Source: a virus (taxonomy: Duplodnaviria; Caudoviricetes). Taken from it: a DNA stretch of 64,000 nt. Below the pieces are notes generated by a model. It saw only the letters and a program-made list of their open reading frames with translations, was not told where the DNA came from and ran no database searches. Each line of letters begins with the position of its first letter. Positions within the stretch are counted from its first letter, which is position 1. The stretch lies in IMG/VR virus record IMGVR_UViG_3300046170_000302. One strand, 5' to 3'. A program made the translations under genes and the position numbers. Below are positions 1 through 64,000 of this stretch, piece by piece.

Positions 1-2
1 AG

Positions 3-2054
3 AACGCTTCTGTGTGGACACCTTCACAGTATGAAGATCTTACCTTCCAACTGTTTAGAGCTGACTTTGTTCCTAATGGTTCTGTTCAGTTCTTCAATCC
101 AGCACCTCCCGCTGAATATGAGGTAATGAAACCTAACCCACTCTCGATGACTTCAAACACCGTCAGAGTCGGACTGGGAACTACTGTTGTAGATACTGGT
201 ATTTCTGATGGTAACTTGATTACACAGGTTGGTAGTGAAGCTAGTGGTAGATTTGTTGGATTAGCTGGTTCAGTTACCAGTACACTAACACTTACGAATG
301 TTGGTACTGGTTTTACACCCTCCTCTGGTAGTCACTATACCTTTACTGGTATAGCACTTACTAGTTTGACCGGTAATGGTATTAACGCAACCGCAGACAT
401 TACGATTCAAAATGGTGTAGCTATTGGAGCTACTATTGTTAATGGTGGTAAAGGATATGCACTTGGTGATATTCTACAACCTATCAGTATTGGCAATCTT
501 TCACTTGGTGAAGGTATGAAACTTTCTGTAAATGATATTTACGGAGAGAATGAGTTAGTTATCGAAGGTGTTCAGGGCACATTCTCTACTGGTGTAAATG
601 ATGGTCTTCTCTATACCAACAATAGTGGTGTAACTACGGCTCTCAACTATCCTGGAGTTGTTGCTCCAGTATCACCTATTAGAGAAGTTAGTGATGGTCT
701 TCACTTTAAAGTATTCCACAGAAATCACGGGATGCACGCAACTGGTAACGTTGTAACTCTTAGTGGATTGAATACTAAAACAAAACCAACTACACTAACT
801 GCTGAGTATTCACTCACAGCTACTACGCCTATCTCAATTGCTAGTTCTATCTCACCAACCAACTTCGGTGAGTTTGAGGGTATTGGAGTTGGGGCAACTA
901 ACCCTGGATATGTGAAGATTGGTAGTGAGGTTATCAAGTATACTGGAGTGGCTGGAAACACCCTCACAGGTATCACTAGAGGTATCGATACCACACAGGT
1001 TGGTAGACACACTGTAAACAACCTTGTTTATAAGTATGAACTCAATGGTGTGTCACTGAGAAGGATCAACAGAACTCACAACCTCAACGAAACTACCAAT
1101 AACGAAAGAATTACTCTTGATACTTATGATCTCAAACTTGATATGAGTGATACTGATATTGGAGTAAATCGTAGTGGATCTGGACTGAAAAAACTCTTCT
1201 TCAACGAAACCATCGAAGGTGGTGGTCCTACTGGCAAGGCAACATACAATATTCCTTTTGAGATGATCATTCCTAAAATCAACACCATGGAACCAACAGG
1301 TACTAATATCTCACCTTCTGTTAGGACAACTAGTGGCACATCTGTATCAGGAGATGAACCATCATTCGTTGATAAAGGATTTAATGAAGTTTCCTTGAGG
1401 CAGGAAAACTTCTTCTCCGAACCAAGAATTGTGGCTTCTGGTGTTAATGAAAATCTTTATCTGGATGAACTTCCTGGCAATAAGTCATTCACAATGAACT
1501 TGGATCTAATCACTGATGATACAAGAATTTCACCAGCTGTTGATATTAATCAAGCTTCTGTTGTCTTTACTACAAATAGAATTGATGAACCCATTACAGA
1601 TTACGCTACTGATCCTAGAGTAAATTCTACAACAAACGATCCTAATAGATTCTTCTATGTGACTAAGAATGTGGCTCTTGAGAATCCAGCATCTGCTCTA
1701 CAAGTGTTCTTAGATGGATATGTACCACTTGAATCGGATTTGAGATGTTTCTACGCACTCAATCAAGATGGACCTGTTGATAATGTAATCTTTGTTCCTT
1801 TCCCTGGTTTTGGAAACTTTAATCCAAATGGAACTATTCTAAGTCAAGGAAATAGTAATGGAAATCCTGATCTAAATGTACCCAAAGTTGATCTTGTTAC
1901 TCCCAAACCTAATATTAGTGCTTATAAAGAATACAAGTTTAGTGTAGATCAACTATCACCTTTCAAATCATTTAGGATTAAGGTAATTGGTACTTCTAGG
2001 AATCAAGCAACTGTTCCAATGATTAGAAACTTCAGAGCGATTTCACTAGCATAA
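3..2054 (+). CDS. Large virion structural protein (VrlC-like), C-terminal part; frame open to the left edge
   Basis: Long Gly/Thr/Ser-rich beta-type ORF ending ...VPMIRNFRAISLA, two genes upstream of g13, as in cyanomyovirus synteny. Confidence 0.6.
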   Translation, partial: NASVWTPSQYEDLTFQLFRADFVPNGSVQFFNPAPPAEYEVMKPNPLSMTSNTVRVGLGTTVVDTGISDGNLITQVGSEASGRFVGLAGSVTSTLTLTNVGTGFTPSSGSHYTFTGIALTSLTGNGINATADITIQNGVAIGATIVNGGKGYALGDILQPISIGNLSLGEGMKLSVNDIYGENELVIEGVQGTFSTGVNDGLLYTNNSGVTTALNYPGVVAPVSPIREVSDGLHFKVFHRNHGMHATGNVVTLSGLNTKTKPTTLTAEYSLTATTPISIASSISPTNFGEFEGIGVGATNPGYVKIGSEVIKYTGVAGNTLTGITRGIDTTQVGRHTVNNLVYKYELNGVSLRRINRTHNLNETTNNERITLDTYDLKLDMSDTDIGVNRSGSGLKKLFFNETIEGGGPTGKATYNIPFEMIIPKINTMEPTGTNISPSVRTTSGTSVSGDEPSFVDKGFNEVSLRQENFFSEPRIVASGVNENLYLDELPGNKSFTMNLDLITDDTRISPAVDINQASVVFTTNRIDEPITDYATDPRVNSTTNDPNRFFYVTKNVALENPASALQVFLDGYVPLESDLRCFYALNQDGPVDNVIFVPFPGFGNFNPNGTILSQGNSNGNPDLNVPKVDLVTPKPNISAYKEYKFSVDQLSPFKSFRIKVIGTSRNQATVPMIRNFRAISLA

Positions 2055-2275
2055 TGAGTAAGATTCCGGTCAAAGATCATAGAAATCTGTATCGCGATGG
2101 TTCTTCAACGGCCATCGTGAATACAGATAGTGTAGGATATCAAGCCTATGTTGCAAACAGAGAGAAACTTCTCACTGATAAACAGAGAATTGATAACTTA
2201 GAAACTAAAGTAGAAGAGATCAAAGGTGATCTCACAGATATTAAGAATCTACTGGTTCAACTAGTAGATAAATAG
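2054..2275 (+). CDS. Small conserved hypothetical protein with C-terminal coiled coil
   Basis: 73 aa ORF coupled by TAATG overlap; heptad-like RIDNLETKVEEIKGDLTDIKNLL. Confidence 0.7.
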   Translation: MSKIPVKDHRNLYRDGSSTAIVNTDSVGYQAYVANREKLLTDKQRIDNLETKVEEIKGDLTDIKNLLVQLVDK

Positions 2276-2294
2276 AAAAAAAGTTGTTTAAATA

Positions 2295-3143
2295 ATGGCT
2301 CAACCTACTAATAGACAAGAATTAGTTGACTATTGTCTTAGACAACTTGGTGCTCCTGTATTGGAAGTCAACGTTGCCGAAGAACAAATTGACGATCTAG
2401 TTGATGATGCTATTCAATACTTTCAAGAAAGACACTTTGATGGTGTAGAGAAAGTATATCTGAAGTATCAGATCACACAAGACGATATTGATAGAGGAAA
2501 AGCAAGACCAGGTGATTCATCAGTAGGAATTGCTTCTACTAGTGCAACTACTAGTATTGTTGGAACTGCTACAACATTTACATACTATGAGAATAGTAAC
2601 TACCTACAAGTTCCTTCTAATATTATTGGAGTCAATAAAGTATTCCAATTTAATTCCACCGCAGCTGGATCTGGAATCTTCAATGTTAAATATCAGTATA
2701 TGTTGAGTGGTGTCAACCTATGGGGTGGTGCTGGATTCGACCTATTATCATATTCGATGACTATGAGTTATTTGGAGACAATGAACTTTCTCCTCAATAC
2801 TCATAAACAGATTAGATTTAATCAAAGATCTGACAGGATGTATCTAGATGTTGACTGGAGCAACTTGCAAGTGGACGAGTTTTTGATTATTGAGTGTTAC
2901 AGAGGACTTGATGGAGAAGATTACTCAAGACTCTGGAATGATTCTTTCTTAAAACCATATCTAACTTCACTCATTAAGAGACAGTGGGGTATGAACCTAA
3001 TCAAGTTCCAAGGTGTGAAGCTACCCGGTGGTATTGAGTTCAATGGTAGACAAATTTATGATGATGCTGAAAAGGAATTACAAATAATTCGTGAGAGAAT
3101 GACATTTAATTATGAACTTCCTCCTATGGATATGATTGGTTGA
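2295..3143 (+). CDS. g13: Neck protein gp13
   Basis: Typical start MAQPTNRQELVDYCLRQLGAPVLEVNV and end GRQIYDDA..ELPPMDMIG; synteny. Confidence 0.93.
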   Translation: MAQPTNRQELVDYCLRQLGAPVLEVNVAEEQIDDLVDDAIQYFQERHFDGVEKVYLKYQITQDDIDRGKARPGDSSVGIASTSATTSIVGTATTFTYYENSNYLQVPSNIIGVNKVFQFNSTAAGSGIFNVKYQYMLSGVNLWGGAGFDLLSYSMTMSYLETMNFLLNTHKQIRFNQRSDRMYLDVDWSNLQVDEFLIIECYRGLDGEDYSRLWNDSFLKPYLTSLIKRQWGMNLIKFQGVKLPGGIEFNGRQIYDDAEKELQIIRERMTFNYELPPMDMIG

Positions 3144-3144
3144 T

Positions 3145-4572
3145 ATGGCACTTAATCCTTTCTTTTTAAACGGTACAAAGTCGGAACAAGGACTTGTACA
3201 AAGTCTTATCAACGAGCAGTTGAGGATGTATGGTATCGAGTGCTATTACTTGCCTCGTAAATATATAACAACTAATACAATAATTAAGGAAGTTATCGAA
3301 TCTAAATTCGATTCTGCCTATCCTTTAGAAGCATATCTGGATTCTTATGAAGGATTTGGTGGTCAGGGAACACTTTTATCTAGATTTGGTATTGAAGATA
3401 AGGATGATTGCACTTTAATTATCTCTAGAGAGAGGTATGAGAACTATATTTCCCCTTTAATTGAAAATTTACCCAATATTGGGTTATCTTCACGTCCAAA
3501 AGAAGGAGATTTGATCTATTTTCCTCTTGGAGACCGTATTTTTGAGATAAAATTCGTAGAACATGAGCAACCTTTCTATCAATTAAAGAAAAACTACGTC
3601 TATACACTTACTTGCGAACTATTCCGTTACGAAGATGAGGTTGTAGACACTGGAGTTAGTAAAATTGATGATAATTTGGTCGATTTTGGTTATATTCAGA
3701 CTCTAAACATGATTGGAGCAGCTGTTACAGCGACTGCAACTGCTGGAATTTGTACTTTGGGTGCTGTAAATCTCATTAGTATGTCAAATATGGGTAAAAA
3801 ATACTCATATAGACCAGAAATTGGAATATCTTCCTCACCAGGAACGACTACAGTTGGTATTGCATCTATCACAAATGAGTATATTCAGTGCGATGGTATG
3901 TATGGTGGTATGATTGAGGCTATTGATCTAGTAAATGCTGGTTGTGGATACACTGTCAAACCTATGGTGAGTATCACTCCATCTGGAAATGATAATGGCA
4001 ATAGCGCTACAGCAACTAGTGGTATATCGACCAATGGTTCTATTCAGTTTGTAACCATTACAGGTGGTGGTTCAGGTTATACTACAAGTCCAAACTTTAC
4101 TTTTGTTGTTGGTGGTGGAAATACTACTGGTGTTAGTACTGGATTTGGTTATGGTGTCATCAATAACGCTGGTGTTGTCACCGCAGGTTATATTAGATAT
4201 GGTGGTGAAAACTACAATCTTACAGGAGTTACAACTATCACTAGTGTAACTATTGACAATCCTGTTGGACTTGGAGCTACTGTTGGCGTTGGGACTTATA
4301 TCTTCAATGAAGTTGTTACTGGAGGAACATCAGGAACCACAGCTAGGGTTAACTCTTGGGACGGAACAAGTCTCGAACTTACTATCAAAGTTGTTGACGG
4401 AACATTCTCAGGAAATGAACTTGTTATCGGACAAGAGTCCGGTGCTTGTTATGCACTCAGATCACAGATTGTTGATGACTTAGTTACACCATTCGCAGAC
4501 AATGATAATATTCAAACAGAATCAAATAAGATACTTGATTTCACTGATAGTAATCCTTTTGGGGATCCTTAA
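3145..4572 (+). CDS. g14: Neck protein gp14 with C-terminal extension
   Basis: MALNPFF..EQGLVQSLINEQLRMYG; FEIKFVEHEQPFYQL motif; ATG at 3145 follows the g13 stop. Confidence 0.92.
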   Translation: MALNPFFLNGTKSEQGLVQSLINEQLRMYGIECYYLPRKYITTNTIIKEVIESKFDSAYPLEAYLDSYEGFGGQGTLLSRFGIEDKDDCTLIISRERYENYISPLIENLPNIGLSSRPKEGDLIYFPLGDRIFEIKFVEHEQPFYQLKKNYVYTLTCELFRYEDEVVDTGVSKIDDNLVDFGYIQTLNMIGAAVTATATAGICTLGAVNLISMSNMGKKYSYRPEIGISSSPGTTTVGIASITNEYIQCDGMYGGMIEAIDLVNAGCGYTVKPMVSITPSGNDNGNSATATSGISTNGSIQFVTITGGGSGYTTSPNFTFVVGGGNTTGVSTGFGYGVINNAGVVTAGYIRYGGENYNLTGVTTITSVTIDNPVGLGATVGVGTYIFNEVVTGGTSGTTARVNSWDGTSLELTIKVVDGTFSGNELVIGQESGACYALRSQIVDDLVTPFADNDNIQTESNKILDFTDSNPFGDP

Positions 4573-4614
4573 ATATTATCTTGTTAAATAGTAGTATATC
4601 TAAACTATAGGACG

Positions 4615-5617
4615 ATGTTTGAGTATTTCTATAATGAGATTCTTAGATCCACAATTATTGGGTTTGGATCACTCTTCAACGGTATAGAAGTTCAACACCA
4701 GAACGACTCAGACCAAGCCGTGAGTGTGATTCAGGTTCCTATTGCTTATGGACCTACTCAAAAGTTTCTTGCTCGTATGCAACAAGAAGCTAATCTGAAT
4801 CGTCCTACTCAGATTACTCTTCCTCGAATGTCATTTGAGTTTAAATCACTCACTTATGACCCTTCAAGGAAAACAACAAAGAATCAAACATTTGTAACTA
4901 GGACACCTGACGGTAGTGAGATTAAGAGAGTGTATTCTCCTGTCCCTTATAATATGGGATTTGAACTCTCCGTCTATACGAAACTGAACGATGATATGTT
5001 ACAAATCGTCGAACAGATTCTTCCATACTTTCAACCACAATACAATCTCTCAATCAAGTTTCTTGGTAATTTGAATGAGATTAGGGATGTTCCCATTGTC
5101 CTTGATAGTGTGAGTATGGATGATGATTATGAGGGTAACTTTGAAACCCGAAGAGCTTTAGTATACACACTTCAATTCACAGCTAAGACCTATCTGTTTG
5201 GTCCTATTGCTGACGTTTCAGGAGACATTATCAGAAAGGTTACCGTTGGTTATCTTGCTGGTTCCAAGGGTGGTGGAGTTGCAACAAGAGACCTTACATA
5301 TCAGGTCACACCAAGAGCTACTAAAGGACTATGACAATAGTTTGATTAGTAACTTGGATGAGGATGTTGATATCTCACAAACAACTATCAAGATCACAAA
5401 TCCTGGTGGTGTCACTGAAAGTACTTATGTTTATGTTGGTACTGAAGAGATGTTCGTTGAAAAGGTTGTTGGTGACAGCATGAGAGTTAAGAGAGGTCAG
5501 GATAATACCAAGGCTTCTATTCATGTTCTTGGTACAGATGTTTACAGTATCACCAAGGAAGATAACAAGTTGATTGAATTCGGAGATGACTTCGGATTTA
5601 GTGGTAGTGTTTTTTGA
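4615..5617 (+). CDS. g15: Tail terminator / sheath stabilizer gp15 (one apparent +1 error near 5325)
   Basis: MFEYFYNEILR..VPIAYGPTQKFLAR..LPRMSFE; ORFs 4615-5334 and 5198-5617 join if one A is removed from ACTAAAGGAC. Confidence 0.9.
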
Positions 5618-5625
5618 GGTAACCC

Positions 5626-6033
5626 ATGACTAAGTATGAGAAACTTGATGAAGCTTTTGACGTTGAGCCAACAGAAGTAGAAGTAACGGAAAGGAAGATT
5701 GAAAAAATCAAATCCGGTTCAGAGGATATCAAGAGAGATTACGAATACACCAGGGGTAATCTCTATTCAATCATTGAGAAAGGGCAGGAAGCTATCGATG
5801 GTATCCTTGAACTGGCTCAAGAGAGTGAGATGCCTCGTGCGTATGAAGTCGCAGGTCAGTTGATTAAGAATGTGGCAGATGCCACAGATAAACTCCTAAC
5901 ACTCCAACAGAAGTTAAAAGATGTTCAGGAAGAGAAAGATACTAAAGGTCCGACAACTGTGAATAACGCATTGTTTGTTGGCTCTACAGCAGAGTTGCAG
6001 AAACTCTTGAAGAACAACACACCAGATAAATAA
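5626..6033 (+). CDS. g16: Terminase small subunit gp16
   Basis: DYEYTRGNLYSIIEKGQEAI..PRAYEVAGQLIK..NNALFVGSTAELQK. Confidence 0.9.
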   Translation: MTKYEKLDEAFDVEPTEVEVTERKIEKIKSGSEDIKRDYEYTRGNLYSIIEKGQEAIDGILELAQESEMPRAYEVAGQLIKNVADATDKLLTLQQKLKDVQEEKDTKGPTTVNNALFVGSTAELQKLLKNNTPDK

Positions 6034-6049
6034 CTAAAAAGATAATAAA

Positions 6050-6383
6050 ATGGCTACCCCGTCAGTCAATATTGTTATACCACAAGCTTCTGATTTTAGT
6101 TTTACATATATCTCTAAAAATTCTGATGGAAGTCTGAAGAATTTGAATGGTTTTCACTGGAGAGTCAAAGTTGAAGAAACATTCAACTTCTTCAACATCC
6201 CATTCCTTTACTGTTGGTATTAATACCATCACATCTGTGGTATCTCTTGCCATGACTTCTGGTGTATCTGTAGATATCAAATCAGGAAGATATCTTTATG
6301 ATGTAAGAATCACATCATCTGGTGGTTCTGTAGAAAGAATTCTTGAAGGAACGGCAGAAGTCACAGCAGGAATCACTACTTAA
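6050..6383 (+). CDS. Small putative virion protein (frameshift near 6155)
   Basis: MATPSVNIVIPQASDFSFTY.. continues into ..GRYLYDVRITSSGGSVERILEGTAEVTAGITT. Confidence 0.6.
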
Positions 6384-6452
6384 TTTCATCAAGAAGTAGA
6401 GGAGATAAATAGTATTTCAGGGAGAGAAATCCCAAAGTATTGCACTAATAGA

Positions 6453-9304
6453 ATGTCTAACGAAGACCTGCCGTCAATAAATGATATAGTAGAAGAGAGC
6501 AACCTTGCCCTCTTACAAAGATTTTATCGAAGTTAAACAGGAAGAGGAACTTCCTTCTGTTGAAGAATATATTGAAGAGAAAGTTGTAGAAGAGTCACTG
6601 ATAGAAGAAGAAGATATTGAAACTGTTTTATCAGAAACTGCTCCAGAGTGGTCAGGAATTAGTACGCCTTGTAAATGATGTAAGAAAGGATATACCGGAA
6701 ATACCGGAGATTAAGTATTATGATGAACAACTAAAAGAATTAAGTGATAAACTATCACAAATTCAAGATTTAAATGAAGACAAATTAACTGAAATTGAAT
6801 CAAAAATACCTGAGCTCCCGGAGGTCAAGTATTATGATGCAGATATTCAATTCATTTATGACAAAATTGGTCGTATAAAGGAAGAAATCAATTCTCTTCC
6901 AGAAGTAAAATATTACGAGAGTGATCTCAGTTCATTAAAATCAAGAATTGAAGAAGTAAATCAAAGTATTCCTACATTTCCTGATTGGATTCAGGAAGTT
7001 CAGGAGGTTCCTGATTTCTCTTGGATTGGTAAAACTTTTAGTATCATCGATGATGACTTTAATAAGGTTCAAGGACATCTTGATCTTATCAGAGAAAAGA
7101 TTGACTATCAGGTTAGTGAACTCAATGAGACTATTGGTAAGAAAGAATTTGAATTAAACATTGACATTAAGAATGTTGATAATAGTATCAATGATACAAA
7201 TATCTATCTTAATGAGACTAAAGATAAAATTTACAAAGAACTTAGAGATTCTTCTGTAAGAATTTGGGAGCATCACAAAGAGTTTAAGGATGATGATAGA
7301 AAATTAAAAAAATCTATCATAAGTGAGCAGAATAAACTAAAACAATCTCTCCAAGAACAAATAAAGGAGATTGATAGTCAGAGTGTAAAGGCTGACGAAG
7401 CTCTTTTAAAGTTTTTCAATGATCTTAATGAAGAAGTAAAATCACTTCCTGAAGTTAAGTATTATGATACTGAAGTATCTAATATTGTAGAAGATATTGA
7501 TTCTTTAAGAGTCAATATTGAAGATATTAGAAATATTGTTTCTTTAATCAAAAAAGATCAAAAAGAACTAAAAGAACTAAAAGAAAATTATTTACTAAAC
7601 GAACCACCAGACGAAAAAGAAAGTGTTGGTTCTGGTGTTGATCCACTCACTCCGATGGATCAAAAGTTTGCTACTTTGGATGATCTGTCTAATCACTATA
7701 GAATCTTCATCAGTCGCATTCAAACTCAACTTTCCACTATGGGTGGTGGTGGAGCAGGATTCATTAAGGATCTTGATGATGTAACATTTGATCAAACAAC
7801 AGGAAATAATAAACTTTTAATTTACAACTCAGAAATATCTAAGTGGGTTGGAATTGGTAGTGATGAATTCAATGCTGTTGGTGCTGCTGGAACTTGGGGT
7901 GTCGATTCTGTAGGAATTCATACTACAAAGGTTGTTGGTATCAATACAACATCCGCAAAGTCTGATGTTGCTCTTTTTGTTTTTGGTGACATTGAGGCTA
8001 CTGGAAATGTAACCGTTGGTGGAACTATCACATATGAAGATGTCAAAAATGTAGATTCCATCGGTATTGTTACTGCAAGAAGTGGAGTCAATGTTGGTAC
8101 AAGTGAAGAAATAGTATTATCACCAAATGGTAGTGCAGTATTCTCGGGATTTGTAACTGCTGGACAGTTCATAAGACCTGGTGGTACATCTTCTCAGTTC
8201 CTTAAAGCAGATGGTTCTGTAGATAGTAATACATACCTTACTTCTGAAGCACAAAGTCTTAATGGTGTTTTGGCACTTGGCAATACATCATCTCTTGGGA
8301 TGAGTGTTGGTGTTGTTACTGCTGCAGCATTCTTTGGAGATGGTTCTGGATTAAGTAATATTATTAGTGGTGTCGGTATTCAATCTGGCGGCGTTCGTAT
8401 TGGAACTGGATTTACTGATTTTAATTTTACCGGTGCTGGAATTTCCAGTATCGTTGGTGTAGGTGATACCATTACCATTGATATTCCCACTACCACAATT
8501 AGAAGACAGTTTGAAACTACATCGGGAGTAACAACTAATTTTACCATCACTGATGGATATACATCTGGATTTATTGATGTATTTTTGAATGGTGTAAAAC
8601 AAAGAAGTGGAACTGATTTTACTGCAACTTCAGGAACCGCAGTCACCATGACACCAGCTGTTGTTGGTGGAGACGTATTAGAATTCCAAGTATATGAGAC
8701 TACATCATTTGGGAGTTCTGGAGGTAGTGTAAATACAAGTGATGTAAGAGATGCGATTCAAGGTTATTATGGATATACCACTGACTACTATACCGTAGGA
8801 GTAGCAAATACCACTCAAGAAATTGGTGCGGGTGTTACTACAATGATTCAACCTAAGGTTGCTACGGTATATCAACATATGCCCACGGTCATGAGTAGTG
8901 TCAGTACTAACCCTTATGTTGGTACTGGTGCGACTATAGGCACTGGACAGACACAATTCTCATTAGCAGGATTAAGTTCAGGTGCTTCTTGTATTGTGAG
9001 AACTGCACTTGCATTCAACCCTGATGATGATAACTCTAACCTTGATGTTCAGTTGAAGTTCACTACTAATACTGCAACACAGGGAACTGGGTTAACTAAC
9101 TTTACAATCAAAAAAGAACAGGCACTCATCATGAACGAGGGTGCAGACCAACAATATATAAGTGAGAATCTATTTAACTTCTTTGTTGGAACAACATTAG
9201 AAGGGTCCACACAATCAAACGCTGGAAGTTTCAGCGTTGAAGTTGTTCCATCATCTGATGGAGAACTTGAAGTCCTCGCAGTAACCGTTAACATAGTAGC
9301 ATAA
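6453..9304 (+). CDS. Large coiled-coil plus fibre-like structural protein (frameshifts near 6510 and 6655)
   Basis: Acidic N-terminus, four PE[IV]KYY[DE] repeats in a coiled coil, then Gly/Thr-rich fibre motifs (GIVTARSG, DVFLNGVKQ). Confidence 0.7.
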
Positions 9305-9305
9305 A

Positions 9306-12084
9306 ATGGCAAGAGCAGTAAAAATCTTTGGTGACGCATCACAAGGATCCCTTTTCTTTGAAGGAGTTTCAATTCCTCCTGCACCTTTGGGTGGTATTGT
9401 CGTAGCAATTGAAAATCCTAATCGTCCAGGAAAGATTCGAGTTACTAGAACGGATCAGTTCCAGAAAGATGGTGTTACTCCAAGGGTTCTTTTCAAAAGA
9501 ATGCTTCCTAGTAGAGTTAGAAATAAACAGAACCAGTCCCTTATTTCTGACCTTGGGTTTAGTCTGGCACAGGTTATAAGTTACATCAATGACGAAGCAA
9601 ACAGAAAAGCAAACGAGATTGACTTTCAAAAGAATGGTTCTGTAGTTGGTAGTGGTAACACAATAAACTTTACTGGAGCAGGAGTTTCTGCTGTCACTGT
9701 TAGTGGTGATGTTGCAACTGTAACTATTACTGGTGGAGGGGGATCTGGAAATCCTGTAGCCAGTGGTACTATAGTTGGAGCAGGATCCACAACACTCAGA
9801 CTTACTCTGGATGATGCAACTAATGTTGATGTTGATGTGACTTCTATGAGAAGTACAACAGCAATTGGTTCATCAACTGCTTATTTCTTCCTGAATAATG
9901 GTGCTCAACTTGCTAACAACCAACATGATAAGGATGGTGGTGTAGTTTTCTATGGAACCAAAGTAAGAAGAGGGGAAGAACTTGTTTTTGCTTTACCATC
10001 TGATAACCTTCACATTGGTATATGGGATGGTGGTAATGGAGTAACAGGTGTTACTAATGTAAATAACAAATCCAACTGGTCTACCAAGTGGGCGTATGAC
10101 GTTAGTAACACTAGATGGTCAGATCATAATGTTACTAGAGGACAAACAGGAACAGATCTATCATCTGATGTTGAGACAGATAGTAGCACTTATAGTATCA
10201 AATTTGATTATGATACACAGAAACTACAACTTTGGGAAGTTGATACTGCATATAATTGGAAGTTATCAAATGCAAATGTTGGAGTTGGATCAACTGACAC
10301 TTATATTTTCTTCTCATCTGAAGAGGGTTCGCAGGCATCAACACCAGGAAGTCTCCCATCAGTATCACAAATAAGAGCATCTGAGTGGACACTTCAATCT
10401 TTTGTCAATACTCAAGCTGGTCCTACTATTCATACTGGCGTACAAGATGATGACATCTGGAAATCTACCAGATCAATGAGACCTGGTATGAAGATGAAGA
10501 CAACACTGAGTGGTGATATTAAACTCCATCACTGGAGTGTAGGATATGGTGGTACAACTGGTCTAGGCAATGGACCAAGTAATCCATATGGTGATGCAAC
10601 TGGTTCCTGGAGATCTTCAAATTCTCAGGAGATTAGATCAGAGCAAAACTCTACTATTAACAATAACTATACTGCTGCTGTTGATACAAGCACAAATCTT
10701 ACCTTAGATTTAGAAGGAAGAAATATTTCTTGGAGATATAACTCAGACAATAGTTGGGATCTTTTTGATGAAGATACTGACGAGGTAATCCTCACTGGTG
10801 ATACCAATCTTGATGGTGGTGATATGTATCCATATCTCTTTGGTGCAGCAACCATCAATACCTATACAACAGAAGTTCCACAATGGGAATGGGAATGGAA
10901 TGCTTCTCAGTGGTTTACTGAGTATCGTGATTATAGTGGTGGTGGAACCACCTTCGTGGGTAAGGTTCCAATTGTGAAACCACTGAAGACATATACCAGC
11001 AGTGGATCTCTGTCTGGTGGTTACTACTATCTTAGTAATGCAAGGTATAGATATACTTGGGGTGAGAAGATGAGACCTGGACAAGAGTTCTCTTGGACTC
11101 AACTTTCAGATAACTCTAATGGTGCTACCAAGAACAATATGGTTATTGGTGTTTTGAATAGTGACTCTGATGAGTTCACACATGGTGTCAGATTCCACCA
11201 ATTTGGTTATCCAAAAGAACAGTCAGATCAAGATACTGGATTTACACTCTCTGCTGGTATTGGTACTGATACTGCATGTGCTGGTACAAGTATGAGATTG
11301 AAGTATGAGTATGGAACTAATAAACTTGTATGTGAAAGAGTTACTGCTGGTGTAAGAACTAAAATTGGTGAATCCTCATCTGCACTAGATGGTAATCCAA
11401 TCTTCATTAGTCTTGGTGGAGAATCAACTAGAGTTCCTACCACACAGGGAGTTTCTGTATATGGTTGGGAATGTGTTCATAAAGGAGTTGGACACTACAA
11501 TCCATGGGAAAACTGGAGAATTGGTGGATTCCCTGAGAACCAAAGTAGTCTTGCTGTTGGTATTCATAGCACTGGTGAGTCCTCTTGCCTTCAAGGCAGA
11601 CCAGGTATGGAGACATAAGGATGGTCTAGCACCAGGATATAAGATGCACTGGTTGCTGCCTACCACTCAAATCAATGGTCAGATTGGTCAGTGGTCATCT
11701 TCTAATGCTTCTTCTGGTCTCACTAATGTAGAGAATCTTGATACCTATTGGGATTGGAGTTGGCAGTCAAACACTAGTGAAGAGATTGATGCACTGAAAG
11801 GATTTACTTTTAATACCGGCAACTCCAACTACTCTTCTACTAAGTGGACAGACCCAAGTCCTGGTAACACTAAGTTCTCTATTAGATACCATTCTAATAA
11901 TAGTATTGATATCTTTGATGAATCAAATAGTGCTATCATTGCAACTAAGGATGCTGCTGGCGACGGTAACCCCATCTATATCAGTTGGGTAGCAGGTGGT
12001 AATACCAATAGTCAAGCACAAATGCAAGATGACTTCTTCGGTGGTGGTGATGTGGGTATTGCACTCACTACAACATCCGTCTAA
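9306..12084 (+). CDS. Large putative fibre / receptor-binding structural protein (frameshift near 11580)
   Basis: ORFs 9306-11618 and 11389-12084 are compositionally continuous; Trp/Gly/Ser/Thr-rich repeated domains (VRRGEELVF, MRPGMKMK, MRPGQEFSW, LAPGYKMHW). Confidence 0.65.
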
Positions 12085-12104
12085 TAAATATTTAAAAACC
12101 TCTC

Positions 12105-12308
12105 ATGAGTAGAACTAGGCAAACCGCCGATATTGTTTCAAAAATAAACATTCCGCAACTAACAGAAGCTCAACGTGATGCAGGTTCTTTTGTTGCCGGT
12201 GCAATCATATACAATACGACATCAACAAAGTTAGAGTTTTATAATGGTTCTTCTTGGCAGTCACTACCTGGAATGTCTCTTGGTCTTACTGTAGCACTTG
12301 ATGGATAA
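12105..12308 (+). CDS. Small fibre-associated hypothetical protein
   Basis: GAIIYNTTSTKLEFYNGSSW motif, typical of phage fibre junctions; ATAAATA just upstream. Confidence 0.6.
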   Translation: MSRTRQTADIVSKINIPQLTEAQRDAGSFVAGAIIYNTTSTKLEFYNGSSWQSLPGMSLGLTVALDG

Positions 12309-12311
12309 GAT

Positions 12312-12319
12312 TATAAATA
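12312..12319 (+). promoter_or_regulatory. T4-type late promoter TATAAATA
   Basis: Exact TATAAATA 24 nt before the ATG at 12344. Related ATAAATA cores also lie at 2268, 6405, 16172, 19102, 50910, 54933 and 56209. Confidence 0.75.
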
Positions 12320-12343
12320 ACTCTTAGGAAACTCAAGAGTGAA

Positions 12344-14230
12344 ATGATTAACGAAGAGGGACTTAGAGATTGGTTTGGCAAATCCAAATCAAAAGATGGT
12401 AAACCCGGTTGGGTTCAATCTGATGGTTCCCCTTGTGCTAATGAACCTGGAGAAAAGGGAACACCTAAGTGTTACTCTTCGGCAAAGAAAGCCAGTATGT
12501 CGAAGAAAGAACTTCGATCGGCTGACACAAGAAAGTCAAGACAAGATCCCGGACAACAACAAAAGTCTGGAGCAGCCAAACCAACCTACGTTTCTACTGA
12601 TAAACCTAAAAAGAAAATGAAAGAAGAAACTTTTAACGAAGCAGAAGACAAGAAGACTAAAGGTAGTGGTACTAAAGACGCCTGTTATACTAAGGTAAAG
12701 TCTCGTTATTCTGTATGGCCTTCAGCTTATGCCTCCGGTGCATTGGTGAAGTGTCGTAAGGTTGGTGCAGCTAACTGGGGGCAACTCTACTAAGAAAGAA
12801 GAGTTTGAAGGTTTCTATGACCTTCCTGCTTTCACTGAAACTCAGATTGCAGCTATGAAGTATGCTGGTATTGAGGTAGAAGTTATTGATGAGGCATGTT
12901 GGAAGGGATATGAGAAGAAAGGTATGAAGACTATGTTTGGTAAGAAATATCCAAACTGTGTCAAGAAAGAAGAAGTAGAAACAGTTGATGAAGCCGCTGG
13001 AGGAATTATTGGTGGTGGAATGTTGGCCCTTAAAGCTTTAAAAACTGCCAAAGTAGCAAAGGGTCTTAGTACCGCCGCTAAACTTGGTTCTGCGGCATCT
13101 GCTTTAGCACCTGCAGTTAAAGTTGCAGGAGCAACAGGAGCAGCAAGTGGAGCAGGAATGGCAGCAGCTGGTGCGGTTGGTGCAGCAGGTGGATATGGTT
13201 TAGCTAAAGCTACTGAGAAGAAGAAACAACAACAAGAAGAAGTAGAAACAGTTGATGAAGCATGTTGGGATACTCACGAACAAAGGGGTATGAAAAAGAA
13301 GGGTGGCAAGATGGTACCCAACTGTGTTCCCAAAGGTTCTATGAAGAAAGAAGAAGTCACTGGTGGTATCCTTGTTCAGGATGCAGGAGATTTCAAACCC
13401 CGTGAGATTGAATCAGTTGATATCATCAAGGCTGACCCTATCAAAGGTGGACAACTTCAAGAAGTTGTAAGAACTAAGGTCCAAACCGGTAACATGTATC
13501 AAGTTATCTTTGGTTGGAGAGGTAAGATGATGATGGTGAAGTTGTTCTTCCCTGATGTATCTGTTCCAAACAGACAGAAGGTTGCTGATGCTTTGGATAA
13601 GATGTATCCTGGTTCTCAGTTGAGATCTTATTCACACTCAGTTGTTGATTATGATGATCCATATGTCAATGTAGGTGAGGAAACTATTCTTGAGAAAAAA
13701 GAAGAAGAGAAGTATTGTCGTCTCTGTGAGAAGAGAGAAACTCGTGGAACATGTGGTTATGGACCCAAAATGTTTGACAAGTTTAGTGTAGATAATGTTA
13801 GTGATACTGTAAAATCATCCGCAGCAGCTGAGTCTGATATTACAGAGGACATCAATAAAAAAGTTGAAGATAGAATGCAGTCTGATGAAAACAGAAAAAG
13901 ATCTCTGATTAGAAGTAAGATGAGAGCTTCTCGTTCGAAACAGAAAAGTGATCTACAATCTGAAGAGAATATCGAAGAAGATATGACTGGTATGTCCCAG
14001 AAGTCTGGTGACAAAAGAAGTACTGATAGTGGAGCTGGTATGACAGCTAAGGGTGTTGCTAAGTATAACAGGAGAACAGGTGGTAACCTGAAAAACTGCT
14101 GTCACAACTCCTCCTTCTAAACTGAAAACCTGGTTCAAAAGCCGCAGGACGTAGAAAGAGTTTCTGTGCAAGATCTAAGAGTTGGAAAGGTGAAAGAGGA
14201 TTAGCTGCACGTCGTCGTTGGAACTGTTAG
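12344..14230 (+). CDS. Modular Lys/Glu-rich late protein, putative internal-head polyprotein (frameshifts near 12780 and 14095)
   Basis: Short modules separated by [VILF]-x-E linkers; two ACW..PNCV modules; ends RRKSFCARSKSWKGERGLAARRRWNC. Confidence 0.65.
12967..13261 (+). repeat. Perfect 28-bp direct repeat AAGAAGAAGTAGAAACAGTTGATGAAGC (12967-12994 and 13234-13261)
   Basis: Read directly; both copies encode EEVETVDEA and flank an Ala/Gly/Lys-rich module. Confidence 0.9.
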
Positions 14231-14236
14231 TAATTT

Positions 14237-15905
14237 ATGAGTAATGATGTTTATCTTGGTAATCCCCTTTTAAAAAAGGCGAATACACCAATTGAGTTCA
14301 CACAAGAACAGATTGAGGAGTATATTAAGTGTAGGGAAGACCCTGTATACTTTGCTCAAAACTATGTGAAGATTGTGACCTTGGATCATGGTCTTCAACC
14401 GTTTAAAACTTATGACTTCCAAGAGAAGTTAATCAATAATTTTCACAATAACAGATTTAATATCTGTAAGATGCCTCGACAGACTGGTAAATCTACCACA
14501 TGTGTGTCGTATCTACTTCACTATGCTATTTTTAATAGTAGTGTAAATATTGGTATTCTGGCTAACAAAGCCACAACTGCTAGGGAACTATTAGCGAGGT
14601 TAGCTACTGCATATGAGAACTTACCTAAGTGGATGCAACAAGGCATTCTGGTCTGGAATAAAGGAAACATCGAACTGGAAAACGGATCAAAAATACTCGC
14701 TGCATCAACTTCCGCTTCAGCTGTCCGAGGAATGTCTTTTAACATTCTTTTTCTGGACGAGTTCGCCTTTGTTCCTAATCACGTTGCTGACGCATTCTTT
14801 GCCTCTGTATATCCTACTATCACTTCAGGTAAATCAACGAAAGTAATTATTGTATCCACCCCTCACGGGATGAACCACTTTTACAGATTGTGGATGGATG
14901 CAGAGAAACAGAGAAACGAATATATTCCAACCGATGTCCACTGGTCAGAAGTTCCTGGTAGAGATGTTGTATGGAAAGAACAGACTATTGCCAACACATC
15001 AGAACAACAATTTAAGATTGAGTTTGAGTGTGAGTTCCTTGGATCTGTTGACACACTGATTGCACCGAGTAAACTGAAGTCTCTGGTATTTGAAAAGTCC
15101 ATTCAAAATAATGCTGGTTTAGATGTATATGTTAAACCCGAGGACAAACATGATTACGCGATTACTGTTGACGTTGCACGTGGGGTTGGTAATGACTACA
15201 GTGCTTTTGTTGTTGTTGACATAACTACTTTCCCTCATAAAGTTGTAGCTAAGTATAGAGATAACACTATTAAACCAATGTTGTTTCCAAGTGTCATCTA
15301 TGAGGTGGCTAGGAGTTACAACCAAGCTTTTATTCTATGTGAAGTGAATGATGTTGGTGATCAGGTTGCTTCTATTCTCCAATATGATTTGGAATATCAG
15401 AACCTACTGATGTGTTCTATGAGAGGTAGAGCAGGTCAGATTGTAGGACAAGGTTTCTCTGGACAAAAGACACAATTGGGTGTTAAGATGTCTAAGACTG
15501 TAAAGAAGGTCGGATCACTGAACCTCAAGACAATGATTGAGGAAGATAAGTTACTCTTCTGTGACTATGATATAATCTCAGAACTTACAACCTTCATCTC
15601 TAAATCGAATTCTTTTGAAGCAGAAGAAGGATGTAATGATGACTTGGCTATGTGTCTTGTCATCTATGCTTGGTTAGTTGCTCAAGGACTACTTTAAAGA
15701 ACTTACAGACCAGGACATTCGCAAAAGACTGTATGACGAACAAAAAAATCAAATCGAACAGGACATGGCTCCATTTGGTTTTATCGATGATGGGTTGGAT
15801 TCTTCTAGCTTTGTAGATAGTGAAGGTGACAGATGGTCTGTTGCTAAAAACGATGAGTATGGAACAACTGCTGGTGGTATGGATTATATGTGGAATTCTT
15901 GGTAA
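14237..15905 (+). CDS. g17: Terminase large subunit gp17 (frameshift near 15685)
   Basis: YLGNPLLKKAN start, Walker A PRQTGKST, Walker B ILFLDEFAF, nuclease motif NDDLAM. Confidence 0.96.
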
Positions 15906-16129
15906 TGAATATTGATGATCAACTATCACTAGGTCCACTATTCCTTACAGATAGGAAGTGTAGAACTTGTGGTATAACGAAAAATTTGATTGATGGATTT
16001 TATAAGAAAGGAAGAGGAATAAATCCATCCTCATATTCTTATGAATGTAAATCTTGTTCTATAAAAAGAATTATAAAAAATAGAAGAAAGAGGAATACAT
16101 CTACAGATTGGTCATATCCTGACTGGTAG
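15905..16129 (+). CDS. Small Zn-finger-like hypothetical protein
   Basis: CRTC..(FYKK)..YECKSC double CxxC; TAATG-coupled to g17. Confidence 0.65.
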   Translation: MNIDDQLSLGPLFLTDRKCRTCGITKNLIDGFYKKGRGINPSSYSYECKSCSIKRIIKNRRKRNTSTDWSYPDW

Positions 16130-16212
16130 ACTTGTTTACCCATTGTTTTCCCACCTAAATGTCCAATTTTCATAAATATTTTCAGGTATAACTGAGAACT
16201 AAGGAGAAACAA

Positions 16213-18402
16213 ATGGCTACTCCTCAATTATCTCCTGGTATTCTAATCAGGGAAGTTGATCAAACAGTAGGAAGGTCAGAGAACGTTCTCGACAACATCG
16301 GAGCAATTGCAGGACCTTTTGCTATCGGTCCTGTCGATGAAGCGATTACGATCGAGACTGAGCAACAGCTTATCAATACATATGGTAAGCCAATGTCTAC
16401 TGACAGACAGTATGAGTATTGGATGTCTGCAAGCTCTTTCCTGAGCTATGGTGGTATTTTGAAAGTAGTAAGAACCGGTGGTGGTTCTTTGAATAACGCT
16501 AACGCTGCTGTTGGAGCAGCAAGCGCTACACTTAAGATTGACAACTATGATGATTATGAAGAAAATCATCTGAACGACAACTCTTTCGTATACGCTTCTA
16601 AGAATCCTGGTTCATGGGGAACCAATCTTAAAGTATGTACGATTGATAACGCAGCTGACCAAACAATTGGAATCAACACTATTAGTCCTTTATTGGCTGG
16701 AGCCATTGTTGGACATGGTGTTACTAGTGCACTTTCTGATGTTGTTATTCCTGGAGCAGGAACAACTACAACATTTACTGGTTATCTGAAGGGCATCATT
16801 ACTGGTGTTTCTACCGATACTGTCAATGGAAACTCCACAATCGATGTTAAGATTGTATCTCAGGTTTCTTCAGCTGGTACAGAAACCAAACTGAACTATC
16901 AACAATCCAACGCGGCTCGTTCGTTTGAAGCAGCTGATGGTATTAAGTTTGTAAACAACGTTGGTGTCAACACTGGTAATGGAAAAGTAACGGCTGCTGC
17001 TTCAGCAGTTGATTGGTACGAACAACAAACACTTGATTTAAATAACTCTGTTGTTTATTGGAAATCACTGGCACCTAAACCTGTTGATAGTAACTTCTCT
17101 GCTTCTAGAAGTGGAAAAAATGACAGTATTCATGTTGTAGTTGTTGATGATCAAGGCACAATAACAGGTTCACAGGGAACTATTCTTGAGAAATTCCTAA
17201 GTCTCTCCAAAGCAAAGGATGCAACAGCTGATGGAAGCAATCCTACTAGAACTTTCTATAAGGATTTTATTGCACTGAATTCCAATTATATCTACGCTGG
17301 ATATAATACTTCACAGGCAGTTGACGGATTCCACGGCACTTCGCCTCTAGCTAACGGATTCTCAACAGGATATACGGCAAATACAATTGGTGCAGGTCTT
17401 TGGGGACAAGATGCACAAGGTATTAACTTCTCCTCTATCGGCAATAAGTCTTACACTTTAGCTGGTGGTGTTGATTATCAAGCTGGTGGTGGTATGGCCG
17501 CTACACTTGGAGGATTGAATACTTCTTACAATCTCTTCAGCAATAAGGATGAGGTTGCAGTTGATTACATTATGATGGGTCCAGGACTCTCAGTGGAAAG
17601 TGAATCACAAGCCAAAGCAAATCTAGTCATCTCTCTTGCTGAGGGAAGAAAAGATTGTATGGCTGTTGTTTCTCCACATAGAGCTAATGTTGTTAATGTT
17701 AGCAACACAACAACACAAACTGATAACCTGTTGAGATACTACTCAGCATTAAGTTCTTCTTCTTACGCAGTATTTGACTCTGGTTACAAGTACACCTACG
17801 ATAGATTTAATAACGAATTCCGTTATCTTCCATGTAACCCAGATATCGCTGGTTTGATGGTTAGAACATCTATCCAATCTTTCCCTTGGTTCTCACCAGC
17901 TGGATTGACTAGAGGTGTTCTGAATAACGCTGTCAAGTTGGCTTACAACCCATCTAAATCACAAAGAGATCTTCTTTATGGAGCTAGGGTTAACTCTATC
18001 GTAAATCAGAGAGGATCTGGTATTGTCTTGTTTGGTGATAAGACAGCTCTGGCTTACGCTTCAGCGTTTGACAGAATCAACGTTAGAAGACTGTTCCTCA
18101 CAGTCGAACAAGCTCTTGAATCCGCGGCTAACGCACAACTCTTCCAACTCAACGACTCGATTACAAGGTCTAACTTTGTGAACATCGTTGAACCTTATTT
18201 GAGAGATGTTGAGGCTAAAAGAGGTATTTACGGTTTCGTGGTTGTTTGTGATGATGAAAATAACACTCCTGACATCATTGACAACAATGAGTTTAGAGCT
18301 GATATTTACCTGAAACCCACTAAGTCAATCAACTACATTACTCTTACATTCGTGGCAACCAGAACTGGTGTCTCGTTTGAAGAAATTGTTGGTACTGTTT
18401 GA
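16213..18402 (+). CDS. g18: Tail sheath protein gp18
   Basis: LSPGILIREVD start; PWFSPAG..RG; FDRINVRRLF; KPTKSINYITLTFVATRTG. Confidence 0.97.
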   Translation: MATPQLSPGILIREVDQTVGRSENVLDNIGAIAGPFAIGPVDEAITIETEQQLINTYGKPMSTDRQYEYWMSASSFLSYGGILKVVRTGGGSLNNANAAVGAASATLKIDNYDDYEENHLNDNSFVYASKNPGSWGTNLKVCTIDNAADQTIGINTISPLLAGAIVGHGVTSALSDVVIPGAGTTTTFTGYLKGIITGVSTDTVNGNSTIDVKIVSQVSSAGTETKLNYQQSNAARSFEAADGIKFVNNVGVNTGNGKVTAAASAVDWYEQQTLDLNNSVVYWKSLAPKPVDSNFSASRSGKNDSIHVVVVDDQGTITGSQGTILEKFLSLSKAKDATADGSNPTRTFYKDFIALNSNYIYAGYNTSQAVDGFHGTSPLANGFSTGYTANTIGAGLWGQDAQGINFSSIGNKSYTLAGGVDYQAGGGMAATLGGLNTSYNLFSNKDEVAVDYIMMGPGLSVESESQAKANLVISLAEGRKDCMAVVSPHRANVVNVSNTTTQTDNLLRYYSALSSSSYAVFDSGYKYTYDRFNNEFRYLPCNPDIAGLMVRTSIQSFPWFSPAGLTRGVLNNAVKLAYNPSKSQRDLLYGARVNSIVNQRGSGIVLFGDKTALAYASAFDRINVRRLFLTVEQALESAANAQLFQLNDSITRSNFVNIVEPYLRDVEAKRGIYGFVVVCDDENNTPDIIDNNEFRADIYLKPTKSINYITLTFVATRTGVSFEEIVGTV

Positions 18403-18435
18403 TCGATACTAACACATTAAAGAGGAACCCTAAAA

Positions 18436-19090
18436 ATGGCACAAACAAAAACACTATCTAATTTCAAATCCAGGTTAGCAGGGCGGTGGAGCCCGTCCTA
18501 ACCTGTTTGAGGTAACTCTTCCCTCATTTCCCGGAGCCGCTGAGGATTTCTGGGGTGAGGGTGAGAACGAATCAAACACCAAGATGGCCTTCTTGTGTAA
18601 GGCAGCTCAACTTCCAGCCTCTACTGTAGCAGAAGTACCTGTTGCTTTCAGAGGTAGAGAACTGAAGGTTGCTGGAGAAAGAACCTTCGATCCTTGGACT
18701 GTTACCATCATCAATGATGAGGACTTTAGTCTGAGAACAGCATTCGAAGCTTGGATGAACAAACTTTCGAAATTGGACGACGCAACTGGTGTCACTAACC
18801 CAACTTCTTATATGACTGACGCTTATGTTCATCAACTGGGTCGTGGCGCAGAAAAATTTGCTGCAACCAATACTGGTAAGGAATCATCTGTTCTTAGAAC
18901 TTATAAGTTTTACTCTATCTTCCCGACTAATGTATCAGCTATTGAACTTAGCTATGATACAACTAATACTGTTGAAGAATTTACTGTTGAATTCCAAGTT
19001 CAGTACTTCACTATCGGTGAAACTGAGGAAGTATCAGAATCAACTGACCCAACGGCAGAATCTTCGGATAATGCAAACTTAATCCGATAA
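18436..19090 (+). CDS. g19: Tail tube protein gp19 (frameshift near 18482)
   Basis: ATG at 18436 (MAQTKTLSNFKSRLAGGGARPNLFEV after removing one G); FRGRELKVAGERTFDPWTVTIIND. Confidence 0.93.
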
Positions 19091-19140
19091 GTTTTAACCT
19101 GATAAATAACTAGAACGGAAGTTACTAGTTACTCTATAAA

Positions 19141-20786
19141 ATGGCGAGACTATTTGGATTCTCAATTGAAGATAACGAGAAAAACCCGCCTGGTGTAATA
19201 TCTCCGGTCCCACCGAATAAAAACGATGGGCAAGAGAGTTATATCAGTAGCGGGTTTTTTGGTTCGTATGTAGATATTGAGGGCGTTTATCGTAACGAAA
19301 ACGAACTTATCAGAAGATACAGGTCTATGGCTTTGTATCCAGAATGTGATAGTGCGATTGAAGACATTGTAAATGAAGCAATTGTTTCTGATACGAACGA
19401 TAGTCCCGTATCAATCGAGCTATCAAACTTGAATGCCAGTGATGGTATTAAAAAGAAACTAAGAGAAGAATTTAAATATATCTTAGAACTTTTGGACTTC
19501 GATAAGAAGGCTCATGAGATCTTCCGTAACTGGTATATCGATGGAAGACTCTATTACAACAAAGTAATTGACCAGAAAAATCCTCAAGATGGTATTCAAG
19601 AACTGAGATATATTGATTCTGCAAAGATGAAGTATGTTCGTCAGGTCAAGAAGACCAGAAATGATGGATTGGCTAGAGCTGAACAAGATAATCCAGCAAC
19701 ATATAACTTCCCAGAACTAGAAGAGTATTTCATCTATACTCCTGGTGGAAGTAACCAATATGGTTCTTCTCCAGCTAAGGGAATTAAACTAACTAAGGAT
19801 TCAGTTACATATTGTACCTCTGGATTGGTAGATAGAAATAAGGGATCAACCCTTTCATGGCTACACAAATCAATCAAACCACTCAATCAATTGATGATGA
19901 TTGAGGATAGTTTGGTAATCTATCGTCTTTCGAGAGCACCAGAAAGAAGAATCTTCTACATTGACGTTGGTAATCTACCAAAACAAAAGGCAGAAGCATA
20001 CCTTCGTGATGTGATGCAACGTTATAGAAATAAACTTGTCTATGATGCTAACACTGGTGAAATCAGAGATGATAAGAAATTCATGTCAATGATGGAAGAT
20101 TTTTGGCTTCCTAGACGTGAAGGTGGTAGAGGAACTGAGATTACTACACTTCCTGGTGGTCAAAACCTTGGAGAAATCTCTGATATTAACTACTTTCAGA
20201 AGAAATTGTATAGGTCACTGAATGTGCCTGAGACAAGACTTCAGGGAGATAGTGGATTTTCGATGGGTCGTTCTTCTGAAATCCTCAGAGATGAAGTCAA
20301 GTTCTCCAAGTTTGTTGGAAGAATGAGAAAGAGATTCTCTGAAATGTTCAGTGATATGTTGAAGACTCAACTTATTCTGAAGAATATCATTACTCCTGAA
20401 GATTGGGAGTATATGAATGATCATATTCAGTATGATTTCCTCTATGATAATCACTTTGCAGAACTGAAAGATGCGGAACTTCTAAGAGAAAGACTGACTC
20501 TGGCAGAACAAACACAACAATATGTTGGTAAATACTATTCTAATGATTATGTAAGAAGATCTGTTCTTCGTCAAACTGATGAAGAAATCATTGAACAAGA
20601 TAAACTTATCGAGAAAGAGATTGAATCTGGAGCACTTCCAGATCCTGCAATGGCAGCTCTAGATCCTATGGCAGGTGGTGACTCCAGCTGCTTGGTGGAG
20701 CTTTACCTCCAGCAACTAGTGGTTCAGCTCCTCTTGATCCACCAACACCAGAAGCTCCTGAAACTCCCACTGGTGGGGAGATCTAA
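19141..20786 (+). CDS. g20: Portal protein gp20 (probable frameshift near 20680 in the Pro-rich tail)
   Basis: YRLSRAPERRIFYIDVGNLP; EDFWLPRREGGRGTEITTLPGGQNLG. Confidence 0.97.
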
Positions 20787-20805
20787 ATAAAGAAAAATTA
20801 CACCT

Positions 20806-21024
20806 ATGGACATGGATGAACTTATGGATTTGCTGGTGAAGGATGAATCACCTTCAGCAGTAAGTGATGCAATTAAAGATCAGTTGTTCTCACGAACTGC
20901 TGAAAAGATTCAAGGGATTAGACCCAACGTTGCTGCATCAATTTTTGATGATGACGTTAATCTAGATTCCGAAGAAGCACCCGAAGTTGATGGTGACATC
21001 GACTTGGATGCGGAAATTCAATAA
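20806..21024 (+). CDS. Small acidic prohead-core-like protein
   Basis: 72 aa, very acidic, between portal and protease (position of T4 gp67/gp68). Confidence 0.6.
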   Translation: MDMDELMDLLVKDESPSAVSDAIKDQLFSRTAEKIQGIRPNVAASIFDDDVNLDSEEAPEVDGDIDLDAEIQ

Positions 21025-21049
21025 ATAACATCATACACTAGGTATATCA

Positions 21050-21318
21050 ATGGCCAGAACATTACTAGTCGGTGCAGAGATTGCATGTCCGACGACTGCA
21101 GGAGCCGCCACTAGTTTTACTGGAGCTAGTGTGGTTCGTTTGATTAATACTAACGCCGCTATCCAAAAAGTAACCGTATTGGAAACACAAAGTGGAGTCG
21201 GAGTCGGTTCTATGACTATTGCTCCCAATAGTGTTGAATTTTTGGAGAAAAATCAACTCAAGTTGTATTTGCAGCTAGTGCGGACGTTTTAGGAACTCAA
21301 GTAGGTTACACAGCTTAA
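21050..21318 (+). CDS. Small hypothetical virion protein (frameshift near 21250)
   Basis: MARTLLVGAE.. continues after the shift as ..VFAASADVLGTQVGYTA; late promoter upstream. Confidence 0.6.
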
Positions 21319-21322
21319 AACC

Positions 21323-21973
21323 ATGAAACTAATTAGAGAAGAAATTGAACAGGTAGAAGTTATCGTTGAAGAACGCAACGGTAAGAAAAACATGTTCATC
21401 GAAGGAATCTTCCTACAGGGAGACCTCAAGAATAGAAATGGTCGTATGTATCCAATGGAAACTCTGAGAAGAGAAGTCCAAAGATACAGTGAGAACCACA
21501 TTCATGCAGGTAGAGCTCTTGGAGAACTGGGACACCCAGATGGCCCAACAGTTAATCTGGATCGCGTCAGTCACAAAATTGTTTCTCTCAAAGAGAGCGG
21601 AAACAACTTTATCGGTAAGGCCAAAATCTTATCGACTCCGATGGGTAAGATTGCAGAGTCTCTCATTAGCGAAGGAGTTAAGTTGGGCGTTTCTTCTAGA
21701 GGAATCGGATCACTCAAACAAACAAGAGAAGGTGTAAATGTTGTTGGTGATGACTTTATGTTATCAACAGCAGCTGACATCGTTTCTGATCCTTCTGCAC
21801 CTGATGCTTTCGTTGAAGGCATTATGGAAGGTAAGGATTGGGTTTGGGATGGTGGCATCTTGAGAGAATCTCAAGTAGCTAAGACCTACAAGTATATCAA
21901 TACACTGGTCGATCAAAAACAACTTGATGAGAAAAAGTTGGATGTCTTCAACAGTTTCTTAAATAGTCTCTGA
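21323..21973 (+). CDS. g21: Prohead protease gp21
   Basis: NRNGRMYP, ALGELGHP, LGVSSRGIGS, DPSAPDA motifs. Confidence 0.97.
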   Translation: MKLIREEIEQVEVIVEERNGKKNMFIEGIFLQGDLKNRNGRMYPMETLRREVQRYSENHIHAGRALGELGHPDGPTVNLDRVSHKIVSLKESGNNFIGKAKILSTPMGKIAESLISEGVKLGVSSRGIGSLKQTREGVNVVGDDFMLSTAADIVSDPSAPDAFVEGIMEGKDWVWDGGILRESQVAKTYKYINTLVDQKQLDEKKLDVFNSFLNSL

Positions 21974-21994
21974 TAATACAGAGATACTCAATAT

Positions 21995-22002
21995 TATAAA
22001 TA
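21995..22002 (+). promoter_or_regulatory. T4-type late promoter TATAAATA upstream of g22/g23
   Basis: Exact consensus in an AT-rich intergenic region. Confidence 0.75.
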
Positions 22003-22044
22003 AATATAGATTAAATAAATAAGGTTAATCGGAGTAAAGTTCAA

Positions 22045-23101
22045 ATGTCTCGTGGAGATCTACAAGAAATGGAGCAATCCAAAACTGCTGTGAATGCGAA
22101 CGCCAAAGGCCGGTGATCCCATTCAGAAACTGGCCCCTGGAGCTGTAGCTGGACAACCAGCTGTAGAAGACCTCGGTGGACCTACCCCTGAAAACTATAA
22201 ATCTGATGACGATTCAGCAAAGCTCAAAGAGCCTAAGATCGCCACCGTTAAAGATGTAGTTAATAAAGGAGCCAAGGCCGCTGATCCTATGAAGGGAATG
22301 AAAGAAGAGGAAGAAGTTTCCTCTGAAGAAGTTCTGGAAGAGGAGCCCGTCGCAACAGAAGCTACTGTCGAAGAAGAGATTGACATCGAAGAAGATGTTA
22401 ACGCTCTCCTCGGTGGTGAAGATTTGTCTGAAGAGTTTAGAGAGAAGGCCAAGATGGTCTTCGAATCAGCTCTCAACTCTAAAGTTTCTGAAATCCATGA
22501 GGCACTAGAAGCCCAGTATGAAATCAAACTGGAAGAAGCTAGAGAGGGCCTGAAAGAAGCCCTTACCGATAGAGTTGATTCGTATCTTGAGTACGTCGCT
22601 GAAGAGTGGATGACCGAGAACGAATTGGCCATCGAACATGGTCTCAAGACCGAAATGACCGAGTCCTTCCTTTCTGGAATGAAGGGACTCTTTGAAGAAC
22701 ATTATGTAACAATCCCTGAAGACAAATATGATGTACTTGAGAGTATGGTAGAAAAACTTGATGATATGGAAACCAAGCTCAATGAGCAAATTGACAAGAA
22801 CATTGGTCTGAATCAGCGTTTGTCTGAATCAGTATCTGACAATATTCTTGATCAAGTTTCTGAAGGACTTGCAGTCACTCAGAAAGAAAAGCTCGCCTCA
22901 CTTGCTGAAAGTGTTGAGTTTGAAAGTGAAGAAGAATATCGTGAAAAGCTGGAGACCCTGAAGGAGTCGTACTTCTCCAAGGCCCCAACTGCAAAATCGG
23001 AAGCCCCACAGACACTTTCTGAGGGTGTAGATACGACTGATGCTCCTGTAGCATCTAGTATGGAAGCCTATCTCAGAACTCTGAACGCTTTCAAAAAGTG
23101 A
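22045..23101 (+). CDS. g22: Prohead core scaffold gp22 (frameshift near 22106)
   Basis: ATG at 22045; DLGGPTPENY, VDSYLEYVAEEWMTENELAIEHG; directly before g23. Confidence 0.93.
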
Positions 23102-23148
23102 ATTTTAGATTAATTCAAACAAAACACAAAATCAAAAGGTAAAAGCAA

Positions 23149-24588
23149 ATGTTCCAATCCGAGCATCTGCAGGAAAAGTGGAGTCCCCTCCTCGATTATG
23201 AGGGTCTCGATCCTATTAAGGATTCACATCGTAGAAGTGTGACCGCTGTCCTGCTTGAGAACCAAGAAAAGTTCCTCAAAGAAGAGCAAGCATTTAGTCA
23301 GGGTATCAACCTGATGGAATCACCCACCAACTCAGCTAACGCTGCTGGTGCTTCAGGTGGTTTCTCTGGATCCGCAACCGCAGCTGGTCCTGTTGCTGGT
23401 TTCGATCCCGTTCTGATCTCTTTGATCAGACGCGCAATGCCTAACCTGGTCGCTTATGACCTGGCTGGCGTTCAACCTATGAATGGACCTACTGGACTCA
23501 TCTTCGCGATGAGATCCCGTTATGAGAATCAGGCTGGAGCTGAGGCTCTATTCGACGAAGCTAACACTGTATTCTCTGGACAAAACAAGAACGGAGCCCT
23601 TAACGCTGGTTGGGAAGACCAGGCTGTTGGTCTGGGAACCGGAACACAGAGAGGAGACAATCCTGGTGTTCTTAACCCCGTTGGTGCTGCTTCTACTAAC
23701 GTAGCTGCCTACACCACTGGTCCTGGTATGGCTACAGGCGACGCTGAGAACCTTGATGGTACCGGCAACGAAGCCTTCAACCAAATGGCTTTCTCGATCG
23801 AGAAAGTTACTGTTACCGCTAAGTCTAGAGCACTGAAGGCTGAGTACAGTCTGGAACTGGCTCAAGACCTTAAGGCTATCCACGGTCTTAACGCTGAAGC
23901 CGAACTGGCTAACATCCTTTCTACTGAAATCTTGGCCGAGATTAACCGTGAGGTTATCCGTACCATCTATATGACAGCAGAACAGGGTGCAGCTCAGAAC
24001 GTTGCTACTCAGGGTGTATTTGACCTGGACATCGACTCCAATGGTCGTTGGTCTGTTGAGAAGTTCAAAGGACTTCTTTTCCAAATCGAGCGTGACGCTA
24101 ACGCGATCGCACAAAGAACTCGTAGAGGGAAAGGCAACATGGTTCTGTGTTCCGCAGACGTTGCTTCCGCACTTACGATGGCTGGTATCCTGGATTACAC
24201 TCCAGCACTCAACGCTAACTTGAACGTTGATGACACCGGTAACACATTCGCTGGTACGATTAACGGTAAGTTCCGTGTATACATCGACCCCTATTCGGCC
24301 AACCTGACTTCGGGTAATGGTCCTAATGGTAACCAGTATTACGTTGTTGGATATAAGGGTTCTTCCCCTTATGACGCTGGACTGTTCTATTGTCCTTACG
24401 TTCCCCTTCAAATGGTTCGTGCTGTTGGAGAGAACTCCTTCCAGCCTAAAATTGGCTTCAAGACCCGTTATGGTCTGGTTGCTAACCCATTCGCCGAAGG
24501 TTCAGCAGCTGATGGTCAGGGTCTTGGTAGACTCCGTGTTAACTCCAACCGTTACTACAGACGTGTTGCTGTTAAGAACCTCATGTGA
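23149..24588 (+). CDS. g23: Major capsid protein gp23
   Basis: GVQPMNGPTGLIFAMR, SRALKAEYSLELAQDLKAIHGL, FYCPYVPL, FKTRYG. Confidence 0.98.
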   Translation: MFQSEHLQEKWSPLLDYEGLDPIKDSHRRSVTAVLLENQEKFLKEEQAFSQGINLMESPTNSANAAGASGGFSGSATAAGPVAGFDPVLISLIRRAMPNLVAYDLAGVQPMNGPTGLIFAMRSRYENQAGAEALFDEANTVFSGQNKNGALNAGWEDQAVGLGTGTQRGDNPGVLNPVGAASTNVAAYTTGPGMATGDAENLDGTGNEAFNQMAFSIEKVTVTAKSRALKAEYSLELAQDLKAIHGLNAEAELANILSTEILAEINREVIRTIYMTAEQGAAQNVATQGVFDLDIDSNGRWSVEKFKGLLFQIERDANAIAQRTRRGKGNMVLCSADVASALTMAGILDYTPALNANLNVDDTGNTFAGTINGKFRVYIDPYSANLTSGNGPNGNQYYVVGYKGSSPYDAGLFYCPYVPLQMVRAVGENSFQPKIGFKTRYGLVANPFAEGSAADGQGLGRLRVNSNRYYRRVAVKNLM

Positions 24589-24589
24589 T

Positions 24590-24676
24590 ATGAGTGGATG
24601 TTGTGGGGCTGGATGTCCCACTTGTCCTTTCAGACCCCCATCTCGGGGGTCTTTTTTTATGCCGTTTTATAAATAG
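24590..24676 (+). CDS. Candidate 28-aa Cys-rich micro-protein MSGCCGAGCPTCPFRPPSRGSFFMPFYK
   Basis: ATG one base after the g23 stop; CCGxGCxxCP motif; overlaps the terminator. Confidence 0.45.
   Translation: MSGCCGAGCPTCPFRPPSRGSFFMPFYK
24632..24658 (+). terminator. Intrinsic terminator after g23
   Basis: AGACCCCC-ATCTC-GGGGGTCT hairpin followed by a T run. Confidence 0.85.
24668..24675 (+). promoter_or_regulatory. T4-type late promoter TATAAATA
   Basis: Exact consensus just past the terminator and 19 nt before the ATG at 24695. Confidence 0.7.
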
Positions 24677-24694
24677 GTCACTTACATTACTACT

Positions 24695-25237
24695 ATGAAG
24701 AATAACCAATTAGGAAAGAAAATTGTAGTAGGTTTAGCCATATTTGTTGGAGTTGCTAATGTTGGTGCTATTATTGGACATAACTTGAGAACACCAATAC
24801 AACCAGCACAAATTAATTATCCACCAGTTGGAGATTACTCATCATATACTGTAACTGTAAATCCTGATGGAAGTTATAGTGTAGATTATAAAGGACACGA
24901 TCCTAAGGTATTGGACAATGAATCATATGTAGACACATCTAATGGTTTATTCGGTATTGGTGGTAGATCAACTACTACAAGAAATACTCAAGAAATAGCT
25001 GGAGGACAGAATAAGATGGGAAAGAACGATGCGAGGTCCGAAGAGTGTATCAAGGCGGAAGGTGGAGGAGAGTCAAACGGTGCTCTGGTGGGAGCTAGTT
25101 TAGGCACAGCTGCTACACCATTCTTAGTTGGTATTCCTTATGTCGGATGGCTCGCATCAGGTTGGGCTGTTATGTTGGGTCAAGATATGGGTTCATCAAT
25201 TGGTGGTTCAGTAGCATCTTCAATCAAAGGTTGTTGA
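24695..25237 (+). CDS. Membrane-anchored hypothetical protein with C-terminal glycine-zipper-like region
   Basis: N-terminal hydrophobic helix; GALVGASLG..GWAVMLGQDMGSSIGGSVA. Confidence 0.7.
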   Translation: MKNNQLGKKIVVGLAIFVGVANVGAIIGHNLRTPIQPAQINYPPVGDYSSYTVTVNPDGSYSVDYKGHDPKVLDNESYVDTSNGLFGIGGRSTTTRNTQEIAGGQNKMGKNDARSEECIKAEGGGESNGALVGASLGTAATPFLVGIPYVGWLASGWAVMLGQDMGSSIGGSVASSIKGC

Positions 25238-25282
25238 TAAATAGTTAATAATAAAATTTGTGATACCATTTAGAGGAGTAAT

Positions 25283-25486
25283 ATGGCATTCCACATCTCA
25301 AGAAAATCACCAGTTGATAGTTCAAAAACTGTTTACTATGTCAGAAAGTCTGGTGGAAACCAACACTGGTCTGATGATTATAGTGAAAGAAAAACCTGGT
25401 CAACAAACACATCACCTACTAGCTTGATGAATAATCCTGATGGTAAGAATGGTGGTTGGACTGGCGCATCTATTGTAGAAGAATGA
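25283..25486 (+). CDS. Small hypothetical protein
   Basis: 67 aa ORF with GAGG RBS; ends NPDGKNGGWTGASIVEE. Confidence 0.7.
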   Translation: MAFHISRKSPVDSSKTVYYVRKSGGNQHWSDDYSERKTWSTNTSPTSLMNNPDGKNGGWTGASIVEE

Positions 25487-26064
25487 GTCAGTCAAGAGTC
25501 CCAGATGCAAGTTTTTCCAGACAAATAGAGAACAGAAATTTTCTGGCACCAACAGGATTTCAGTTCTCTGTCGTCAGGGCACCTAAAGTATCCTTTTTTG
25601 GATATCAAGTTAACGTGCCTAGTTTGGATCTGGGTGTCGCGATACAACCAACTTACCTGACGGATATTCCTCGCGCAGGTGAGAAAATTGACTTTGGTGA
25701 TCTCACACTCACATTTTTAGTTGATGAAGATCTTACAAACTACCTTGAGATTCAAAACTGGATGAGAGGTCTTGGTTTTCCAGAATCTCTTCAAGAGATA
25801 TACAGTTGGCAAAATGATAAAGCACCATCACGTTATCCATCAAACTATAAGAATGAAAATGGACTGAATCTTTATTCAGATGGAACACTCTCTATCTACA
25901 ACTCAGCTGATAACCCAAACTTTAAAGTTAAATTTGAAAATATATTCCCATACTCACTATCAACACTTCAGTTTGATGCTCAATCCACCGATGTTCAATA
26001 CTTGACAGCAACAGTCAATTTCAAGTATACTGTATATAACATAGAAGGTGTAATCTGTTGTTAG
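25483..26064 (+). CDS. g3: Tail tube terminator / tail completion protein gp3-like
   Basis: NRNFLAPTGFQF, GEKIDFGDLTLTFLVDEDLTNYLEIQNWM; ATG at 25483. Confidence 0.85.
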   Translation: MSQSRVPDASFSRQIENRNFLAPTGFQFSVVRAPKVSFFGYQVNVPSLDLGVAIQPTYLTDIPRAGEKIDFGDLTLTFLVDEDLTNYLEIQNWMRGLGFPESLQEIYSWQNDKAPSRYPSNYKNENGLNLYSDGTLSIYNSADNPNFKVKFENIFPYSLSTLQFDAQSTDVQYLTATVNFKYTVYNIEGVICC

Positions 26065-26065
26065 T

Positions 26066-26500
26066 ATGATCGACCTTGAAACGCTTCAAGGAATGTGGAA
26101 TGAAGACTCTAAGATTGATCCAGATAATTTACACACTGAGTCTCTTAATATACCTGTTCTACATTCCAAATATTATGACATATATAATACTCTGATGTTA
26201 CTTCGAAAGAAGGCAGAACAACAGAGAAAAAACATTAGACACGAACGTTATGAGTACTTCTCTGGTAAAGCAGACCCGGAAGTTTACATTAATGACCCGT
26301 TTCCTAAGAAGATTAGAGATAAGGAAACTATGCAAAAGTATCTGGATGCAGATACAAAGCTCTCAGGAGTTTCGTTAAAGATTGAATACTACGAAGTAAT
26401 GTTGAGGTTCATAGAAGAGATCCTCAAACAGATAACGAACAGAACATATCAGATCAAGAACGCAATCGAATTCATGAGGTTTAGTTCAGGATTAGGCTAA
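26066..26500 (+). CDS. uvsY: Recombination mediator UvsY
   Basis: WNEDSKIDPDNL..LHSKY..RTYQIKNAIEFMRF; precedes uvsW. Confidence 0.9.
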   Translation: MIDLETLQGMWNEDSKIDPDNLHTESLNIPVLHSKYYDIYNTLMLLRKKAEQQRKNIRHERYEYFSGKADPEVYINDPFPKKIRDKETMQKYLDADTKLSGVSLKIEYYEVMLRFIEEILKQITNRTYQIKNAIEFMRFSSGLG

Positions 26501-26682
26501 TGGACCCAGACGGTTACTATCACATAGAATTACCCATAGAAGGTATTCGTCTCATTCACACAGGATTATCTCAAGCAATTGAGAGGTGGCCTGGTGGAGA
26601 TCCTCGCGAACAAGAAGGTCTCATTCAAATGAGAGACAACTTCTACAGAATTATTTTAGAACATAGGTTTGCAAACACCTGA
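26500..26682 (+). CDS. Small hypothetical protein
   Basis: 60 aa coupled ORF containing WPGGDPREQ. Confidence 0.6.
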   Translation: MDPDGYYHIELPIEGIRLIHTGLSQAIERWPGGDPREQEGLIQMRDNFYRIILEHRFANT

Positions 26683-26710
26683 TAAATATGTATAGGTGAA
26701 ACCTATATGA

Positions 26711-28181
26711 ATGGCTCATTTGATAATCGAGAAGGTAAATGAAGTTTACCTCAAGATTGATACAGAACCACATGTTGAACATGAACTAAGAGACCGATTT
26801 ACCTTTGAGGTAGAAGGTGCAAAGTTCATGCCTCAATATCGAAGACGACACTGGAACGGAGAGATTCATTTGTTCGATATGAGAACAAAGAGAATCTATG
26901 TTGGTCTGCTTGATAAGATTGTAACCTTCTGTGAGCAATCAAGTTATACCTATGAGTTCAAAGATAATAAGTTTTATGGTTTACCTTTTGAAGTCAATGA
27001 TATGATTTCAAAGGAAGGTGTCAAAGATTATATGGCATCTATCACCGGTCCTGACATCAAAGCCAGAGACTATCAGATTGATGCTGTATATGATGCCCTA
27101 AGATATAACAGAAAACTTCTCATCTCACCAACTGCATCTGGTAAGTCATTCATGATTTACTCTGTAGTAAGATTTCATGTTGGTCTGAAGAGAAAGGTTC
27201 TACTTGTAGTTCCTACTACATCACTTGTAGAACAAATGTATAAGGACTTTGAGTCATATGGTTGGGATGCTCAGAACCATTGTCATAGAATCTATGCAGG
27301 TCGTGAGAGAGTGAATACCAATGAGGTTACTATCACCACTTGGCAATCTGTCTATCAATTAGATCGCGCCTTTTTTGAGGAGTATGATGTTGTGATTGGT
27401 GATGAGGCTCATCTCTTTCAAGAGTAAATCTCTTGTAGGTATTATGGACAAGTTACATCATGCCAAATATAGATATGGGTTCACAGGAACTTTAGATGGA
27501 ACACAGACCCATAAGTGGGTGTTAGAGGGATTGTTTGGACCATCATACAAAGTAACTGGAACTAAAAAACTTATTGATGAAGGACATCTAGCAACTCTGG
27601 ATATCCAGTGTATTGTTCTGAAGTATAAACCACAGAAGTTTGATGTGTTTGAGGATGAGATTCAGTTCTTGATTGGTCATCCTACAAGGAATAAGTTTAT
27701 TAGAAATCTAGCTCTAGACCTGAAGGGTAATACTCTCATTCTCTATGCAAGAGTAGAGGCTCATGGTGCTATTCTATATGAAGAGATAAATAAGAGAGTG
27801 AAAGAAGATAGGAAAGTCTTCTTTATTCATGGTGGTGTAGATGCTGAAGATAGAGAGGAAGTTAGGCGTATCACTGAAGAAGAGAGTGATGCCATCATTG
27901 TAGCTTCATATGGGACATTCAGTACCGGTATTAACATCAAAAACCTACATAATGTAATATTTGCCTCTCCATCAAAGAGTAGGATTAGAAACCTACAATC
28001 TATTGGTCGAGTCCTTCGTAAAGGCAAAGATAAGGTGAAAGCAAAACTATACGATATTGCTGACGATACCACATTGAATAGTCGTAAAAACTACACACTC
28101 AACCATTTCATTGAACGCGTTAAGATTTACAATCAAGAACAATTTAACTATGAAATATCAACAATCGATATCAAGGAGTAA
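26711..28181 (+). CDS. uvsW: UvsW SF2 helicase (frameshift near 27418)
   Basis: SPTASGKS, DEAH, GFTGT, TFSTGINI, QSIGRVLR motifs; removing one T in CTCTTTCAAG restores HLFKSK. Confidence 0.95.
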
Positions 28182-28184
28182 TCT

Positions 28185-28571
28185 ATGGAAGAAGAATTCT
28201 ATGCATCAATCAAACTAAAACACACAGGAGAAGAAATCTTTACTAAGGTATGTGCAAGTGAAGAAGAAGATAGAACAATGTTAGTTCTGTCAAATCCAAT
28301 CATAGTAGAAGAAATTAAGTTCAGAGGGAAACCTGCTGGATACAAGATGGAACCCTGGATGAAAACAACCACTCAGGATATGTTTGTTATTAACTTATCT
28401 GATGTATTAACTATGTCTGAATCTTGTGATATAGAAATGATTATGTACTATGAGGATTATATCTCTAAGGTTGATAAACCTAATCACTCAGAGTTGAATA
28501 GAAAGATGGGTTACTTAGGGACCGTAGAGGAAACTAAGAAGAACTTAGAGAAGCTCTTTAAAGCTAGCTAA
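28185..28571 (+). CDS. Conserved hypothetical protein between uvsW and g55
   Basis: ASIKLKHTGEEIFTKV..YKMEPWMK pattern; synteny. Confidence 0.7.
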   Translation: MEEEFYASIKLKHTGEEIFTKVCASEEEDRTMLVLSNPIIVEEIKFRGKPAGYKMEPWMKTTTQDMFVINLSDVLTMSESCDIEMIMYYEDYISKVDKPNHSELNRKMGYLGTVEETKKNLEKLFKAS

Positions 28572-28597
28572 GCCCAACCTTTATGGTTAACAAACCT

Positions 28598-28648
28598 ATT
28601 GTAGTGAAATCTCATGAGTTTGTTAAGTCCAGTATTTTCAGGTATAAT
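28598..28648. promoter_or_regulatory. Back-to-back sigma70-like promoters upstream of g55
   Basis: + strand TTGTTA-17-TATAAT (28620-28648); - strand TTAACA-17-TACAAT (28626-28598). Confidence 0.55.
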
Positions 28649-28669
28649 ACTTGAAGATATTTCAATATT

Positions 28670-29173
28670 ATGACTACCGCCCATGCTTATGGAACAATGA
28701 GAAGAAAAGCAAAGCCCGAACACTACGTTAATAACAAAGAGTTCCTAGAGGCACTTGAGAACTACTTCGCAGAGATTGAACGAGCTAAGCTGAATGATAA
28801 GCCAAAGCCTCAGATTCCTCGTTACATCGGTGAGTGTTTCTTGAAGATTGCTAATCATCTCTCCTATAAGCCCAACTTTGTGAACTATATGTTCAAGGAT
28901 GATATGATCTGTGATGGTATTGAGAACTGTGTTCGATACATCCACAACTTTAGTCCTGAGAAGTCAAAGAATCCTTTTGCTTATTTCACTCAGATTATCT
29001 ACTTTGCTTTCCTCCGTCGTATCTCCATGGAGAAGAAGCAACTAGAGATTAAGAATAAGATTCTTGAGAAGTCAAACTTTGATGAAGTGTTTGATTCCAA
29101 TGACCTTGACAGTGACAACTATTCAGAATATAATAGCATTAAGGACAGTGTTCACTCTAAGCTAAGAAACTGA
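28670..29173 (+). CDS. g55: Late-transcription sigma factor gp55
   Basis: HYVNNKEFL, YIGECFLKIANHLSYKPNF, KSKNPFAYFTQI. Confidence 0.95.
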   Translation: MTTAHAYGTMRRKAKPEHYVNNKEFLEALENYFAEIERAKLNDKPKPQIPRYIGECFLKIANHLSYKPNFVNYMFKDDMICDGIENCVRYIHNFSPEKSKNPFAYFTQIIYFAFLRRISMEKKQLEIKNKILEKSNFDEVFDSNDLDSDNYSEYNSIKDSVHSKLRN

Positions 29174-30216
29174 TGAGTAAGGTTGCTATCATTACAGACA
29201 CTCACTACGGAGCACGTAAAGGGTCTAAATTATTTCATGATTATTTTGAGAAGTTCTATAATGATATCTTCTTTCCTAGTCTAGATGAACATGGCATTGA
29301 TACTGTCATTCATATGGGTGACGCTTTCGATAGTCGAAAGGGTATTGATTTCAAAGCACTAGATTGGGCAAAACGAGTAGTATTCGAACCTCTCAAACAG
29401 AGAGGTATTACTATGCACCTTATGGTTGGTAACCATGATGCATACTATAAGAATACTAATAGTATCAATGCTGTTGAACTCCTACTACAGGAGTATGATA
29501 ATGTAATCACATACTCCAAAGCCCAAGAAGTTGAAATTGGTGGATTGGGTGTCCTGTTTATTCCTTGGATTAATGATGAAAATTCTGAAGATACTTTCAA
29601 GCTTATTAAAGATAGCAGTGTGCGATGCGCGATGGGGCATCTCGAACTCACGGGATTTAGAGCTCATCGTGGGTGCATCATGGAAAACGGTCTTGACAGC
29701 CAACTATTTGAGAACTACGAAGTGGTCTTCTCTGGACACTACCACACTCGATCATCCGATGGGAAGATCTTCTATCTGGGAAATCCCTACGAGATGTTCT
29801 GGAACGATGTCAACGACACAAGAGGATTCCACCTCTTCGACACAGAAACCCTAGAACATACTCCTATTGATAATCCCTATCAGTTGTTCCACAACTTATA
29901 CTATGAGGATACGGATCATCAGATGTTTGATGTGACATCTTATGAGAATAAGATTGTAAAAGTGATTGTGAAGAAGAAGACTGATAGTAAAAAGTTTGAG
30001 AAGTATATTGACAAACTTTACTCTGTTGGTGTAGCAGATTTGAAGATTGTTGAGAACTTTCAACTCACCGAGTCTGAGGACTTTGAGGTTGAGGAGTCAG
30101 AAGATACCCTCTCTATTCTTGATAGATATATTGGAGAATCAGAAACAGACCTGAGTAAAGAACGTATTCAGAATGTTATGAGATCAATCTATCAGGAAGC
30201 ATGTGAAACCGTCTAA
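29173..30216 (+). CDS. g47: Recombination endonuclease subunit gp47 (Mre11/SbcD-like)
   Basis: ITDTHYG, GDAFD, GNHD, GHLE, SGHYH metallophosphoesterase motifs. Confidence 0.95.
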   Translation: MSKVAIITDTHYGARKGSKLFHDYFEKFYNDIFFPSLDEHGIDTVIHMGDAFDSRKGIDFKALDWAKRVVFEPLKQRGITMHLMVGNHDAYYKNTNSINAVELLLQEYDNVITYSKAQEVEIGGLGVLFIPWINDENSEDTFKLIKDSSVRCAMGHLELTGFRAHRGCIMENGLDSQLFENYEVVFSGHYHTRSSDGKIFYLGNPYEMFWNDVNDTRGFHLFDTETLEHTPIDNPYQLFHNLYYEDTDHQMFDVTSYENKIVKVIVKKKTDSKKFEKYIDKLYSVGVADLKIVENFQLTESEDFEVEESEDTLSILDRYIGESETDLSKERIQNVMRSIYQEACETV

Positions 30217-30488
30217 TGTTTATTATTGCAGTTGAAGGTAAAGAAAAAGAAGGAGCATACTCAGTCATTGATGAGGATGGAGAACAAGTTCTCTACATCT
30301 TTGCTGATGGTGATGATGCAACCAGATACTGTATGCAACTTGAAGAACTGGACTATCCTAAGATGAAAGTTTTAGAGATAGATGATAAACTTATGATCAA
30401 AACCTGTGAACTGCATGAACACAGGTATACCATCATTACACCTAATGATATTGTGATTCCCCCCGACAACGCAGATGATTATCTTTGA
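30216..30488 (+). CDS. Conserved hypothetical protein
   Basis: 90 aa coupled ORF between g47 and g46 ending DIVIPP. Confidence 0.7.
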   Translation: MFIIAVEGKEKEGAYSVIDEDGEQVLYIFADGDDATRYCMQLEELDYPKMKVLEIDDKLMIKTCELHEHRYTIITPNDIVIPPDNADDYL

Positions 30489-32184
30489 GAAGGTTCGCTG
30501 GAAAAACTTTTTAAGTACAGGCAATCAATTCACTGAAATACAATTGAATGAGAGTCAATCCACAATGATTGTGGGTACAAATGGTGCTGGCAAATCCACG
30601 ATCCTGGATGCTCTATGTTTCTCTCTATATGGTAAGTCGTTTAGGAAGATCAAGAAGGATCAACTAATCAATACTACCAACGAGAAAGGTGCGGTAGTTG
30701 AGATTGAGTTCAATGTCAATAAAGTTGATTGGAAGATTGAAAGGGGAATTAAACCAAACACATTCAAGATCTGGCGTAATGGTGAAGAACTAGATCAGAA
30801 AGCATCTGCCATCGACCAACAGAAGTGGTTGGAACAGAACGTGTTGAAGATGAACTATAAGAGTTTCACACAGATCGTGATTCTAGGTAGTAGTTCATTT
30901 GTACCATTTATGCAACTCCCTGCTACCAGTAGGAGAGAAGTTGTAGAAGATTTGTTGGATATTAAGATCTTCTCTTCTATGAATGTGTTGATTAAAGATA
31001 AGATTCGTAGTCTGAAAGAAGGTATTAGAACTCTAGAACTAAAGAAAGAGTCACTTAATGATAAGGTTCGAATGCAAAAGAACTTTATTGATGAGCTAGA
31101 AACTCGTAGTCAAGATGATATTAAACAGAAAGAGTTTAAGATTGGGGAACTTCTAAATGAAGAGAATAGTTATATGGGTAGTAATGAGAACCTGAACCGG
31201 GAACTTGTTACACTACAGGATGAACTCAAAGATTACTCTGACACTGGTAAGAAACTTCGTGAGTTTGGTAACATCAAAGGTAAACTATCTCAACGTATCT
31301 CTACATTAGTTAAAGACCATAAATTTTTTAACGATAATACGGTTTGTCCCACCTGTGATCAGGACATTGAAGATTCGTTTAGGTTAAATAGAATTGAACG
31401 CTCTCAAACTAAAGCAAAAGAGTTGCAGAAGGGTTATGAAGAACTCTTAGTGGCAATTAAAGATGAAGAGAATAGAGAGTCTCACTTCAAGTCCTTATCA
31501 GGAGAAATCAGTAAAGTACTTAATGGCATTACTTCTAACAACTCTCAGATCACTAGTTGTCAACGGCAGGTTAAATCGATTGAATCAGAAATTCAAACAC
31601 TTACCAAACAACTTGAAGACCGAAATACTGAGCACGAAAAGCTCGAACAGTTTAGAGAAACACTCCAAACAACTTATGAAGAGTTAGCTGTTAAGAGAGA
31701 AGATATCTCCTACTATGACTTTACATATAACCTCCTGAAGGACGGTGGTGTAAAGACAAAGATTATCAAGAAGTATCTTCCACTGATTAACCAACAGGTG
31801 AATAAGTATCTCCAGAAGATGGAGTTCTACATTAACTTCACTTTGGATGAAGAATTTAACGAGACAGTACAGTCTCCCATTCATGAAGACTTTTCTTATT
31901 CTTCTTTCTCAGAAGGTGAGAAGATGAGGATTGACCTTGCTCTTCTGTTCACATGGAGAGAGGTTGCAAGGTATAAGAACTCAGTAAATACCAACCTCTT
32001 GATTATGGATGAGGTATTTGATAGTTCTCTGGATGGTTTTGGTACTGATGAATTCCTTAAAATCATTCGTTATGAGATACAAGATGCTAATATTTTTGTA
32101 ATCTCTCATAAGGAATCACTATTTGATAAGTTTCAAAATGTAATTAAGTTTGAGAAGTGTAAAGGTTTCTCAAGAAAAGTGTGA
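30475..32184 (+). CDS. g46: Recombination endonuclease subunit gp46 (Rad50/SbcC-like)
   Basis: GTNGAGKST Walker A, CPTC zinc hook, FSEGE signature, LIMDE, ISH. Confidence 0.96.
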   Translation: MIIFEKVRWKNFLSTGNQFTEIQLNESQSTMIVGTNGAGKSTILDALCFSLYGKSFRKIKKDQLINTTNEKGAVVEIEFNVNKVDWKIERGIKPNTFKIWRNGEELDQKASAIDQQKWLEQNVLKMNYKSFTQIVILGSSSFVPFMQLPATSRREVVEDLLDIKIFSSMNVLIKDKIRSLKEGIRTLELKKESLNDKVRMQKNFIDELETRSQDDIKQKEFKIGELLNEENSYMGSNENLNRELVTLQDELKDYSDTGKKLREFGNIKGKLSQRISTLVKDHKFFNDNTVCPTCDQDIEDSFRLNRIERSQTKAKELQKGYEELLVAIKDEENRESHFKSLSGEISKVLNGITSNNSQITSCQRQVKSIESEIQTLTKQLEDRNTEHEKLEQFRETLQTTYEELAVKREDISYYDFTYNLLKDGGVKTKIIKKYLPLINQQVNKYLQKMEFYINFTLDEEFNETVQSPIHEDFSYSSFSEGEKMRIDLALLFTWREVARYKNSVNTNLLIMDEVFDSSLDGFGTDEFLKIIRYEIQDANIFVISHKESLFDKFQNVIKFEKCKGFSRKV

Positions 32185-32250
32185 AAGATACAAAAGTATG
32201 TTAAGTTAGGAAACCCTGACTATATAATAGTGGTATCATGGAGATTGTTT

Positions 32251-32421
32251 ATGAAAAACTTGGTATCTCGCAACGAGCTAGCCACTTGGGAGTGGGACGA
32301 AAAAACTACTGGAGAGGAAAAGTACGATCAAGTCACAGAATACTTTCAATGTATCACTGAGTGCGATATTCCAGATCATGACGCTAAAAGATTCTGTAGA
32401 CACATTCTGACTACCACGTAA
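32251..32421 (+). CDS. Small Cys-containing hypothetical protein (56 aa)
   Basis: ATG 32251 after GGAG; YFQCITECD..RFCRHIL; TATAAT upstream and hairpin downstream. Confidence 0.6.
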   Translation: MKNLVSRNELATWEWDEKTTGEEKYDQVTEYFQCITECDIPDHDAKRFCRHILTTT

Positions 32422-32458
32422 ACATAGACAAAAACAATTTAGGAGTCGCCTACCAAAG

Positions 32459-32480
32459 AACCCCCCGAAAGGGGGGTTTG
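32459..32480 (+). terminator. GC hairpin with GAAA loop, likely terminator
   Basis: AACCCCCC-GAAA-GGGGGGTT followed by only a short T run. Confidence 0.6.
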
Positions 32481-32521
32481 GTGTGCCAGTTATTAAAGTG
32501 GTAGAACCCTCTCAATAATTT

Positions 32522-32543
32522 TGTTACTCACCACTAAAATGCT
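32522..32543 (+). promoter_or_regulatory. 22-bp motif, copy 1
   Basis: TGTTACTCACCACTAAAATGCT; 19/22 identical to 34634-34655. Confidence 0.55.
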
Positions 32544-32566
32544 TTATAAGTGAGAGAGACACCACA

Positions 32567-34633
32567 ATGGTAAACTACGAGATCAAGTCACAACTAGCAA
32601 AACTCCTGGCTACTGAGGATCTTATAGTTGAGAACCGTAATGCTCAAACTGCATCCTTTGATGTTGAGAACAGGGTATTGACCCTACCAATGTGGGAGAA
32701 AGCATCATCGACTGTTTATGATATGTTGGTTGGTCATGAAGTGGGCCACGCACTCTTTACTCCTGATGATTGGTCTTGGGAAAATAGAGTTCCTCGTTCT
32801 TTCGTGAATGTCACAGAAGATGCTAGGATTGAGAAACTTATGAAACGTAAGTATCCTGGATTGACTAAAACATTTTACAGAGCATATAAAGATCTATCAG
32901 AGGAAGACTTCTTTGAACTGAGTGATGTAGATATCAATGAGATGAACCTGGCTGATCGTATCAATCTAAAGTATAAGATTGGAAACTGGGTTGATGTTCC
33001 ATTCACTGATGAAGAAATGGAATTGGTTGAATTGGTCGGCAAAAGTGAAACCTTTGGAGAAGCAGTATTTGCAGCAGAAGAGGTATATCGATACACTAAA
33101 GAACAACTCAATACACAAACTCCACAACCAAATCTTGAAGAAGTAGTGGAGATACCTCAGGGGAATGGTGAAGAGATTGAGTCTGAGGAAACAGAAGAAT
33201 CTAGTGAACCAACACTTGATACTCCTGAGATGAAGGGTGAGAATCATAGTGAAGGTGATTCGATTCAACAACAACCTCAAGAGGTAGAACCTGAAGTTAC
33301 AACTGACGATATATTTTCAGAGAATGTATCTGAGTTAAATCGTCCATCAGATCTAACAGGTGGCAACTCTTACTATCAGATTCCTAAGTTGAACTACGAT
33401 GATGTTGTTGTTCCCAACTCTGAGATTCATGAGTTGATTGATGCATTTTGGAGAACTTATGAAGATGATGTGTTTAAAGAAGCAGACAGTGATTACTCCA
33501 AGTTCAAGAAGTCGGCACAGAAAGAAGTCAACTATCTTGTAAAAGAGTTTGAGTGTAAGAAGTCAGCTGACTCATACGCTAGAACCACTACTTCAAGAAC
33601 TGGTGTTCTGGATTGTACTAAACTTCACACCTACAAATACAATGAAGATCTCTTCAAGAAAGTATCTGTAGTTCCTGATGGAAAGAATCACGGTCTAGTC
33701 TTCATTCTTGATTGGTCTGGATCTATGTGTGATTCTCTTCTTGATACAATCAAACAACTCTATAACTTGGTCTGGTTCTGTAGTAAGGTCAATATCCCTT
33801 TTGATGTCTATGCTTTCAGTAACACATACAATCGTGGACAACAAGAGTCTAAGTTTCATAATGAAGTAGAGAAAGGTAATTTTGTAGTTGGTGGTGATTT
33901 TAAGTTGATGCACTTCTTGAGTAGCAAGGTAAACAAGAAAACACTTGATAATCAACTACTTAACATCTGGAGAGTTTCACGTCAGTTCCGAGTTTACTCA
34001 CCCTACCATGCTCCATTACAGGTATCTCTTTCTGGTACACCTCTGAATGAATCACTGGTAGCTTTACATACTATTCTTCCTAAGTTCAAAAGAGAGAATC
34101 AACTCCAAAAAGTTCAGTGTGTGATTCTCACTGATGGTGAAGCACATCAACTTTACTACTTTGATTACTACACTGGATACTATGACAAAAAGGAACATTT
34201 AGCTCCTCGTCAGTGTAGAGGTATAAAAGGTTATCTTCGTAATCGTAAGACTGGATACACCTATCAGATTGGTTATCAGTATTGGGATTTTACTGACATA
34301 CTTCTCAAAGATCTCAAACAATCTTTTCCTGATACGAACTTTATTGGTATTCGACTCGTAGCTCCCCGTGACTTTGCTACCTTCCTTAGAAGGTACGGTT
34401 TCCTAAGTGAACTAGACCTAAAGAAAGCTCGTAAGGAGAAGAGTTATAATATTACAGGGTCTGGATATGATGCATACTTTGCAATGATCCAGAACGCTCT
34501 ATCCTCAGATACAGAGTTTGAGGTTGAAGATGAGGCAAGTAAGACTAGAATCAAATCAGCATTCATGAAGTCACTCAAAGCTAAGACTCTAAATAAAAAG
34601 GTTCTTAGTAAGTTCATGGATTTGGTTTGTTAA
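32567..34633 (+). CDS. CobT-like protein with N-terminal HExxH motif and C-terminal vWA domain
   Basis: HEVGH, acidic linker, MIDAS DWSGS, LSGTPL, LTDGE; adjacent to a MoxR-type ATPase. Confidence 0.8.
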   Translation: MVNYEIKSQLAKLLATEDLIVENRNAQTASFDVENRVLTLPMWEKASSTVYDMLVGHEVGHALFTPDDWSWENRVPRSFVNVTEDARIEKLMKRKYPGLTKTFYRAYKDLSEEDFFELSDVDINEMNLADRINLKYKIGNWVDVPFTDEEMELVELVGKSETFGEAVFAAEEVYRYTKEQLNTQTPQPNLEEVVEIPQGNGEEIESEETEESSEPTLDTPEMKGENHSEGDSIQQQPQEVEPEVTTDDIFSENVSELNRPSDLTGGNSYYQIPKLNYDDVVVPNSEIHELIDAFWRTYEDDVFKEADSDYSKFKKSAQKEVNYLVKEFECKKSADSYARTTTSRTGVLDCTKLHTYKYNEDLFKKVSVVPDGKNHGLVFILDWSGSMCDSLLDTIKQLYNLVWFCSKVNIPFDVYAFSNTYNRGQQESKFHNEVEKGNFVVGGDFKLMHFLSSKVNKKTLDNQLLNIWRVSRQFRVYSPYHAPLQVSLSGTPLNESLVALHTILPKFKRENQLQKVQCVILTDGEAHQLYYFDYYTGYYDKKEHLAPRQCRGIKGYLRNRKTGYTYQIGYQYWDFTDILLKDLKQSFPDTNFIGIRLVAPRDFATFLRRYGFLSELDLKKARKEKSYNITGSGYDAYFAMIQNALSSDTEFEVEDEASKTRIKSAFMKSLKAKTLNKKVLSKFMDLVC

Positions 34634-34655
34634 TGTTACTCACCTCCAAATTGCT
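34634..34655 (+). promoter_or_regulatory. 22-bp motif, copy 2
   Basis: TGTTACTCACCTCCAAATTGCT; ends 24 nt before the next ATG versus 23 nt for copy 1. Confidence 0.55.
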
Positions 34656-34679
34656 CAATTACTGAAGAACCTTATTATC

Positions 34680-35774
34680 ATGTCTCTGTCTACTGAATAC
34701 ATTGTTGAATCTCTCCAATCACTTTACGGTGAATCCGTAACTACTGGTGATATTAGAGCCTGGTGTGCAATGAATGGTTGTTCCTATCCAACTGTAACTA
34801 AAAAAATCTCTGACTATAAGTCAGGTCGTGGTAAGTGGGAACTTAGTGTTCAAGAAATCAAAGAAGAACTAGAAGAAACATATACAGCACCATCGGTAGA
34901 AAACCACATCGAGCAAGATCTAGTCCCAGCAAAAGATGATACCTTCGTCCAGTTTGGTAACTTTGTTGATATTAAAAAGATTATTAAGTCCGGTCTATTC
35001 TATCCAACGTTCATTACGGGTCTTTCGGGTAACGGTAAGACGTTGGGTGTCGAACAGGCTTGTGCGGTTCTCAAGAGGGAGTTGATTCGTGTCAACATTA
35101 CTATCGAGACTGATGAAGATGATCTTATTGGTGGGTTCCGTCTTGTTAATGGCGAAACTGTTTGGCATAACGGTCCAGTCATCGAAGCTCTTCAACGTGG
35201 AGCAGTATTACTTCTAGATGAGGTTGACCTAGCATCTAATAAGATCCTGTGTCTTCAATCTATTCTGGAGGGTAAAGGTGTATTCCTCAAGAAGATTGGT
35301 AAGTTCATTCAACCCAAAGATGGTTTCACTGTTATCGCAACAGCAAACACCAAGGGTAAGGGTTCTGAAGATGGTAGGTTTATCGGCACTAACGTTCTCA
35401 ACGAAGCCTTTCTAGAGAGGTTCTGTGTGACCTTCGAACAGGAATATCCTACTCCTGTAGTAGAAACTAAGATCCTAGGTCACTTGTGTGATGATAAGAA
35501 GTTCTGTAAGCACCTGGCTGATTGGGCTGATATCATCCGTAAGACCTTCAATGAAGGTGGTATTGATGAGATTATCAGCACCCGTCGTTTGGTTCACATC
35601 GTCAAAGCGTATTCAATCTTTGAAGATAAGACCAAGGCTATTGGAGTTTGTCTCAATCGTTTCGATGATGAGACTAAACAATCTTTCATCGAACTTTATG
35701 ATAAGGTTGATGTAGAATTCCAAATGAATGAACTGGAAGATCAAATGTATGTTGAAGAAACCCCTGAATTCTGA
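34680..35774 (+). CDS. cobS: CobS-like MoxR AAA+ ATPase
   Basis: GLSGNGKT Walker A, LLLDE Walker B, ATANTKG, NEAFLERF, ISTRRL. Confidence 0.85.
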   Translation: MSLSTEYIVESLQSLYGESVTTGDIRAWCAMNGCSYPTVTKKISDYKSGRGKWELSVQEIKEELEETYTAPSVENHIEQDLVPAKDDTFVQFGNFVDIKKIIKSGLFYPTFITGLSGNGKTLGVEQACAVLKRELIRVNITIETDEDDLIGGFRLVNGETVWHNGPVIEALQRGAVLLLDEVDLASNKILCLQSILEGKGVFLKKIGKFIQPKDGFTVIATANTKGKGSEDGRFIGTNVLNEAFLERFCVTFEQEYPTPVVETKILGHLCDDKKFCKHLADWADIIRKTFNEGGIDEIISTRRLVHIVKAYSIFEDKTKAIGVCLNRFDDETKQSFIELYDKVDVEFQMNELEDQMYVEETPEF

Positions 35775-35785
35775 TATACTAAATT

Positions 35786-36322
35786 ATGAACGCATGGTCG
35801 CTACTTTATGAGGAACTTGACATGAGTAAAAACATTAAAGAAGGAGATCCCCAAGATTTCTGGTATGAAGATGGTATCAGTCTTGTAGGAAATCCATACA
35901 TCACTGGTCCACTTTCAAGTGATACTATTAACTTTTCATCAACTGTTATTGGTGGTGGTATCCTAGGAGGAGAGGGTGAGGATCACATCAGTTTTGATGG
36001 TCCAGTTAGTATCCCTGACTTCCCCACAACAAAGACTAGATGGAAGTATGATGAGGAAAAGATCCTCTCAGAGTTGTCCGATTATATTTCTGGTACATAT
36101 AACCAACATTATTCTGCTGGTACTGATAAGGTACAGACACTTGATCTCATTGAAGCCTGTGGTGACGGTGAATCATTCTGTCGATCTAACATCCTAAAGT
36201 ATGCCTCTCGATATGATAAGAAAGGTACAGCACGACGTGACATTATGAAGATCCTGCATTATGCTGTTCTTCTGTTACACTTCAACGACAAAAACGCACA
36301 ACGAGAAACCTATCCTCAATGA
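35786..36322 (+). CDS. Hypothetical protein with DUF3310-like C-terminal domain
   Basis: QHY..TLDLIE..FCRSNILKYASRYDKKG..DIMKILHY pattern. Confidence 0.65.
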   Translation: MNAWSLLYEELDMSKNIKEGDPQDFWYEDGISLVGNPYITGPLSSDTINFSSTVIGGGILGGEGEDHISFDGPVSIPDFPTTKTRWKYDEEKILSELSDYISGTYNQHYSAGTDKVQTLDLIEACGDGESFCRSNILKYASRYDKKGTARRDIMKILHYAVLLLHFNDKNAQRETYPQ

Positions 36323-36991
36323 CAATGAAACTTTCTGAATCAACCGTTAATCTTCTCAAGAACTTTAGTTCTATCAATCAATCTATCCTGTTCAAGGAAG
36401 GAACTAAACTTCGTACTATTTCAGTGATGAAGAACATTCTGGTTGAAGCAAATGTATCTGAAGAGTTTCCACGGGACTTTGGTATCTACGATCTCAATCA
36501 GTTCCTCAATGGTTTGTCTCTTCACGCTAACGCTGAACTGAACTTTGATAATCAGGAATATGTCCTGATCAAAGAAGGTCGTATGAGGAGTAAGTATTTC
36601 TTCGCTGATCCTTCTGTGATTGTTGCACCTCCTGAGAAAGAGATCACTCTTCCTTCTGAGGATGTTATCCTTTGAACTCACATCACAACAACTGGAGAAA
36701 CTGAAGAAAGCTTCTTCTGTTTATCAACTCCCTGATGTATCTGTGATTGGTGAGGCTGGTGTAATCAAACTGGTTGCACGAGATAAGAAGAATGACACAT
36801 CAAACAACTTTGAGATTGTTGTTGGTGAGACTGAAGATGAGTTCACATTCAACTTCAAAGAAGAGAATCTGAAGATTGTTCCTGGTAACTATGATGTTAC
36901 AGTATCTTCCAAACTCCTTTCCAAGTTCGTCAATCAGAACATCGACGTAGTATACTACATTGCATTGGAACCTGATTCTACCTTTGGCTGA
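36319..36991 (+). CDS. g45: Sliding clamp gp45 (frameshift near 36670)
   Basis: LLKNFSSINQSIL, FGIYDLNQFL, ENLKIVPGNY, YYIALE. Confidence 0.93.
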
Positions 36992-37518
36992 TGAACATCT
37001 TTGTTACTGACCCTGACCCTATCAAGTCTGCTCAAGTCCTTCCTGACAAACACATTGTCAAGATGCCACTTGAGACTTGTCAGATGTTGGCTATTGTCTG
37101 TTCTGACAAATGGGGTCATGGGTTTGGTCAACTCCATCGTCAAGATGGTGAACCATACAAGACAGAGAAAGGTGCATTCCGTAACCATCCCTGTACTGTT
37201 TGGGCTAACTCTTTTGTGATGAACTGGCAGTGGCTCCTACACCATGGTCTTGCTCTCTGTGATGAGTACAAGAACCGTTATGGTAAGGAACACACTTGTC
37301 TGCAACCACTACAAGAAGCTCGTATTATTCTCCCTACTGGAGACCCTACAGGACGGTCTGGCAAAGACACCACACCGTTCGTTAGAGCTATGCCTGATGA
37401 GTTCAAACTAGATACTAGTATCTCAACCTTTGATGCATACAAGATGTACATTGGTTCTAAACCGTGGGTATCTGACAACTACCTTCGTATTCCTGATCGT
37501 AAACCTGAATGGGTATGA
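36991..37518 (+). CDS. Pyrimidine-dimer DNA glycosylase / endonuclease V-like protein
   Basis: MNIF..DKHIVKMPLETCQML, NHPCTVW, EYKNRYGKEH. Confidence 0.75.
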   Translation: MNIFVTDPDPIKSAQVLPDKHIVKMPLETCQMLAIVCSDKWGHGFGQLHRQDGEPYKTEKGAFRNHPCTVWANSFVMNWQWLLHHGLALCDEYKNRYGKEHTCLQPLQEARIILPTGDPTGRSGKDTTPFVRAMPDEFKLDTSISTFDAYKMYIGSKPWVSDNYLRIPDRKPEWV

Positions 37519-38207
37519 ATGAAATCTTAAAAGGAAAAGTAAAAACACTTTTCGAAACAGACAATCCTGAAGAAGTGATGATTCGTTATGAGGATTGTGT
37601 AACTGCTGGAAATGGACAGATGGTTGAATACCCAAAGGGAAAGGGTACAGTCTGTTGTTTGATGACAGCAATGTTGTTTGAGTATCTTGAAAGTAACTCA
37701 ATCAGAACACACTTTATTGATTGTCCTTCATTGGATACTATGAGGTGTAAGAAACTAAAGATCGCTCCTGTGGAAGTTATCTGTAGGAACATCGCAGCTG
37801 GTTCTATTGTAAAAACTACAAACATCACTGAGGGTTTCCTTATTCAACCTCCCATCATTGAGTTCTTTCTCAAGGATGATAGTAAGAATGATCCCTTACT
37901 CACACCAGATCGTGTGAAGTTGATGGGTATCGATACAGAACCACTGATTGAAAAGGCTCGCAATGTTAACGATCTGCTACAACCACTCTTCTTATTGTGT
38001 GGTATTGACCTAGTTGACTTTAAACTGGAGTTTGGGTATGACGCCCATGGTGATCTCTTCCTGGCTGATGAACTGTCACCAGACAACATGAGGTTATGGA
38101 GTAAAGACAGAACAGAACGGTTCGATAAGGACTTGTTCCGTAAGGGAGAAGGTGATATAGTAGAAGCCTACAAGATTATTTTGACAAAACTGAGGCAGTT
38201 TGTATGA
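37515..38207 (+). CDS. purC: SAICAR synthetase
   Basis: GKVKTL, VEVICRNIAAGS, LVDFKLEFG, LADELSPDNMRLW, DKDLFR. Confidence 0.93.
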   Translation: MNEILKGKVKTLFETDNPEEVMIRYEDCVTAGNGQMVEYPKGKGTVCCLMTAMLFEYLESNSIRTHFIDCPSLDTMRCKKLKIAPVEVICRNIAAGSIVKTTNITEGFLIQPPIIEFFLKDDSKNDPLLTPDRVKLMGIDTEPLIEKARNVNDLLQPLFLLCGIDLVDFKLEFGYDAHGDLFLADELSPDNMRLWSKDRTERFDKDLFRKGEGDIVEAYKIILTKLRQFV

Positions 38208-39151
38208 GTCGTAATGAATTCGTTTGGGTGGAGAAGTATCGCCCCCAGACTATTGATGATTGTATTCTTCCTGATAACATCAAGAAGACCTTTATTGATT
38301 TCCTAGATAAAGGTGAGGTTCCAAATCTTTTGTTATCGGGACCACCTGGATGTGGTAAAACCACTGTAGCTAAAGCACTTTGTAACCAATTAGGAGTAGA
38401 TGTTTATGTCATCAACGGATCCGATGAGGGGAGATTCCTCGATACTGTCAGAAACAATGCGAAGAATTTCGCTTCGACCGTATCGCTTTCGTCAACTGCT
38501 AAACACAAAGTCATCATCATTGACGAAGCAGATAACACAACCCCTGATGTACAACTTGCCTTACGGGCGTTTACTGAGGAGTTTATTGGCAACTGTCGAT
38601 TCATCTTCACCTGCAACTACAAAAACAAGATCGTTGCTCCCCTCCACTCCCGATGTGCAGTCATCGACTTTGCCATTAGGGGAAAAGAAAGACAGGAACT
38701 TGCAGGTAAGTTCTTCAAAAGACTCCAACAAATCTTGGATCAAGAATCTGTTGGATATGACGCAAAAGTCCTTGCAGAACTTATCAACAAACACTTTCCA
38801 GATTGGAGAAGAGTACTCAACGAAGTTCAAAGGTATTCGGTCGGGGGCAAAATCGACTCAGGAATCCTCGCAAGTTTTTCGGATGTAAAAACTAATGATC
38901 TCTTTAAAAAACTTAAGTCCAAAGACTTCTCGGCAGTTAGGAAGTGGGTTGTTGATAATCTTGATAACGATCCCACTGTATTGCTACGTTCTATATACGA
39001 TGCAATCTACGCCCATCTTGATGGTCCTGGTATCGCTGCCGCTGTACTTATTATTGCGAAGTATCAGTACCAAAGTGGCTTCGTTGCTGACCAAGAAATA
39101 AATATGTTGGCTTGTCTAACTGAAATCATGGTGGAGTGTGAATTCAAATGA
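38204..39151 (+). CDS. g44: Clamp loader large subunit gp44
   Basis: WVEKYRP, GPPGCGKTT, IIDEAD, LHSRC, FPDWRR. Confidence 0.96.
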   Translation: MSRNEFVWVEKYRPQTIDDCILPDNIKKTFIDFLDKGEVPNLLLSGPPGCGKTTVAKALCNQLGVDVYVINGSDEGRFLDTVRNNAKNFASTVSLSSTAKHKVIIIDEADNTTPDVQLALRAFTEEFIGNCRFIFTCNYKNKIVAPLHSRCAVIDFAIRGKERQELAGKFFKRLQQILDQESVGYDAKVLAELINKHFPDWRRVLNEVQRYSVGGKIDSGILASFSDVKTNDLFKKLKSKDFSAVRKWVVDNLDNDPTVLLRSIYDAIYAHLDGPGIAAAVLIIAKYQYQSGFVADQEINMLACLTEIMVECEFK

Positions 39152-39297
39152 GTAAACCCAGACAAAAGAAATCCAGAACTTATTATTACTTCTGGGGTTT
39201 GGCAACAATTGCAGTTGTGACCGGACAAATATATATCGGTAGTGGATATCATTCCATGGCTAATCAAGTCCGTGATTTGGTTGAGGTTGCTAAATGA
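39148..39297 (+). CDS. Small membrane hypothetical protein (probable extra C near 39160)
   Basis: After correction MSKPDKRNPELYYYFWGLATIAVVTGQIYIGSGYHSMANQVRDLVEVAK; ATGA overlaps at both ends. Confidence 0.5.
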   Translation: MSKPRQKKSRTYYYFWGLATIAVVTGQIYIGSGYHSMANQVRDLVEVAK

Positions 39298-39566
39298 AGA
39301 AACTATTAATAGCTTTAGGTGGAGTTCTTTTACTCTCCTCACCCGTAATGGCTCACAGTAAGGGATATCGTTATCATAGTCGTGGTAGTCATAGTCACTG
39401 CCATAATCACTACAAACGTGGATATAGTCATTGTCACTGGCATTCCCATAGACCAGGAAATGGTCACCATGGAAGACAATATATGCATGGTAGAAGACAT
39501 CATGGACATCATAGTCACCGTGATCACTATTATGATGGTGATGACGTTCAAATTATTATTCGTTGA
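39294..39566 (+). CDS. His-rich protein with signal peptide
   Basis: MKKLLIALGGVLLLSSPVMA then 19 His in 70 residues. Confidence 0.7.
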   Translation: MKKLLIALGGVLLLSSPVMAHSKGYRYHSRGSHSHCHNHYKRGYSHCHWHSHRPGNGHHGRQYMHGRRHHGHHSHRDHYYDGDDVQIIIR

Positions 39567-39569
39567 TTT

Positions 39570-39954
39570 ATGGAACTTAAAGATTGGTTGAATTCTCTTA
39601 ACTTTACCTAAAGAGAATCTTTTAGATGATGAACCCCATCTTGCAAAAGAGTATCCACCCTACATTATCAATCGTTGTATGTCTGGACACATGGATTCAG
39701 TCATGTATGCCCAAGAGATGAACAAGTATCACTTCCTTGATAAAGATTTGCAATATAATTTTTATCTAAATACTCTGAGAAAGAGGAAGAGATTCTCTCC
39801 TTGGATTCGGAAGGATAAAGTATCAGATCTTGATTATGTAAAACGTTACTATGGTTATAGTAATGAGAAAGCATCTCAGGTTATGAAGATTTTGACTCCT
39901 GAACAAATTACATACATTAAACAACGACTTGAAACTGGTGGGAGTAAAAAATGA
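39570..39954 (+). CDS. g62: Clamp loader small subunit gp62 (frameshift near 39610)
   Basis: MELKDWLNS..YPPYIINRC..LRKRKRFSPW..YYGYSNEKA. Confidence 0.92.
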
Positions 39955-40412
39955 GTCAAACTACTGAACCTCAGGTTCAATGGTCTCAAGATAAAATGAT
40001 TGAGGTCAGATTGAATGAACCTGATGATTTCCTGAAAGTCCGTGAAACCCTGACTAGAATTGGTGTTGCTTCTCGTAAAGAGAAGAAACTATATCAGTCC
40101 TGTCATATCCTTCATAAGCAAGGTAAGTATTATATCGTTCACTTCAAAGAACTATTTGCTCTTGATGGTAAGTACGCAAACCTTACTATCAATGATGTAC
40201 AACGTAGAAACCGTATCACCAAGCTCCTCTCTGACTGGGGATTGATTGATGTGTGTACAGAGGATGAGATCATTGACATCGCACCACTGAACCAGATTAA
40301 GGTTCTTCCATATAAGGAAAAGAGTGAGTGGGTACTAGAACAGAAGTACAATATCGGATCGAAAAAGAACCAGGGTAGTGAAACCCCACAATACAGAAGG
40401 TCGTTTGAGTAA
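39951..40412 (+). CDS. regA: Translational repressor RegA (unusual C-terminal tail)
   Basis: DDFLKVRETLTRIG, LYQSCHILHKQGKYYIVHFKELFALDG, KYNIG. Confidence 0.93.
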   Translation: MSQTTEPQVQWSQDKMIEVRLNEPDDFLKVRETLTRIGVASRKEKKLYQSCHILHKQGKYYIVHFKELFALDGKYANLTINDVQRRNRITKLLSDWGLIDVCTEDEIIDIAPLNQIKVLPYKEKSEWVLEQKYNIGSKKNQGSETPQYRRSFE

Positions 40413-40944
40413 GGCACAGAAACACCTTTCTACTCTTATCCCAGAACACTGTGTTGTTTTTGTTGCTAAACTAACTGAGCCAGGTGAAGTTTATGGTAAG
40501 AAGTATCCCAGAGGTCATCGTTGGAGAATTGATTCCAACACCCGTGCATTGAATTGGGCTCGAGCTGGGTCTGATGCTATTCCAAAAGATGTCTTTGTGA
40601 TTGAATATTCTTTTGAAGATCCTGATCGAATTCGTAAATCGTATAATACTTTTGACTCTCCTGATAGTGTAGAAAGAAACCAAGAAAAATTATATGGTAT
40701 CATTTCTGGGATGTACTGTTATACTCCACAGTCCTCAAAACTAATTAAGGGACAAATTATCTCTGGTCTCAATAAAGCATGTAATTTTTATTACCCAGAA
40801 ACTTGGAATCAGAATAATGTACCAGCAGCAGAACTTCCTGGACAGGTTGGTGCTTTCCTTGAAGAGCTTAAGACGTTGGATAGTCTAATGAAAAATAGTA
40901 CGGGGTTCAACACCCCCGTTTTTTATGCTATGTGTTATAATTAG
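40378..40944 (+). CDS. Hypothetical protein or gene fragment overlapping the regA end
   Basis: 188 aa ORF with GTG start; RWRIDSNTR resembles a ParB/Srx-like motif; reads through the terminator and promoter. Confidence 0.45.
   Translation: MKPHNTEGRLSKAQKHLSTLIPEHCVVFVAKLTEPGEVYGKKYPRGHRWRIDSNTRALNWARAGSDAIPKDVFVIEYSFEDPDRIRKSYNTFDSPDSVERNQEKLYGIISGMYCYTPQSSKLIKGQIISGLNKACNFYYPETWNQNNVPAAELPGQVGAFLEELKTLDSLMKNSTGFNTPVFYAMCYN
40901..40924 (+). terminator. Intrinsic terminator before hsp20
   Basis: CGGGG-TTCAACAC-CCCCG followed by a T run. Confidence 0.75.
40933..40941 (+). promoter_or_regulatory. Extended -10 promoter for hsp20
   Basis: TGTTATAAT, followed by a GAAA-loop hairpin and AAGGAG RBS. 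Confidence 0.6.
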
Positions 40945-41001
40945 TATGTGGTTGTCGAAAGAGACCACACATTTCAAACTCGCTTACTTAAGGAGTAACA
41001 C

Positions 41002-41445
41002 ATGACTACACTAGCACGCTACAACTCTGCAAACATCAACCAACTGATGGAACGTTTGCAACGAAACACGATCGGTATGGATGATTATTTTGATCGTGTA
41101 TTCAGCTACGAAGCACAAAGCTATCCCCCATATAACCTCGTTCAGGTTTCTGAGGATGAGTCCCGTCTAGAACTGGCTCTAGCAGGTTTCAGTCAGGATG
41201 AGGTAAAGGTCTACACTGAGAAGGGTTATCTGGTTATTGAGGGACAGAAGGAGAGCTCAGACGGACGGGAGTATATCCACCGCGGTCTGGCATCACGTTC
41301 CTTCACTCGTTCCTGGTCTATCTCAGAAGACACTGAAGTCTCTGATGTGAACTTCGAGAATGGTCTTCTGGTAGTAACACTGGCACGAGTGGTTCCTGAG
41401 AACCGTCGCCGTCGTTATCTTATGGGAGGTGGCGATACTAAATAA
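41002..41445 (+). CDS. hsp20: Small heat-shock protein Hsp20
   Basis: YPPYNL, ELALAGF, YIHRGLASRSFTRSW, FENGLL. Confidence 0.95.
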   Translation: MTTLARYNSANINQLMERLQRNTIGMDDYFDRVFSYEAQSYPPYNLVQVSEDESRLELALAGFSQDEVKVYTEKGYLVIEGQKESSDGREYIHRGLASRSFTRSWSISEDTEVSDVNFENGLLVVTLARVVPENRRRRYLMGGGDTK

Positions 41446-41461
41446 TCTATATCGTCGCCGC

Positions 41462-41505
41462 GGGAGGCACCTGGTCAGTAATCAGGTTGCCCTCCCCCTT
41501 TTTTT
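41462..41505 (+). terminator. Long hairpin plus T run after hsp20
   Basis: GGGAGGCACCTG..CAGGTTGCCCTCCC then T7. Confidence 0.75.
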
Positions 41506-41536
41506 GCACTATAATAATAGAGAGATATTATCTAAA

Positions 41537-41901
41537 ATGACTGTAAAAGTAGTATTACTCAAATCAGGTGAAGATATCATCGCTGATGTTGAGGAAATGA
41601 TTGTAGGTGAACCAGCAAGAGTGGTTGGATACTTCTTCAACTATCCTTGTTCTGTGAAAACTCCTAGGTAATGAAGCCTGTGAAAGAACAGAAGGAATCT
41701 CCTTTCAGACTTCGTATCACACCGTGGGCACCACTCTCTAAGGATCAGAAGGTTCCTGTGGTGTCAGATTGGGTCGTTAGTATTATGGAACCCATCGATG
41801 ATCTTCTAGATATGTACACAACAAGTATTAAAGACTATGAACAAAGACAATCTAAAACTACTAGTTCTACCGACGAATCAGATTCTACTGACTCAGATTG
41901 A
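41537..41901 (+). CDS. Conserved hypothetical protein (interrupted near 41660)
   Basis: MTVKVVLLKSGEDIIADV.. then ..PWAPLSKD..DWVVSIMEP. Confidence 0.65.
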
Positions 41902-42100
41902 GGAAGCTGGTGGTGATATCGGTGAACCTGATTGTAGATTGGTTGAACCCTTTGTGGTGAATGATGATGGGACTTTGGCTCCGTGGTTAGTTTCTCTTAC
42001 CAATCAGAACTCATTCATGATTCATTCTGATAAGATCTTGACTATCGTGGAACCCAATGGTACACTAGTAGATAAGTACAGCGACCTGGTGAAGGAATGA
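41837..42100 (+). CDS. Conserved hypothetical protein preceding g43
   Basis: GEPDCRLVEPF..LAPWL..FMIHSDKILTIVEP. Confidence 0.7.
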   Translation: MNKDNLKLLVLPTNQILLTQIEEAGGDIGEPDCRLVEPFVVNDDGTLAPWLVSLTNQNSFMIHSDKILTIVEPNGTLVDKYSDLVKE

Positions 42101-43560
42101 ACTTTTACGCCAATGTGATTATGGTTGGAAATGATTTCCTCGTTCGTGGTTATGAAAATGGCAAAAGAGTTCAATACAGGGAGAAGTTTCAACCCACCTT
42201 GTTTGTCAAATCAAACAGGGAGAGTGAGTGGAAGACATTGGAAGGTGAGAACGTAGAACCCATTCAACCTGGGTATGTCCGTGATTGTCGTGAGTTCTAC
42301 AAGAAGTATGATGGTGTAGATGGTTTCAAGATCTATGGGAAATGATCGATACATCTATCAATATATGTCTGAGAAGTTTCCACAAGATGAAATCAAGTGG
42401 GACATGTCTAAGATTAAACTTGTTACTATTGATATTGAGGTGAAGTCAGAAGATGGATTCCCCTCACCAGACTCTTGTTCGGAGGAGATGCTAACCATCT
42501 CTATTCAGGATTACAACACTAAGCAGATTCTTACTTGGGGACGTAAACCTTATACTCCATCACAAAAGAATGTCACATACTTCCACCACGAAGAAGAAGT
42601 GGATATGTTGAGAGCATTCATTAACTGGTGGAATGAAGATCCCCCAGAGGTTATTACTGGATGGAACTGTAGGTTGTATGATATTCCATATCTGTGTGGT
42701 CGTGTGGATAGGATAATGGGAACCAAAGAGATGAAGAGATTGTCTCCTTGGAATATCATTCAGCATGATGAGGTATACATCAATGGGAGACCACACAATG
42801 TATACAACATCGCAGGTGTAACTACACTTGACTTTATGGATCTCTACAAGAAGTTCACCTATGTGAACCGAGAATCATATCGATTAGACTTTATTGCAGA
42901 GACAGAACTGGGACAGAAGAAGTTGGACCACTCAGAGTTCAACACCTTTAAGGATTTCTATAATGGTGACTGGAAGAAGTTTGTAGACTATAACATCGTT
43001 GACGTGGAGCTGGTTGATAGGATGGAGGATAAACTTCGTCTGATTGAACTGGTGATTACTATGGCATTTGATGCTAAAGTGAAACTTCGTTGATCCTATG
43101 TTCCAGGTTAGATTGTGGGATACAATCATCTATAACTATCTAAAGAAGAGGAATATTGTAGTTCCTCAAATGGATAGAACAGACAAAGATTCAAAGTTTG
43201 CAGGTGCGTATGTTAAGGAACCGGTTCCGGGAGTCTATGATTGGGTTGTCAGTTTTGACCTTAACTCTCTCTACCCTCATCTTATCATGCAGTACAACAT
43301 CAGCCCCGAAACTCTCTTGGATGAGAAACATCCAACAGCCACAGTTAATCGAATTCTTGATGAGACGGTGAACTTTGAGATGTATAAGGACAATGCAGTT
43401 TGTGCCAATGGTGCAATGTATCGTAAGGATGTCAAAGGTTTCCTACCTGAGTTGATGGAGAAGATGTATGCTGAACGTAAGGCATTCAAAGGGTAAGATG
43501 TTGAAGAGTAAACAGAAACTAGTTGACATTGAAGCCGAGATGAAGAAGAGGGGATTGTGA
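42097..43560 (+). CDS. g43: DNA polymerase gp43, N-terminal subunit (43A): exonuclease, motif A and first fingers helix; three +1 errors
   Basis: DIEV (ExoI), GWNCRLYD (ExoII), YNIVD (ExoIII), SFDLNSLYP (motif A); corrected 486 aa ending KQKLVDIEAEMKKRGL-stop. Confidence 0.92.
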
Positions 43561-43823
43561 TAGAATTGCCAGAGATTATCAGAAAGAATTCATTTGCTTG
43601 TTTTGGTAGTTTGAATGCTACTGAGAGAGCAGTTATCTTAATGGGTGATGATGAGTATCGTAAATCACTAGACCTTGAGAATGATGATGCTCTCTGTTGG
43701 AAACTTCCAAGTAAGGAATCATCAACATTTGTTGGTTGGAATCCTCAATGTATTCCAACAATTGATTACATAGTATGGAAACTAGAACGCCTTGAAAAAA
43801 TTACTACAGGAGAAATTCACTGA
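43557..43823 (+). CDS. Hypothetical protein inside the g43 split
   Basis: 88 aa; GTGA overlap with the 43A stop and TGATG overlap with purM. Confidence 0.65.
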   Translation: MIELPEIIRKNSFACFGSLNATERAVILMGDDEYRKSLDLENDDALCWKLPSKESSTFVGWNPQCIPTIDYIVWKLERLEKITTGEIH

Positions 43824-44745
43824 TGGACTATAAAACTTCCGGTGTCGATATTGAAAAGGGTAAAGCATTTGTAGAACATCTCAAAATTATGGCACCTAAA
43901 ATTGGTGGGTTTAATGGAATGTATCCCCTTCCAAAAGGATATGAAAGACCGGTTCTGGTATCTGGTGCTGATGGTGTCGGAACTAAGATGAATATCTGTA
44001 GAATTGCCTTTGACTACACTACAATTGGAATTGATTTAGTTGCAATGTGTGTCAACGATGTAATCTGTAGTGGTGCTAAACCATTATATTTTTTAGACTA
44101 TATCTCTACTAAAAATATAAACTCCAGTGTCAATGAGATTGTATCTGGAATTGTCAAAGGATGTGAGATTGCTGGAATGGACCTTCTGGGTGGAGAGACT
44201 GCAGAACATTTCAGAGCAATCTGACTATGATCTTGCTGGTTTCTGTACTGGTATTGTAGGAGAAATATGAGATTGTTAATGGTAGTAGCATCCGAGCTGG
44301 TGATGTAGTCATCGGTATTGAGAGTAGTGGTCTTCATAGTAATGGATACACTCTTATCAATGATATGTTGTGGAGGAATAAAATCCTCTATAAGGATATG
44401 CCAGAGTTGTTAACACCAACCACAATCTACTCTCCTGTAATCCAAAAACTATTGGATGAAGTTCCTATTCTAGGTATGGCACATATCACAGGTGGTGGTA
44501 TCCCAGAGAACCTTCCTAGGTGTCTCCCCAAAGACAAAGGACTGAGTGTGAATGTTGATTACAATTCTTGGGAAAGACCAGAACTCTTTGATAAGATACA
44601 GAAAGCTGGTGACATCACTGAAGAGGAGATGAGGAACGTATTCAATCTTGGTATCGGGTTCTGTTTGATTGTCCCACCTGATGTGGTAGAATACACTCAA
44701 GCACTTATAGGTATGAAGTCCTGGGTCATCGGAGTAGTGGAATGA
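43823..44745 (+). CDS. purM: Phosphoribosyl-aminoimidazole (AIR) synthetase; two +1 errors near 44220 and 44265
   Basis: YKTSGVDI, DGVGTK, DLVAMCVND, GGETAE, SSGLHSNGY, HITGGG, FNLGIG. Confidence 0.95.
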
Positions 44746-45025
44746 AGTTCAAAGCATTAGTATTCATTCGTCTGAGATCACAGGTTGATGACTCACCAGG
44801 TAATGCTGTGAGAGACGCCTGTAAACGATTATCTGAGTTGGATATCAAGAAACTTAGACTTGGGTAAGGTGGTTGATGTTTGGTTGGAAGCAGAGAGCTA
44901 GAGAGTATGCTGAGAAGGAACTTGAAATGCTGTCGGATAGATTTCCTTGCTAATAAAGGTTATGGAAGACTGGGATTATGAACTTGACTGAGATTGAAAA
45001 CTTTCCTAAAGGTATTGAGGAATAA
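44742..45025 (+). CDS. purS: FGAM synthase subunit PurS (five extra bases must be removed to give 92 aa)
   Basis: MKFKALVFIRLRSQVDDSPGNAV..LRLGKVVD..RFLANKVMEDW matches the PurS pattern; absent from the ORF track. Confidence 0.75.
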
Positions 45026-46187
45026 TGGGATATCTAATCGGTGGTGCTGGTGAAGGTGTAGAAGAGGAGATCGTACAATCTGGTAAAGACTATTCTAAAC
45101 TGTCTGATCGAGAACTCCTAAGTCTCAGGGATCAGACAGTAAAAGATGTTGCTAAGTTCAACAACTTTCAGATGGTGAGAAAGATTTGTTTGAACTCAGC
45201 TTATGGTGCGGTTGGTAACCAATACTTCAGATACTTCAAACTTGCAAATGCAGAAGCTATCACTCTGTCAGGTCAAACATCTATCAGGTGGATTGAGGAT
45301 AGGTTGAATAAGTATTTGAATGAACTCCTAAAGACTGATAATGATTATGTTATTGCCGTTGATACTGATTCTGTATACCTTAACCTTGGTCCTCTTGTTG
45401 ATAAGTTCCTAGCAAAACAGAAGGATGATAAGGAGAAGGTGGTGAACCTTTTGGATAAGGTTTGTCAAGACAAGTTAGAACCTTTTATCGACGACTGTTA
45501 TGTGAAACTGGCTGACTATGTGAATGCATACGATCAGAAGATGCAGATGAAGACGTGAGAATATTGCTGATCGTGGTATCTGGACTGCCTAAGAAACGAT
45601 ACATCCTCAATGTGTGGGATAGTGAGGGTGTTCGTTATGAAGAACCCAAACTCAAGATCATGGGTATTGAGGCTGTCAAATCATCTACACCTGCTCCCTG
45701 TAGGAAGATGATTAAGGATGGTCTTCGAGTGATGATGGAAGGAACTGAAGATGAGATGATTAAGTTCATCGATCAAGCTAGACTTGAGTTCAACAAACTA
45801 TCAGTAGCTGAGTTGTCATTTCCCCGTTCTATTTCTGATGTAAATAAACATAAGAGCCACACAACCATCTATGGAAAGGGTTGTCCTATCCATGTGAGAG
45901 GTTCACTACTCCATAACCACTACATCAAAGAGAGAGGTTTGGATAACAAGTATTCTCTTATCAATAATGGTGATAAGATTAAGTTTGTTTATCTTAAGAA
46001 AGCCAATCCTATTCGTGAGAATGTGATTTCATTCTTGAATGATTTTCCGTATGAACTCGGACTTGATAAGTATATTGATTATGAGTTACAATTCAACAAA
46101 GCCTTCCTTGAACCTGTAAAGGTCATTCTTGATTCCATTGGATGGAATGTTGAGAAAGTTGCAAACCTAGAGTTATTTTTTAGTTAA
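45025..46187 (+). CDS. g43: DNA polymerase gp43, C-terminal subunit (43B): second fingers helix, palm and thumb; two +1 errors near 45550 and 45587
   Basis: RKICLNSAYG (motif B), VDTDSVY (motif C), KKRY, KIMGIE, C-terminal LELFFS clamp-binding-like tail; corrected 386 aa. Confidence 0.93.
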
Positions 46188-47197
46188 TGGATTTCCTTAA
46201 AGAGATTGTAAAAGAGATTGGAGATGAGTACACCCAACTGGCAGCCGACATCGACGAAACCGAAACTTACGTGGACACGGGTTCGTACATCTTTAACGGA
46301 CTTTGTTCAGGTAGTATATTTGGTGGCGTATCTGGGAATAAGATTACTGCCATTGCTGGGGAGTCTTCTACTGGAAAGACTTTCTTTAGCCTGGCAGTCG
46401 TCAAGAATTTCCTTGATTCTAACCCTGGTGGTTATTGTCTATATTTTGACACTGAAGCCGCTGTTAACAAGTCTCTTCTCACAAGTAGGGGGATTGACCT
46501 AGACCGTTTCGTTGTAGTCAATGTAGTTACTGTCGAACAGTTTAGACAGAAGGCACTACAAGCTGTTGATATCTACCTCAAAACACCAGAGGAAGATAGG
46601 AAACCTTGTATGTTTGTATTAGACTCTCTGGGTATGTTATCTACAGAGAAAGAGATTCGTGATGCTCTTGATGACAAACAGGTTCGGGACATGACCAAAT
46701 CACAGTTGGTCAAAGGAGCCTTTAGAATGTTAACCCTGAAGTTGGGACAGGCTAAAATCCCAATGATTGTTACTAACCACACCTACGATGTTATCGGATC
46801 TTATGTCCCGACTAAGGAAATGGGAGGCGGCAGTGGCCTCAAGTATGCCGCCTCTACGATCATTTATCTCACAAAGAAAAAGGAAAAGGATGGAACGGCT
46901 GTTATCGGAAACCTTATCAAAGCTAAAACAGCAAAGTCAAGACTTAGTAAAGAAAATAAAGACGTAACAGTTCGTCTCTACTATGATGAGAGAGGTTTGG
47001 ACAAATACTATGGTCTTCTAGAGTTAGGAGAAGCTGGTGGTATGTGGAAGAATGTGGCTGGTCGTTATGAGATGGATGGTAAAAAAATATATGCAAAAGA
47101 GATTCTTAAGAATCCAGATAAGTATTTTACACAGGAAGTTTTAGAACAGTTAGATGAAATCGCGAAAGAACAATTCTCCTATGGTTCAAGTATTTGA
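46187..47197 (+). CDS. uvsX: RecA-like recombinase UvsX
   Basis: GESSTGKT, FDTEAA, LDSLG, VTNHTY, MGGGSGLKY. Confidence 0.95.
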   Translation: MDFLKEIVKEIGDEYTQLAADIDETETYVDTGSYIFNGLCSGSIFGGVSGNKITAIAGESSTGKTFFSLAVVKNFLDSNPGGYCLYFDTEAAVNKSLLTSRGIDLDRFVVVNVVTVEQFRQKALQAVDIYLKTPEEDRKPCMFVLDSLGMLSTEKEIRDALDDKQVRDMTKSQLVKGAFRMLTLKLGQAKIPMIVTNHTYDVIGSYVPTKEMGGGSGLKYAASTIIYLTKKKEKDGTAVIGNLIKAKTAKSRLSKENKDVTVRLYYDERGLDKYYGLLELGEAGGMWKNVAGRYEMDGKKIYAKEILKNPDKYFTQEVLEQLDEIAKEQFSYGSSI

Positions 47198-47699
47198 CCA
47201 TGTTCTCCCTGAGGACTTGTGTCACAATCTCATAGATCTATTTGAAGATTCTGAGAAGAACCACGAATACTTTAATGATGATTACAAACCCTGTTTTACA
47301 CAACTGAACCTCAATCAACACAACCCAGAACTGGTAAAGGTTCTGGTTGGATTTGTTCAGAAAGCATACGGAATGTATTCAGTTGAGGTTAGAAGAAAAC
47401 ATCTACCAAGATTGAAATCTCTTGAGCAGTTTAGACTCAAGAGATATCTTCCTGGTGGAGAAGAACGATTTGATGAACATGTGGATGTGGGTGACCACGA
47501 ATCTGCAAGGAGATGTCTTGCCTTCTTATTTTATCTAAACGGTAGTGACGGAGAAACATACTTTCCTGAACATGACGTGACAATCCACCCAAAGTGTGGT
47601 AAAGTATTAGTGTTCCCTCCAACATGGGAATACCCACACGCTGGGTTGCCACCAACAAATACAAAGTATATTTTGAGTACATACATTCATTATGAATAA
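47181..47699 (+). CDS. 2OG-Fe(II) oxygenase
   Basis: HVD..FLFYLN..GETYF..FPPTWEYPHAG..KYILSTY. Confidence 0.85.
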   Translation: MVQVFDHVLPEDLCHNLIDLFEDSEKNHEYFNDDYKPCFTQLNLNQHNPELVKVLVGFVQKAYGMYSVEVRRKHLPRLKSLEQFRLKRYLPGGEERFDEHVDVGDHESARRCLAFLFYLNGSDGETYFPEHDVTIHPKCGKVLVFPPTWEYPHAGLPPTNTKYILSTYIHYE

Positions 47700-49065
47700 G
47701 GTTGAGTTTCTAATCCTAAGAAGTCTTCTTCACAATGAAGAATATTTGCGTAAGGCTTTACCATTCCTCAAAGATGAATACTTTGAGGACGAGGATCAGA
47801 AAGTTGTATACCAAGAGATTCTCAGTTTTACAACTGAGTATAATGAACTTCCTACAAAAGAGGTTCTTTCTATTGAGGTTGAGAAACGAAAGGATATCAA
47901 TGAGGATCAGTTCAAGAAAATTGCTCATCTGATTTCACATCTAGATGATGAACCAGCAGAGTTTGATTGGTTGTTAAACACTACTGAAAAGTGGTGTCGT
48001 GAACGTGCTATCTACTTGGCACTGGTTGAGTCTATTGGTATCGCAGATGGTCAGAGTAAAGATAAGACTCCAGATGCAATTCCTTCTATCTTATCTGATG
48101 CTCTAGCTGTTAGTTTTGATAATCATGTTGGACACGATTACCTAGAAGATTATCTAGAACGATATGAAGCCTATAACAGAAAGGAGAATAGGATACCATT
48201 TGATCTAGAATACTTTAACAAGATTACAAAGGGTGGTCTTCCTAACAAGACACTGAATATTGCTCTGGCTGGCACAGGTGTTGGTAAGTCTTTGTTTATG
48301 TGTCATATGGCTGCCTCTGTTCTTCTTCAGAACAAGAATGTTTTATACATTACTATGGAGATGGCTGAAGAGAAGATCGCAGAACGTATTGACGCTAACC
48401 TTTTGAATGTGAATATCCAAGAGGTGGCAGAACTTCCTAAACAGATGTTTGAAACCAAGGTAAATAACCTAGCAAAGAAGACTCAGGGAACCCTGATCAT
48501 CAAAGAATATCCCACAGCATCGGCACACAGTGGACACTTTACATCCCTTCTTAATGAGCTTGCACTTAAGAAGTCATTTAGACCTGATATTATTTTCATT
48601 GATTACCTTAATATTTGTGCTTCCAGCAGGTATCGCGGAGGCAGCAATGTCAATTCATATACGGTTATTAAGTCTATTGCTGAAGAGCTTAGAGGACTCG
48701 CTGTCGAAGCGAACGTACCTATCGTATCTGCCACCCAGACCACTCGTTCTGGTTATGGTAGCAGTGACGTTGAGCTTACTGATACTAGTGAGTCCTTTGG
48801 TCTCCCTGCTACTGCTGATCTTATGTTTGCCCTTATTTCAACTGAAGAACTCGAATCCTTGGGACAGATACTGGTGAAGCAGTTGAAGAACAGATACAAT
48901 GACGCTAATGTGTATAAGAGATTTGTGATTGGTATTGACAGAGCCAAGATGAGGTTGTATGATTGTGAGCAGTCAGCTCAGGACGATCTCCTTGAAAGTA
49001 AAACCGAAGAGGAGTATAATTATGAGGACAAACCTAAGAAATCATTTGAGGGATTTAAGTTTTGA
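47692..49065 (+). CDS. g41: Replicative helicase gp41
   Basis: AGTGVGKS, ITMEM, FIDYL, SATQTTR, SESFGLPATAD, QLKNRY. Confidence 0.96.
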   Translation: MNKVEFLILRSLLHNEEYLRKALPFLKDEYFEDEDQKVVYQEILSFTTEYNELPTKEVLSIEVEKRKDINEDQFKKIAHLISHLDDEPAEFDWLLNTTEKWCRERAIYLALVESIGIADGQSKDKTPDAIPSILSDALAVSFDNHVGHDYLEDYLERYEAYNRKENRIPFDLEYFNKITKGGLPNKTLNIALAGTGVGKSLFMCHMAASVLLQNKNVLYITMEMAEEKIAERIDANLLNVNIQEVAELPKQMFETKVNNLAKKTQGTLIIKEYPTASAHSGHFTSLLNELALKKSFRPDIIFIDYLNICASSRYRGGSNVNSYTVIKSIAEELRGLAVEANVPIVSATQTTRSGYGSSDVELTDTSESFGLPATADLMFALISTEELESLGQILVKQLKNRYNDANVYKRFVIGIDRAKMRLYDCEQSAQDDLLESKTEEEYNYEDKPKKSFEGFKF

Positions 49066-49418
49066 ACGGTTACTATTCAGTGTTTAATCCCAGAGGTGAA
49101 AAGATTGCCGATTGTGGTAGTCAAAGAGATGCCGTTAATCTTATTGGTATGAGGAATGCACGATGGGACGGACATTACTATATGTTCAATCCCCTCCCTG
49201 GTGATATAATTGATGTTAGTTCTGACAAACAACTTCCTACCCGAGACATCGTAGTTAATATGGATGGTGGAGTAGGTGGTTCTTGGAAAGAAGTTTCCGA
49301 GGAAGAATATGTTCACATCAATGACGATCCTCATGATGGATGGTGGTTGAGACCCGAACATCAAGACTGGAATCTCCCTGAACTCCCTGAAAATCAACAA
49401 CAACCTTTAGACTTATGA
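49062..49418 (+). CDS. Hypothetical protein
   Basis: 118 aa coupled ORF. Confidence 0.6.
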   Translation: MNGYYSVFNPRGEKIADCGSQRDAVNLIGMRNARWDGHYYMFNPLPGDIIDVSSDKQLPTRDIVVNMDGGVGGSWKEVSEEEYVHINDDPHDGWWLRPEHQDWNLPELPENQQQPLDL

Positions 49419-49819
49419 CTGTAGACACACAACGATACCTTGAATTTGTAGATGGCGTTACCTCGGAACAAAGTAAAGATTACGAAGCTTTTGTATATCG
49501 TATCCAAGAACTTGAAGGACAGGAATTTCCTACCGAGCGATTGCTTACTGCTGCTGTAGGTATGTCAGCAGAGGCAGGTGAGTTTACTGAGATTGTCAAG
49601 AAGATTGTATTCCAAGGTAAACCTGTCAATGAAGAGAACTTGTTTCATATGAAACGAGAACTTGGTGATATTATGTGGTATGTGGCTCAAGCCTGTATGG
49701 GGTTAAATACCTCGATCGATGAGATCATTGAGATGAATGTAGAGAAACTTGAGAAACGATACCCTGGTGGATCGTTTGATGTTCACTACTCTGAAAACCG
49801 TAAACAAGGAGACCTCTGA
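49415..49819 (+). CDS. mazG: MazG-like nucleotide pyrophosphohydrolase
   Basis: EAGEFTEIVKK..ELGDIMWY..NVEKLEKRYP. Confidence 0.92.
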   Translation: MTVDTQRYLEFVDGVTSEQSKDYEAFVYRIQELEGQEFPTERLLTAAVGMSAEAGEFTEIVKKIVFQGKPVNEENLFHMKRELGDIMWYVAQACMGLNTSIDEIIEMNVEKLEKRYPGGSFDVHYSENRKQGDL

Positions 49820-49938
49820 TGGATGGTGCAGTTCATGCATGGAATACCATGAGTTATGGAGAAGGATTTCTCTTCTCCGTTTGGTTACTGGGAATGTATT
49901 TTATTAAACTAAAAATGGATCAGAGGTTTGGGCGATGA
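49819..49938 (+). CDS. 39-aa putative membrane peptide
   Basis: MDGAVHAWNTMSYGEGFLFSVWLLGMYFIKLKMDQRFGR; overlapping start/stop at both ends. Confidence 0.55.
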   Translation: MDGAVHAWNTMSYGEGFLFSVWLLGMYFIKLKMDQRFGR

Positions 49939-50096
49939 ATCTTGAAATGAGTAGACGTGATGCAATTGTTCTACGTCATCATCTTTTCTTGTATACAAAA
50001 GACCATCCTGGTTTCTTCTCTGATGAAGGTATTCTAAAGATCAGAGAGATTTCACAACAACTAGATAAACAAATTGGTAAGGAGGAAAACCTATGA
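49935..50096 (+). CDS. 53-aa hypothetical protein
   Basis: ATGA overlaps at both ends; MNLEMSRRDAIVLRHHLFLY.. Confidence 0.55.
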   Translation: MNLEMSRRDAIVLRHHLFLYTKDHPGFFSDEGILKIREISQQLDKQIGKEENL

Positions 50097-50311
50097 TTAA
50101 AATTGAAATGGATGTTAGAGCTGCAGCCGCAGTGAGAGCATCACTTTTTCGTGATACAAAAGATTATACATATGATCCAACCTGTTGTCCTCAACGAGTT
50201 GTTGATCTTCGTAACGTAATTTTAGATTTGGACACACAAATCGAAACAGAGATCCAAAAAGTAATTGAAGCACAAACTGAGGAGGAATCAAATGAAACTA
50301 CTGACGCTTGA
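50093..50311 (+). CDS. Hypothetical protein
   Basis: 72 aa with AAGGAG RBS. Confidence 0.6.
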   Translation: MIKIEMDVRAAAAVRASLFRDTKDYTYDPTCCPQRVVDLRNVILDLDTQIETEIQKVIEAQTEEESNETTDA

Positions 50312-50513
50312 AGATTATCAAAAGGCTGGAGAAGAGTTTTGGCCTAAGTATTGGTATGTCTCTAAAGAACTTGGAGAGGGAGCTAAGGTTGAGGACATTC
50401 TAAAAGTTATGGAATCTCTTGGTGCTGTTGCTTTAAAAATTAAAGTAGAAGACAAACTCTCTGGACCATTTGGATTTAACAAAAAGAAAGATGACGAATC
50501 AACGGAAGAATGA
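50292..50513 (+). CDS. Hypothetical protein
   Basis: GGAGG RBS; MKLLTLEDYQKAGEEFWPKY.. Confidence 0.65.
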   Translation: MKLLTLEDYQKAGEEFWPKYWYVSKELGEGAKVEDILKVMESLGAVALKIKVEDKLSGPFGFNKKKDDESTEE

Positions 50514-50721
50514 AACCCTGGTTGATGAAGCGTTCTATGTCTGGGAAACTAGATATGGACTGTGGTCAACAGAAACAAAAGAAGGTCGTGGTATGATGAC
50601 TGGAGCTACTAGAGATGCTGTTGTTGTAATGACACGGTGGCATCTCAAGTGTGAACAAGATGGAACTCTTGAACAATACACAAGAGTTGTAGGTAGTTCT
50701 GTGGTTGATGGGAAGTTGTAA
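50491..50721 (+). CDS. Hypothetical protein
   Basis: ..FYVWETRYGLWST..TRWHLKCEQDG..SVVDGKL. Confidence 0.6.
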   Translation: MTNQRKNETLVDEAFYVWETRYGLWSTETKEGRGMMTGATRDAVVVMTRWHLKCEQDGTLEQYTRVVGSSVVDGKL

Positions 50722-50921
50722 TGGACCAAATATTCAGACTGTTGTCTATGTTTGTTATGTTGTTCAATATCTGTAATCAGAGTGACTTCAATAGACAACA
50801 GTGTATGAAAGACTGGGATGTGTGGTTGTATCCTGAACTTATAAGTGGTTGGAATCTATACACAGAAAAAGAAAAACCCTATCAAAGAGAGAAGGAAATA
50901 TTAGAAGACATAAATAACTAA
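50721..50921 (+). CDS. Hypothetical protein with hydrophobic N-terminus
   Basis: 66 aa, TAATG-coupled. Confidence 0.55.
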   Translation: MDQIFRLLSMFVMLFNICNQSDFNRQQCMKDWDVWLYPELISGWNLYTEKEKPYQREKEILEDINN

Positions 50922-50943
50922 TAATAGATTTGTTGCTAGAACC

Positions 50944-52163
50944 ATGCAAGATATGAGAGATCTGTATAAGGCATATTCTGCCGTACATGATACTACTATT
51001 AAGGAAGAACTAGATAACTCGAAAGATCAGATTTCTGTAATGAACTTGGGTCAGCTGACCGAAGATGATTTGCTTGAAGTTTGTGAGGAGATTGTAGAAG
51101 GTTTGTTCCAGTATGGTTGTGTTCTAAACACTGTACATGAAGTTGTTGGTTCTGTTATGGAATCGACTGTAGAAGGTGAACTTCCTGCACATAGACAAGA
51201 GAAGATTGTTCGTATCTCTGAAGCATTTGATAAGACATTTGAAAAGGTAGCTAGTAGAGCTGAGAGAAACTGTGAAGAAGAGTTCCTCAAGTATCGCACT
51301 AATAAGCCTCTGAATGAGAAGTGGCAAAATAAGTTGAATAATGAAGTTGGTAATGAGAAACTTCATGCAGCTTTGATTCACGAAGATAGAGAAACCATCA
51401 AGGGTGGTTTGATTGAGATGATCTCCAAGGTCATTGAAGAAAAGAAAGATTCTTCTTATCTTGAGACAGATATGAAGAAGAGAGAGAAGAATAACGAGAA
51501 GGCTCGTAAGGACATGGAGAAGATGGGTTCTATGAAGAATCCAGCCTTTGAAGAAGTATCAACTCTGAGAAAGGGTTGGGGTGATGCATATGCTGCCATC
51601 TACGAGAAGAAACTTGATCCCGTAGGTCAGGAAGATGGTGATATCGATAACGATGGTGATAAGGATTCTTCTGATAAGTATCTTGCCAAGAGACGTAAGG
51701 CTATTGCTAAGTCCATGAAGGAAGGTAAGATGTCTGATGAAGACATCAAGAAGCGTGTTGGTTACACTTCTGATGAAACTCGCCAGAAGAGACTTGATAA
51801 AATCAAAGTCAAGTTTATGAAGAAAGAAGAGACTGAAGTACAAGAAGGTATCCGTGATCTTGATCAAGAAAAGGGAACCAAGGAAAGAAAAGCAAGTCTC
51901 GAAAAGAAACGTGGTATGAAACTTGATGATCATCCCCAGTATAAGAAAGAAAAAGTCGAAGGTTATATGCCTATGACACCTGAGAGAACTGCTCGTGTTG
52001 ACAAATCAAAAGCAAAGGCAGGTAAAAAGTCTGGTAAGATTGTCAAGGCACTGAACAAAGATGCTGAGATAACAACAGAAACGACGTGAAGAATGAGGGA
52101 GTGACTTTCTCAGAAACTGAACTGAAGAAGTTTGAAGAGATTGCAAAATCCTGGGAAGATTGA
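50944..52163 (+). CDS. Modular highly charged late protein, putative internal-head polyprotein (frameshift near 52070)
   Basis: ATAAATA at 50910; modules such as KKLDPVGQEDGDIDNDGDKDSSDKYL separated by x-x-E linkers. Confidence 0.65.
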
Positions 52164-52166
52164 TCG

Positions 52167-54198
52167 ATGACGAGAGACGTATTTAAAGTATTTTAAACAC
52201 GTAAGGTCTCTCCAAGAAGATAAAGGAGCTGAGAAAGCAGCAGAGCTTGGTTATCAACACCAGGCTCGTGGTGTGTATATCTAGATCCTAAAACTCAGAA
52301 GAGATACAAGAATGTTGGCGATAAGTTAGAACCTATCGTTGTTGAACCAACTGCTGATAAAGGTAGTGGTGAAGAGAAACCTGCTGGTAAGCCATTAAGT
52401 CAGTTTAGAAAAGATGCTGCAGCATCACAACCTACTCCTACTGCACTTCCACAAATTCCTGATGGAGTTAGTGACGATGAGTTTGCTGCAGCCAAGGCAA
52501 AAGAATTTACTGGTGGTAGAGATGTAACACCAGAAAGAAAGGAGTTCCTTGATAAAGTATCTAAGACACTGGTTGCATTAGGGCAATCGTCAGGCAGGCA
52601 GCTGAGGTAACTGATGAAGAGAACCTGAAACACCAGAAGAAGAACCTAAGGCAACTGAAGAACCAGAGAAAACTGCTGACGACTTTCCTACTTTAGATGA
52701 TAAAATTGCTGAAAAGGATGGTGAGGAGGAACTAAACAAAGTGAATGAAGTAGATGCCTTGATGAATGAGGAACCATCCGCAGAAAATATTGCTGATCTT
52801 CAAGACACAATGTTAGAACTTAGAAAACTGACTGGCAAGCAATCAACAGATGCTGTCCAGAAAAGTGAAGCAAAATATGCCAAATACATGGATAAAGTCT
52901 TCAAACCTTTTGAGGATCTTGTTAATAGTATGGATGAAAAGAAACAAAATTCTTTTGCCGCACTGGTCGCTAATGCACATAAGTTCACCGGTAGATCAAA
53001 CAATGGTGCAGGATTGAATTCATTGGGTCAGTTTGACGTTAAACAACTTGCACTAGCAAAGAAAAGAATGTTTGATAATTATGATTTTGATGACAAGGAA
53101 AGTGTAGAGAAGTATGTTAGAAGTGTGAGGAATAATGAAGTAACTGATGAACTAGTGGATACATCATTTGAAATCTTACCTAAGAAACTTAAACAGACCT
53201 GGGGCAAAAAAGGTATGGCAGGTAAGGGAGAACTTGGGAAAAATCATTTCTTGGGCTATGATAAAAAAGGAAAAGAGATGAGAGGACAGGGTGGTGTAGA
53301 TAGAGCCAAGTATGTTTGGAGAATGTATTTGGAACAAGGTGGTGTAGATGCTTACACGGGTCTTCCTCTCAATATTGATAATATTGACCTTGAGCATATC
53401 CGACCCGCATCAAAAGCAGAAGGTGATTTGGATGAGTTTAGAACAAGAGAGCATGAAAAGAACTGGGTTCTTGTGAATAGTAATGTTAATCAAGCCAAAA
53501 GTGATCTTACTATGAATGAGTTTTTTGAAAAACAAGTTGATCCTTTATCTTCAAAGGGTGACGACTATTGGAAAACTCGTTCAGAAATCTTTGACTATAG
53601 AAACTCTATTCCATCAAAAGAATCTGAACTTATGAGTTCATTTGTTGATAAAGATGCGAATATTGTTGAGAGTATGACAGGTGAACTTTTTATGGAGATG
53701 ATGGAGAACCACGAATCTGGACTTAAGAATACCAAGAAAGAACTTGGTATTGGTGCAGACTCAAGTGGTGATAAAGAGATTAAAGATGCTTGGAAATCGA
53801 TTGAAACTCAGTCCAAGTTAGCAAAGGAACTCACTACTGTATTGGGATTGCCTAGAGGATATAACAAACAAAAGAATGTTGAGGGATCTAAACCAAGATC
53901 AAATTCTATGGGATCTGATAATTATTATCGTGGAGTATTTCTCTCTATAATTGGCAAATCTCCTGAAGAACAGGAAAAGATTAAGAATACTTATCGTGAT
54001 GCAATTAGACATGCAGAAGATTCTGGTGGTGGGGATGCTGCCTTTGCTTCGTATATGGTTGAGAATGGGGGTGTGGATATGGAAAGAATAAACAAGTACA
54101 AAGCTCTTTCTAAAATATTCAAACCTCTTCAAGAAAGCATTAATTATGGAAGAATGACTATTGATAAGTTGAAAAAATCATTAAGAAATCCCTTTTGA
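52167..54198 (+). CDS. Large protein with HNH-like (beta-beta-alpha-Me) nuclease motif; several indels in the 5' part
   Basis: AYTGLPLNIDNIDLEHIRP..KNWVLVNSNVNQAKS; N-terminus reconstructed from ATG 52167. Confidence 0.65.
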
Positions 54199-54199
54199 C

Positions 54200-54228
54200 T
54201 TGACACAGGGGTCAAGGTGTGTTAGTAT
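54200..54228 (+). promoter_or_regulatory. Consensus sigma70 (early-type) promoter
   Basis: TTGACA-17 bp-TAGTAT; -35 lies in the palindrome CTTGAC-N6-GTCAAG. Confidence 0.75.
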
Positions 54229-54252
54229 TGTCGTATAGTAAAAAAGTCATTA

Positions 54253-54933
54253 ATGTCCGTTAGTCTAAGACTCTCTCATATTGAGGAGATTGAGTTGTGT
54301 AAGTCAGCACAACAGGGTTGTGAGAAGTCCATGGAGAAGATGGTGACTCATAATCTTGGTCTGGTAAGTAAACTTGCCAAGAAAATGTATTACAAGAATG
54401 AGCAGTTCTCCTATGAGGATATGTTCCAAGAAGGTGTCATCGGTTTGATGAAAGCCATTCGTAAGTTTGATCCAAAAGAAGGTTGTAGGTTTTCTACTTA
54501 CTCTTACTATTGGATCTATTGTTTTGTAAGTAAGTTTCACACCAATCACTATGGTAGAGTTCGTGTTCCTTCACATGTAAAAGAGAAGCTCCGTAAGTTG
54601 GAGAAGACTGATATTAAAGGTTTCACTACATTGAAGAACTCACTTCCTTATGTTGTGTCAATGAACTCATCGATTGGTGATAGTTCAACACTTGAAGATC
54701 TTATCTCAGATGACTATTATAGAGAACTTGATTGTGAAGTAGAAGTTGTTATTGATCAGATGAGAAAGGTTCTGAACGAACGTGAATACAGTGTAATGTG
54801 TCATCGTTATGGTTTGGATGGTAAAGATCAAATGACACAACGTGAGTGTGGTAAGGTATTTGGTGTAAGTTACGCCATGATCCACTTGATTGAGAAGAAA
54901 TCACTAGATAAACTTAGAAGATATTTCAACTGA
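54253..54933 (+). CDS. Sigma70-family (group 3 / RpoS-like) sigma factor
   Basis: Region 2 HNLGLV..EDMFQEGVIGLMKAIRKFDP..RFSTYSYYWI; region 4 LNERE..RYGL..TQRECGKVFGVS. Confidence 0.88.
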   Translation: MSVSLRLSHIEEIELCKSAQQGCEKSMEKMVTHNLGLVSKLAKKMYYKNEQFSYEDMFQEGVIGLMKAIRKFDPKEGCRFSTYSYYWIYCFVSKFHTNHYGRVRVPSHVKEKLRKLEKTDIKGFTTLKNSLPYVVSMNSSIGDSSTLEDLISDDYYRELDCEVEVVIDQMRKVLNEREYSVMCHRYGLDGKDQMTQRECGKVFGVSYAMIHLIEKKSLDKLRRYFN

Positions 54934-54961
54934 TAAATACTACTATGGTTGTATGTAGAAG

Positions 54962-56232
54962 ATGAAAGATTTTTTCAACTTCCTTTCGGAGGCTAGAGTA
55001 TCTAAAGCTGCTGAGAAGGCAAAGAAACTTGGCCTCACTAGTGATGGATCAGGTGGATGGGTAGATAGACAAGGTAATGTTCAAGCAAGAACTGTAGGTG
55101 GGGAACTAGTATTCTCACAGAAGAAAGGACCAACTGCAGAGAGAGAAACGGCAGGAAGAGTTGCCGCAACTAAGGAAGATCCTAAGGCACAATCTCAACA
55201 ACAGGCAGAACCTGAGGTTGAGAAGAGTAAGGATGATCAAACTGATGGTGATATGAAGAATGGGGAGACAATCACCCTAGTCTTCGGTAGGTTTAATCCA
55301 CCAACAGTTGGTCATGAGAAGTTACTTAATGGTGCAAAGAGTATTGCAGGTGGTTCAGAACTGAGGATTTATCCATCAAGATCCACTGATCCTAAGAAGA
55401 AACCCTTTGGAACCAGGTGAAAAAACTAATATGATGAAGCAAATGTTCCCTGATCATAAGGAGAGTATTGTTAATGATGAAGGTATCAAGACTATCTTTG
55501 ATGCTCTTAAGTTAGCAGATGATGAGGGATATTCTAATGTCAAAATCGTAGTTGGATCTGATAGAGTATCTGAGTTTGATAGTCTGGCTCAAAAATACAA
55601 TGGTAAGTTGTATAACTTTGATGAAATTGAGACTATTTCTGCTGGTGATAGAGATGCAGAAGGTGAAGGTGTAGAAGGAATGTCAGCCTCTAAGATGAGA
55701 CAGGCTGCATCAGAGGATGATTTTGAGGCATTCAGACAGGGTATTCCATCATCGCTGGATGACAAAACTGCAAGACAGTTGATGAGTACTGTTCGTAAGA
55801 GAATGAAAGTTACTACAGAGTCTTGGGGTCTGTGGGAGATTGCACCTAAGTTTGATTGGAGAAACCTCCGTGAGAACTATGTAACTGGTAAAATCTTTAA
55901 CATTAGTTCTTTGGTTGAGAACCTTAAACACTGGTTTGGTTGGTAAAGTTATCCGTAGAGGAACCAACTATCTAATCTGTGTGACAGAGGATAATATTAT
56001 GTTCAAGTCTTGGGTAAGAGATCTCAAGGAATATACTGAAGTCAAGATGGATAGTGAGATGAGAGATAAGACTCATCCAAATACTTTGGTTGGAACTTCT
56101 GGTAACTTCAAGAGAGTTGCAAAACTCACACCTGGTTTTGAGAAGGGCGACCCCACTAATCTACAAGATGGTGGTAAGCCATATAAGGGTTACGATATCA
56201 GAAACTTCATAAATAAGAATAAGAAAAAGTAG
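54962..56232 (+). CDS. HxGH-family nucleotidyltransferase (cytidyltransferase-like); frameshifts near 55408 and 55925
   Basis: FGRFNPPTVGHEKL, VVGSDR, SAGDRD, MSASKMR; late promoter core at 54933. Confidence 0.85.
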
Positions 56233-56240
56233 TCAAAGAA

Positions 56241-57353
56241 ATGATTAACCCTCTTAATGAATTGTCTTCTGTGTATATGCAGGACATTTCAGAAAAAAAG
56301 AAGTGTGATGAAAAACTCCCACAGGGTGATAGTGTAGATGGTGGAGATGCTGCTAAGCCTGGTAAGGATAAGAACTATGTGAAGCCTATGGCTACAGAAG
56401 GTCATTGTGCTGTTGATGGTGTTGAGTGTTCTCCAACAGAGAAGAAGAAAGACTCTAAGAGAATGAAGAAAGAAAGTGCATATTCAAATTGGAGAAATGA
56501 TTCACAAGATCTCCTAGAAGTCATTGGTGGCGCATATGGTGGAGTTGCCGGTATTGACGGTGAGAAAAATCTTGAGAACCCTAAGGCCAAGAAAGCTTCT
56601 AAGTCTAACTGAGAAGAATTGTTGAGAAAGAGTGTAAAGAATAAGATTATTATTAATCCACCTCAAGGTATGAAAGAAGCTTTTGCTGAGCTGGGTGGTG
56701 TTATTACAGAGATGTATGAGATCACTGAGAAAATTGATATCAAAAAGGCTGATATGGGTGATGTTGTAAAGGACTTCCGTAAGTCTGATGCACCTCAGTT
56801 TAAAGGTAAGTCGGATAAGAAGAAACAAGAAATGGCTGTTGCAGCTAAACTAGCTACTGAGGAGACTGAAGAAGAGAAGAAGAAGAGAGAGCTTTTGGCT
56901 AAGACCAAGGAACATGATGATAAACAGTCAGGTAAGTTGGCTGAGGCTGATATGACTGGAGCTCCTTCTATCAAAAATATGAAACCAGCAAGAAAAACTA
57001 ATGTGAAGTATGATCCTCACATGAAAGTTATGGCTCCTACCATTAAGGCAGAGGGTAGAGCACTGGCTGGTGTTCTTTCTACCATCAGAGCCAAGAATGG
57101 AATCAGAACTGTAACAGCCAAGGGAGCTGATAAACTACAGGATAAGAAAGAGAAGACTATGGGCGAAGAGATGAGTATCAAGGACCAGATGAGAATCTCC
57201 CGTGAGGCAGCTAAGAATCGTAATCCTAATCCTGACCACAGAAAGATTAATGCTATGAGGGCATCTAACCAGAAGAAAGATAATAGAACTGATGCACAGA
57301 AGATGACTGATGCTACTGGACCTAGACCTGGATCTAACTACAGAGGAGACTGA
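56241..57353 (+). CDS. Modular highly charged late protein, putative internal-head polyprotein (frameshift near 56590)
   Basis: ATAAATA at 56209; modules after ISE, ATE, ITE, LAE and GEE linkers, e.g. KADMGDVVKDFRKSDAPQFKGKS. Confidence 0.6.
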
Positions 57354-57835
57354 TGCAAGTTGGAACTGGAGGATTTACTAATAGTTCTCCTGCACAAGGA
57401 CCAGTTGCTGGTATAGACACAAAGTTGTTCAAGGGCGAAGATGATCTTCTGGATCAAGATTATCAAACCCCTGGACAATCAGGTCAAGCCAAGTGGAGAT
57501 TTTCTAATGTCTATCCTGTTCAGAGAGTAGGGTTACAAGATGTTGATGCAATGGTTGATGCATCTAAAGAGTATGTTAAGATGGTGGATGAATCAGCCTA
57601 TCAACGTATCCGTCAGGTCTTCAATCAAGTGAGGTTAGAACAAAAGATGAGAGAGAACTACGATCTTAAACGTGAAAAAAGACTTGATGATCAAGAGAGG
57701 AAACATAAAGAGCAAGATGAAAGAATGAAGTATGGTAAGAAAGGTTTTAATCAATATCAAAAAGATTCACTGAGACCTGGTGAAGTGAAAAGGTATGACA
57801 AAATGAAGAAGAAGTGGGTATCAAATAAAGATTGA
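57353..57835 (+). CDS. Hypothetical charged protein
   Basis: 160 aa; GPVAGID..; ends LRPGEVKRYDKMKKKWVSNKD. Confidence 0.65.
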   Translation: MQVGTGGFTNSSPAQGPVAGIDTKLFKGEDDLLDQDYQTPGQSGQAKWRFSNVYPVQRVGLQDVDAMVDASKEYVKMVDESAYQRIRQVFNQVRLEQKMRENYDLKREKRLDDQERKHKEQDERMKYGKKGFNQYQKDSLRPGEVKRYDKMKKKWVSNKD

Positions 57836-57866
57836 TTTATATATAGTGTAGTTATGAATTATTACT

Positions 57867-58067
57867 ATGCTATCCTTTCTACTACCATTAGCAGCAAAGA
57901 TTATTAAAGATGCTGTTGCAAATATTCCCGAGAATGAAGAACTGGGTGAGAAAATGGTTGAGATCTGTCTTGTTATTCTTTCTAAGGCAGTTAAGCTGAC
58001 CAAGACTGATATGGACGATCAACTTCTTGAGGTTGTCACAAAGGCAATAAATAATAGAGAAGAATGA
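57867..58067 (+). CDS. Small conserved hypothetical protein
   Basis: MLSFLLPLAAKII..AVKLTKTDMDDQLL. Confidence 0.7.
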   Translation: MLSFLLPLAAKIIKDAVANIPENEELGEKMVEICLVILSKAVKLTKTDMDDQLLEVVTKAINNREE

Positions 58068-58072
58068 TAAAT

Positions 58073-58108
58073 GAACCCCCTATTAGGGGTTCTATTTTTT
58101 TATAAATA
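58073..58108 (+). terminator. Terminator hairpin immediately followed by late promoter TATAAATA (58101-58108)
   Basis: GAACCCC-CTATTA-GGGGTTC, T run, then exact TATAAATA. Confidence 0.75.
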
Positions 58109-58143
58109 TTTACTAACATAACAAAGTTTATTAAGGCAGAAAC

Positions 58144-58662
58144 ATGGCACTTTGGGGAAATAACGATAACGTAGGATCGACGGGTACCGTTGCCCTGAAC
58201 TACTCTACGGGCGTCGTAACAGGAACTGGCACAACGTTCGGTCAAGTGGGTGCAGCATCAACTGGTGATGTTATTCGATTCGGTGCCCGTGGTGGTGCCT
58301 ATTTTGGTGATGCAGTCATTGTTAGTATCGCTTCTACTATTTCTTGCACGATTGGTTCGACCATGGGTCTGACTGGTGGTGCTATTAGTGGAGCTCAATT
58401 TAAAGTATCTCAACTTCCTAAGTCTAGCATTAAGGATTCTACTTACTCTAAGAAAGGAACACTATCAGGAGATTCTTTGGTTTACGGTGTGGCTAATGCT
58501 GGAGGAGTGATTCCTTCATATCATGTCACAGCAGAAGGTTGGGTTGGTGTTACTACATATAATGACTCACAAGGAAATCTGAGAGTTAAGAAAGAGACTT
58601 TAGTTGCCATGTCTGGTATTACAACTGGAGCTGGATCTATTGTATATCCTACTAACAAATGA
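58144..58662 (+). CDS. Putative virion structural protein (MALWG-type)
   Basis: Gly/Thr-rich; ends GWVGVTTY..GNLRVKKETLVAMS; late promoter upstream. Confidence 0.7.
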   Translation: MALWGNNDNVGSTGTVALNYSTGVVTGTGTTFGQVGAASTGDVIRFGARGGAYFGDAVIVSIASTISCTIGSTMGLTGGAISGAQFKVSQLPKSSIKDSTYSKKGTLSGDSLVYGVANAGGVIPSYHVTAEGWVGVTTYNDSQGNLRVKKETLVAMSGITTGAGSIVYPTNK

Positions 58663-58665
58663 TAA

Positions 58666-59058
58666 ATGATATTTAATGAATTGAACGCAGATAACTTTCT
58701 GCTATTCGCTATTAAAAATTATGAGAATCCTCAGGCAGTCAGTGTTGATGACTTTGAAAAAGATTTAAACATCTTTCGATACATCAAACGACTCCTGAGG
58801 AAGTATAAAAATGGTTCAGGTCTGAAGGTTCATCTTCTAATAAACCATTTTATTATTCTTTATAATATCTTTGGAGATGCTGCGACACCCATGCTTTTCT
58901 TTAAGCTGGATGAGGATTTGTGGCCTTCACTGAAGGCTTTTGTCTTATTCTTAGATAGATTACCAGATTACCCGAGAACATCTTTACATGAACTTGAGGT
59001 AGATGAATATTGTTTAGAAGAACTCAGAGGTATTACTGATGGAAAGGGGGAAAATTGA
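58666..59058 (+). CDS. Conserved T4-like hypothetical protein
   Basis: NFLLFAIKNYENP..FEKDL..LINHFIILYNIFG. Confidence 0.75.
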   Translation: MIFNELNADNFLLFAIKNYENPQAVSVDDFEKDLNIFRYIKRLLRKYKNGSGLKVHLLINHFIILYNIFGDAATPMLFFKLDEDLWPSLKAFVLFLDRLPDYPRTSLHELEVDEYCLEELRGITDGKGEN

Positions 59059-59350
59059 TAGGGTAATCGATGCATTTCGATCTGCCATGTATCAAGAGTT
59101 CAGTGTAAGTGAAGAAGGAATGGTAGCTAATCCTCCTGGTGGATCCGGTGGGTTTAGTGGATCTTCTGATGCAAAAGGACCAACTGCTGGTTATGATAAA
59201 CCAATGAAGTTTGATGGTCGTAATAAGTTTGTAAGAAAAGCTATCAGTGACCTGATGAGTAGAAAGGAAAAAAGAGAAAATAGAAAAAATAAAAAGAAAG
59301 CATTAGAGTTCAACCCCTACTTTAAGCCTCAAGATGGACGATCAAGTTAA
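59039..59350 (+). CDS. Hypothetical protein
   Basis: 103 aa with a Gly/Ser-rich GPTAGYD segment. Confidence 0.6.
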   Translation: MERGKIDRVIDAFRSAMYQEFSVSEEGMVANPPGGSGGFSGSSDAKGPTAGYDKPMKFDGRNKFVRKAISDLMSRKEKRENRKNKKKALEFNPYFKPQDGRSS

Positions 59351-59708
59351 GTTGGCTATACTACAGCAGAGAGTTGATGACATCAAACCTCTGTTAGATA
59401 AATTAGACGTAACTATTGAAAAACTTTCTGAGGTAAATACAACAGTTAGCAGAATGCTTGCTGTCCATGAAGAAAGATTATCAAAGTCAGAAGAGATTGA
59501 CTCTGTATTATTTGCAAAGATTGACGAACTCCGTGATAAAATGGACTCAGATCATAACAGTGTCTTGTCAAGACTACAGGATCTAGAGAAAAAGGTTTGG
59601 GTTGCTATCGGGTGCGTAGTAGCTGTGTCTTTTATAGCACAAACCAATTGGTTCGACTTGACTCCACCATCAGAAGTTGGTAAAATAACGAGTAGTTATA
59701 TCAAGTGA
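59334..59708 (+). CDS. Coiled-coil protein with C-terminal transmembrane helix
   Basis: Heptads plus KVWVAIGCVVAVSFIA. Confidence 0.65.
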   Translation: MDDQVKLAILQQRVDDIKPLLDKLDVTIEKLSEVNTTVSRMLAVHEERLSKSEEIDSVLFAKIDELRDKMDSDHNSVLSRLQDLEKKVWVAIGCVVAVSFIAQTNWFDLTPPSEVGKITSSYIK

Positions 59709-59709
59709 T

Positions 59710-60702
59710 ATGGATTTTATTGATGTCAAATACATCAATTTGATCTCCTCCAGACTTCAAAAGTTCAAAAGAGTAAAGCCAAAGCTTTATAACTTCCGAT
59801 GTCCCATATGTGGTGACTCTCAGAAGAATAAGAACAAAGCTAGAGGTTTTCTTTATCAGGTTAAGAACAATACTAATTTCAAGTGCCATAACTGTGGTAT
59901 CAGTGTTTCGTTTGCAAACTTCTTAAAGGATTTGGATCCTCAAACTTATAAACAATATACTTTTGAGAAGTTCAAAGAAGGTAATACTGGTAAGAACTTT
60001 GTAACAGAATCACCTGAAGATATGTTTAGTAAGATGAGAAATACTAAACCAACATTTAAGAAGAAGATTGTCATCGATCTCCCTTCTGCTTTCAGTATTC
60101 CATCGTCTAAACACTATTTGGAATCTAGAGCCATCTTGAGTGGGAACTTTTATTACGCAGAAAACTTCCAAGAGTTTGTTAATAGTATCAAACCAGGTTC
60201 ATTTGAACATCCTAAATTTGGTGAATCTAGAATTGTAATTCCTCTTGTCAGGGATGAGAAACTTATCGGGTTACAGGGCAGAGCCCTATCTACAAACCCT
60301 GTTAAATACTTAACCGTTATGTTGGATGAGGATGCCCCAAAGATCTATGGAACCGATGAGATTGACAAATCCCTTCCAGTCTATATTACAGAAGGACCAT
60401 TCGACTCTACGTTCATTCGCAACTCGGTTGCTATGTGTGGAGCTGATGTTGATGTCGTCAGTTGCGGGATTAGTAATCCTGTCTGGATATATGATAACGA
60501 ACCACGCAACTCCCAAATCACCAGAAGAATTGAACAAACAATCGATCAAGGAGATAGAGTCGTTATCTGGCCCTCCAATATTCGGGAAAAGGATATAAAT
60601 GATATGGTCTTAAGTGGACATAAAGTTCAAGAGATTGTAGACAAAAACACCTACAAAGGATTAGAAGCAAAACTAAAATTTACCAGTTGGAAAAAAGTAT
60701 GA
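59710..60702 (+). CDS. g61: DNA primase gp61
   Basis: RCPICGDS..CHNC zinc finger, TEGPFDS, YDNEPRN, KDINDM. Confidence 0.96.
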   Translation: MDFIDVKYINLISSRLQKFKRVKPKLYNFRCPICGDSQKNKNKARGFLYQVKNNTNFKCHNCGISVSFANFLKDLDPQTYKQYTFEKFKEGNTGKNFVTESPEDMFSKMRNTKPTFKKKIVIDLPSAFSIPSSKHYLESRAILSGNFYYAENFQEFVNSIKPGSFEHPKFGESRIVIPLVRDEKLIGLQGRALSTNPVKYLTVMLDEDAPKIYGTDEIDKSLPVYITEGPFDSTFIRNSVAMCGADVDVVSCGISNPVWIYDNEPRNSQITRRIEQTIDQGDRVVIWPSNIREKDINDMVLSGHKVQEIVDKNTYKGLEAKLKFTSWKKV

Positions 60703-63000
60703 GTAACGGTACAAAGGTTCAGAAGAGAGATGGTCGTGTTGAATCACTTGACCTGGATAAGATGCATCTTATGGTTGAAGAGGCGTGTGATGGCCTATCA
60801 AATGTGTCTGCTAGTCAGGTAGAGATGACATCTGGTATTCAGTTCTATGATGGCATTACTACTGCTGAGATCCAAGAGATTCTTATTAAGAGTGCCAGTG
60901 ACCTGATTGACTTGGATCACCCCAACTATCAGTTTGTAGCTGCAAGACTCCTTCTGTTCTCTCTTAGGAAGCAACTGTATGGTGGTAGGAGGGAGATGCC
61001 TTCCTTGATTGATCACATCACCAAACTGGCATACGATGATCACTATGATAGAGATATCTTTACAAAGTATTCACAAGAAGAGATTGAGAAGGTAGAAACT
61101 TTTATTGATCACGATCGTGATTTTCTATTCACATATGCTGGTTTGAGGCAGGTTGTGGATAAATACCTAGTACAAGATAGGAGTATTGGAAAGGTACACG
61201 AAACTCCTCAGTTCATGTATATGATGATTGCATTGACAATCTTCCGTGAGTATCCAAAAGAAACAAGACTTTCCTACGTTAGAAGATACTACGATGCCAT
61301 CTCAAAACACAGACTCAACATCCCAACGCCAATCATGGCGGGTGTCAGAACTCCCCTACGCCAGTTTGCGTCTTGTGTTCTGGTTGATGTTGATGACACC
61401 CTGGATAGCATTTTTAGTTCTGATATGGCCATTGGCCGTTATGTCGCACAAAGGGCTGGCATCGGTATCAACGCTGGCAGGATCCGTGGGATCAACAGTA
61501 AAATCAGGGGCGGAGAAGTACAGCACACTGGCGTTGTTCCTTTCCTTAAGAAGTTTGAATCAACTGTACGATGCTGTACACAAAATGGGATTCGTGGTGG
61601 CTCAGCAACAGTCCACTTCCCCATCTGGCACCAAGAAATCCAAGACATCATCGTCTTAAAGAACAACAAAGGCACAGAAGACAACAGGGTACGGAAACTT
61701 GATTACTCAATCCAAATTTCAAAGATTTTCTACGAACGTTTCATTGCGAATGGAGAGATTAGCTTGTTCTCACCGCACGACGTACCGGGTCTGTATGATG
61801 CCTTTGGTACTGACGGGTTCGATGATTTATATGTTAGTTTTGAACGAGATGAGTCTGTTCCAAGAAAGAGTATTAAAGCACAAGAACTAATCCTCGATAT
61901 TCTCAAAGAAAGAGCAGAGACCGGTCGTCTGTATCTGATGAATATTGACCATTGTAACTCTCACTCTTCTTTCAAAGATAAGATTGAGATGAGTAATCTG
62001 TGTCAAGAGATTACTCTCCCCGACATATCCTTTGTCACACATCGATGACCAGGTTGGTGAGATTGCACTGTGTATTCTCTCAGCAGTCAACGTTGGTAAG
62101 ATTAAGTCCGATGAGGAACTAGAAGACCTCTGTGACCTAGCTGTGAGGGGTCTAGACGAGTTGATTGACTATCAAGACTATCCAATCATCGCAGCTGAAC
62201 TTGCAACTAAGGCAAGAAGGTCTCTGGGTATTGGTTACATTGGATTGGCACACTACCTAGCAAAGTTGGGTTACTCCTATGATTCACAAGAGGCATGGGA
62301 TGCTGTTCATGGACTCTCTGAGTCCTTCCAGTATTACCTTCTGAAGTCTTCTAATCAGTTGGCTAAGGAGAAAGGTCACTGTGAATACTTTGGTCGCACC
62401 AAATACTCCAGTGGAACACTACCTATCGATACATATAAGAAAGATGTAGATGAACTAGTATCAACGGAGTTGCAACATGATTGGGATATGCTTAGGAATG
62501 ATATCCTCGAATACGGTCTCAGGAACTCAACACTGTCCGCACAAATGCCATCGGAAAGCAGTTCCGTTGTGTCAAACGCAACTAATGGAATCGAACCTCC
62601 TCGTGGATACTTGTCCATTAAGAAGTCCAAGAAAGGGCCTCTTAAGCAAATTGTTCCCCAGTATGCCTCATTGAAGAATAACTATACTCTTCTGTGGGAT
62701 ATGAAAGATAATGGTGGATACATTAGAATAGTAGCTGTGATGCAAAAGTTCTTCGACCAGGCAATTTCTGGTAACTGGAGTTATAATCCAGAGAACTATC
62801 CTGATAATGAGGTTCCTGTTTCCCAGATGGCAAAGGATTTTCTCACAACTTATAAATATGGTTGGAAGACATCCTACTATCAGAACACTCACGACTTAAA
62901 GTCTGATGAAGTAGATGAAGAGCCGCAGTCGAAGTTAGATGAATTGTTATTAGAACTATCACAAGCCGAGGAGGGAGAGTGTGAATCCTGTGCAGTTTAA
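60699..63000 (+). CDS. nrdA: Class Ia ribonucleotide reductase alpha subunit (frameshift near 62020)
   Basis: ATP cone VQKRDG, PTPIMAG, FASC, SNLCQEI, LCILS, MPSESSS, C-terminal CESC. Confidence 0.97.
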
Positions 63001-64000
63001 AGTTTCACCAGTAGGTGGCAAAGATATCATGAATGAAGTGAAAGGTATGACGGTGTTTAACACCGAGGTACATGATGCAAAGAAACAACCAATGTTCTTT
63101 GGTAAACCTCTGGGAGTCCAGAGGTATGATTCTTATAAGTATCCGGTGTTTGAAAAACTTACTACACAACAACTTGGATACTTCTGGAGACCAGAAGAAG
63201 TTTCACTACAGAAAGATAGAGGAGACTATCAGTCTCTCCGTCCAGAACAGAAACATATCTATACTTCTAACCTGAAGTATCAGATTATGTTGGATTCTAT
63301 TCAGGGTCGTGGTCCTGGTATGGCATTCATTCCTTACTGTTCCTTACCTGAACTAGAAGCATGTATGGAAGTCTGGGGATTTATGGAGATGATCCATAGT
63401 CGTTCCTACACATACATCATTAAGAACATTTACTCTAATCCAGCTGATGTGTTGGATAAGATTGTCACAGATCAAAAGATCCTAGACCGTGCCAAGAGTG
63501 TTACAGAGTCATATGATGACTTCATCAACACCGCACAAGTCTGGGGAACTACTGGTATGTGGTCTGCAGATTTTAGAGGATCTCCATCAACTGAGTATGA
63601 AATCAAGGAAGTCAAGCGTAAGCTCTACAGAGGCTGTTGCGAATGTCAACATCCTGGAAGGCATTCGTTTCTATGTCAGTTTTGCTTGTTCTTTTGCTTT
63701 CGGCGAGCTCAAACTCATGGAAGGGTCGGCGAAGATCATTAGTCTTATCGCCCGTGACGAGAATCAGCATCTTGCAATCACGCAGAATATCCTGAATAAG
63801 TGGAAGAGTGGTGATGATCCTATGATGAAACAGATCGCCAAAGAAGAAGAAGAGTGGGTCTATGCAATGTTTGATAGAGCTGTGAATGAGGAGAAGGCTT
63901 GGGCTGACTACCTGTTCAAGGACGGTTCTATGATTGGTCTAAATGATACCCTATTGCAACAGTATGTTGAGTGGATTGCCAATCGTCGTATGAAGGGTAT
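62981..64000 (+). CDS. nrdB: Class Ia ribonucleotide reductase beta subunit, partial (frameshift near 63630; runs off the right edge)
   Basis: FWRPEEV, QIMLDSIQGR, EMIHSRSY, then LEGIRFYVSF and ARDENQH after the shift. Confidence 0.95.

Follow-up and report, generated by a model that had tools for sequence, protein, structure and literature searches.

The gene at 12344–14230 (+ strand) of a 64,000-nucleotide Caudoviricetes sequence from a T4-like marine cyanophage (IMG/VR record IMGVR_UViG_3300046170_000302, the whole of which is called the window below) encodes a protein built from a string of short modules, several of which end in a hydrophobic residue, any residue and a glutamate, and one of which lies between the two copies of a perfect 28-bp repeat. 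The locus raises the question of what kind of phage protein is assembled in this way, and of whether its modules are exchanged between phages, separated from each other by proteolysis, or both. Our preferred explanation, to which we assign a probability of roughly 0.6, is that the gene encodes a member of the T4-GC119/DUF6321 family of T4-like cyanophages, a late, virion-associated protein with a beads-on-a-string organization, in which cassettes are swapped at their leader sequences and the precursor is cut in the prohead.

Module architecture and family membership

When three single-nucleotide homopolymer extensions are ignored, the gene encodes 627 amino acids (protein P0006), with all modules on the + strand. 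Module A (12344–12640), which is basic, contains a LRDWFGKSKSKDGK... motif and ends in FNE, is present in 62 of 62 close relatives. It is followed by module B (12641–12781; KDACY..VWPSAYASGALVKCRK..NWG motif), the acidic module FT (12783–12893), which ends in the leader EVEVIDE, and module C1 (12894–12992), a CWKGY..PNCV β-hairpin followed by the leader KKEEVETVDE. An Ala/Gly/Lys-rich cassette, AG (12993–13259), consists of an 81-residue core, residues 217–297 of P0006, and the EEVETVDE leader of the next module, C2 (13260–13358; CWDTH..PNCV). The C-terminal part comprises linker module T (13359–13463), ending in LQE with a glutamate that is invariant in 85 of 85 relatives; module D (13464–13694; WRGK..KLFFP), a confidently folded β-β-α-β unit (AlphaFold2 core pLDDT 83–92); the Cys-rich module E (13695–13847; YCRLCEK..TCGYG), ending in ITE; module F (13848–13979), a long basic helix ending in IEE; and module G (13980–14230), a very basic DUF6321 C-terminal domain with a net charge of +17 that is spread over three frames in the window. 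C1 and C2, the two Cys-Trp modules, are paralogous, as an earlier reading of this DNA from its sequence only had noticed, with cores that are identical at 14 of 25 positions. AlphaFold2 modelled the protein as folded beads joined by disordered linkers, and no PDB entry matched the full model in a Foldseek search at E ≤ 0.001. In P0006 and nine relatives, the only Pfam matches within modules were to DUF6321, DUF192 and DUF5872, and Pfam and PHROGs together returned only families of unknown function.

P0006 matches DUF6321 (PF19846) with 41.3 bits, where the Pfam gathering threshold is 28.5; the window's own translation has this match in two parts in different frames, of 19.1 and 16.8 bits, neither of which reaches the threshold. 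Tblastn and module matches to SSM1_115, SSSM5_108 and SSM2_109, from phages S-SM1, S-SSM5 and S-SM2, place the protein in T4-GC119. The suggestion that the protein is carried in virions is backed for the family by the literature. T4-GC119 was scored 'Y' in S-SM1 virions, with 13 peptide counts by mass spectrometry, and S-PM2 carries the gene with its product undetected in its virion ('-') (PMC3037559, Table S8). The S-SCSM1 ortholog, ORF29, carries the label 'virion protein' in a paper whose authors detected 45 proteins in virions by mass spectrometry (PMC9602691). The family contains at least 7,995 distinct proteins, annotated in published work as hypothetical or structural, and a full-text literature search for DUF6321 returned no paper.

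A T4-type late-promoter-like box, TATAAATA (12312–12319, +), is present 24 nt upstream of the ATG at 12344, in agreement with the sequence-only reading, and the T4 consensus suggests that it functions as a promoter. The window contains five copies of TATAAATA, where chance would give 3.3. All five have + orientation, and the four that were placed against the list of open reading frames each lie shortly upstream of a start. RNA-library contigs (X15) cover the gene, which is no proof of its transcription.

Cassette exchange at the leaders

The 28-bp direct repeat, which encodes (K)EEVETVDEA, occurs at 12967–12994 and 13234–13261 (both +), and the identity of the two copies extends no further on either side. 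The AG module sits between these copies, and on both points the original description was accurate. In allele P0027 on L016, exactly 12967–13233 is missing, which corresponds to the AG module plus one copy of the repeat, so that the breakpoints fall in the repeat; the single copy that is left differs from the window repeat at 2 of 28 bases. Alleles with and without the AG cassette coexist in the same metagenomes: in runs X2 and X9, loose contig ends join the end of C1 straight to 13234, and other contigs there span the cassette. The contig graph branches at 12964–12974, exactly at the 3′ end of C1, into at least six different continuations, and 62 near-identical environmental relatives display 37 architectures. 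Gain and loss of modules at the linkers, which had been proposed from the sequence, is thus strongly supported by the L016 deletion, the coexisting alleles and the number of architectures, and comparison of orthologs for module presence and absence revealed a content that is hypervariable, not fixed. AG itself is a rare conserved cassette that is found after C1, after C2, after D, after another module, and in proteins without DUF6321; whatever its position, (V/I)(D/N)E|AAGG marks the junction at which it starts.

These observations suggest a model in which modules A, B, FT, T, D and G would form a fixed backbone with several slots for interchangeable cassettes of roughly 30–90 residues, and each cassette would come with a short acidic leader that follows the pattern (K/Q)(K/Q)EE-V/T-E-x-V/I-D-E. 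The DNA of the leaders would form purine-rich short repeats that the phage recombination machinery could use to insert, delete and reorder cassettes, and the perfect 28-bp repeat of the window would be the leader in duplicate, with one copy ahead of the AG cassette and the other ahead of C2. Even without cleavage of the protein, intragenic cassette exchange at short coding repeats is documented at this locus, with both alleles in one sample, and provides a clear example of the diversification of a phage structural gene.

Junction motifs and the prohead protease

All eight of the Glu junctions that had been listed from the sequence are present. The nine junction motifs have I or L at P3 in five cases and V or F in four, and the boundaries B|FT and C2|T are without a hydrophobic-x-Glu site. 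At four junctions compared across 85 relatives, the P1 glutamate is found in 81/84, 83/84, 85/85 and 84/84 sequences and a hydrophobic P3 residue in 84/84, 82/84, 85/85 and 74/74, while P2 varies freely and the adjacent linker columns are variable. A hydrophobic-x-Glu stands just upstream of 56 of the 65 module occurrences in 12 isolates of different genera and five proteins from metagenomes, independent of which module precedes. The AlphaFold2 model places the junction motifs within low-pLDDT linkers or at their margins. The raw number of hydrophobic-x-Glu motifs in a single protein is not above chance (13, compared with 9.0 ± 2.6 in shuffled sequences, P = 0.09), and the signal comes from their placement and conservation, not from their number. 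A Fisher test of junction glutamates against other glutamates (P = 3e-7) was set aside as circular because module starts had been picked at those same Glu sites, and the conservation across relatives is partly inherited along with the cassette leader.

The window encodes a gp21-type prohead core serine protease (21323–21973, +; Peptidase_S77, E = 2.3e-34), the presumed processing enzyme. T4 gp21 has the cleavage motif L/I-X-E (PMC9026906). In the gp23 major capsid protein of the window (23149–24588, +), the sequence NLME|S (Glu57, 23317–23319), an L-x-E site, aligns with the T4 cleavage site FLTE|A, and the window's gp22 contains 27 hydrophobic-x-Glu motifs. The junction pattern is consistent with the specificity of T4 gp21, and because the motif that leads the modules fits the head protease of the phage, the precursor is probably cut into mini-proteins inside the head. 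In the mechanism that we propose, each leader would end in a hydrophobic-x-Glu that fits the L/I-x-E specificity of this phage-encoded enzyme, and the precursor would be built into the prohead core and cut there into mostly basic mini-proteins, with a set that varies by strain. That the protein resides in the head, that it is cleaved and that any part of it is ejected into the host are inferences.

A different explanation, which we consider possible but hold only tentatively, is that the gene encodes an uncleaved multi-domain structural protein that remains in one piece in virions, where it could serve as a flexible decoration, belong to the neck or be associated with fibres. The role of the acidic linkers would then be limited to that of flexible spacers and recombination sites, with the motif kept for structural reasons or carried along with the cassette. 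The position of the gene between fibre-like genes and the terminase gene would suit such a protein, beads on disordered linkers need no cleavage, the leaders are inherited together with their cassettes, and the chance-level motif count in one sequence agrees with it. A T4-like N-terminal capsid targeting sequence (about 10 residues, ending in a gp21 site) is also absent: the N terminus reads M-I-N-E directly ahead of module A, and the N termini of orthologs differ widely. However, an uncleaved protein accounts poorly for a P1 glutamate that is near-invariant and a P3 position that is hydrophobic only while P2 and nearby linker columns vary, for the recurrence of this pattern ahead of unrelated modules and in distant genera, and for its fit both to the specificity of the phage-encoded enzyme and to the phage's own gp23 site.

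If the precursor is cut at the conserved glutamates, T4-like cyanophages would pack a cocktail of mini-proteins whose composition varies even among strains of one water sample that are near-identical in other respects. This would add a new level to the specificity between phage and host and would be a natural case of domains shuffled in frame. A bolder extension, for which our confidence is low, is that the locus is a one-gene, recombining library of mini-effectors, from which the prohead protease would free strain-specific basic and Gly-rich peptides in the head, to be ejected with the DNA against host defences, DNA or membranes. If this were true, in-frame cassette exchange at protease-site leaders would be a dedicated means of diversification in an arms race against Synechococcus and Prochlorococcus. 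Few viruses in the sea are more abundant than the T4-like cyanophages.

The Ala/Gly-rich cassette and the frame breaks

AG had been interpreted as a cationic, amphipathic peptide with membrane activity that is freed inside the head; its target would then be the membrane of the host. The 81 residues of its core include 10 Lys and 1 Glu, which gives a net positive charge, its Gly-rich ends, AAGGII.G and AAGG(Y/F)GL, are conserved, and other alleles hold in the same slot a hydrophobic cassette with weak, sub-threshold glycine-zipper matches (C19orf12-like, 28.3 bits against a cut-off of 30; also Gly-zipper_YMGG and Bacteriocin_IIc). Against this interpretation, the helical hydrophobic moment of AG peaks at 0.35, below the 0.42–0.48 of the top windows elsewhere in the same protein, and AlphaFold2 predicts no helix (pLDDT about 33). 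Its mean Kyte-Doolittle hydropathy is about 1.0, with an 18-residue mean of at most 1.14, and AG contains neither a membrane-crossing hydrophobic span nor a glycine-zipper profile. Pfam searches at E ≤ 10 with three AG variants returned chance-level rows only, with no membrane or glycine-zipper match, and hhalign found no similarity between the AG profile and the glycine-zipper-like cassette of P0071. The term 'membrane-active peptide' is therefore unsupported, because AG is not measurably amphipathic and is not predicted to be helical, and we consider an action of AG on the host membrane unlikely. A search of 1.84 billion representatives with the AG profile yielded five clusters, all of them phage-like modular proteins and therefore no clue to the origin of the cassette; an ESM Atlas feature search with AG gave scores of 0.77–0.81 to unnamed viral clusters, a result that carries no information.

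The sequence-only reading had treated 12344–14230 as one open frame, but the window copy is broken by the three single-base homopolymer extensions mentioned above. These are a G5 run at 12777–12781 (G4 in relatives), an A5 run at 14091–14095 inside the DUF6321 domain (A4 in relatives), and an A4 run at 14125–14128 (A3 in relatives) that brings back the starting frame, all in + orientation, and the order of frames is frame 2 (12344–12793), frame 0 (to 14120), frame 1 (about 14095–14127) and frame 2 (to 14230). The breaks are most likely sequencing errors of this record, because there are environmental contigs without them and an intact 627-residue version, and because two further genes of the window have broken frames, the terminase gene (about 15680) and, upstream, the fibre-like gene (about 11578). 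Within the gene, JGI contigs L013 and L014 differ from the window only by the three extra bases and a handful of substitutions, and both encode intact P0006, which equals the read-through of the window. In covering contigs from four independent runs the extra base is absent at all three sites, with the partial exceptions of X9 at 14091 and X15 at 14125, where about half of the depth shows no deletion. That the breaks are real, and the window copy a pseudogene or a case of programmed frameshifting, is very improbable: three +1 insertions do total +3 and regain the starting frame, but all three are homopolymer extensions, they are absent from L013, L014, L016 and nearly all covering contigs of the four runs, and the window also has breaks in the essential terminase gene and in the fibre-like gene nearby.

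We can set aside almost entirely the idea that the 28-bp repeat is the target-site duplication or terminal repeat of a small inserted mobile element. In its favour, the two perfect copies enclose 239 nt of unique sequence, and a natural allele provides an 'empty site'. However, the insertion keeps the reading frame, the repeat codes for the normal leader peptide of the family, and many other cassettes swap at the same kind of leader. The single copy at the empty site has 2 mismatches to the repeat in 28 bases, and the repeat is therefore not simply a duplicate of that empty-site sequence. In L015, AG sits after the second Cys-Trp module with no flanking repeat, not even 6 nt, so the repeat does not follow the element and is not an intrinsic end of the cassette.

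Relation to known phage systems

The loci for internal and core proteins of T4 are highly variable between related phages. The gp21 substrates IPI, IPII, IPIII, Alt, gp22, gp67 and gp68 resemble the protein described here in being products of late genes of a T4-type phage, in giving small and mostly basic products (predicted, in our case), and in having a hydrophobic-x-Glu ahead of these products that matches the gp21 motif L/I-X-E (PMC9026906), and gp22 is likewise cut into many pieces. In contrast, there is no sequence similarity between the T4 internal and core proteins and this protein, with no homology to the IPI–III genes by Pfam or PHROGs, and the T4-type capsid targeting sequence is missing here. 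Further, the protein described here would yield many products from one precursor, with cassettes shuffled within the gene. In the giant phages phiKZ, 201phi2-1 and SPN3US, gp21-like proteases process head and ejection proteins, and many virion proteins are also cut after Glu at a very short motif, which in phiKZ is S/A-X-E (PMC9026906). However, the giant phages use separate genes for large proteins with propeptides and show another P3 preference, whereas here there is one string of exchangeable mini-modules.

Polyvalent proteins, which occur in phages and conjugative elements, similarly combine many unrelated domains in one polypeptide with variable architectures; their predicted fate is to be packaged together with the DNA and delivered alongside it, with their domains freed by proteolysis (Iyer et al, 2017; PMC5512222). 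They are large, their domains are enzymatic (zincin-like peptidase, ADP-ribosyltransferase and primase, among others), and a peptidase is usually embedded in the chain (PMC5512222), whereas the modules here have 30–100 residues and the protease would act in trans. No Pfam domains of the polyvalent effector or peptidase type were found in P0006 or its nine relatives, and Iyer et al (2017) make no mention of cyanophages. The cassette exchange itself resembles the PeSL shuffling of T4-type genomes, in which short repeats recombine and modules are inserted, deleted or replaced between near-identical phages (Arbiol et al, 2010; PMC2839356). PeSLs lie between genes as promoter-terminator cassettes and move whole genes (PMC2839356), whereas at this locus the exchange takes place at coding linkers within one gene and moves in-frame modules.

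Cassette exchange within the gene

The gene at 12344-14230 (+ strand) belongs to the T4-GC119/DUF6321 family and encodes modules A, B, FT, C1, AG, C2, T, D, E, F, and G, where C1 and C2 are Cys-Trp modules, AG is an Ala/Gly/Lys-rich cassette (12993-13259), and G is the C-terminal DUF6321 domain. The 28-mer described in the sequence-only reading is exact at 12967-12994 and 13234-13261, extends no further on either side, encodes (K)EEVETVDEA, and does enclose the AG module. The proposed paralogy of C1 and C2 is borne out by a core with 14 of 25 residues identical, and all eight of the proposed Glu junctions are present, with a ninth hydrophobic-x-Glu motif (INE) at the extreme N terminus, ahead of module A. 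A purine-rich word, AAGAAAGAAGAAGT, occurs at the C1 and C2-T junctions, and the near-identical AAAGAAGAAGAG is found at the D-E junction.

Modules had been proposed to be gained and lost at this linker repeat, and the gene indeed exchanges cassettes. A relative (P0027) encoded on environmental contig L016 lacks exactly 12967-13233, the 267 nt that make up the AG cassette and one copy of the repeat, with 59 substitutions (about 97% identity) between L016 and the window gene. In sequencing runs X2 and X9, loose contig ends connect the end of C1 straight to 13234 and other contigs cover 12952-13301 with the cassette, so that AG+ and AG- alleles coexist in the same samples. The contig graph branches exactly at 12964-12974, with at least six different continuations. 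Module content is not fixed among orthologs either: the 12 isolate proteins (401 to 926 aa) contain the same small modules in differing number and order, with module D at the N terminus in S-8S53 and S-PRM1, and 37 architectures occur among 62 close environmental relatives (modules A and B at least 90% and D at least 85% identical to the window). The backbone order A-B-FT...T-D...G is preserved, and the varying cassettes occupy slots at the N terminus and in the A/B, C1/T, and D/G gaps.

The possibility that the 28-bp repeat marks the end of a mobile element is ruled out by contig L015, where AG stands in the order C2-AG-T with no flanking repeat at all. Rather, the repeat is the family's normal acidic leader, the short linker before each cassette that ends in hydrophobic-x-Glu, positioned ahead of two successive cassettes. 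Within C1, the segment 12903-12969 has a contig depth 10-20 times that of its neighbors in three metagenomes, and C1 is therefore common, as nearly identical DNA, to many co-occurring phage genotypes.

Source phage and frame breaks in the record

The window derives from a T4-like cyanomyovirus, with S-SCSM1 as the nearest isolate at only about 76% DNA identity. Genes for gp17, gp18, gp20, the gp21 protease (a Peptidase_S77 homolog), gp22, and gp23 lie downstream. A TATAAATA box is located 24 nt upstream of the gene's start codon. Four further TATAAATA boxes, all on the + strand, may be additional late promoters: those at 21995, 24668, and 58101 lie shortly upstream of listed ORF starts (22094, 24695, and 58144), and the one at 62851 lies about 130 nt before a GTG at 62981. 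Directly upstream of the gene is a 67-aa ORF (12105-12308) for which the identical gene on sibling contigs has a precomputed Pfam match to PTL_trimer (PF26696); scanned against Pfam here, the window copy gave no match at E ≤ 0.001.

The single open frame originally read across 12344-14230 does not exist in the window, where the coding sequence follows frame 2 to 12793, frame 0 to 14120, briefly frame 1, and then frame 2 to the stop codon at 14228-14230, dividing the DUF6321 Pfam match across the last breaks. Isolate orthologs are continuous through all three break points, and an unbroken protein of 627 aa, P0006, is encoded on two JGI metagenome contigs (L013 and L014); it equals the window read-through at every residue except for the X placeholders set at the breaks. 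Compared with L013/L014, the window gene has only a handful of substitutions and three single extra bases, which lengthen a G homopolymer at 12777-12781 and A homopolymers at 14091-14095 and 14125-14128. In contigs from four independent runs (three DNA libraries and one RNA library), the first site lacks its extra base wherever it is covered, and at the second and third sites the deletion accounts for all depth in most runs and for only about half in X9 (14091) and X15 (14125). The terminase large subunit gene (14237-15905) also changes frame near 15680 (15675-15690), with residues 2-480 of S-SCSM1 TerL matching frame 2 and residues 483-547 frame 3; because this gene is essential, a sequence error is likely. 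The upstream fibre-like gene (9306-12084) is similarly broken into ORFs of 770 and 231 aa by a frame change at about 11576-11581, and its homolog on L013 is continuous. The orthologs, the contigs free of extra bases, and these two further broken genes lead us to attribute the breaks to errors in this record and to regard the biological gene as intact. The fibre-like gene is also mosaic: identity to L013 is only about 79% over the N-terminal two thirds and 98% over the last 167 aa.

The Ala/Gly cassette

AG is conserved as a unit: 12 variants, with identities down to 54%, share 21 invariant columns. It is also rare, and a search of 1.84 billion representatives yielded just five clusters at 50% identity. 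It follows C1, C2, D, or another module, always begins as AAGG after a (V/I)(D/N)E leader, and is followed by a Lys/Gln-rich tail, KKKQQQ and then EEV in most variants. It also occurs in proteins without DUF6321: P0019, P0134, P0021, and P0022, metagenomic modular proteins without A, B, or DUF6321 modules, carry AG with the same leader, so no fewer than three different gene families of phages draw on the cassette pool. Within AG, the Ala/Gly tract varies slightly in length through a 9-nt in-frame deletion polymorphism at 13126-13134 (run X2, P0008).

The description of AG as cationic and amphipathic is only half right. The 81-aa core (26 Ala, 16 Gly, 10 Lys, 1 Glu) is cationic, but no amphipathicity could be measured: the helical hydrophobic moment reaches no more than 0.35. 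The hydropathy falls short of that of a membrane span, the AlphaFold2 model shows no secondary structure, and a Pfam search found no match. The membrane idea stays alive because AG's slot holds hydrophobic cassettes in other alleles. In P0071, the C1-T slot (about residues 262-345 of that protein) is filled by a clearly hydrophobic, Gly-rich cassette in which a basic loop separates two Gly-zipper-like segments; its Pfam matches, to C19orf12-like, Gly-zipper_YMGG, and Bacteriocin_IIc, are weak and sub-threshold. In P0039 and P0040 this slot carries another hydrophobic cassette. Neither is homologous to AG.

Virion association and candidate cleavage sites

The family is very large, with at least 7,995 members at E ≤ 1e-10 in a search limited to 8,000 candidates, and a full-text literature search for DUF6321 found no paper mentioning the domain. 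The T4-GC119 label of Sullivan et al (2010) is carried by the S-SM1, S-SSM5, and S-SM2 orthologs, and Table S8 of that study (PMC3037559) places T4-GC119 among the structural proteins: S-SM1 virions gave 13 peptide counts for it, the Syn9 genome lacks it, and S-PM2 encodes it with the product undetected. The S-SCSM1 ortholog, ORF29, is labeled "virion protein" in a study in which mass spectrometry revealed 45 proteins of the virion (PMC9602691); as its best BLAST matches are hypothetical proteins only, we infer that the label rests on mass spectrometry. Virion association of the family is thus supported by the literature.

T4 gp21 cleaves after Glu at L/I-X-E (PMC9026906). In the window, NLME-S of gp23 aligns with T4 FLTE-A, the site ahead of the mature N terminus, and the gp22 scaffold contains 27 hydrophobic-x-Glu motifs. 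Within the window's T4-GC119 protein taken alone, such motifs are not above chance (13 versus 9.0 expected, P = 0.09), and our own test for Glu at the junctions is circular; the comparison of relatives is what informs. In an alignment of 85 relatives, Glu is found at four junctions in 81/84, 83/84, 85/85, and 84/84 sequences. Two residues earlier stands a hydrophobic residue (F, V, I, M, or L) in 84/84, 82/84, 85/85, and 74/74, one junction having His in two sequences. The middle position is free to vary except at FT-C1, the one junction of the four where it is nearly fixed (Asp in 81/84). Across 12 isolates of different genera and five metagenome proteins, 56 of 65 occurrences of modules A, B, C, D, G, and AG have the motif shortly ahead of them at an almost constant spacing, independent of which module stands before. 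AlphaFold2 predicts C1 and C2 as beta-hairpins, D as a confident beta-beta-alpha-beta unit, and F as a long helix, with the junction motifs within or bordering low-confidence linkers. Such conservation is what a site for a trans-acting protease would leave, and could partly reflect leaders co-inherited with their cassettes; cleavage of the precursor is likely but unproven.

With no capsid targeting sequence, effector or peptidase domains, or homology to the systems compared, the protein falls, by sequence and by defining features, outside all three groups: T4 internal and core proteins, giant-phage head proteins that undergo processing, and polyvalent proteins. In its working, it is closest to the first two and also resembles the polyvalent protein idea. 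At the level of recombination, the gene parallels the PeSL-type module shuffling at repeats in T4-type genomes (PMC2839356), here taking place inside one gene and in frame.

Follow-up and report, generated by a model that had tools for sequence, protein, structure and literature searches.

Gene organization of the polymerase locus

The window (the whole 64,000-nt stretch of viral DNA analysed), from a marine cyanophage, carries gene 43, which encodes a T4-type B-family DNA polymerase, as two genes, 43A and 43B, separated by three further genes. This layout was confirmed, and the features of the locus are as follows.

42097-43560, plus strand: gene 43A, encoding the N-terminal domain, 3'-5' exonuclease, palm motif A and first finger helix
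43540-43560, plus strand: 43A tail codons (KKRGL), which also form a purine-rich, putatively Shine-Dalgarno-like AAGAGGGG just 5' of the next start codon
43557-43823, plus strand: cargo gene 1, ORF88 (88 aa, PHROG 1132), with a GTG start overlapping the 43A stop (GTGA)
43823-44745, plus strand: cargo gene 2, purM (AIR synthetase), with an ATG sharing one base with the ORF88 stop (TGATG)
44742-45025, plus strand: cargo gene 3, purS-like, with an ATG overlapping the purM stop (ATGA) and the last base of its TAA stop shared with the 43B ATG (TAATG)
45025-46187, plus strand: gene 43B, encoding the MGYLIGG peptide, an acidic linker, the second finger helix with motif B (KICLNSAYG), palm motif C (DTDS) and the thumb

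Each of the five genes is linked to the next through a stop/start overlap of 1 or 4 nt (GTGA, TGATG, ATGA and TAATG). Removal of the record errors at 42337, 43082 and 43491 gives a 43A of 486 aa, with the C-terminus ...KQKLVDIEAEMKKRGL followed by a TGA stop at 43558-43560; its orthologous 487-aa gene matched Pfam DNA_pol_B_exo1 and DNA_pol_B. Gene 43B encodes 386 aa after removal of extra bases at about 45552 and 45590. It begins MGYLIGGAGEG... at 45025, has a Shine-Dalgarno sequence (GAGGAA) 4 nt before the ATG, and matched Pfam DNA_pol_B. Motifs A, B and C are all present across the two genes. A tblastn search with the one-piece gp43 of cyanophage S-SCSM2R (832 aa) placed residues 1-465 at 42097-43490 and residues 468-832 at 45070-46184, and 43A extends 23 residues past the end of its match. 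The gene sizes given in a preliminary description of this DNA (486 and 386 aa) hold after extra-base removal, and the three complete, overlap-coupled genes that it placed between the halves are recovered once the record errors are removed.

The cargo consists of ORF88, which matched phrog_1132 (E 1e-46) and gave no Pfam match, purM and purS, with no endonuclease gene between the halves in the window. The purM product is 306 aa after removal of two extra bases (about 44216-44220 and 44258) and matched Pfam AIRS (E 3e-19) and AIRS_C (E 8e-16). The purS-like product is 92 aa after removal of five extra bases; its first piece matched Pfam PurS with E 9e-4, and the intact orthologue on a related contig (L003) did so with E 2.5e-17.

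Break site and predicted 43A-43B complex

Gene product 43A aligned to RB69 gp43 as far as about residue 494; the 43B match starts near residue 554 in RB69 and at residue 512 in T4. Judged from these alignments and from the QRK and motif B spacing, the break falls at the finger tip, between two long helices, where the preliminary description had placed it. The same description proposed a heterodimer assembled through extended helices, and structure prediction agreed. The predicted 43A-43B complex scored 0.82, against 0.10 for the best control. Among reference cases, 51 of 78 solved complexes attained that mark, as did 2 of 108 mismatched pairs. The predictor may have drawn on one-chain B-family structures that it had learned, and the score therefore speaks for likeness and not for binding. 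The predicted interface takes in residues 443-486 of 43A and residues 20-64 of 43B, corresponding to the paired finger helices, and in the model these two extended helices pack along their whole length. The first 19 residues of 43B, including GYLIGG, had no confident placement. We infer that 43A and 43B would assemble as an active heterodimer, in line with the model and with biochemistry on Aeromonas phage 25.

Signals at the junction

An alignment of the junction in 19 loci showed AGAGG, GGAGG or GAGGGG 8-12 nt upstream of the 43B start, and both the start codon and the Shine-Dalgarno site are conserved. In cargo-free relatives, these tail codons of 43A stand before the 43B ATG. The GYLIGG head is kept at the protein level despite many synonymous codon changes. 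Where 43A and 43B abut, the shared stop/start base and the Shine-Dalgarno-like run in the last 43A codons suggest that translation of the two halves is coupled. Between 39104 and 50910, promoter and terminator motifs showed no excess over chance and no late-promoter core was found; internal promoters or terminators serving the cargo were accordingly rejected.

Related loci, cargo and selection

The same 43A tail and 43B head were found in about 30 IMG/VR loci, 17 of which have the one-base stop/start sharing. The commonest state among the sampled loci is that of abutting 43A and 43B genes with one shared nucleotide (TAATG). One 43B protein was found on at least 24 contigs, and in 10 of the 10 shown it adjoins a 487-aa 43A with a one-base overlap. 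Of 7363 relatives, the 120 listed are all 386-392 aa long, and metagenomic proteins of 386-388 aa with this split number in the thousands. The split is a widespread cyanophage allele, not peculiar to the genome in the window, and is most often cargo-free among these loci. A cultured phage, ACG-2014f, also has the split, with two small ORFs as cargo, and its annotation lists two CDS for gp43. The annotated 43B starts from an internal Met, so that motif B falls outside it.

Relatives carry other cargo at the same point, among it thioredoxin-like genes, small ORFs, and genes for endonucleases of the HNH or GIY-YIG type. HNH-type genes lie between 43A and 43B in three loci (L022, L027 and L028; phrog_374, E 1e-57 to 1e-60), and a GIY-YIG-like gene does so in a fourth (L080). 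Different cargo has landed at this junction repeatedly, and this survey bears out the earlier suggestion of a tolerated landing site. Orthologues of purM are intact in L003, L004 and L010, with dN/dS of 0.12-0.17, and an ORF88 homologue lies just 5' of purM in S-RIM44, L003 and L004. For 43A and 43B, dN/dS was 0.05-0.10, with comparisons between cargo-bearing and cargo-free loci included. Both polymerase halves are under strong purifying selection.

Origin and spread of the split allele

On the 43A tree, the split state required 8 changes, and an AU test rejected monophyly of the split (p 2e-6), the tested group having been named after the tree was seen. The allele is equally scattered on the 43B tree. 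The scatter and the rejected monophyly suggest spread by recombination or homing. One reading is that the split allele is a selfish cassette, not vertically inherited, which was spread by free-standing homing endonucleases that were later mostly lost, leaving an open slot. The endonuclease genes found in the gap of four relatives are consistent with it, as are the scatter on both trees and the GIY-YIG gene present at the same site in Aeromonas phage 25. However, neither the window nor most split loci carry an endonuclease gene, homologous recombination between co-infecting cyanophages would scatter the allele as well, and the group in the AU test was chosen after viewing the tree. We therefore hold the homing origin as a tentative explanation, somewhat short of an even chance.

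Search for introns, inteins and other means of rejoining

A rival reading is that the halves end up as a single chain, whether through splicing of the RNA, trans-splicing of the proteins or recoding on the ribosome. Precedents exist in the group I intron in 43B of Aeromonas phage 25 and in other cyanophage replication genes fractured by split inteins (PMC2677866). The one-base frame overlap in cargo-free relatives also offers a site for recoding, and judged from this overlap, low-level frameshifting that fuses the halves is possible in those relatives. Against rejoining in the window, an Rfam scan of 41500-46500 found no intron. One Ocean-VII Rfam match inside 43B scored 20.8 bits, below the gathering score of 53.5, and was taken as chance.

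No intein N or C halves were found at the broken ends. The 43A tail continues as finger helix up to the stop, and the 43B head has about 25 unmatched residues with no intein blocks and no HN+Cys/Ser/Thr end. Polymerase homology reaches within a few residues of both termini and therefore leaves no room for an N-intein. The earlier observation that intein motifs are missing was upheld, and the Rfam result extends it to introns. ORF88 (CFGSLN...) loosely resembles intein block A, but an intein identity was discarded, since the ORF has no Pfam match and no TxxH block and its PHROG is usually found alongside purM at other places. Rejoining in the window would in addition have to skip 1.46 kb with three selected genes, and the conservation of the 43B start codon and Shine-Dalgarno site also speaks against it. 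We consider a rejoined chain very improbable.

Record errors and independent assemblies

The window contains single-base insertions relative to L003, the reference contig for insertion calls (90% identical to the window), at 42337, 43082, 43491, 44220, 44259, 44860, 44897, 44942, 44958, 44984, 45554 and 45590. Contigs from independent runs left out eleven extra letters (42337, 43082, 43491, 44216, 44258, 44859, 44897/44899, 44946, 44958, 44983 and 45552), 8 of them in all four public runs and 3 in the three DNA runs only. The twelfth, near 45590, is absent from L003 and lies outside the printed rows of the run tables. The frameshifts in the window are single-base insertion errors of the record. 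Their reading as real mutations was rejected, all being +1 insertions relative to L003 and 11 of 12 being left out in independent contigs. We also rejected an under-called GGGG run before the 43A stop, which would fuse 43A to ORF88, because the observed errors are all over-calls and the stop is kept in L003, L004 and the independent contigs.

The stretch was found, in full or in part, in 20 runs from 16 studies; the RNA evidence consists of contigs from RNA libraries, which could contain DNA. Every one of the four independent public runs yielded contigs that span the 43A/ORF88 junction at near identity, and three of these runs yielded contigs that span the purS/43B junction. These contigs keep the junctions without the extra bases, so the split is neither a misassembly nor a frameshift artefact, and the preliminary description was right to set it apart from the homopolymer errors.

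A chimeric contig that placed the purM cassette into an ordinary one-piece polymerase gene could be suspected from the error-prone record (12 single-base insertions in 4 kb) and from the location of purM elsewhere in other cyanophages, for example beside purC in S-RIM44. However, both junctions are crossed in independent runs, three other metagenomes (L003, L004 and L010) likewise carry purM between 43A and 43B, and both broken ends are proper termini, 43A having a stop after its conserved tail and 43B having a Shine-Dalgarno sequence and ATG before a conserved head common to cargo-free relatives; there is next to no chance of such an artefact. A decaying, non-functional pseudogene in a defective genome, which the five frameshifts inside 43A and 43B might suggest, is just as improbable, given that four of the five are missing in independent contigs (three in all four runs, and that at 45552 in the three DNA runs), that the fifth, near 45590 and outside the printed rows of the run tables, is absent from L003, and that the orthologues are intact and under purifying selection with motifs A, B and C present.

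Comparison with known split polymerases

Split gp43 of this kind has already been published, since 2004-2006, for Aeromonas and Acinetobacter phages. Bicistronic gp43 is found in Aeromonas phages 25, 31 and 44RR2.8t (Petrov & Karam 2004; Petrov et al. 2006, J Mol Biol 361:46; reviewed in PMC2988022), and the two phage 25 proteins, gp43A and gp43B, are reported to purify together and to have activity (PMC2988022). As in the window, the T4-type B-family polymerase of phage 25 is divided between two genes at the finger tip, and foreign genes separate them. Its 43A has a basic tail (...ILASRGIKTDH) and stops 30 residues past the conserved QRK, compared with 26 residues in the window, and its 43B (MELELFRDF...LSNDELQK...NRKILINSLYG) starts about 55 residues before motif B, compared with 61. 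In contrast, the phage 25 locus includes an untranslated spacer and a GIY-YIG endonuclease, and its 43B is interrupted by a group I intron, whereas the window has no spacer, intron or endonuclease and instead carries overlap-coupled genes with metabolic cargo.

Acinetobacter phage 133 is broken at the same structural site. Its 43A ends ...KSILARRKK, 26 residues past QRK, its 43B starts MELNYGIKFNEDEIAYLETCTDEELKR, and about 2.9 kb lie between its halves. The cyanophage insert has no detectable promoters and carries purine-synthesis genes. The cargo-free adjacent form, the commonest among the sampled cyanophage loci, is not seen in phages 25 or 133. The Aeromonas and Acinetobacter precedent cited in the preliminary description is correct as to structural site, phages 25 and 133 both breaking there. 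Descent from the same splitting event was tested and was not borne out. The earliest-branching cyanophage polymerases in the tree are one-piece, with phage 25 across the midpoint root, and the junction peptides of the cyanophage split are unrelated to those of phages 25 and 133, which together argue for an independent origin.

Break points in archaeal split PolB probably differ from the cyanophage one. Archaeal PolB (Methanothermobacter, and Nanoarchaeum with a split intein; PMC2677866) also includes two-gene B-family polymerases, in a different lineage, and that of Nanoarchaeum is rejoined by protein trans-splicing. A further likeness is found in Aeh1 nrdA, split by mobE, and in the "fractured genes" (Dassa et al. 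2009, PMC2677866), in which, as here, an essential enzyme of replication or nucleotide metabolism is translated in two halves that need reassembly. Relatives of the locus resemble endonuclease-fractured genes in carrying free-standing endonuclease genes in the gap, whereas the window has no endonuclease gene and split-intein halves occur nowhere in the cyanophage split family.

A literature search found no paper on split gp43 in cyanophages, which is weak evidence with subscription papers outside its scope; matches to "split DNA polymerase" concerned T7-like family A enzymes or Pol III and were set aside. The cyanophage lineage of the split and its purine-gene cargo appear to be undescribed. 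The wide occurrence of the allele, its scatter over the polymerase tree and the publication of the kind in 2004-2006 are points that go beyond the preliminary description.

Proposed mechanism

The analysis established the layout, conservation, purifying selection, freedom from splicing elements and independent assembly support of the locus. We propose that the replicative polymerase is very probably made from two polypeptides, 43A and 43B, with a purine cassette at the junction of their genes. The 43A chain (about 56 kDa) provides the N-terminal domain, exonuclease, palm motif A and outgoing finger helix, and 43B (about 44 kDa) the helix that returns from the tip and bears motif B, together with palm motif C, thumb and C-terminal tail. 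The cut lies in the loop that forms the outer end of the fingers, well away from the active site, and the halves should therefore interlock over a large surface like that of one chain, with both finger helices lengthened into an antiparallel pair. The purine-synthesis cassette (ORF88, purM and purS) would have been inserted exactly at the one-base 43A/43B junction. With stop/start overlaps retained at every boundary and neither a promoter nor a terminator brought along, the cargo would be expressed within the replication-gene transcript.

A broader reading joins these elements with the homing origin. Homing endonucleases may have spread the finger-tip split as a mobile allele, and endonuclease loss may have left a protected expression slot, repeatedly loaded with host-derived metabolic genes (here purM and purS), which would fix nucleotide-precursor supply in translational coupling with the polymerase. 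On this reading, the free N-terminus would have allowed the conserved GYLIGG head of 43B to serve as a novel latch or as a peptide that binds a partner. As a whole, this combined reading is speculative and unlikely.

Significance

Among marine cyanomyoviruses, gene 43 belongs to the core genes and serves as a standard marker. Gene callers, annotation and surveys based on marker genes can all be misled by the variable insert, as in 43B of ACG-2014f; this cultured phage is also a natural system for the assembly of a split B-family polymerase. The cyanophage split is the third case in which a polymerase has independently been broken at the finger tip, which argues that the site is structurally permissive. 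Two-chain gp43, so far a feature of a few phages of Aeromonas and Acinetobacter, is thereby extended to a marine group that is abundant, in which a large share of ocean cyanophages apparently make a two-chain replicase and some hold purine-biosynthesis genes inside the polymerase locus.

Gene layout and break point

The gp43 of cyanophage S-SCSM2R, contiguous at 832 aa and used as the one-piece reference for mapping the break, matched the window in two blocks by tblastn, between which lie three genes:

42097-43490, gp43 residues 1-465 (tblastn of S-SCSM2R gp43)
43557-43823, 88-aa protein of PHROG 1132, function not known (ORF88)
43823-44745, purM (Pfam AIRS and AIRS_C)
44742-45025, purS-like gene
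45070-46184, gp43 residues 468-832 (tblastn of S-SCSM2R gp43)

The first half, 43A, continues for 23 codons beyond its block to a stop at 43560 and ends ...ERKAFKGKMLKSKQKLVDIEAEMKKRGL. The second half, 43B, begins 15 codons ahead of its block, at an ATG (45025) preceded by GAGGAA, and starts MGYLIGGAGEGVEEE.... Across the same region the one-piece reference reads ERVIFKKKMIEAKKAYEKTPTKALEREISRCDNIQMAKKIALNSAYG, a helix, a short turn and a second helix with motif B at its end, and gp43 is therefore broken at the turn. Judged from sequence, both finger helices are longer in the split gp43 than in S-SCSM2R. Against solved structures, orthologous 43A is alignable to RB69 gp43 until residue ~494, and orthologous 43B from residue ~554 (512 in T4), with motif B at 560-567. 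The RB69 fingers, which we take to be roughly residues 469-572, place the cut at their far end. Thus, the preliminary description of a gp43 naturally split at the fingers tip with cargo between the halves was borne out, as was its claim of three overlap-coupled intervening genes, since the overlaps GTGA, TGATG, ATGA and TAATG chain all five genes from 43A to 43B.

The last 43A codons (K-K/R-R-G) form AGAGG/GGAGG-like runs 8-12 nt ahead of the next start codon, which would fit coupled translation. Promoter and terminator motifs are not in excess across the cargo region, and a late-promoter core is likewise absent. The ORF-purM pair also occurs in S-RIM44, where it adjoins purC in another part of the genome, indicating that the cassette has moved.

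Downstream, the uvsX ATG and the 43B stop have one base in common (46187), and a 2OG-Fe(II) oxygenase gene (47154-47699) overlaps the end of uvsX by 44 nt ahead of gp41, an order also found in related loci. Inside 43B, Rfam gave a low-scoring hit to Ocean-VII RNA (45119-45147; 20.8 bits against a gathering threshold of 53.5, E 0.009), probably due to chance.

Errors in the record and independent support

Against contig L003 (90% identity), 12 single-base insertions are seen in the window from 42337 to 45590, and three more upstream (41656, 41678, 41688); some lie outside homopolymers. The extra bases have no counterpart in contigs of four independent public runs, whose tables list a one-letter omission at 11 of the 12 places (8 in all four runs, 3 confined to the three DNA runs); the remaining place, near 45590, falls outside the printed rows of these tables. 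The insertions break the DUF6561-like ORFs, 43A, purM, purS and 43B, whereas uvsX and gp41, a short way downstream, are unbroken. Corrected for the errors, the genes encode 43A of 486 aa, PurM of 306 aa, PurS of 92 aa and 43B of 386 aa.

The junctions, for which misassembly had been raised as the alternative, are crossed by single contigs of independent runs, the first in four of four (43253-43698, 43293-43950, 43492-44055, 43293-43702) and the second in three (44969-45530, 44900-45108, 44984-45365). All or part of the stretch is present in 20 runs from 16 studies.

Selection and the predicted complex

Values of dN/dS, including comparisons of cargo-bearing with cargo-free loci, were 0.047-0.067 for 43A and 0.048-0.098 for 43B (purM, 0.12-0.17), pointing to both halves being functional genes. 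The 43B head peptide, GYLIGG, does not vary across 19 loci and is absent from one lineage (L025); its codons vary freely (e.g., GGT/GGA, TAT/TAC, TTA/TTG/CTA/CTT), and selection thus acts at the protein level.

Complex prediction with intact orthologs from the purM-bearing locus L010 (43A, 486 aa; 43B, 388 aa) scored 0.82 in three runs, against 0.10 for the best control. Of 78 solved complexes, 51 reached this mark; of 108 mismatched pairs, 2 did. About 400 contacts were predicted, including 43A 443-486 with 43B 20-64 in a helical periodicity, which in the model correspond to the paired finger helices; 43B residues 1-19 were not placed. The prediction is in line with the proposed heterodimer joined through extended finger helices. 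It may, however, echo the model's memory of one-chain B-family structures, so that the score shows likeness rather than binding.

Distribution of the split and its inserts

A scan of IMG/VR with the 43B head as query returned 80 loci, ~30 of which match the present locus in both the 43A tail (KQKLVDIE.E.K.RG..) and the 43B head ([MVL]GYLIGG...). The 43A stop and the 43B start overlap by a single base in 17 of these loci; the remainder include loci with inserts at exactly this point.

Inserts at the 43A/43B junction in related IMG/VR loci
L010: purM alone
L003, L004: ORF88-purM-purS set and small ORFs
L012: thioredoxin-like gene and small ORFs
L011, L016, L025: small ORFs only
L007: 95 nt, no ORF
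L022, L027, L028: HNH-type endonuclease gene, 151-153 aa (phrog_374, E 1e-57 to 1e-60)

This variety of inserts at one point agrees with the suggestion that the junction is a tolerated landing site for cargo. The split also occurs, with two small ORFs, in the cultured Synechococcus phage ACG-2014f (45 records), annotated as two "gp43 DNA polymerase" CDS. In NC_026927.1 (locus L083, 3620-4187), 43B is annotated from an internal Met at locus position 4187, and the homologous frame opens near 4001 (..IGYLIGG..; true start codon non-ATG or unclear), leaving the second finger helix and motif B unannotated.

Two small-ORF families recur at the junction across lineages (L003:5248-5564, L004:4334-4498, L011:5867-5998, L025:2061-2222, L083:3620-3778): a 52-62-aa protein with KYGGLVRYDH (phrog_3538), and a 43-54-aa lipoprotein-like peptide (..LLL.GCS...C..YY..R.G..YA.EVC) immediately 5' of 43B.

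A single 388-aa 43B protein is present on at least 24 contigs (ENA, JGI, Tara), adjoining a 487-aa 43A with a one-base overlap in 10 of the 10 places shown. Among 5.8 billion proteins searched, within the permitted length range, 43B had 7363 relatives at E ≤ 1e-20; the 120 listed were all 386-392 aa with full coverage. Split gp43 is a common allele rather than an isolated case.

History and probable mobility of the split allele

Three alleles of the fingers occur in cyanophage gp43: a short one-piece form (59 residues, GxxP to NSxYG), a medium one-piece form (73 residues) having KQKLVDIE and QT.KDIAKFNNFQ in common with the split form, and the split form. In the 43B-body tree, split and one-piece sequences are interleaved, with the short one-piece form on the branches nearest the Aeromonas outgroup. 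The 43A-body tree requires 8 changes for the split state, at least 5 of them forced by well-supported branches. A single split clade, a group named after the tree was seen, was rejected by the AU test (ΔlnL 489, p 2e-6). Because the junction peptides are too specific for repeated origin, the split allele most likely spread by recombination; homing is a candidate mechanism, given the endonuclease genes at some junctions.

Other divisions of gene 43 were also observed. A second cyanophage split lies just after motif A (L036:1751-2507, L070:5041-5794, L072:5478-5788, L038:5071-5312, L040), ending ...SISPETLV...ELE(K)ML stop and restarting at MK..WKDVRKM...; the gap holds an HNH endonuclease gene (188-194 aa) in L036 and L070, a 71-aa remnant in L072, and neither in L038 and L040. 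Further finger-tip splits with different junction peptides have a 234-aa GIY-YIG-like gene between 43A (...EQIESEMRWRGII) and 43B (L080:5266-6049), or a 224-aa ORF between ...GELKRRKVDLNTP and MEIDYSKISTEELKK... (L063:3855-4617). In S-B05 (MK799832.1), and also in RB11-B, the start of the polymerase is remote from the rest and on the opposite strand; in S-B05 the first 216 residues (196093-196740, minus) lie ~94 kb from the other 620 (100596-102452, plus). Either an inversion has cut the exonuclease domain or the record is misassembled.

Comparison with known split polymerases

The precedent cited in Aeromonas and Acinetobacter phages proved close. In Aeromonas phage 25, 43A ends ...KKMMLAAIRNQEAIKKILASRGIKTDH and is followed by a GIY-YIG endonuclease gene, and 43B, which contains a group I intron, starts MELELFRDFNDAELEYLNTLSNDELQK...NRKILINSLYG. 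In Acinetobacter phage 133, 43A ends ...KKMITAEQNAEVIKSILARRKK and 43B starts MELNYGIKFNEDEIAYLETCTDEELKR..., ~2.9 kb downstream. In both phages and the cyanophage, the cut lies 26-30 residues past the conserved (E/Q)RK and 55-61 before the motif B YG. A review (PMC2988022) states that 43A and 43B of phage 25 purify together and are active. A search of the literature outside subscription journals found no description of a cyanophage split gp43.

The cyanophage locus works like this split gp43 family and represents a separate splitting event. It is an abundant marine addition to the known split polymerases, with unusual, metabolic cargo and a split allele that shows signs of mobility.
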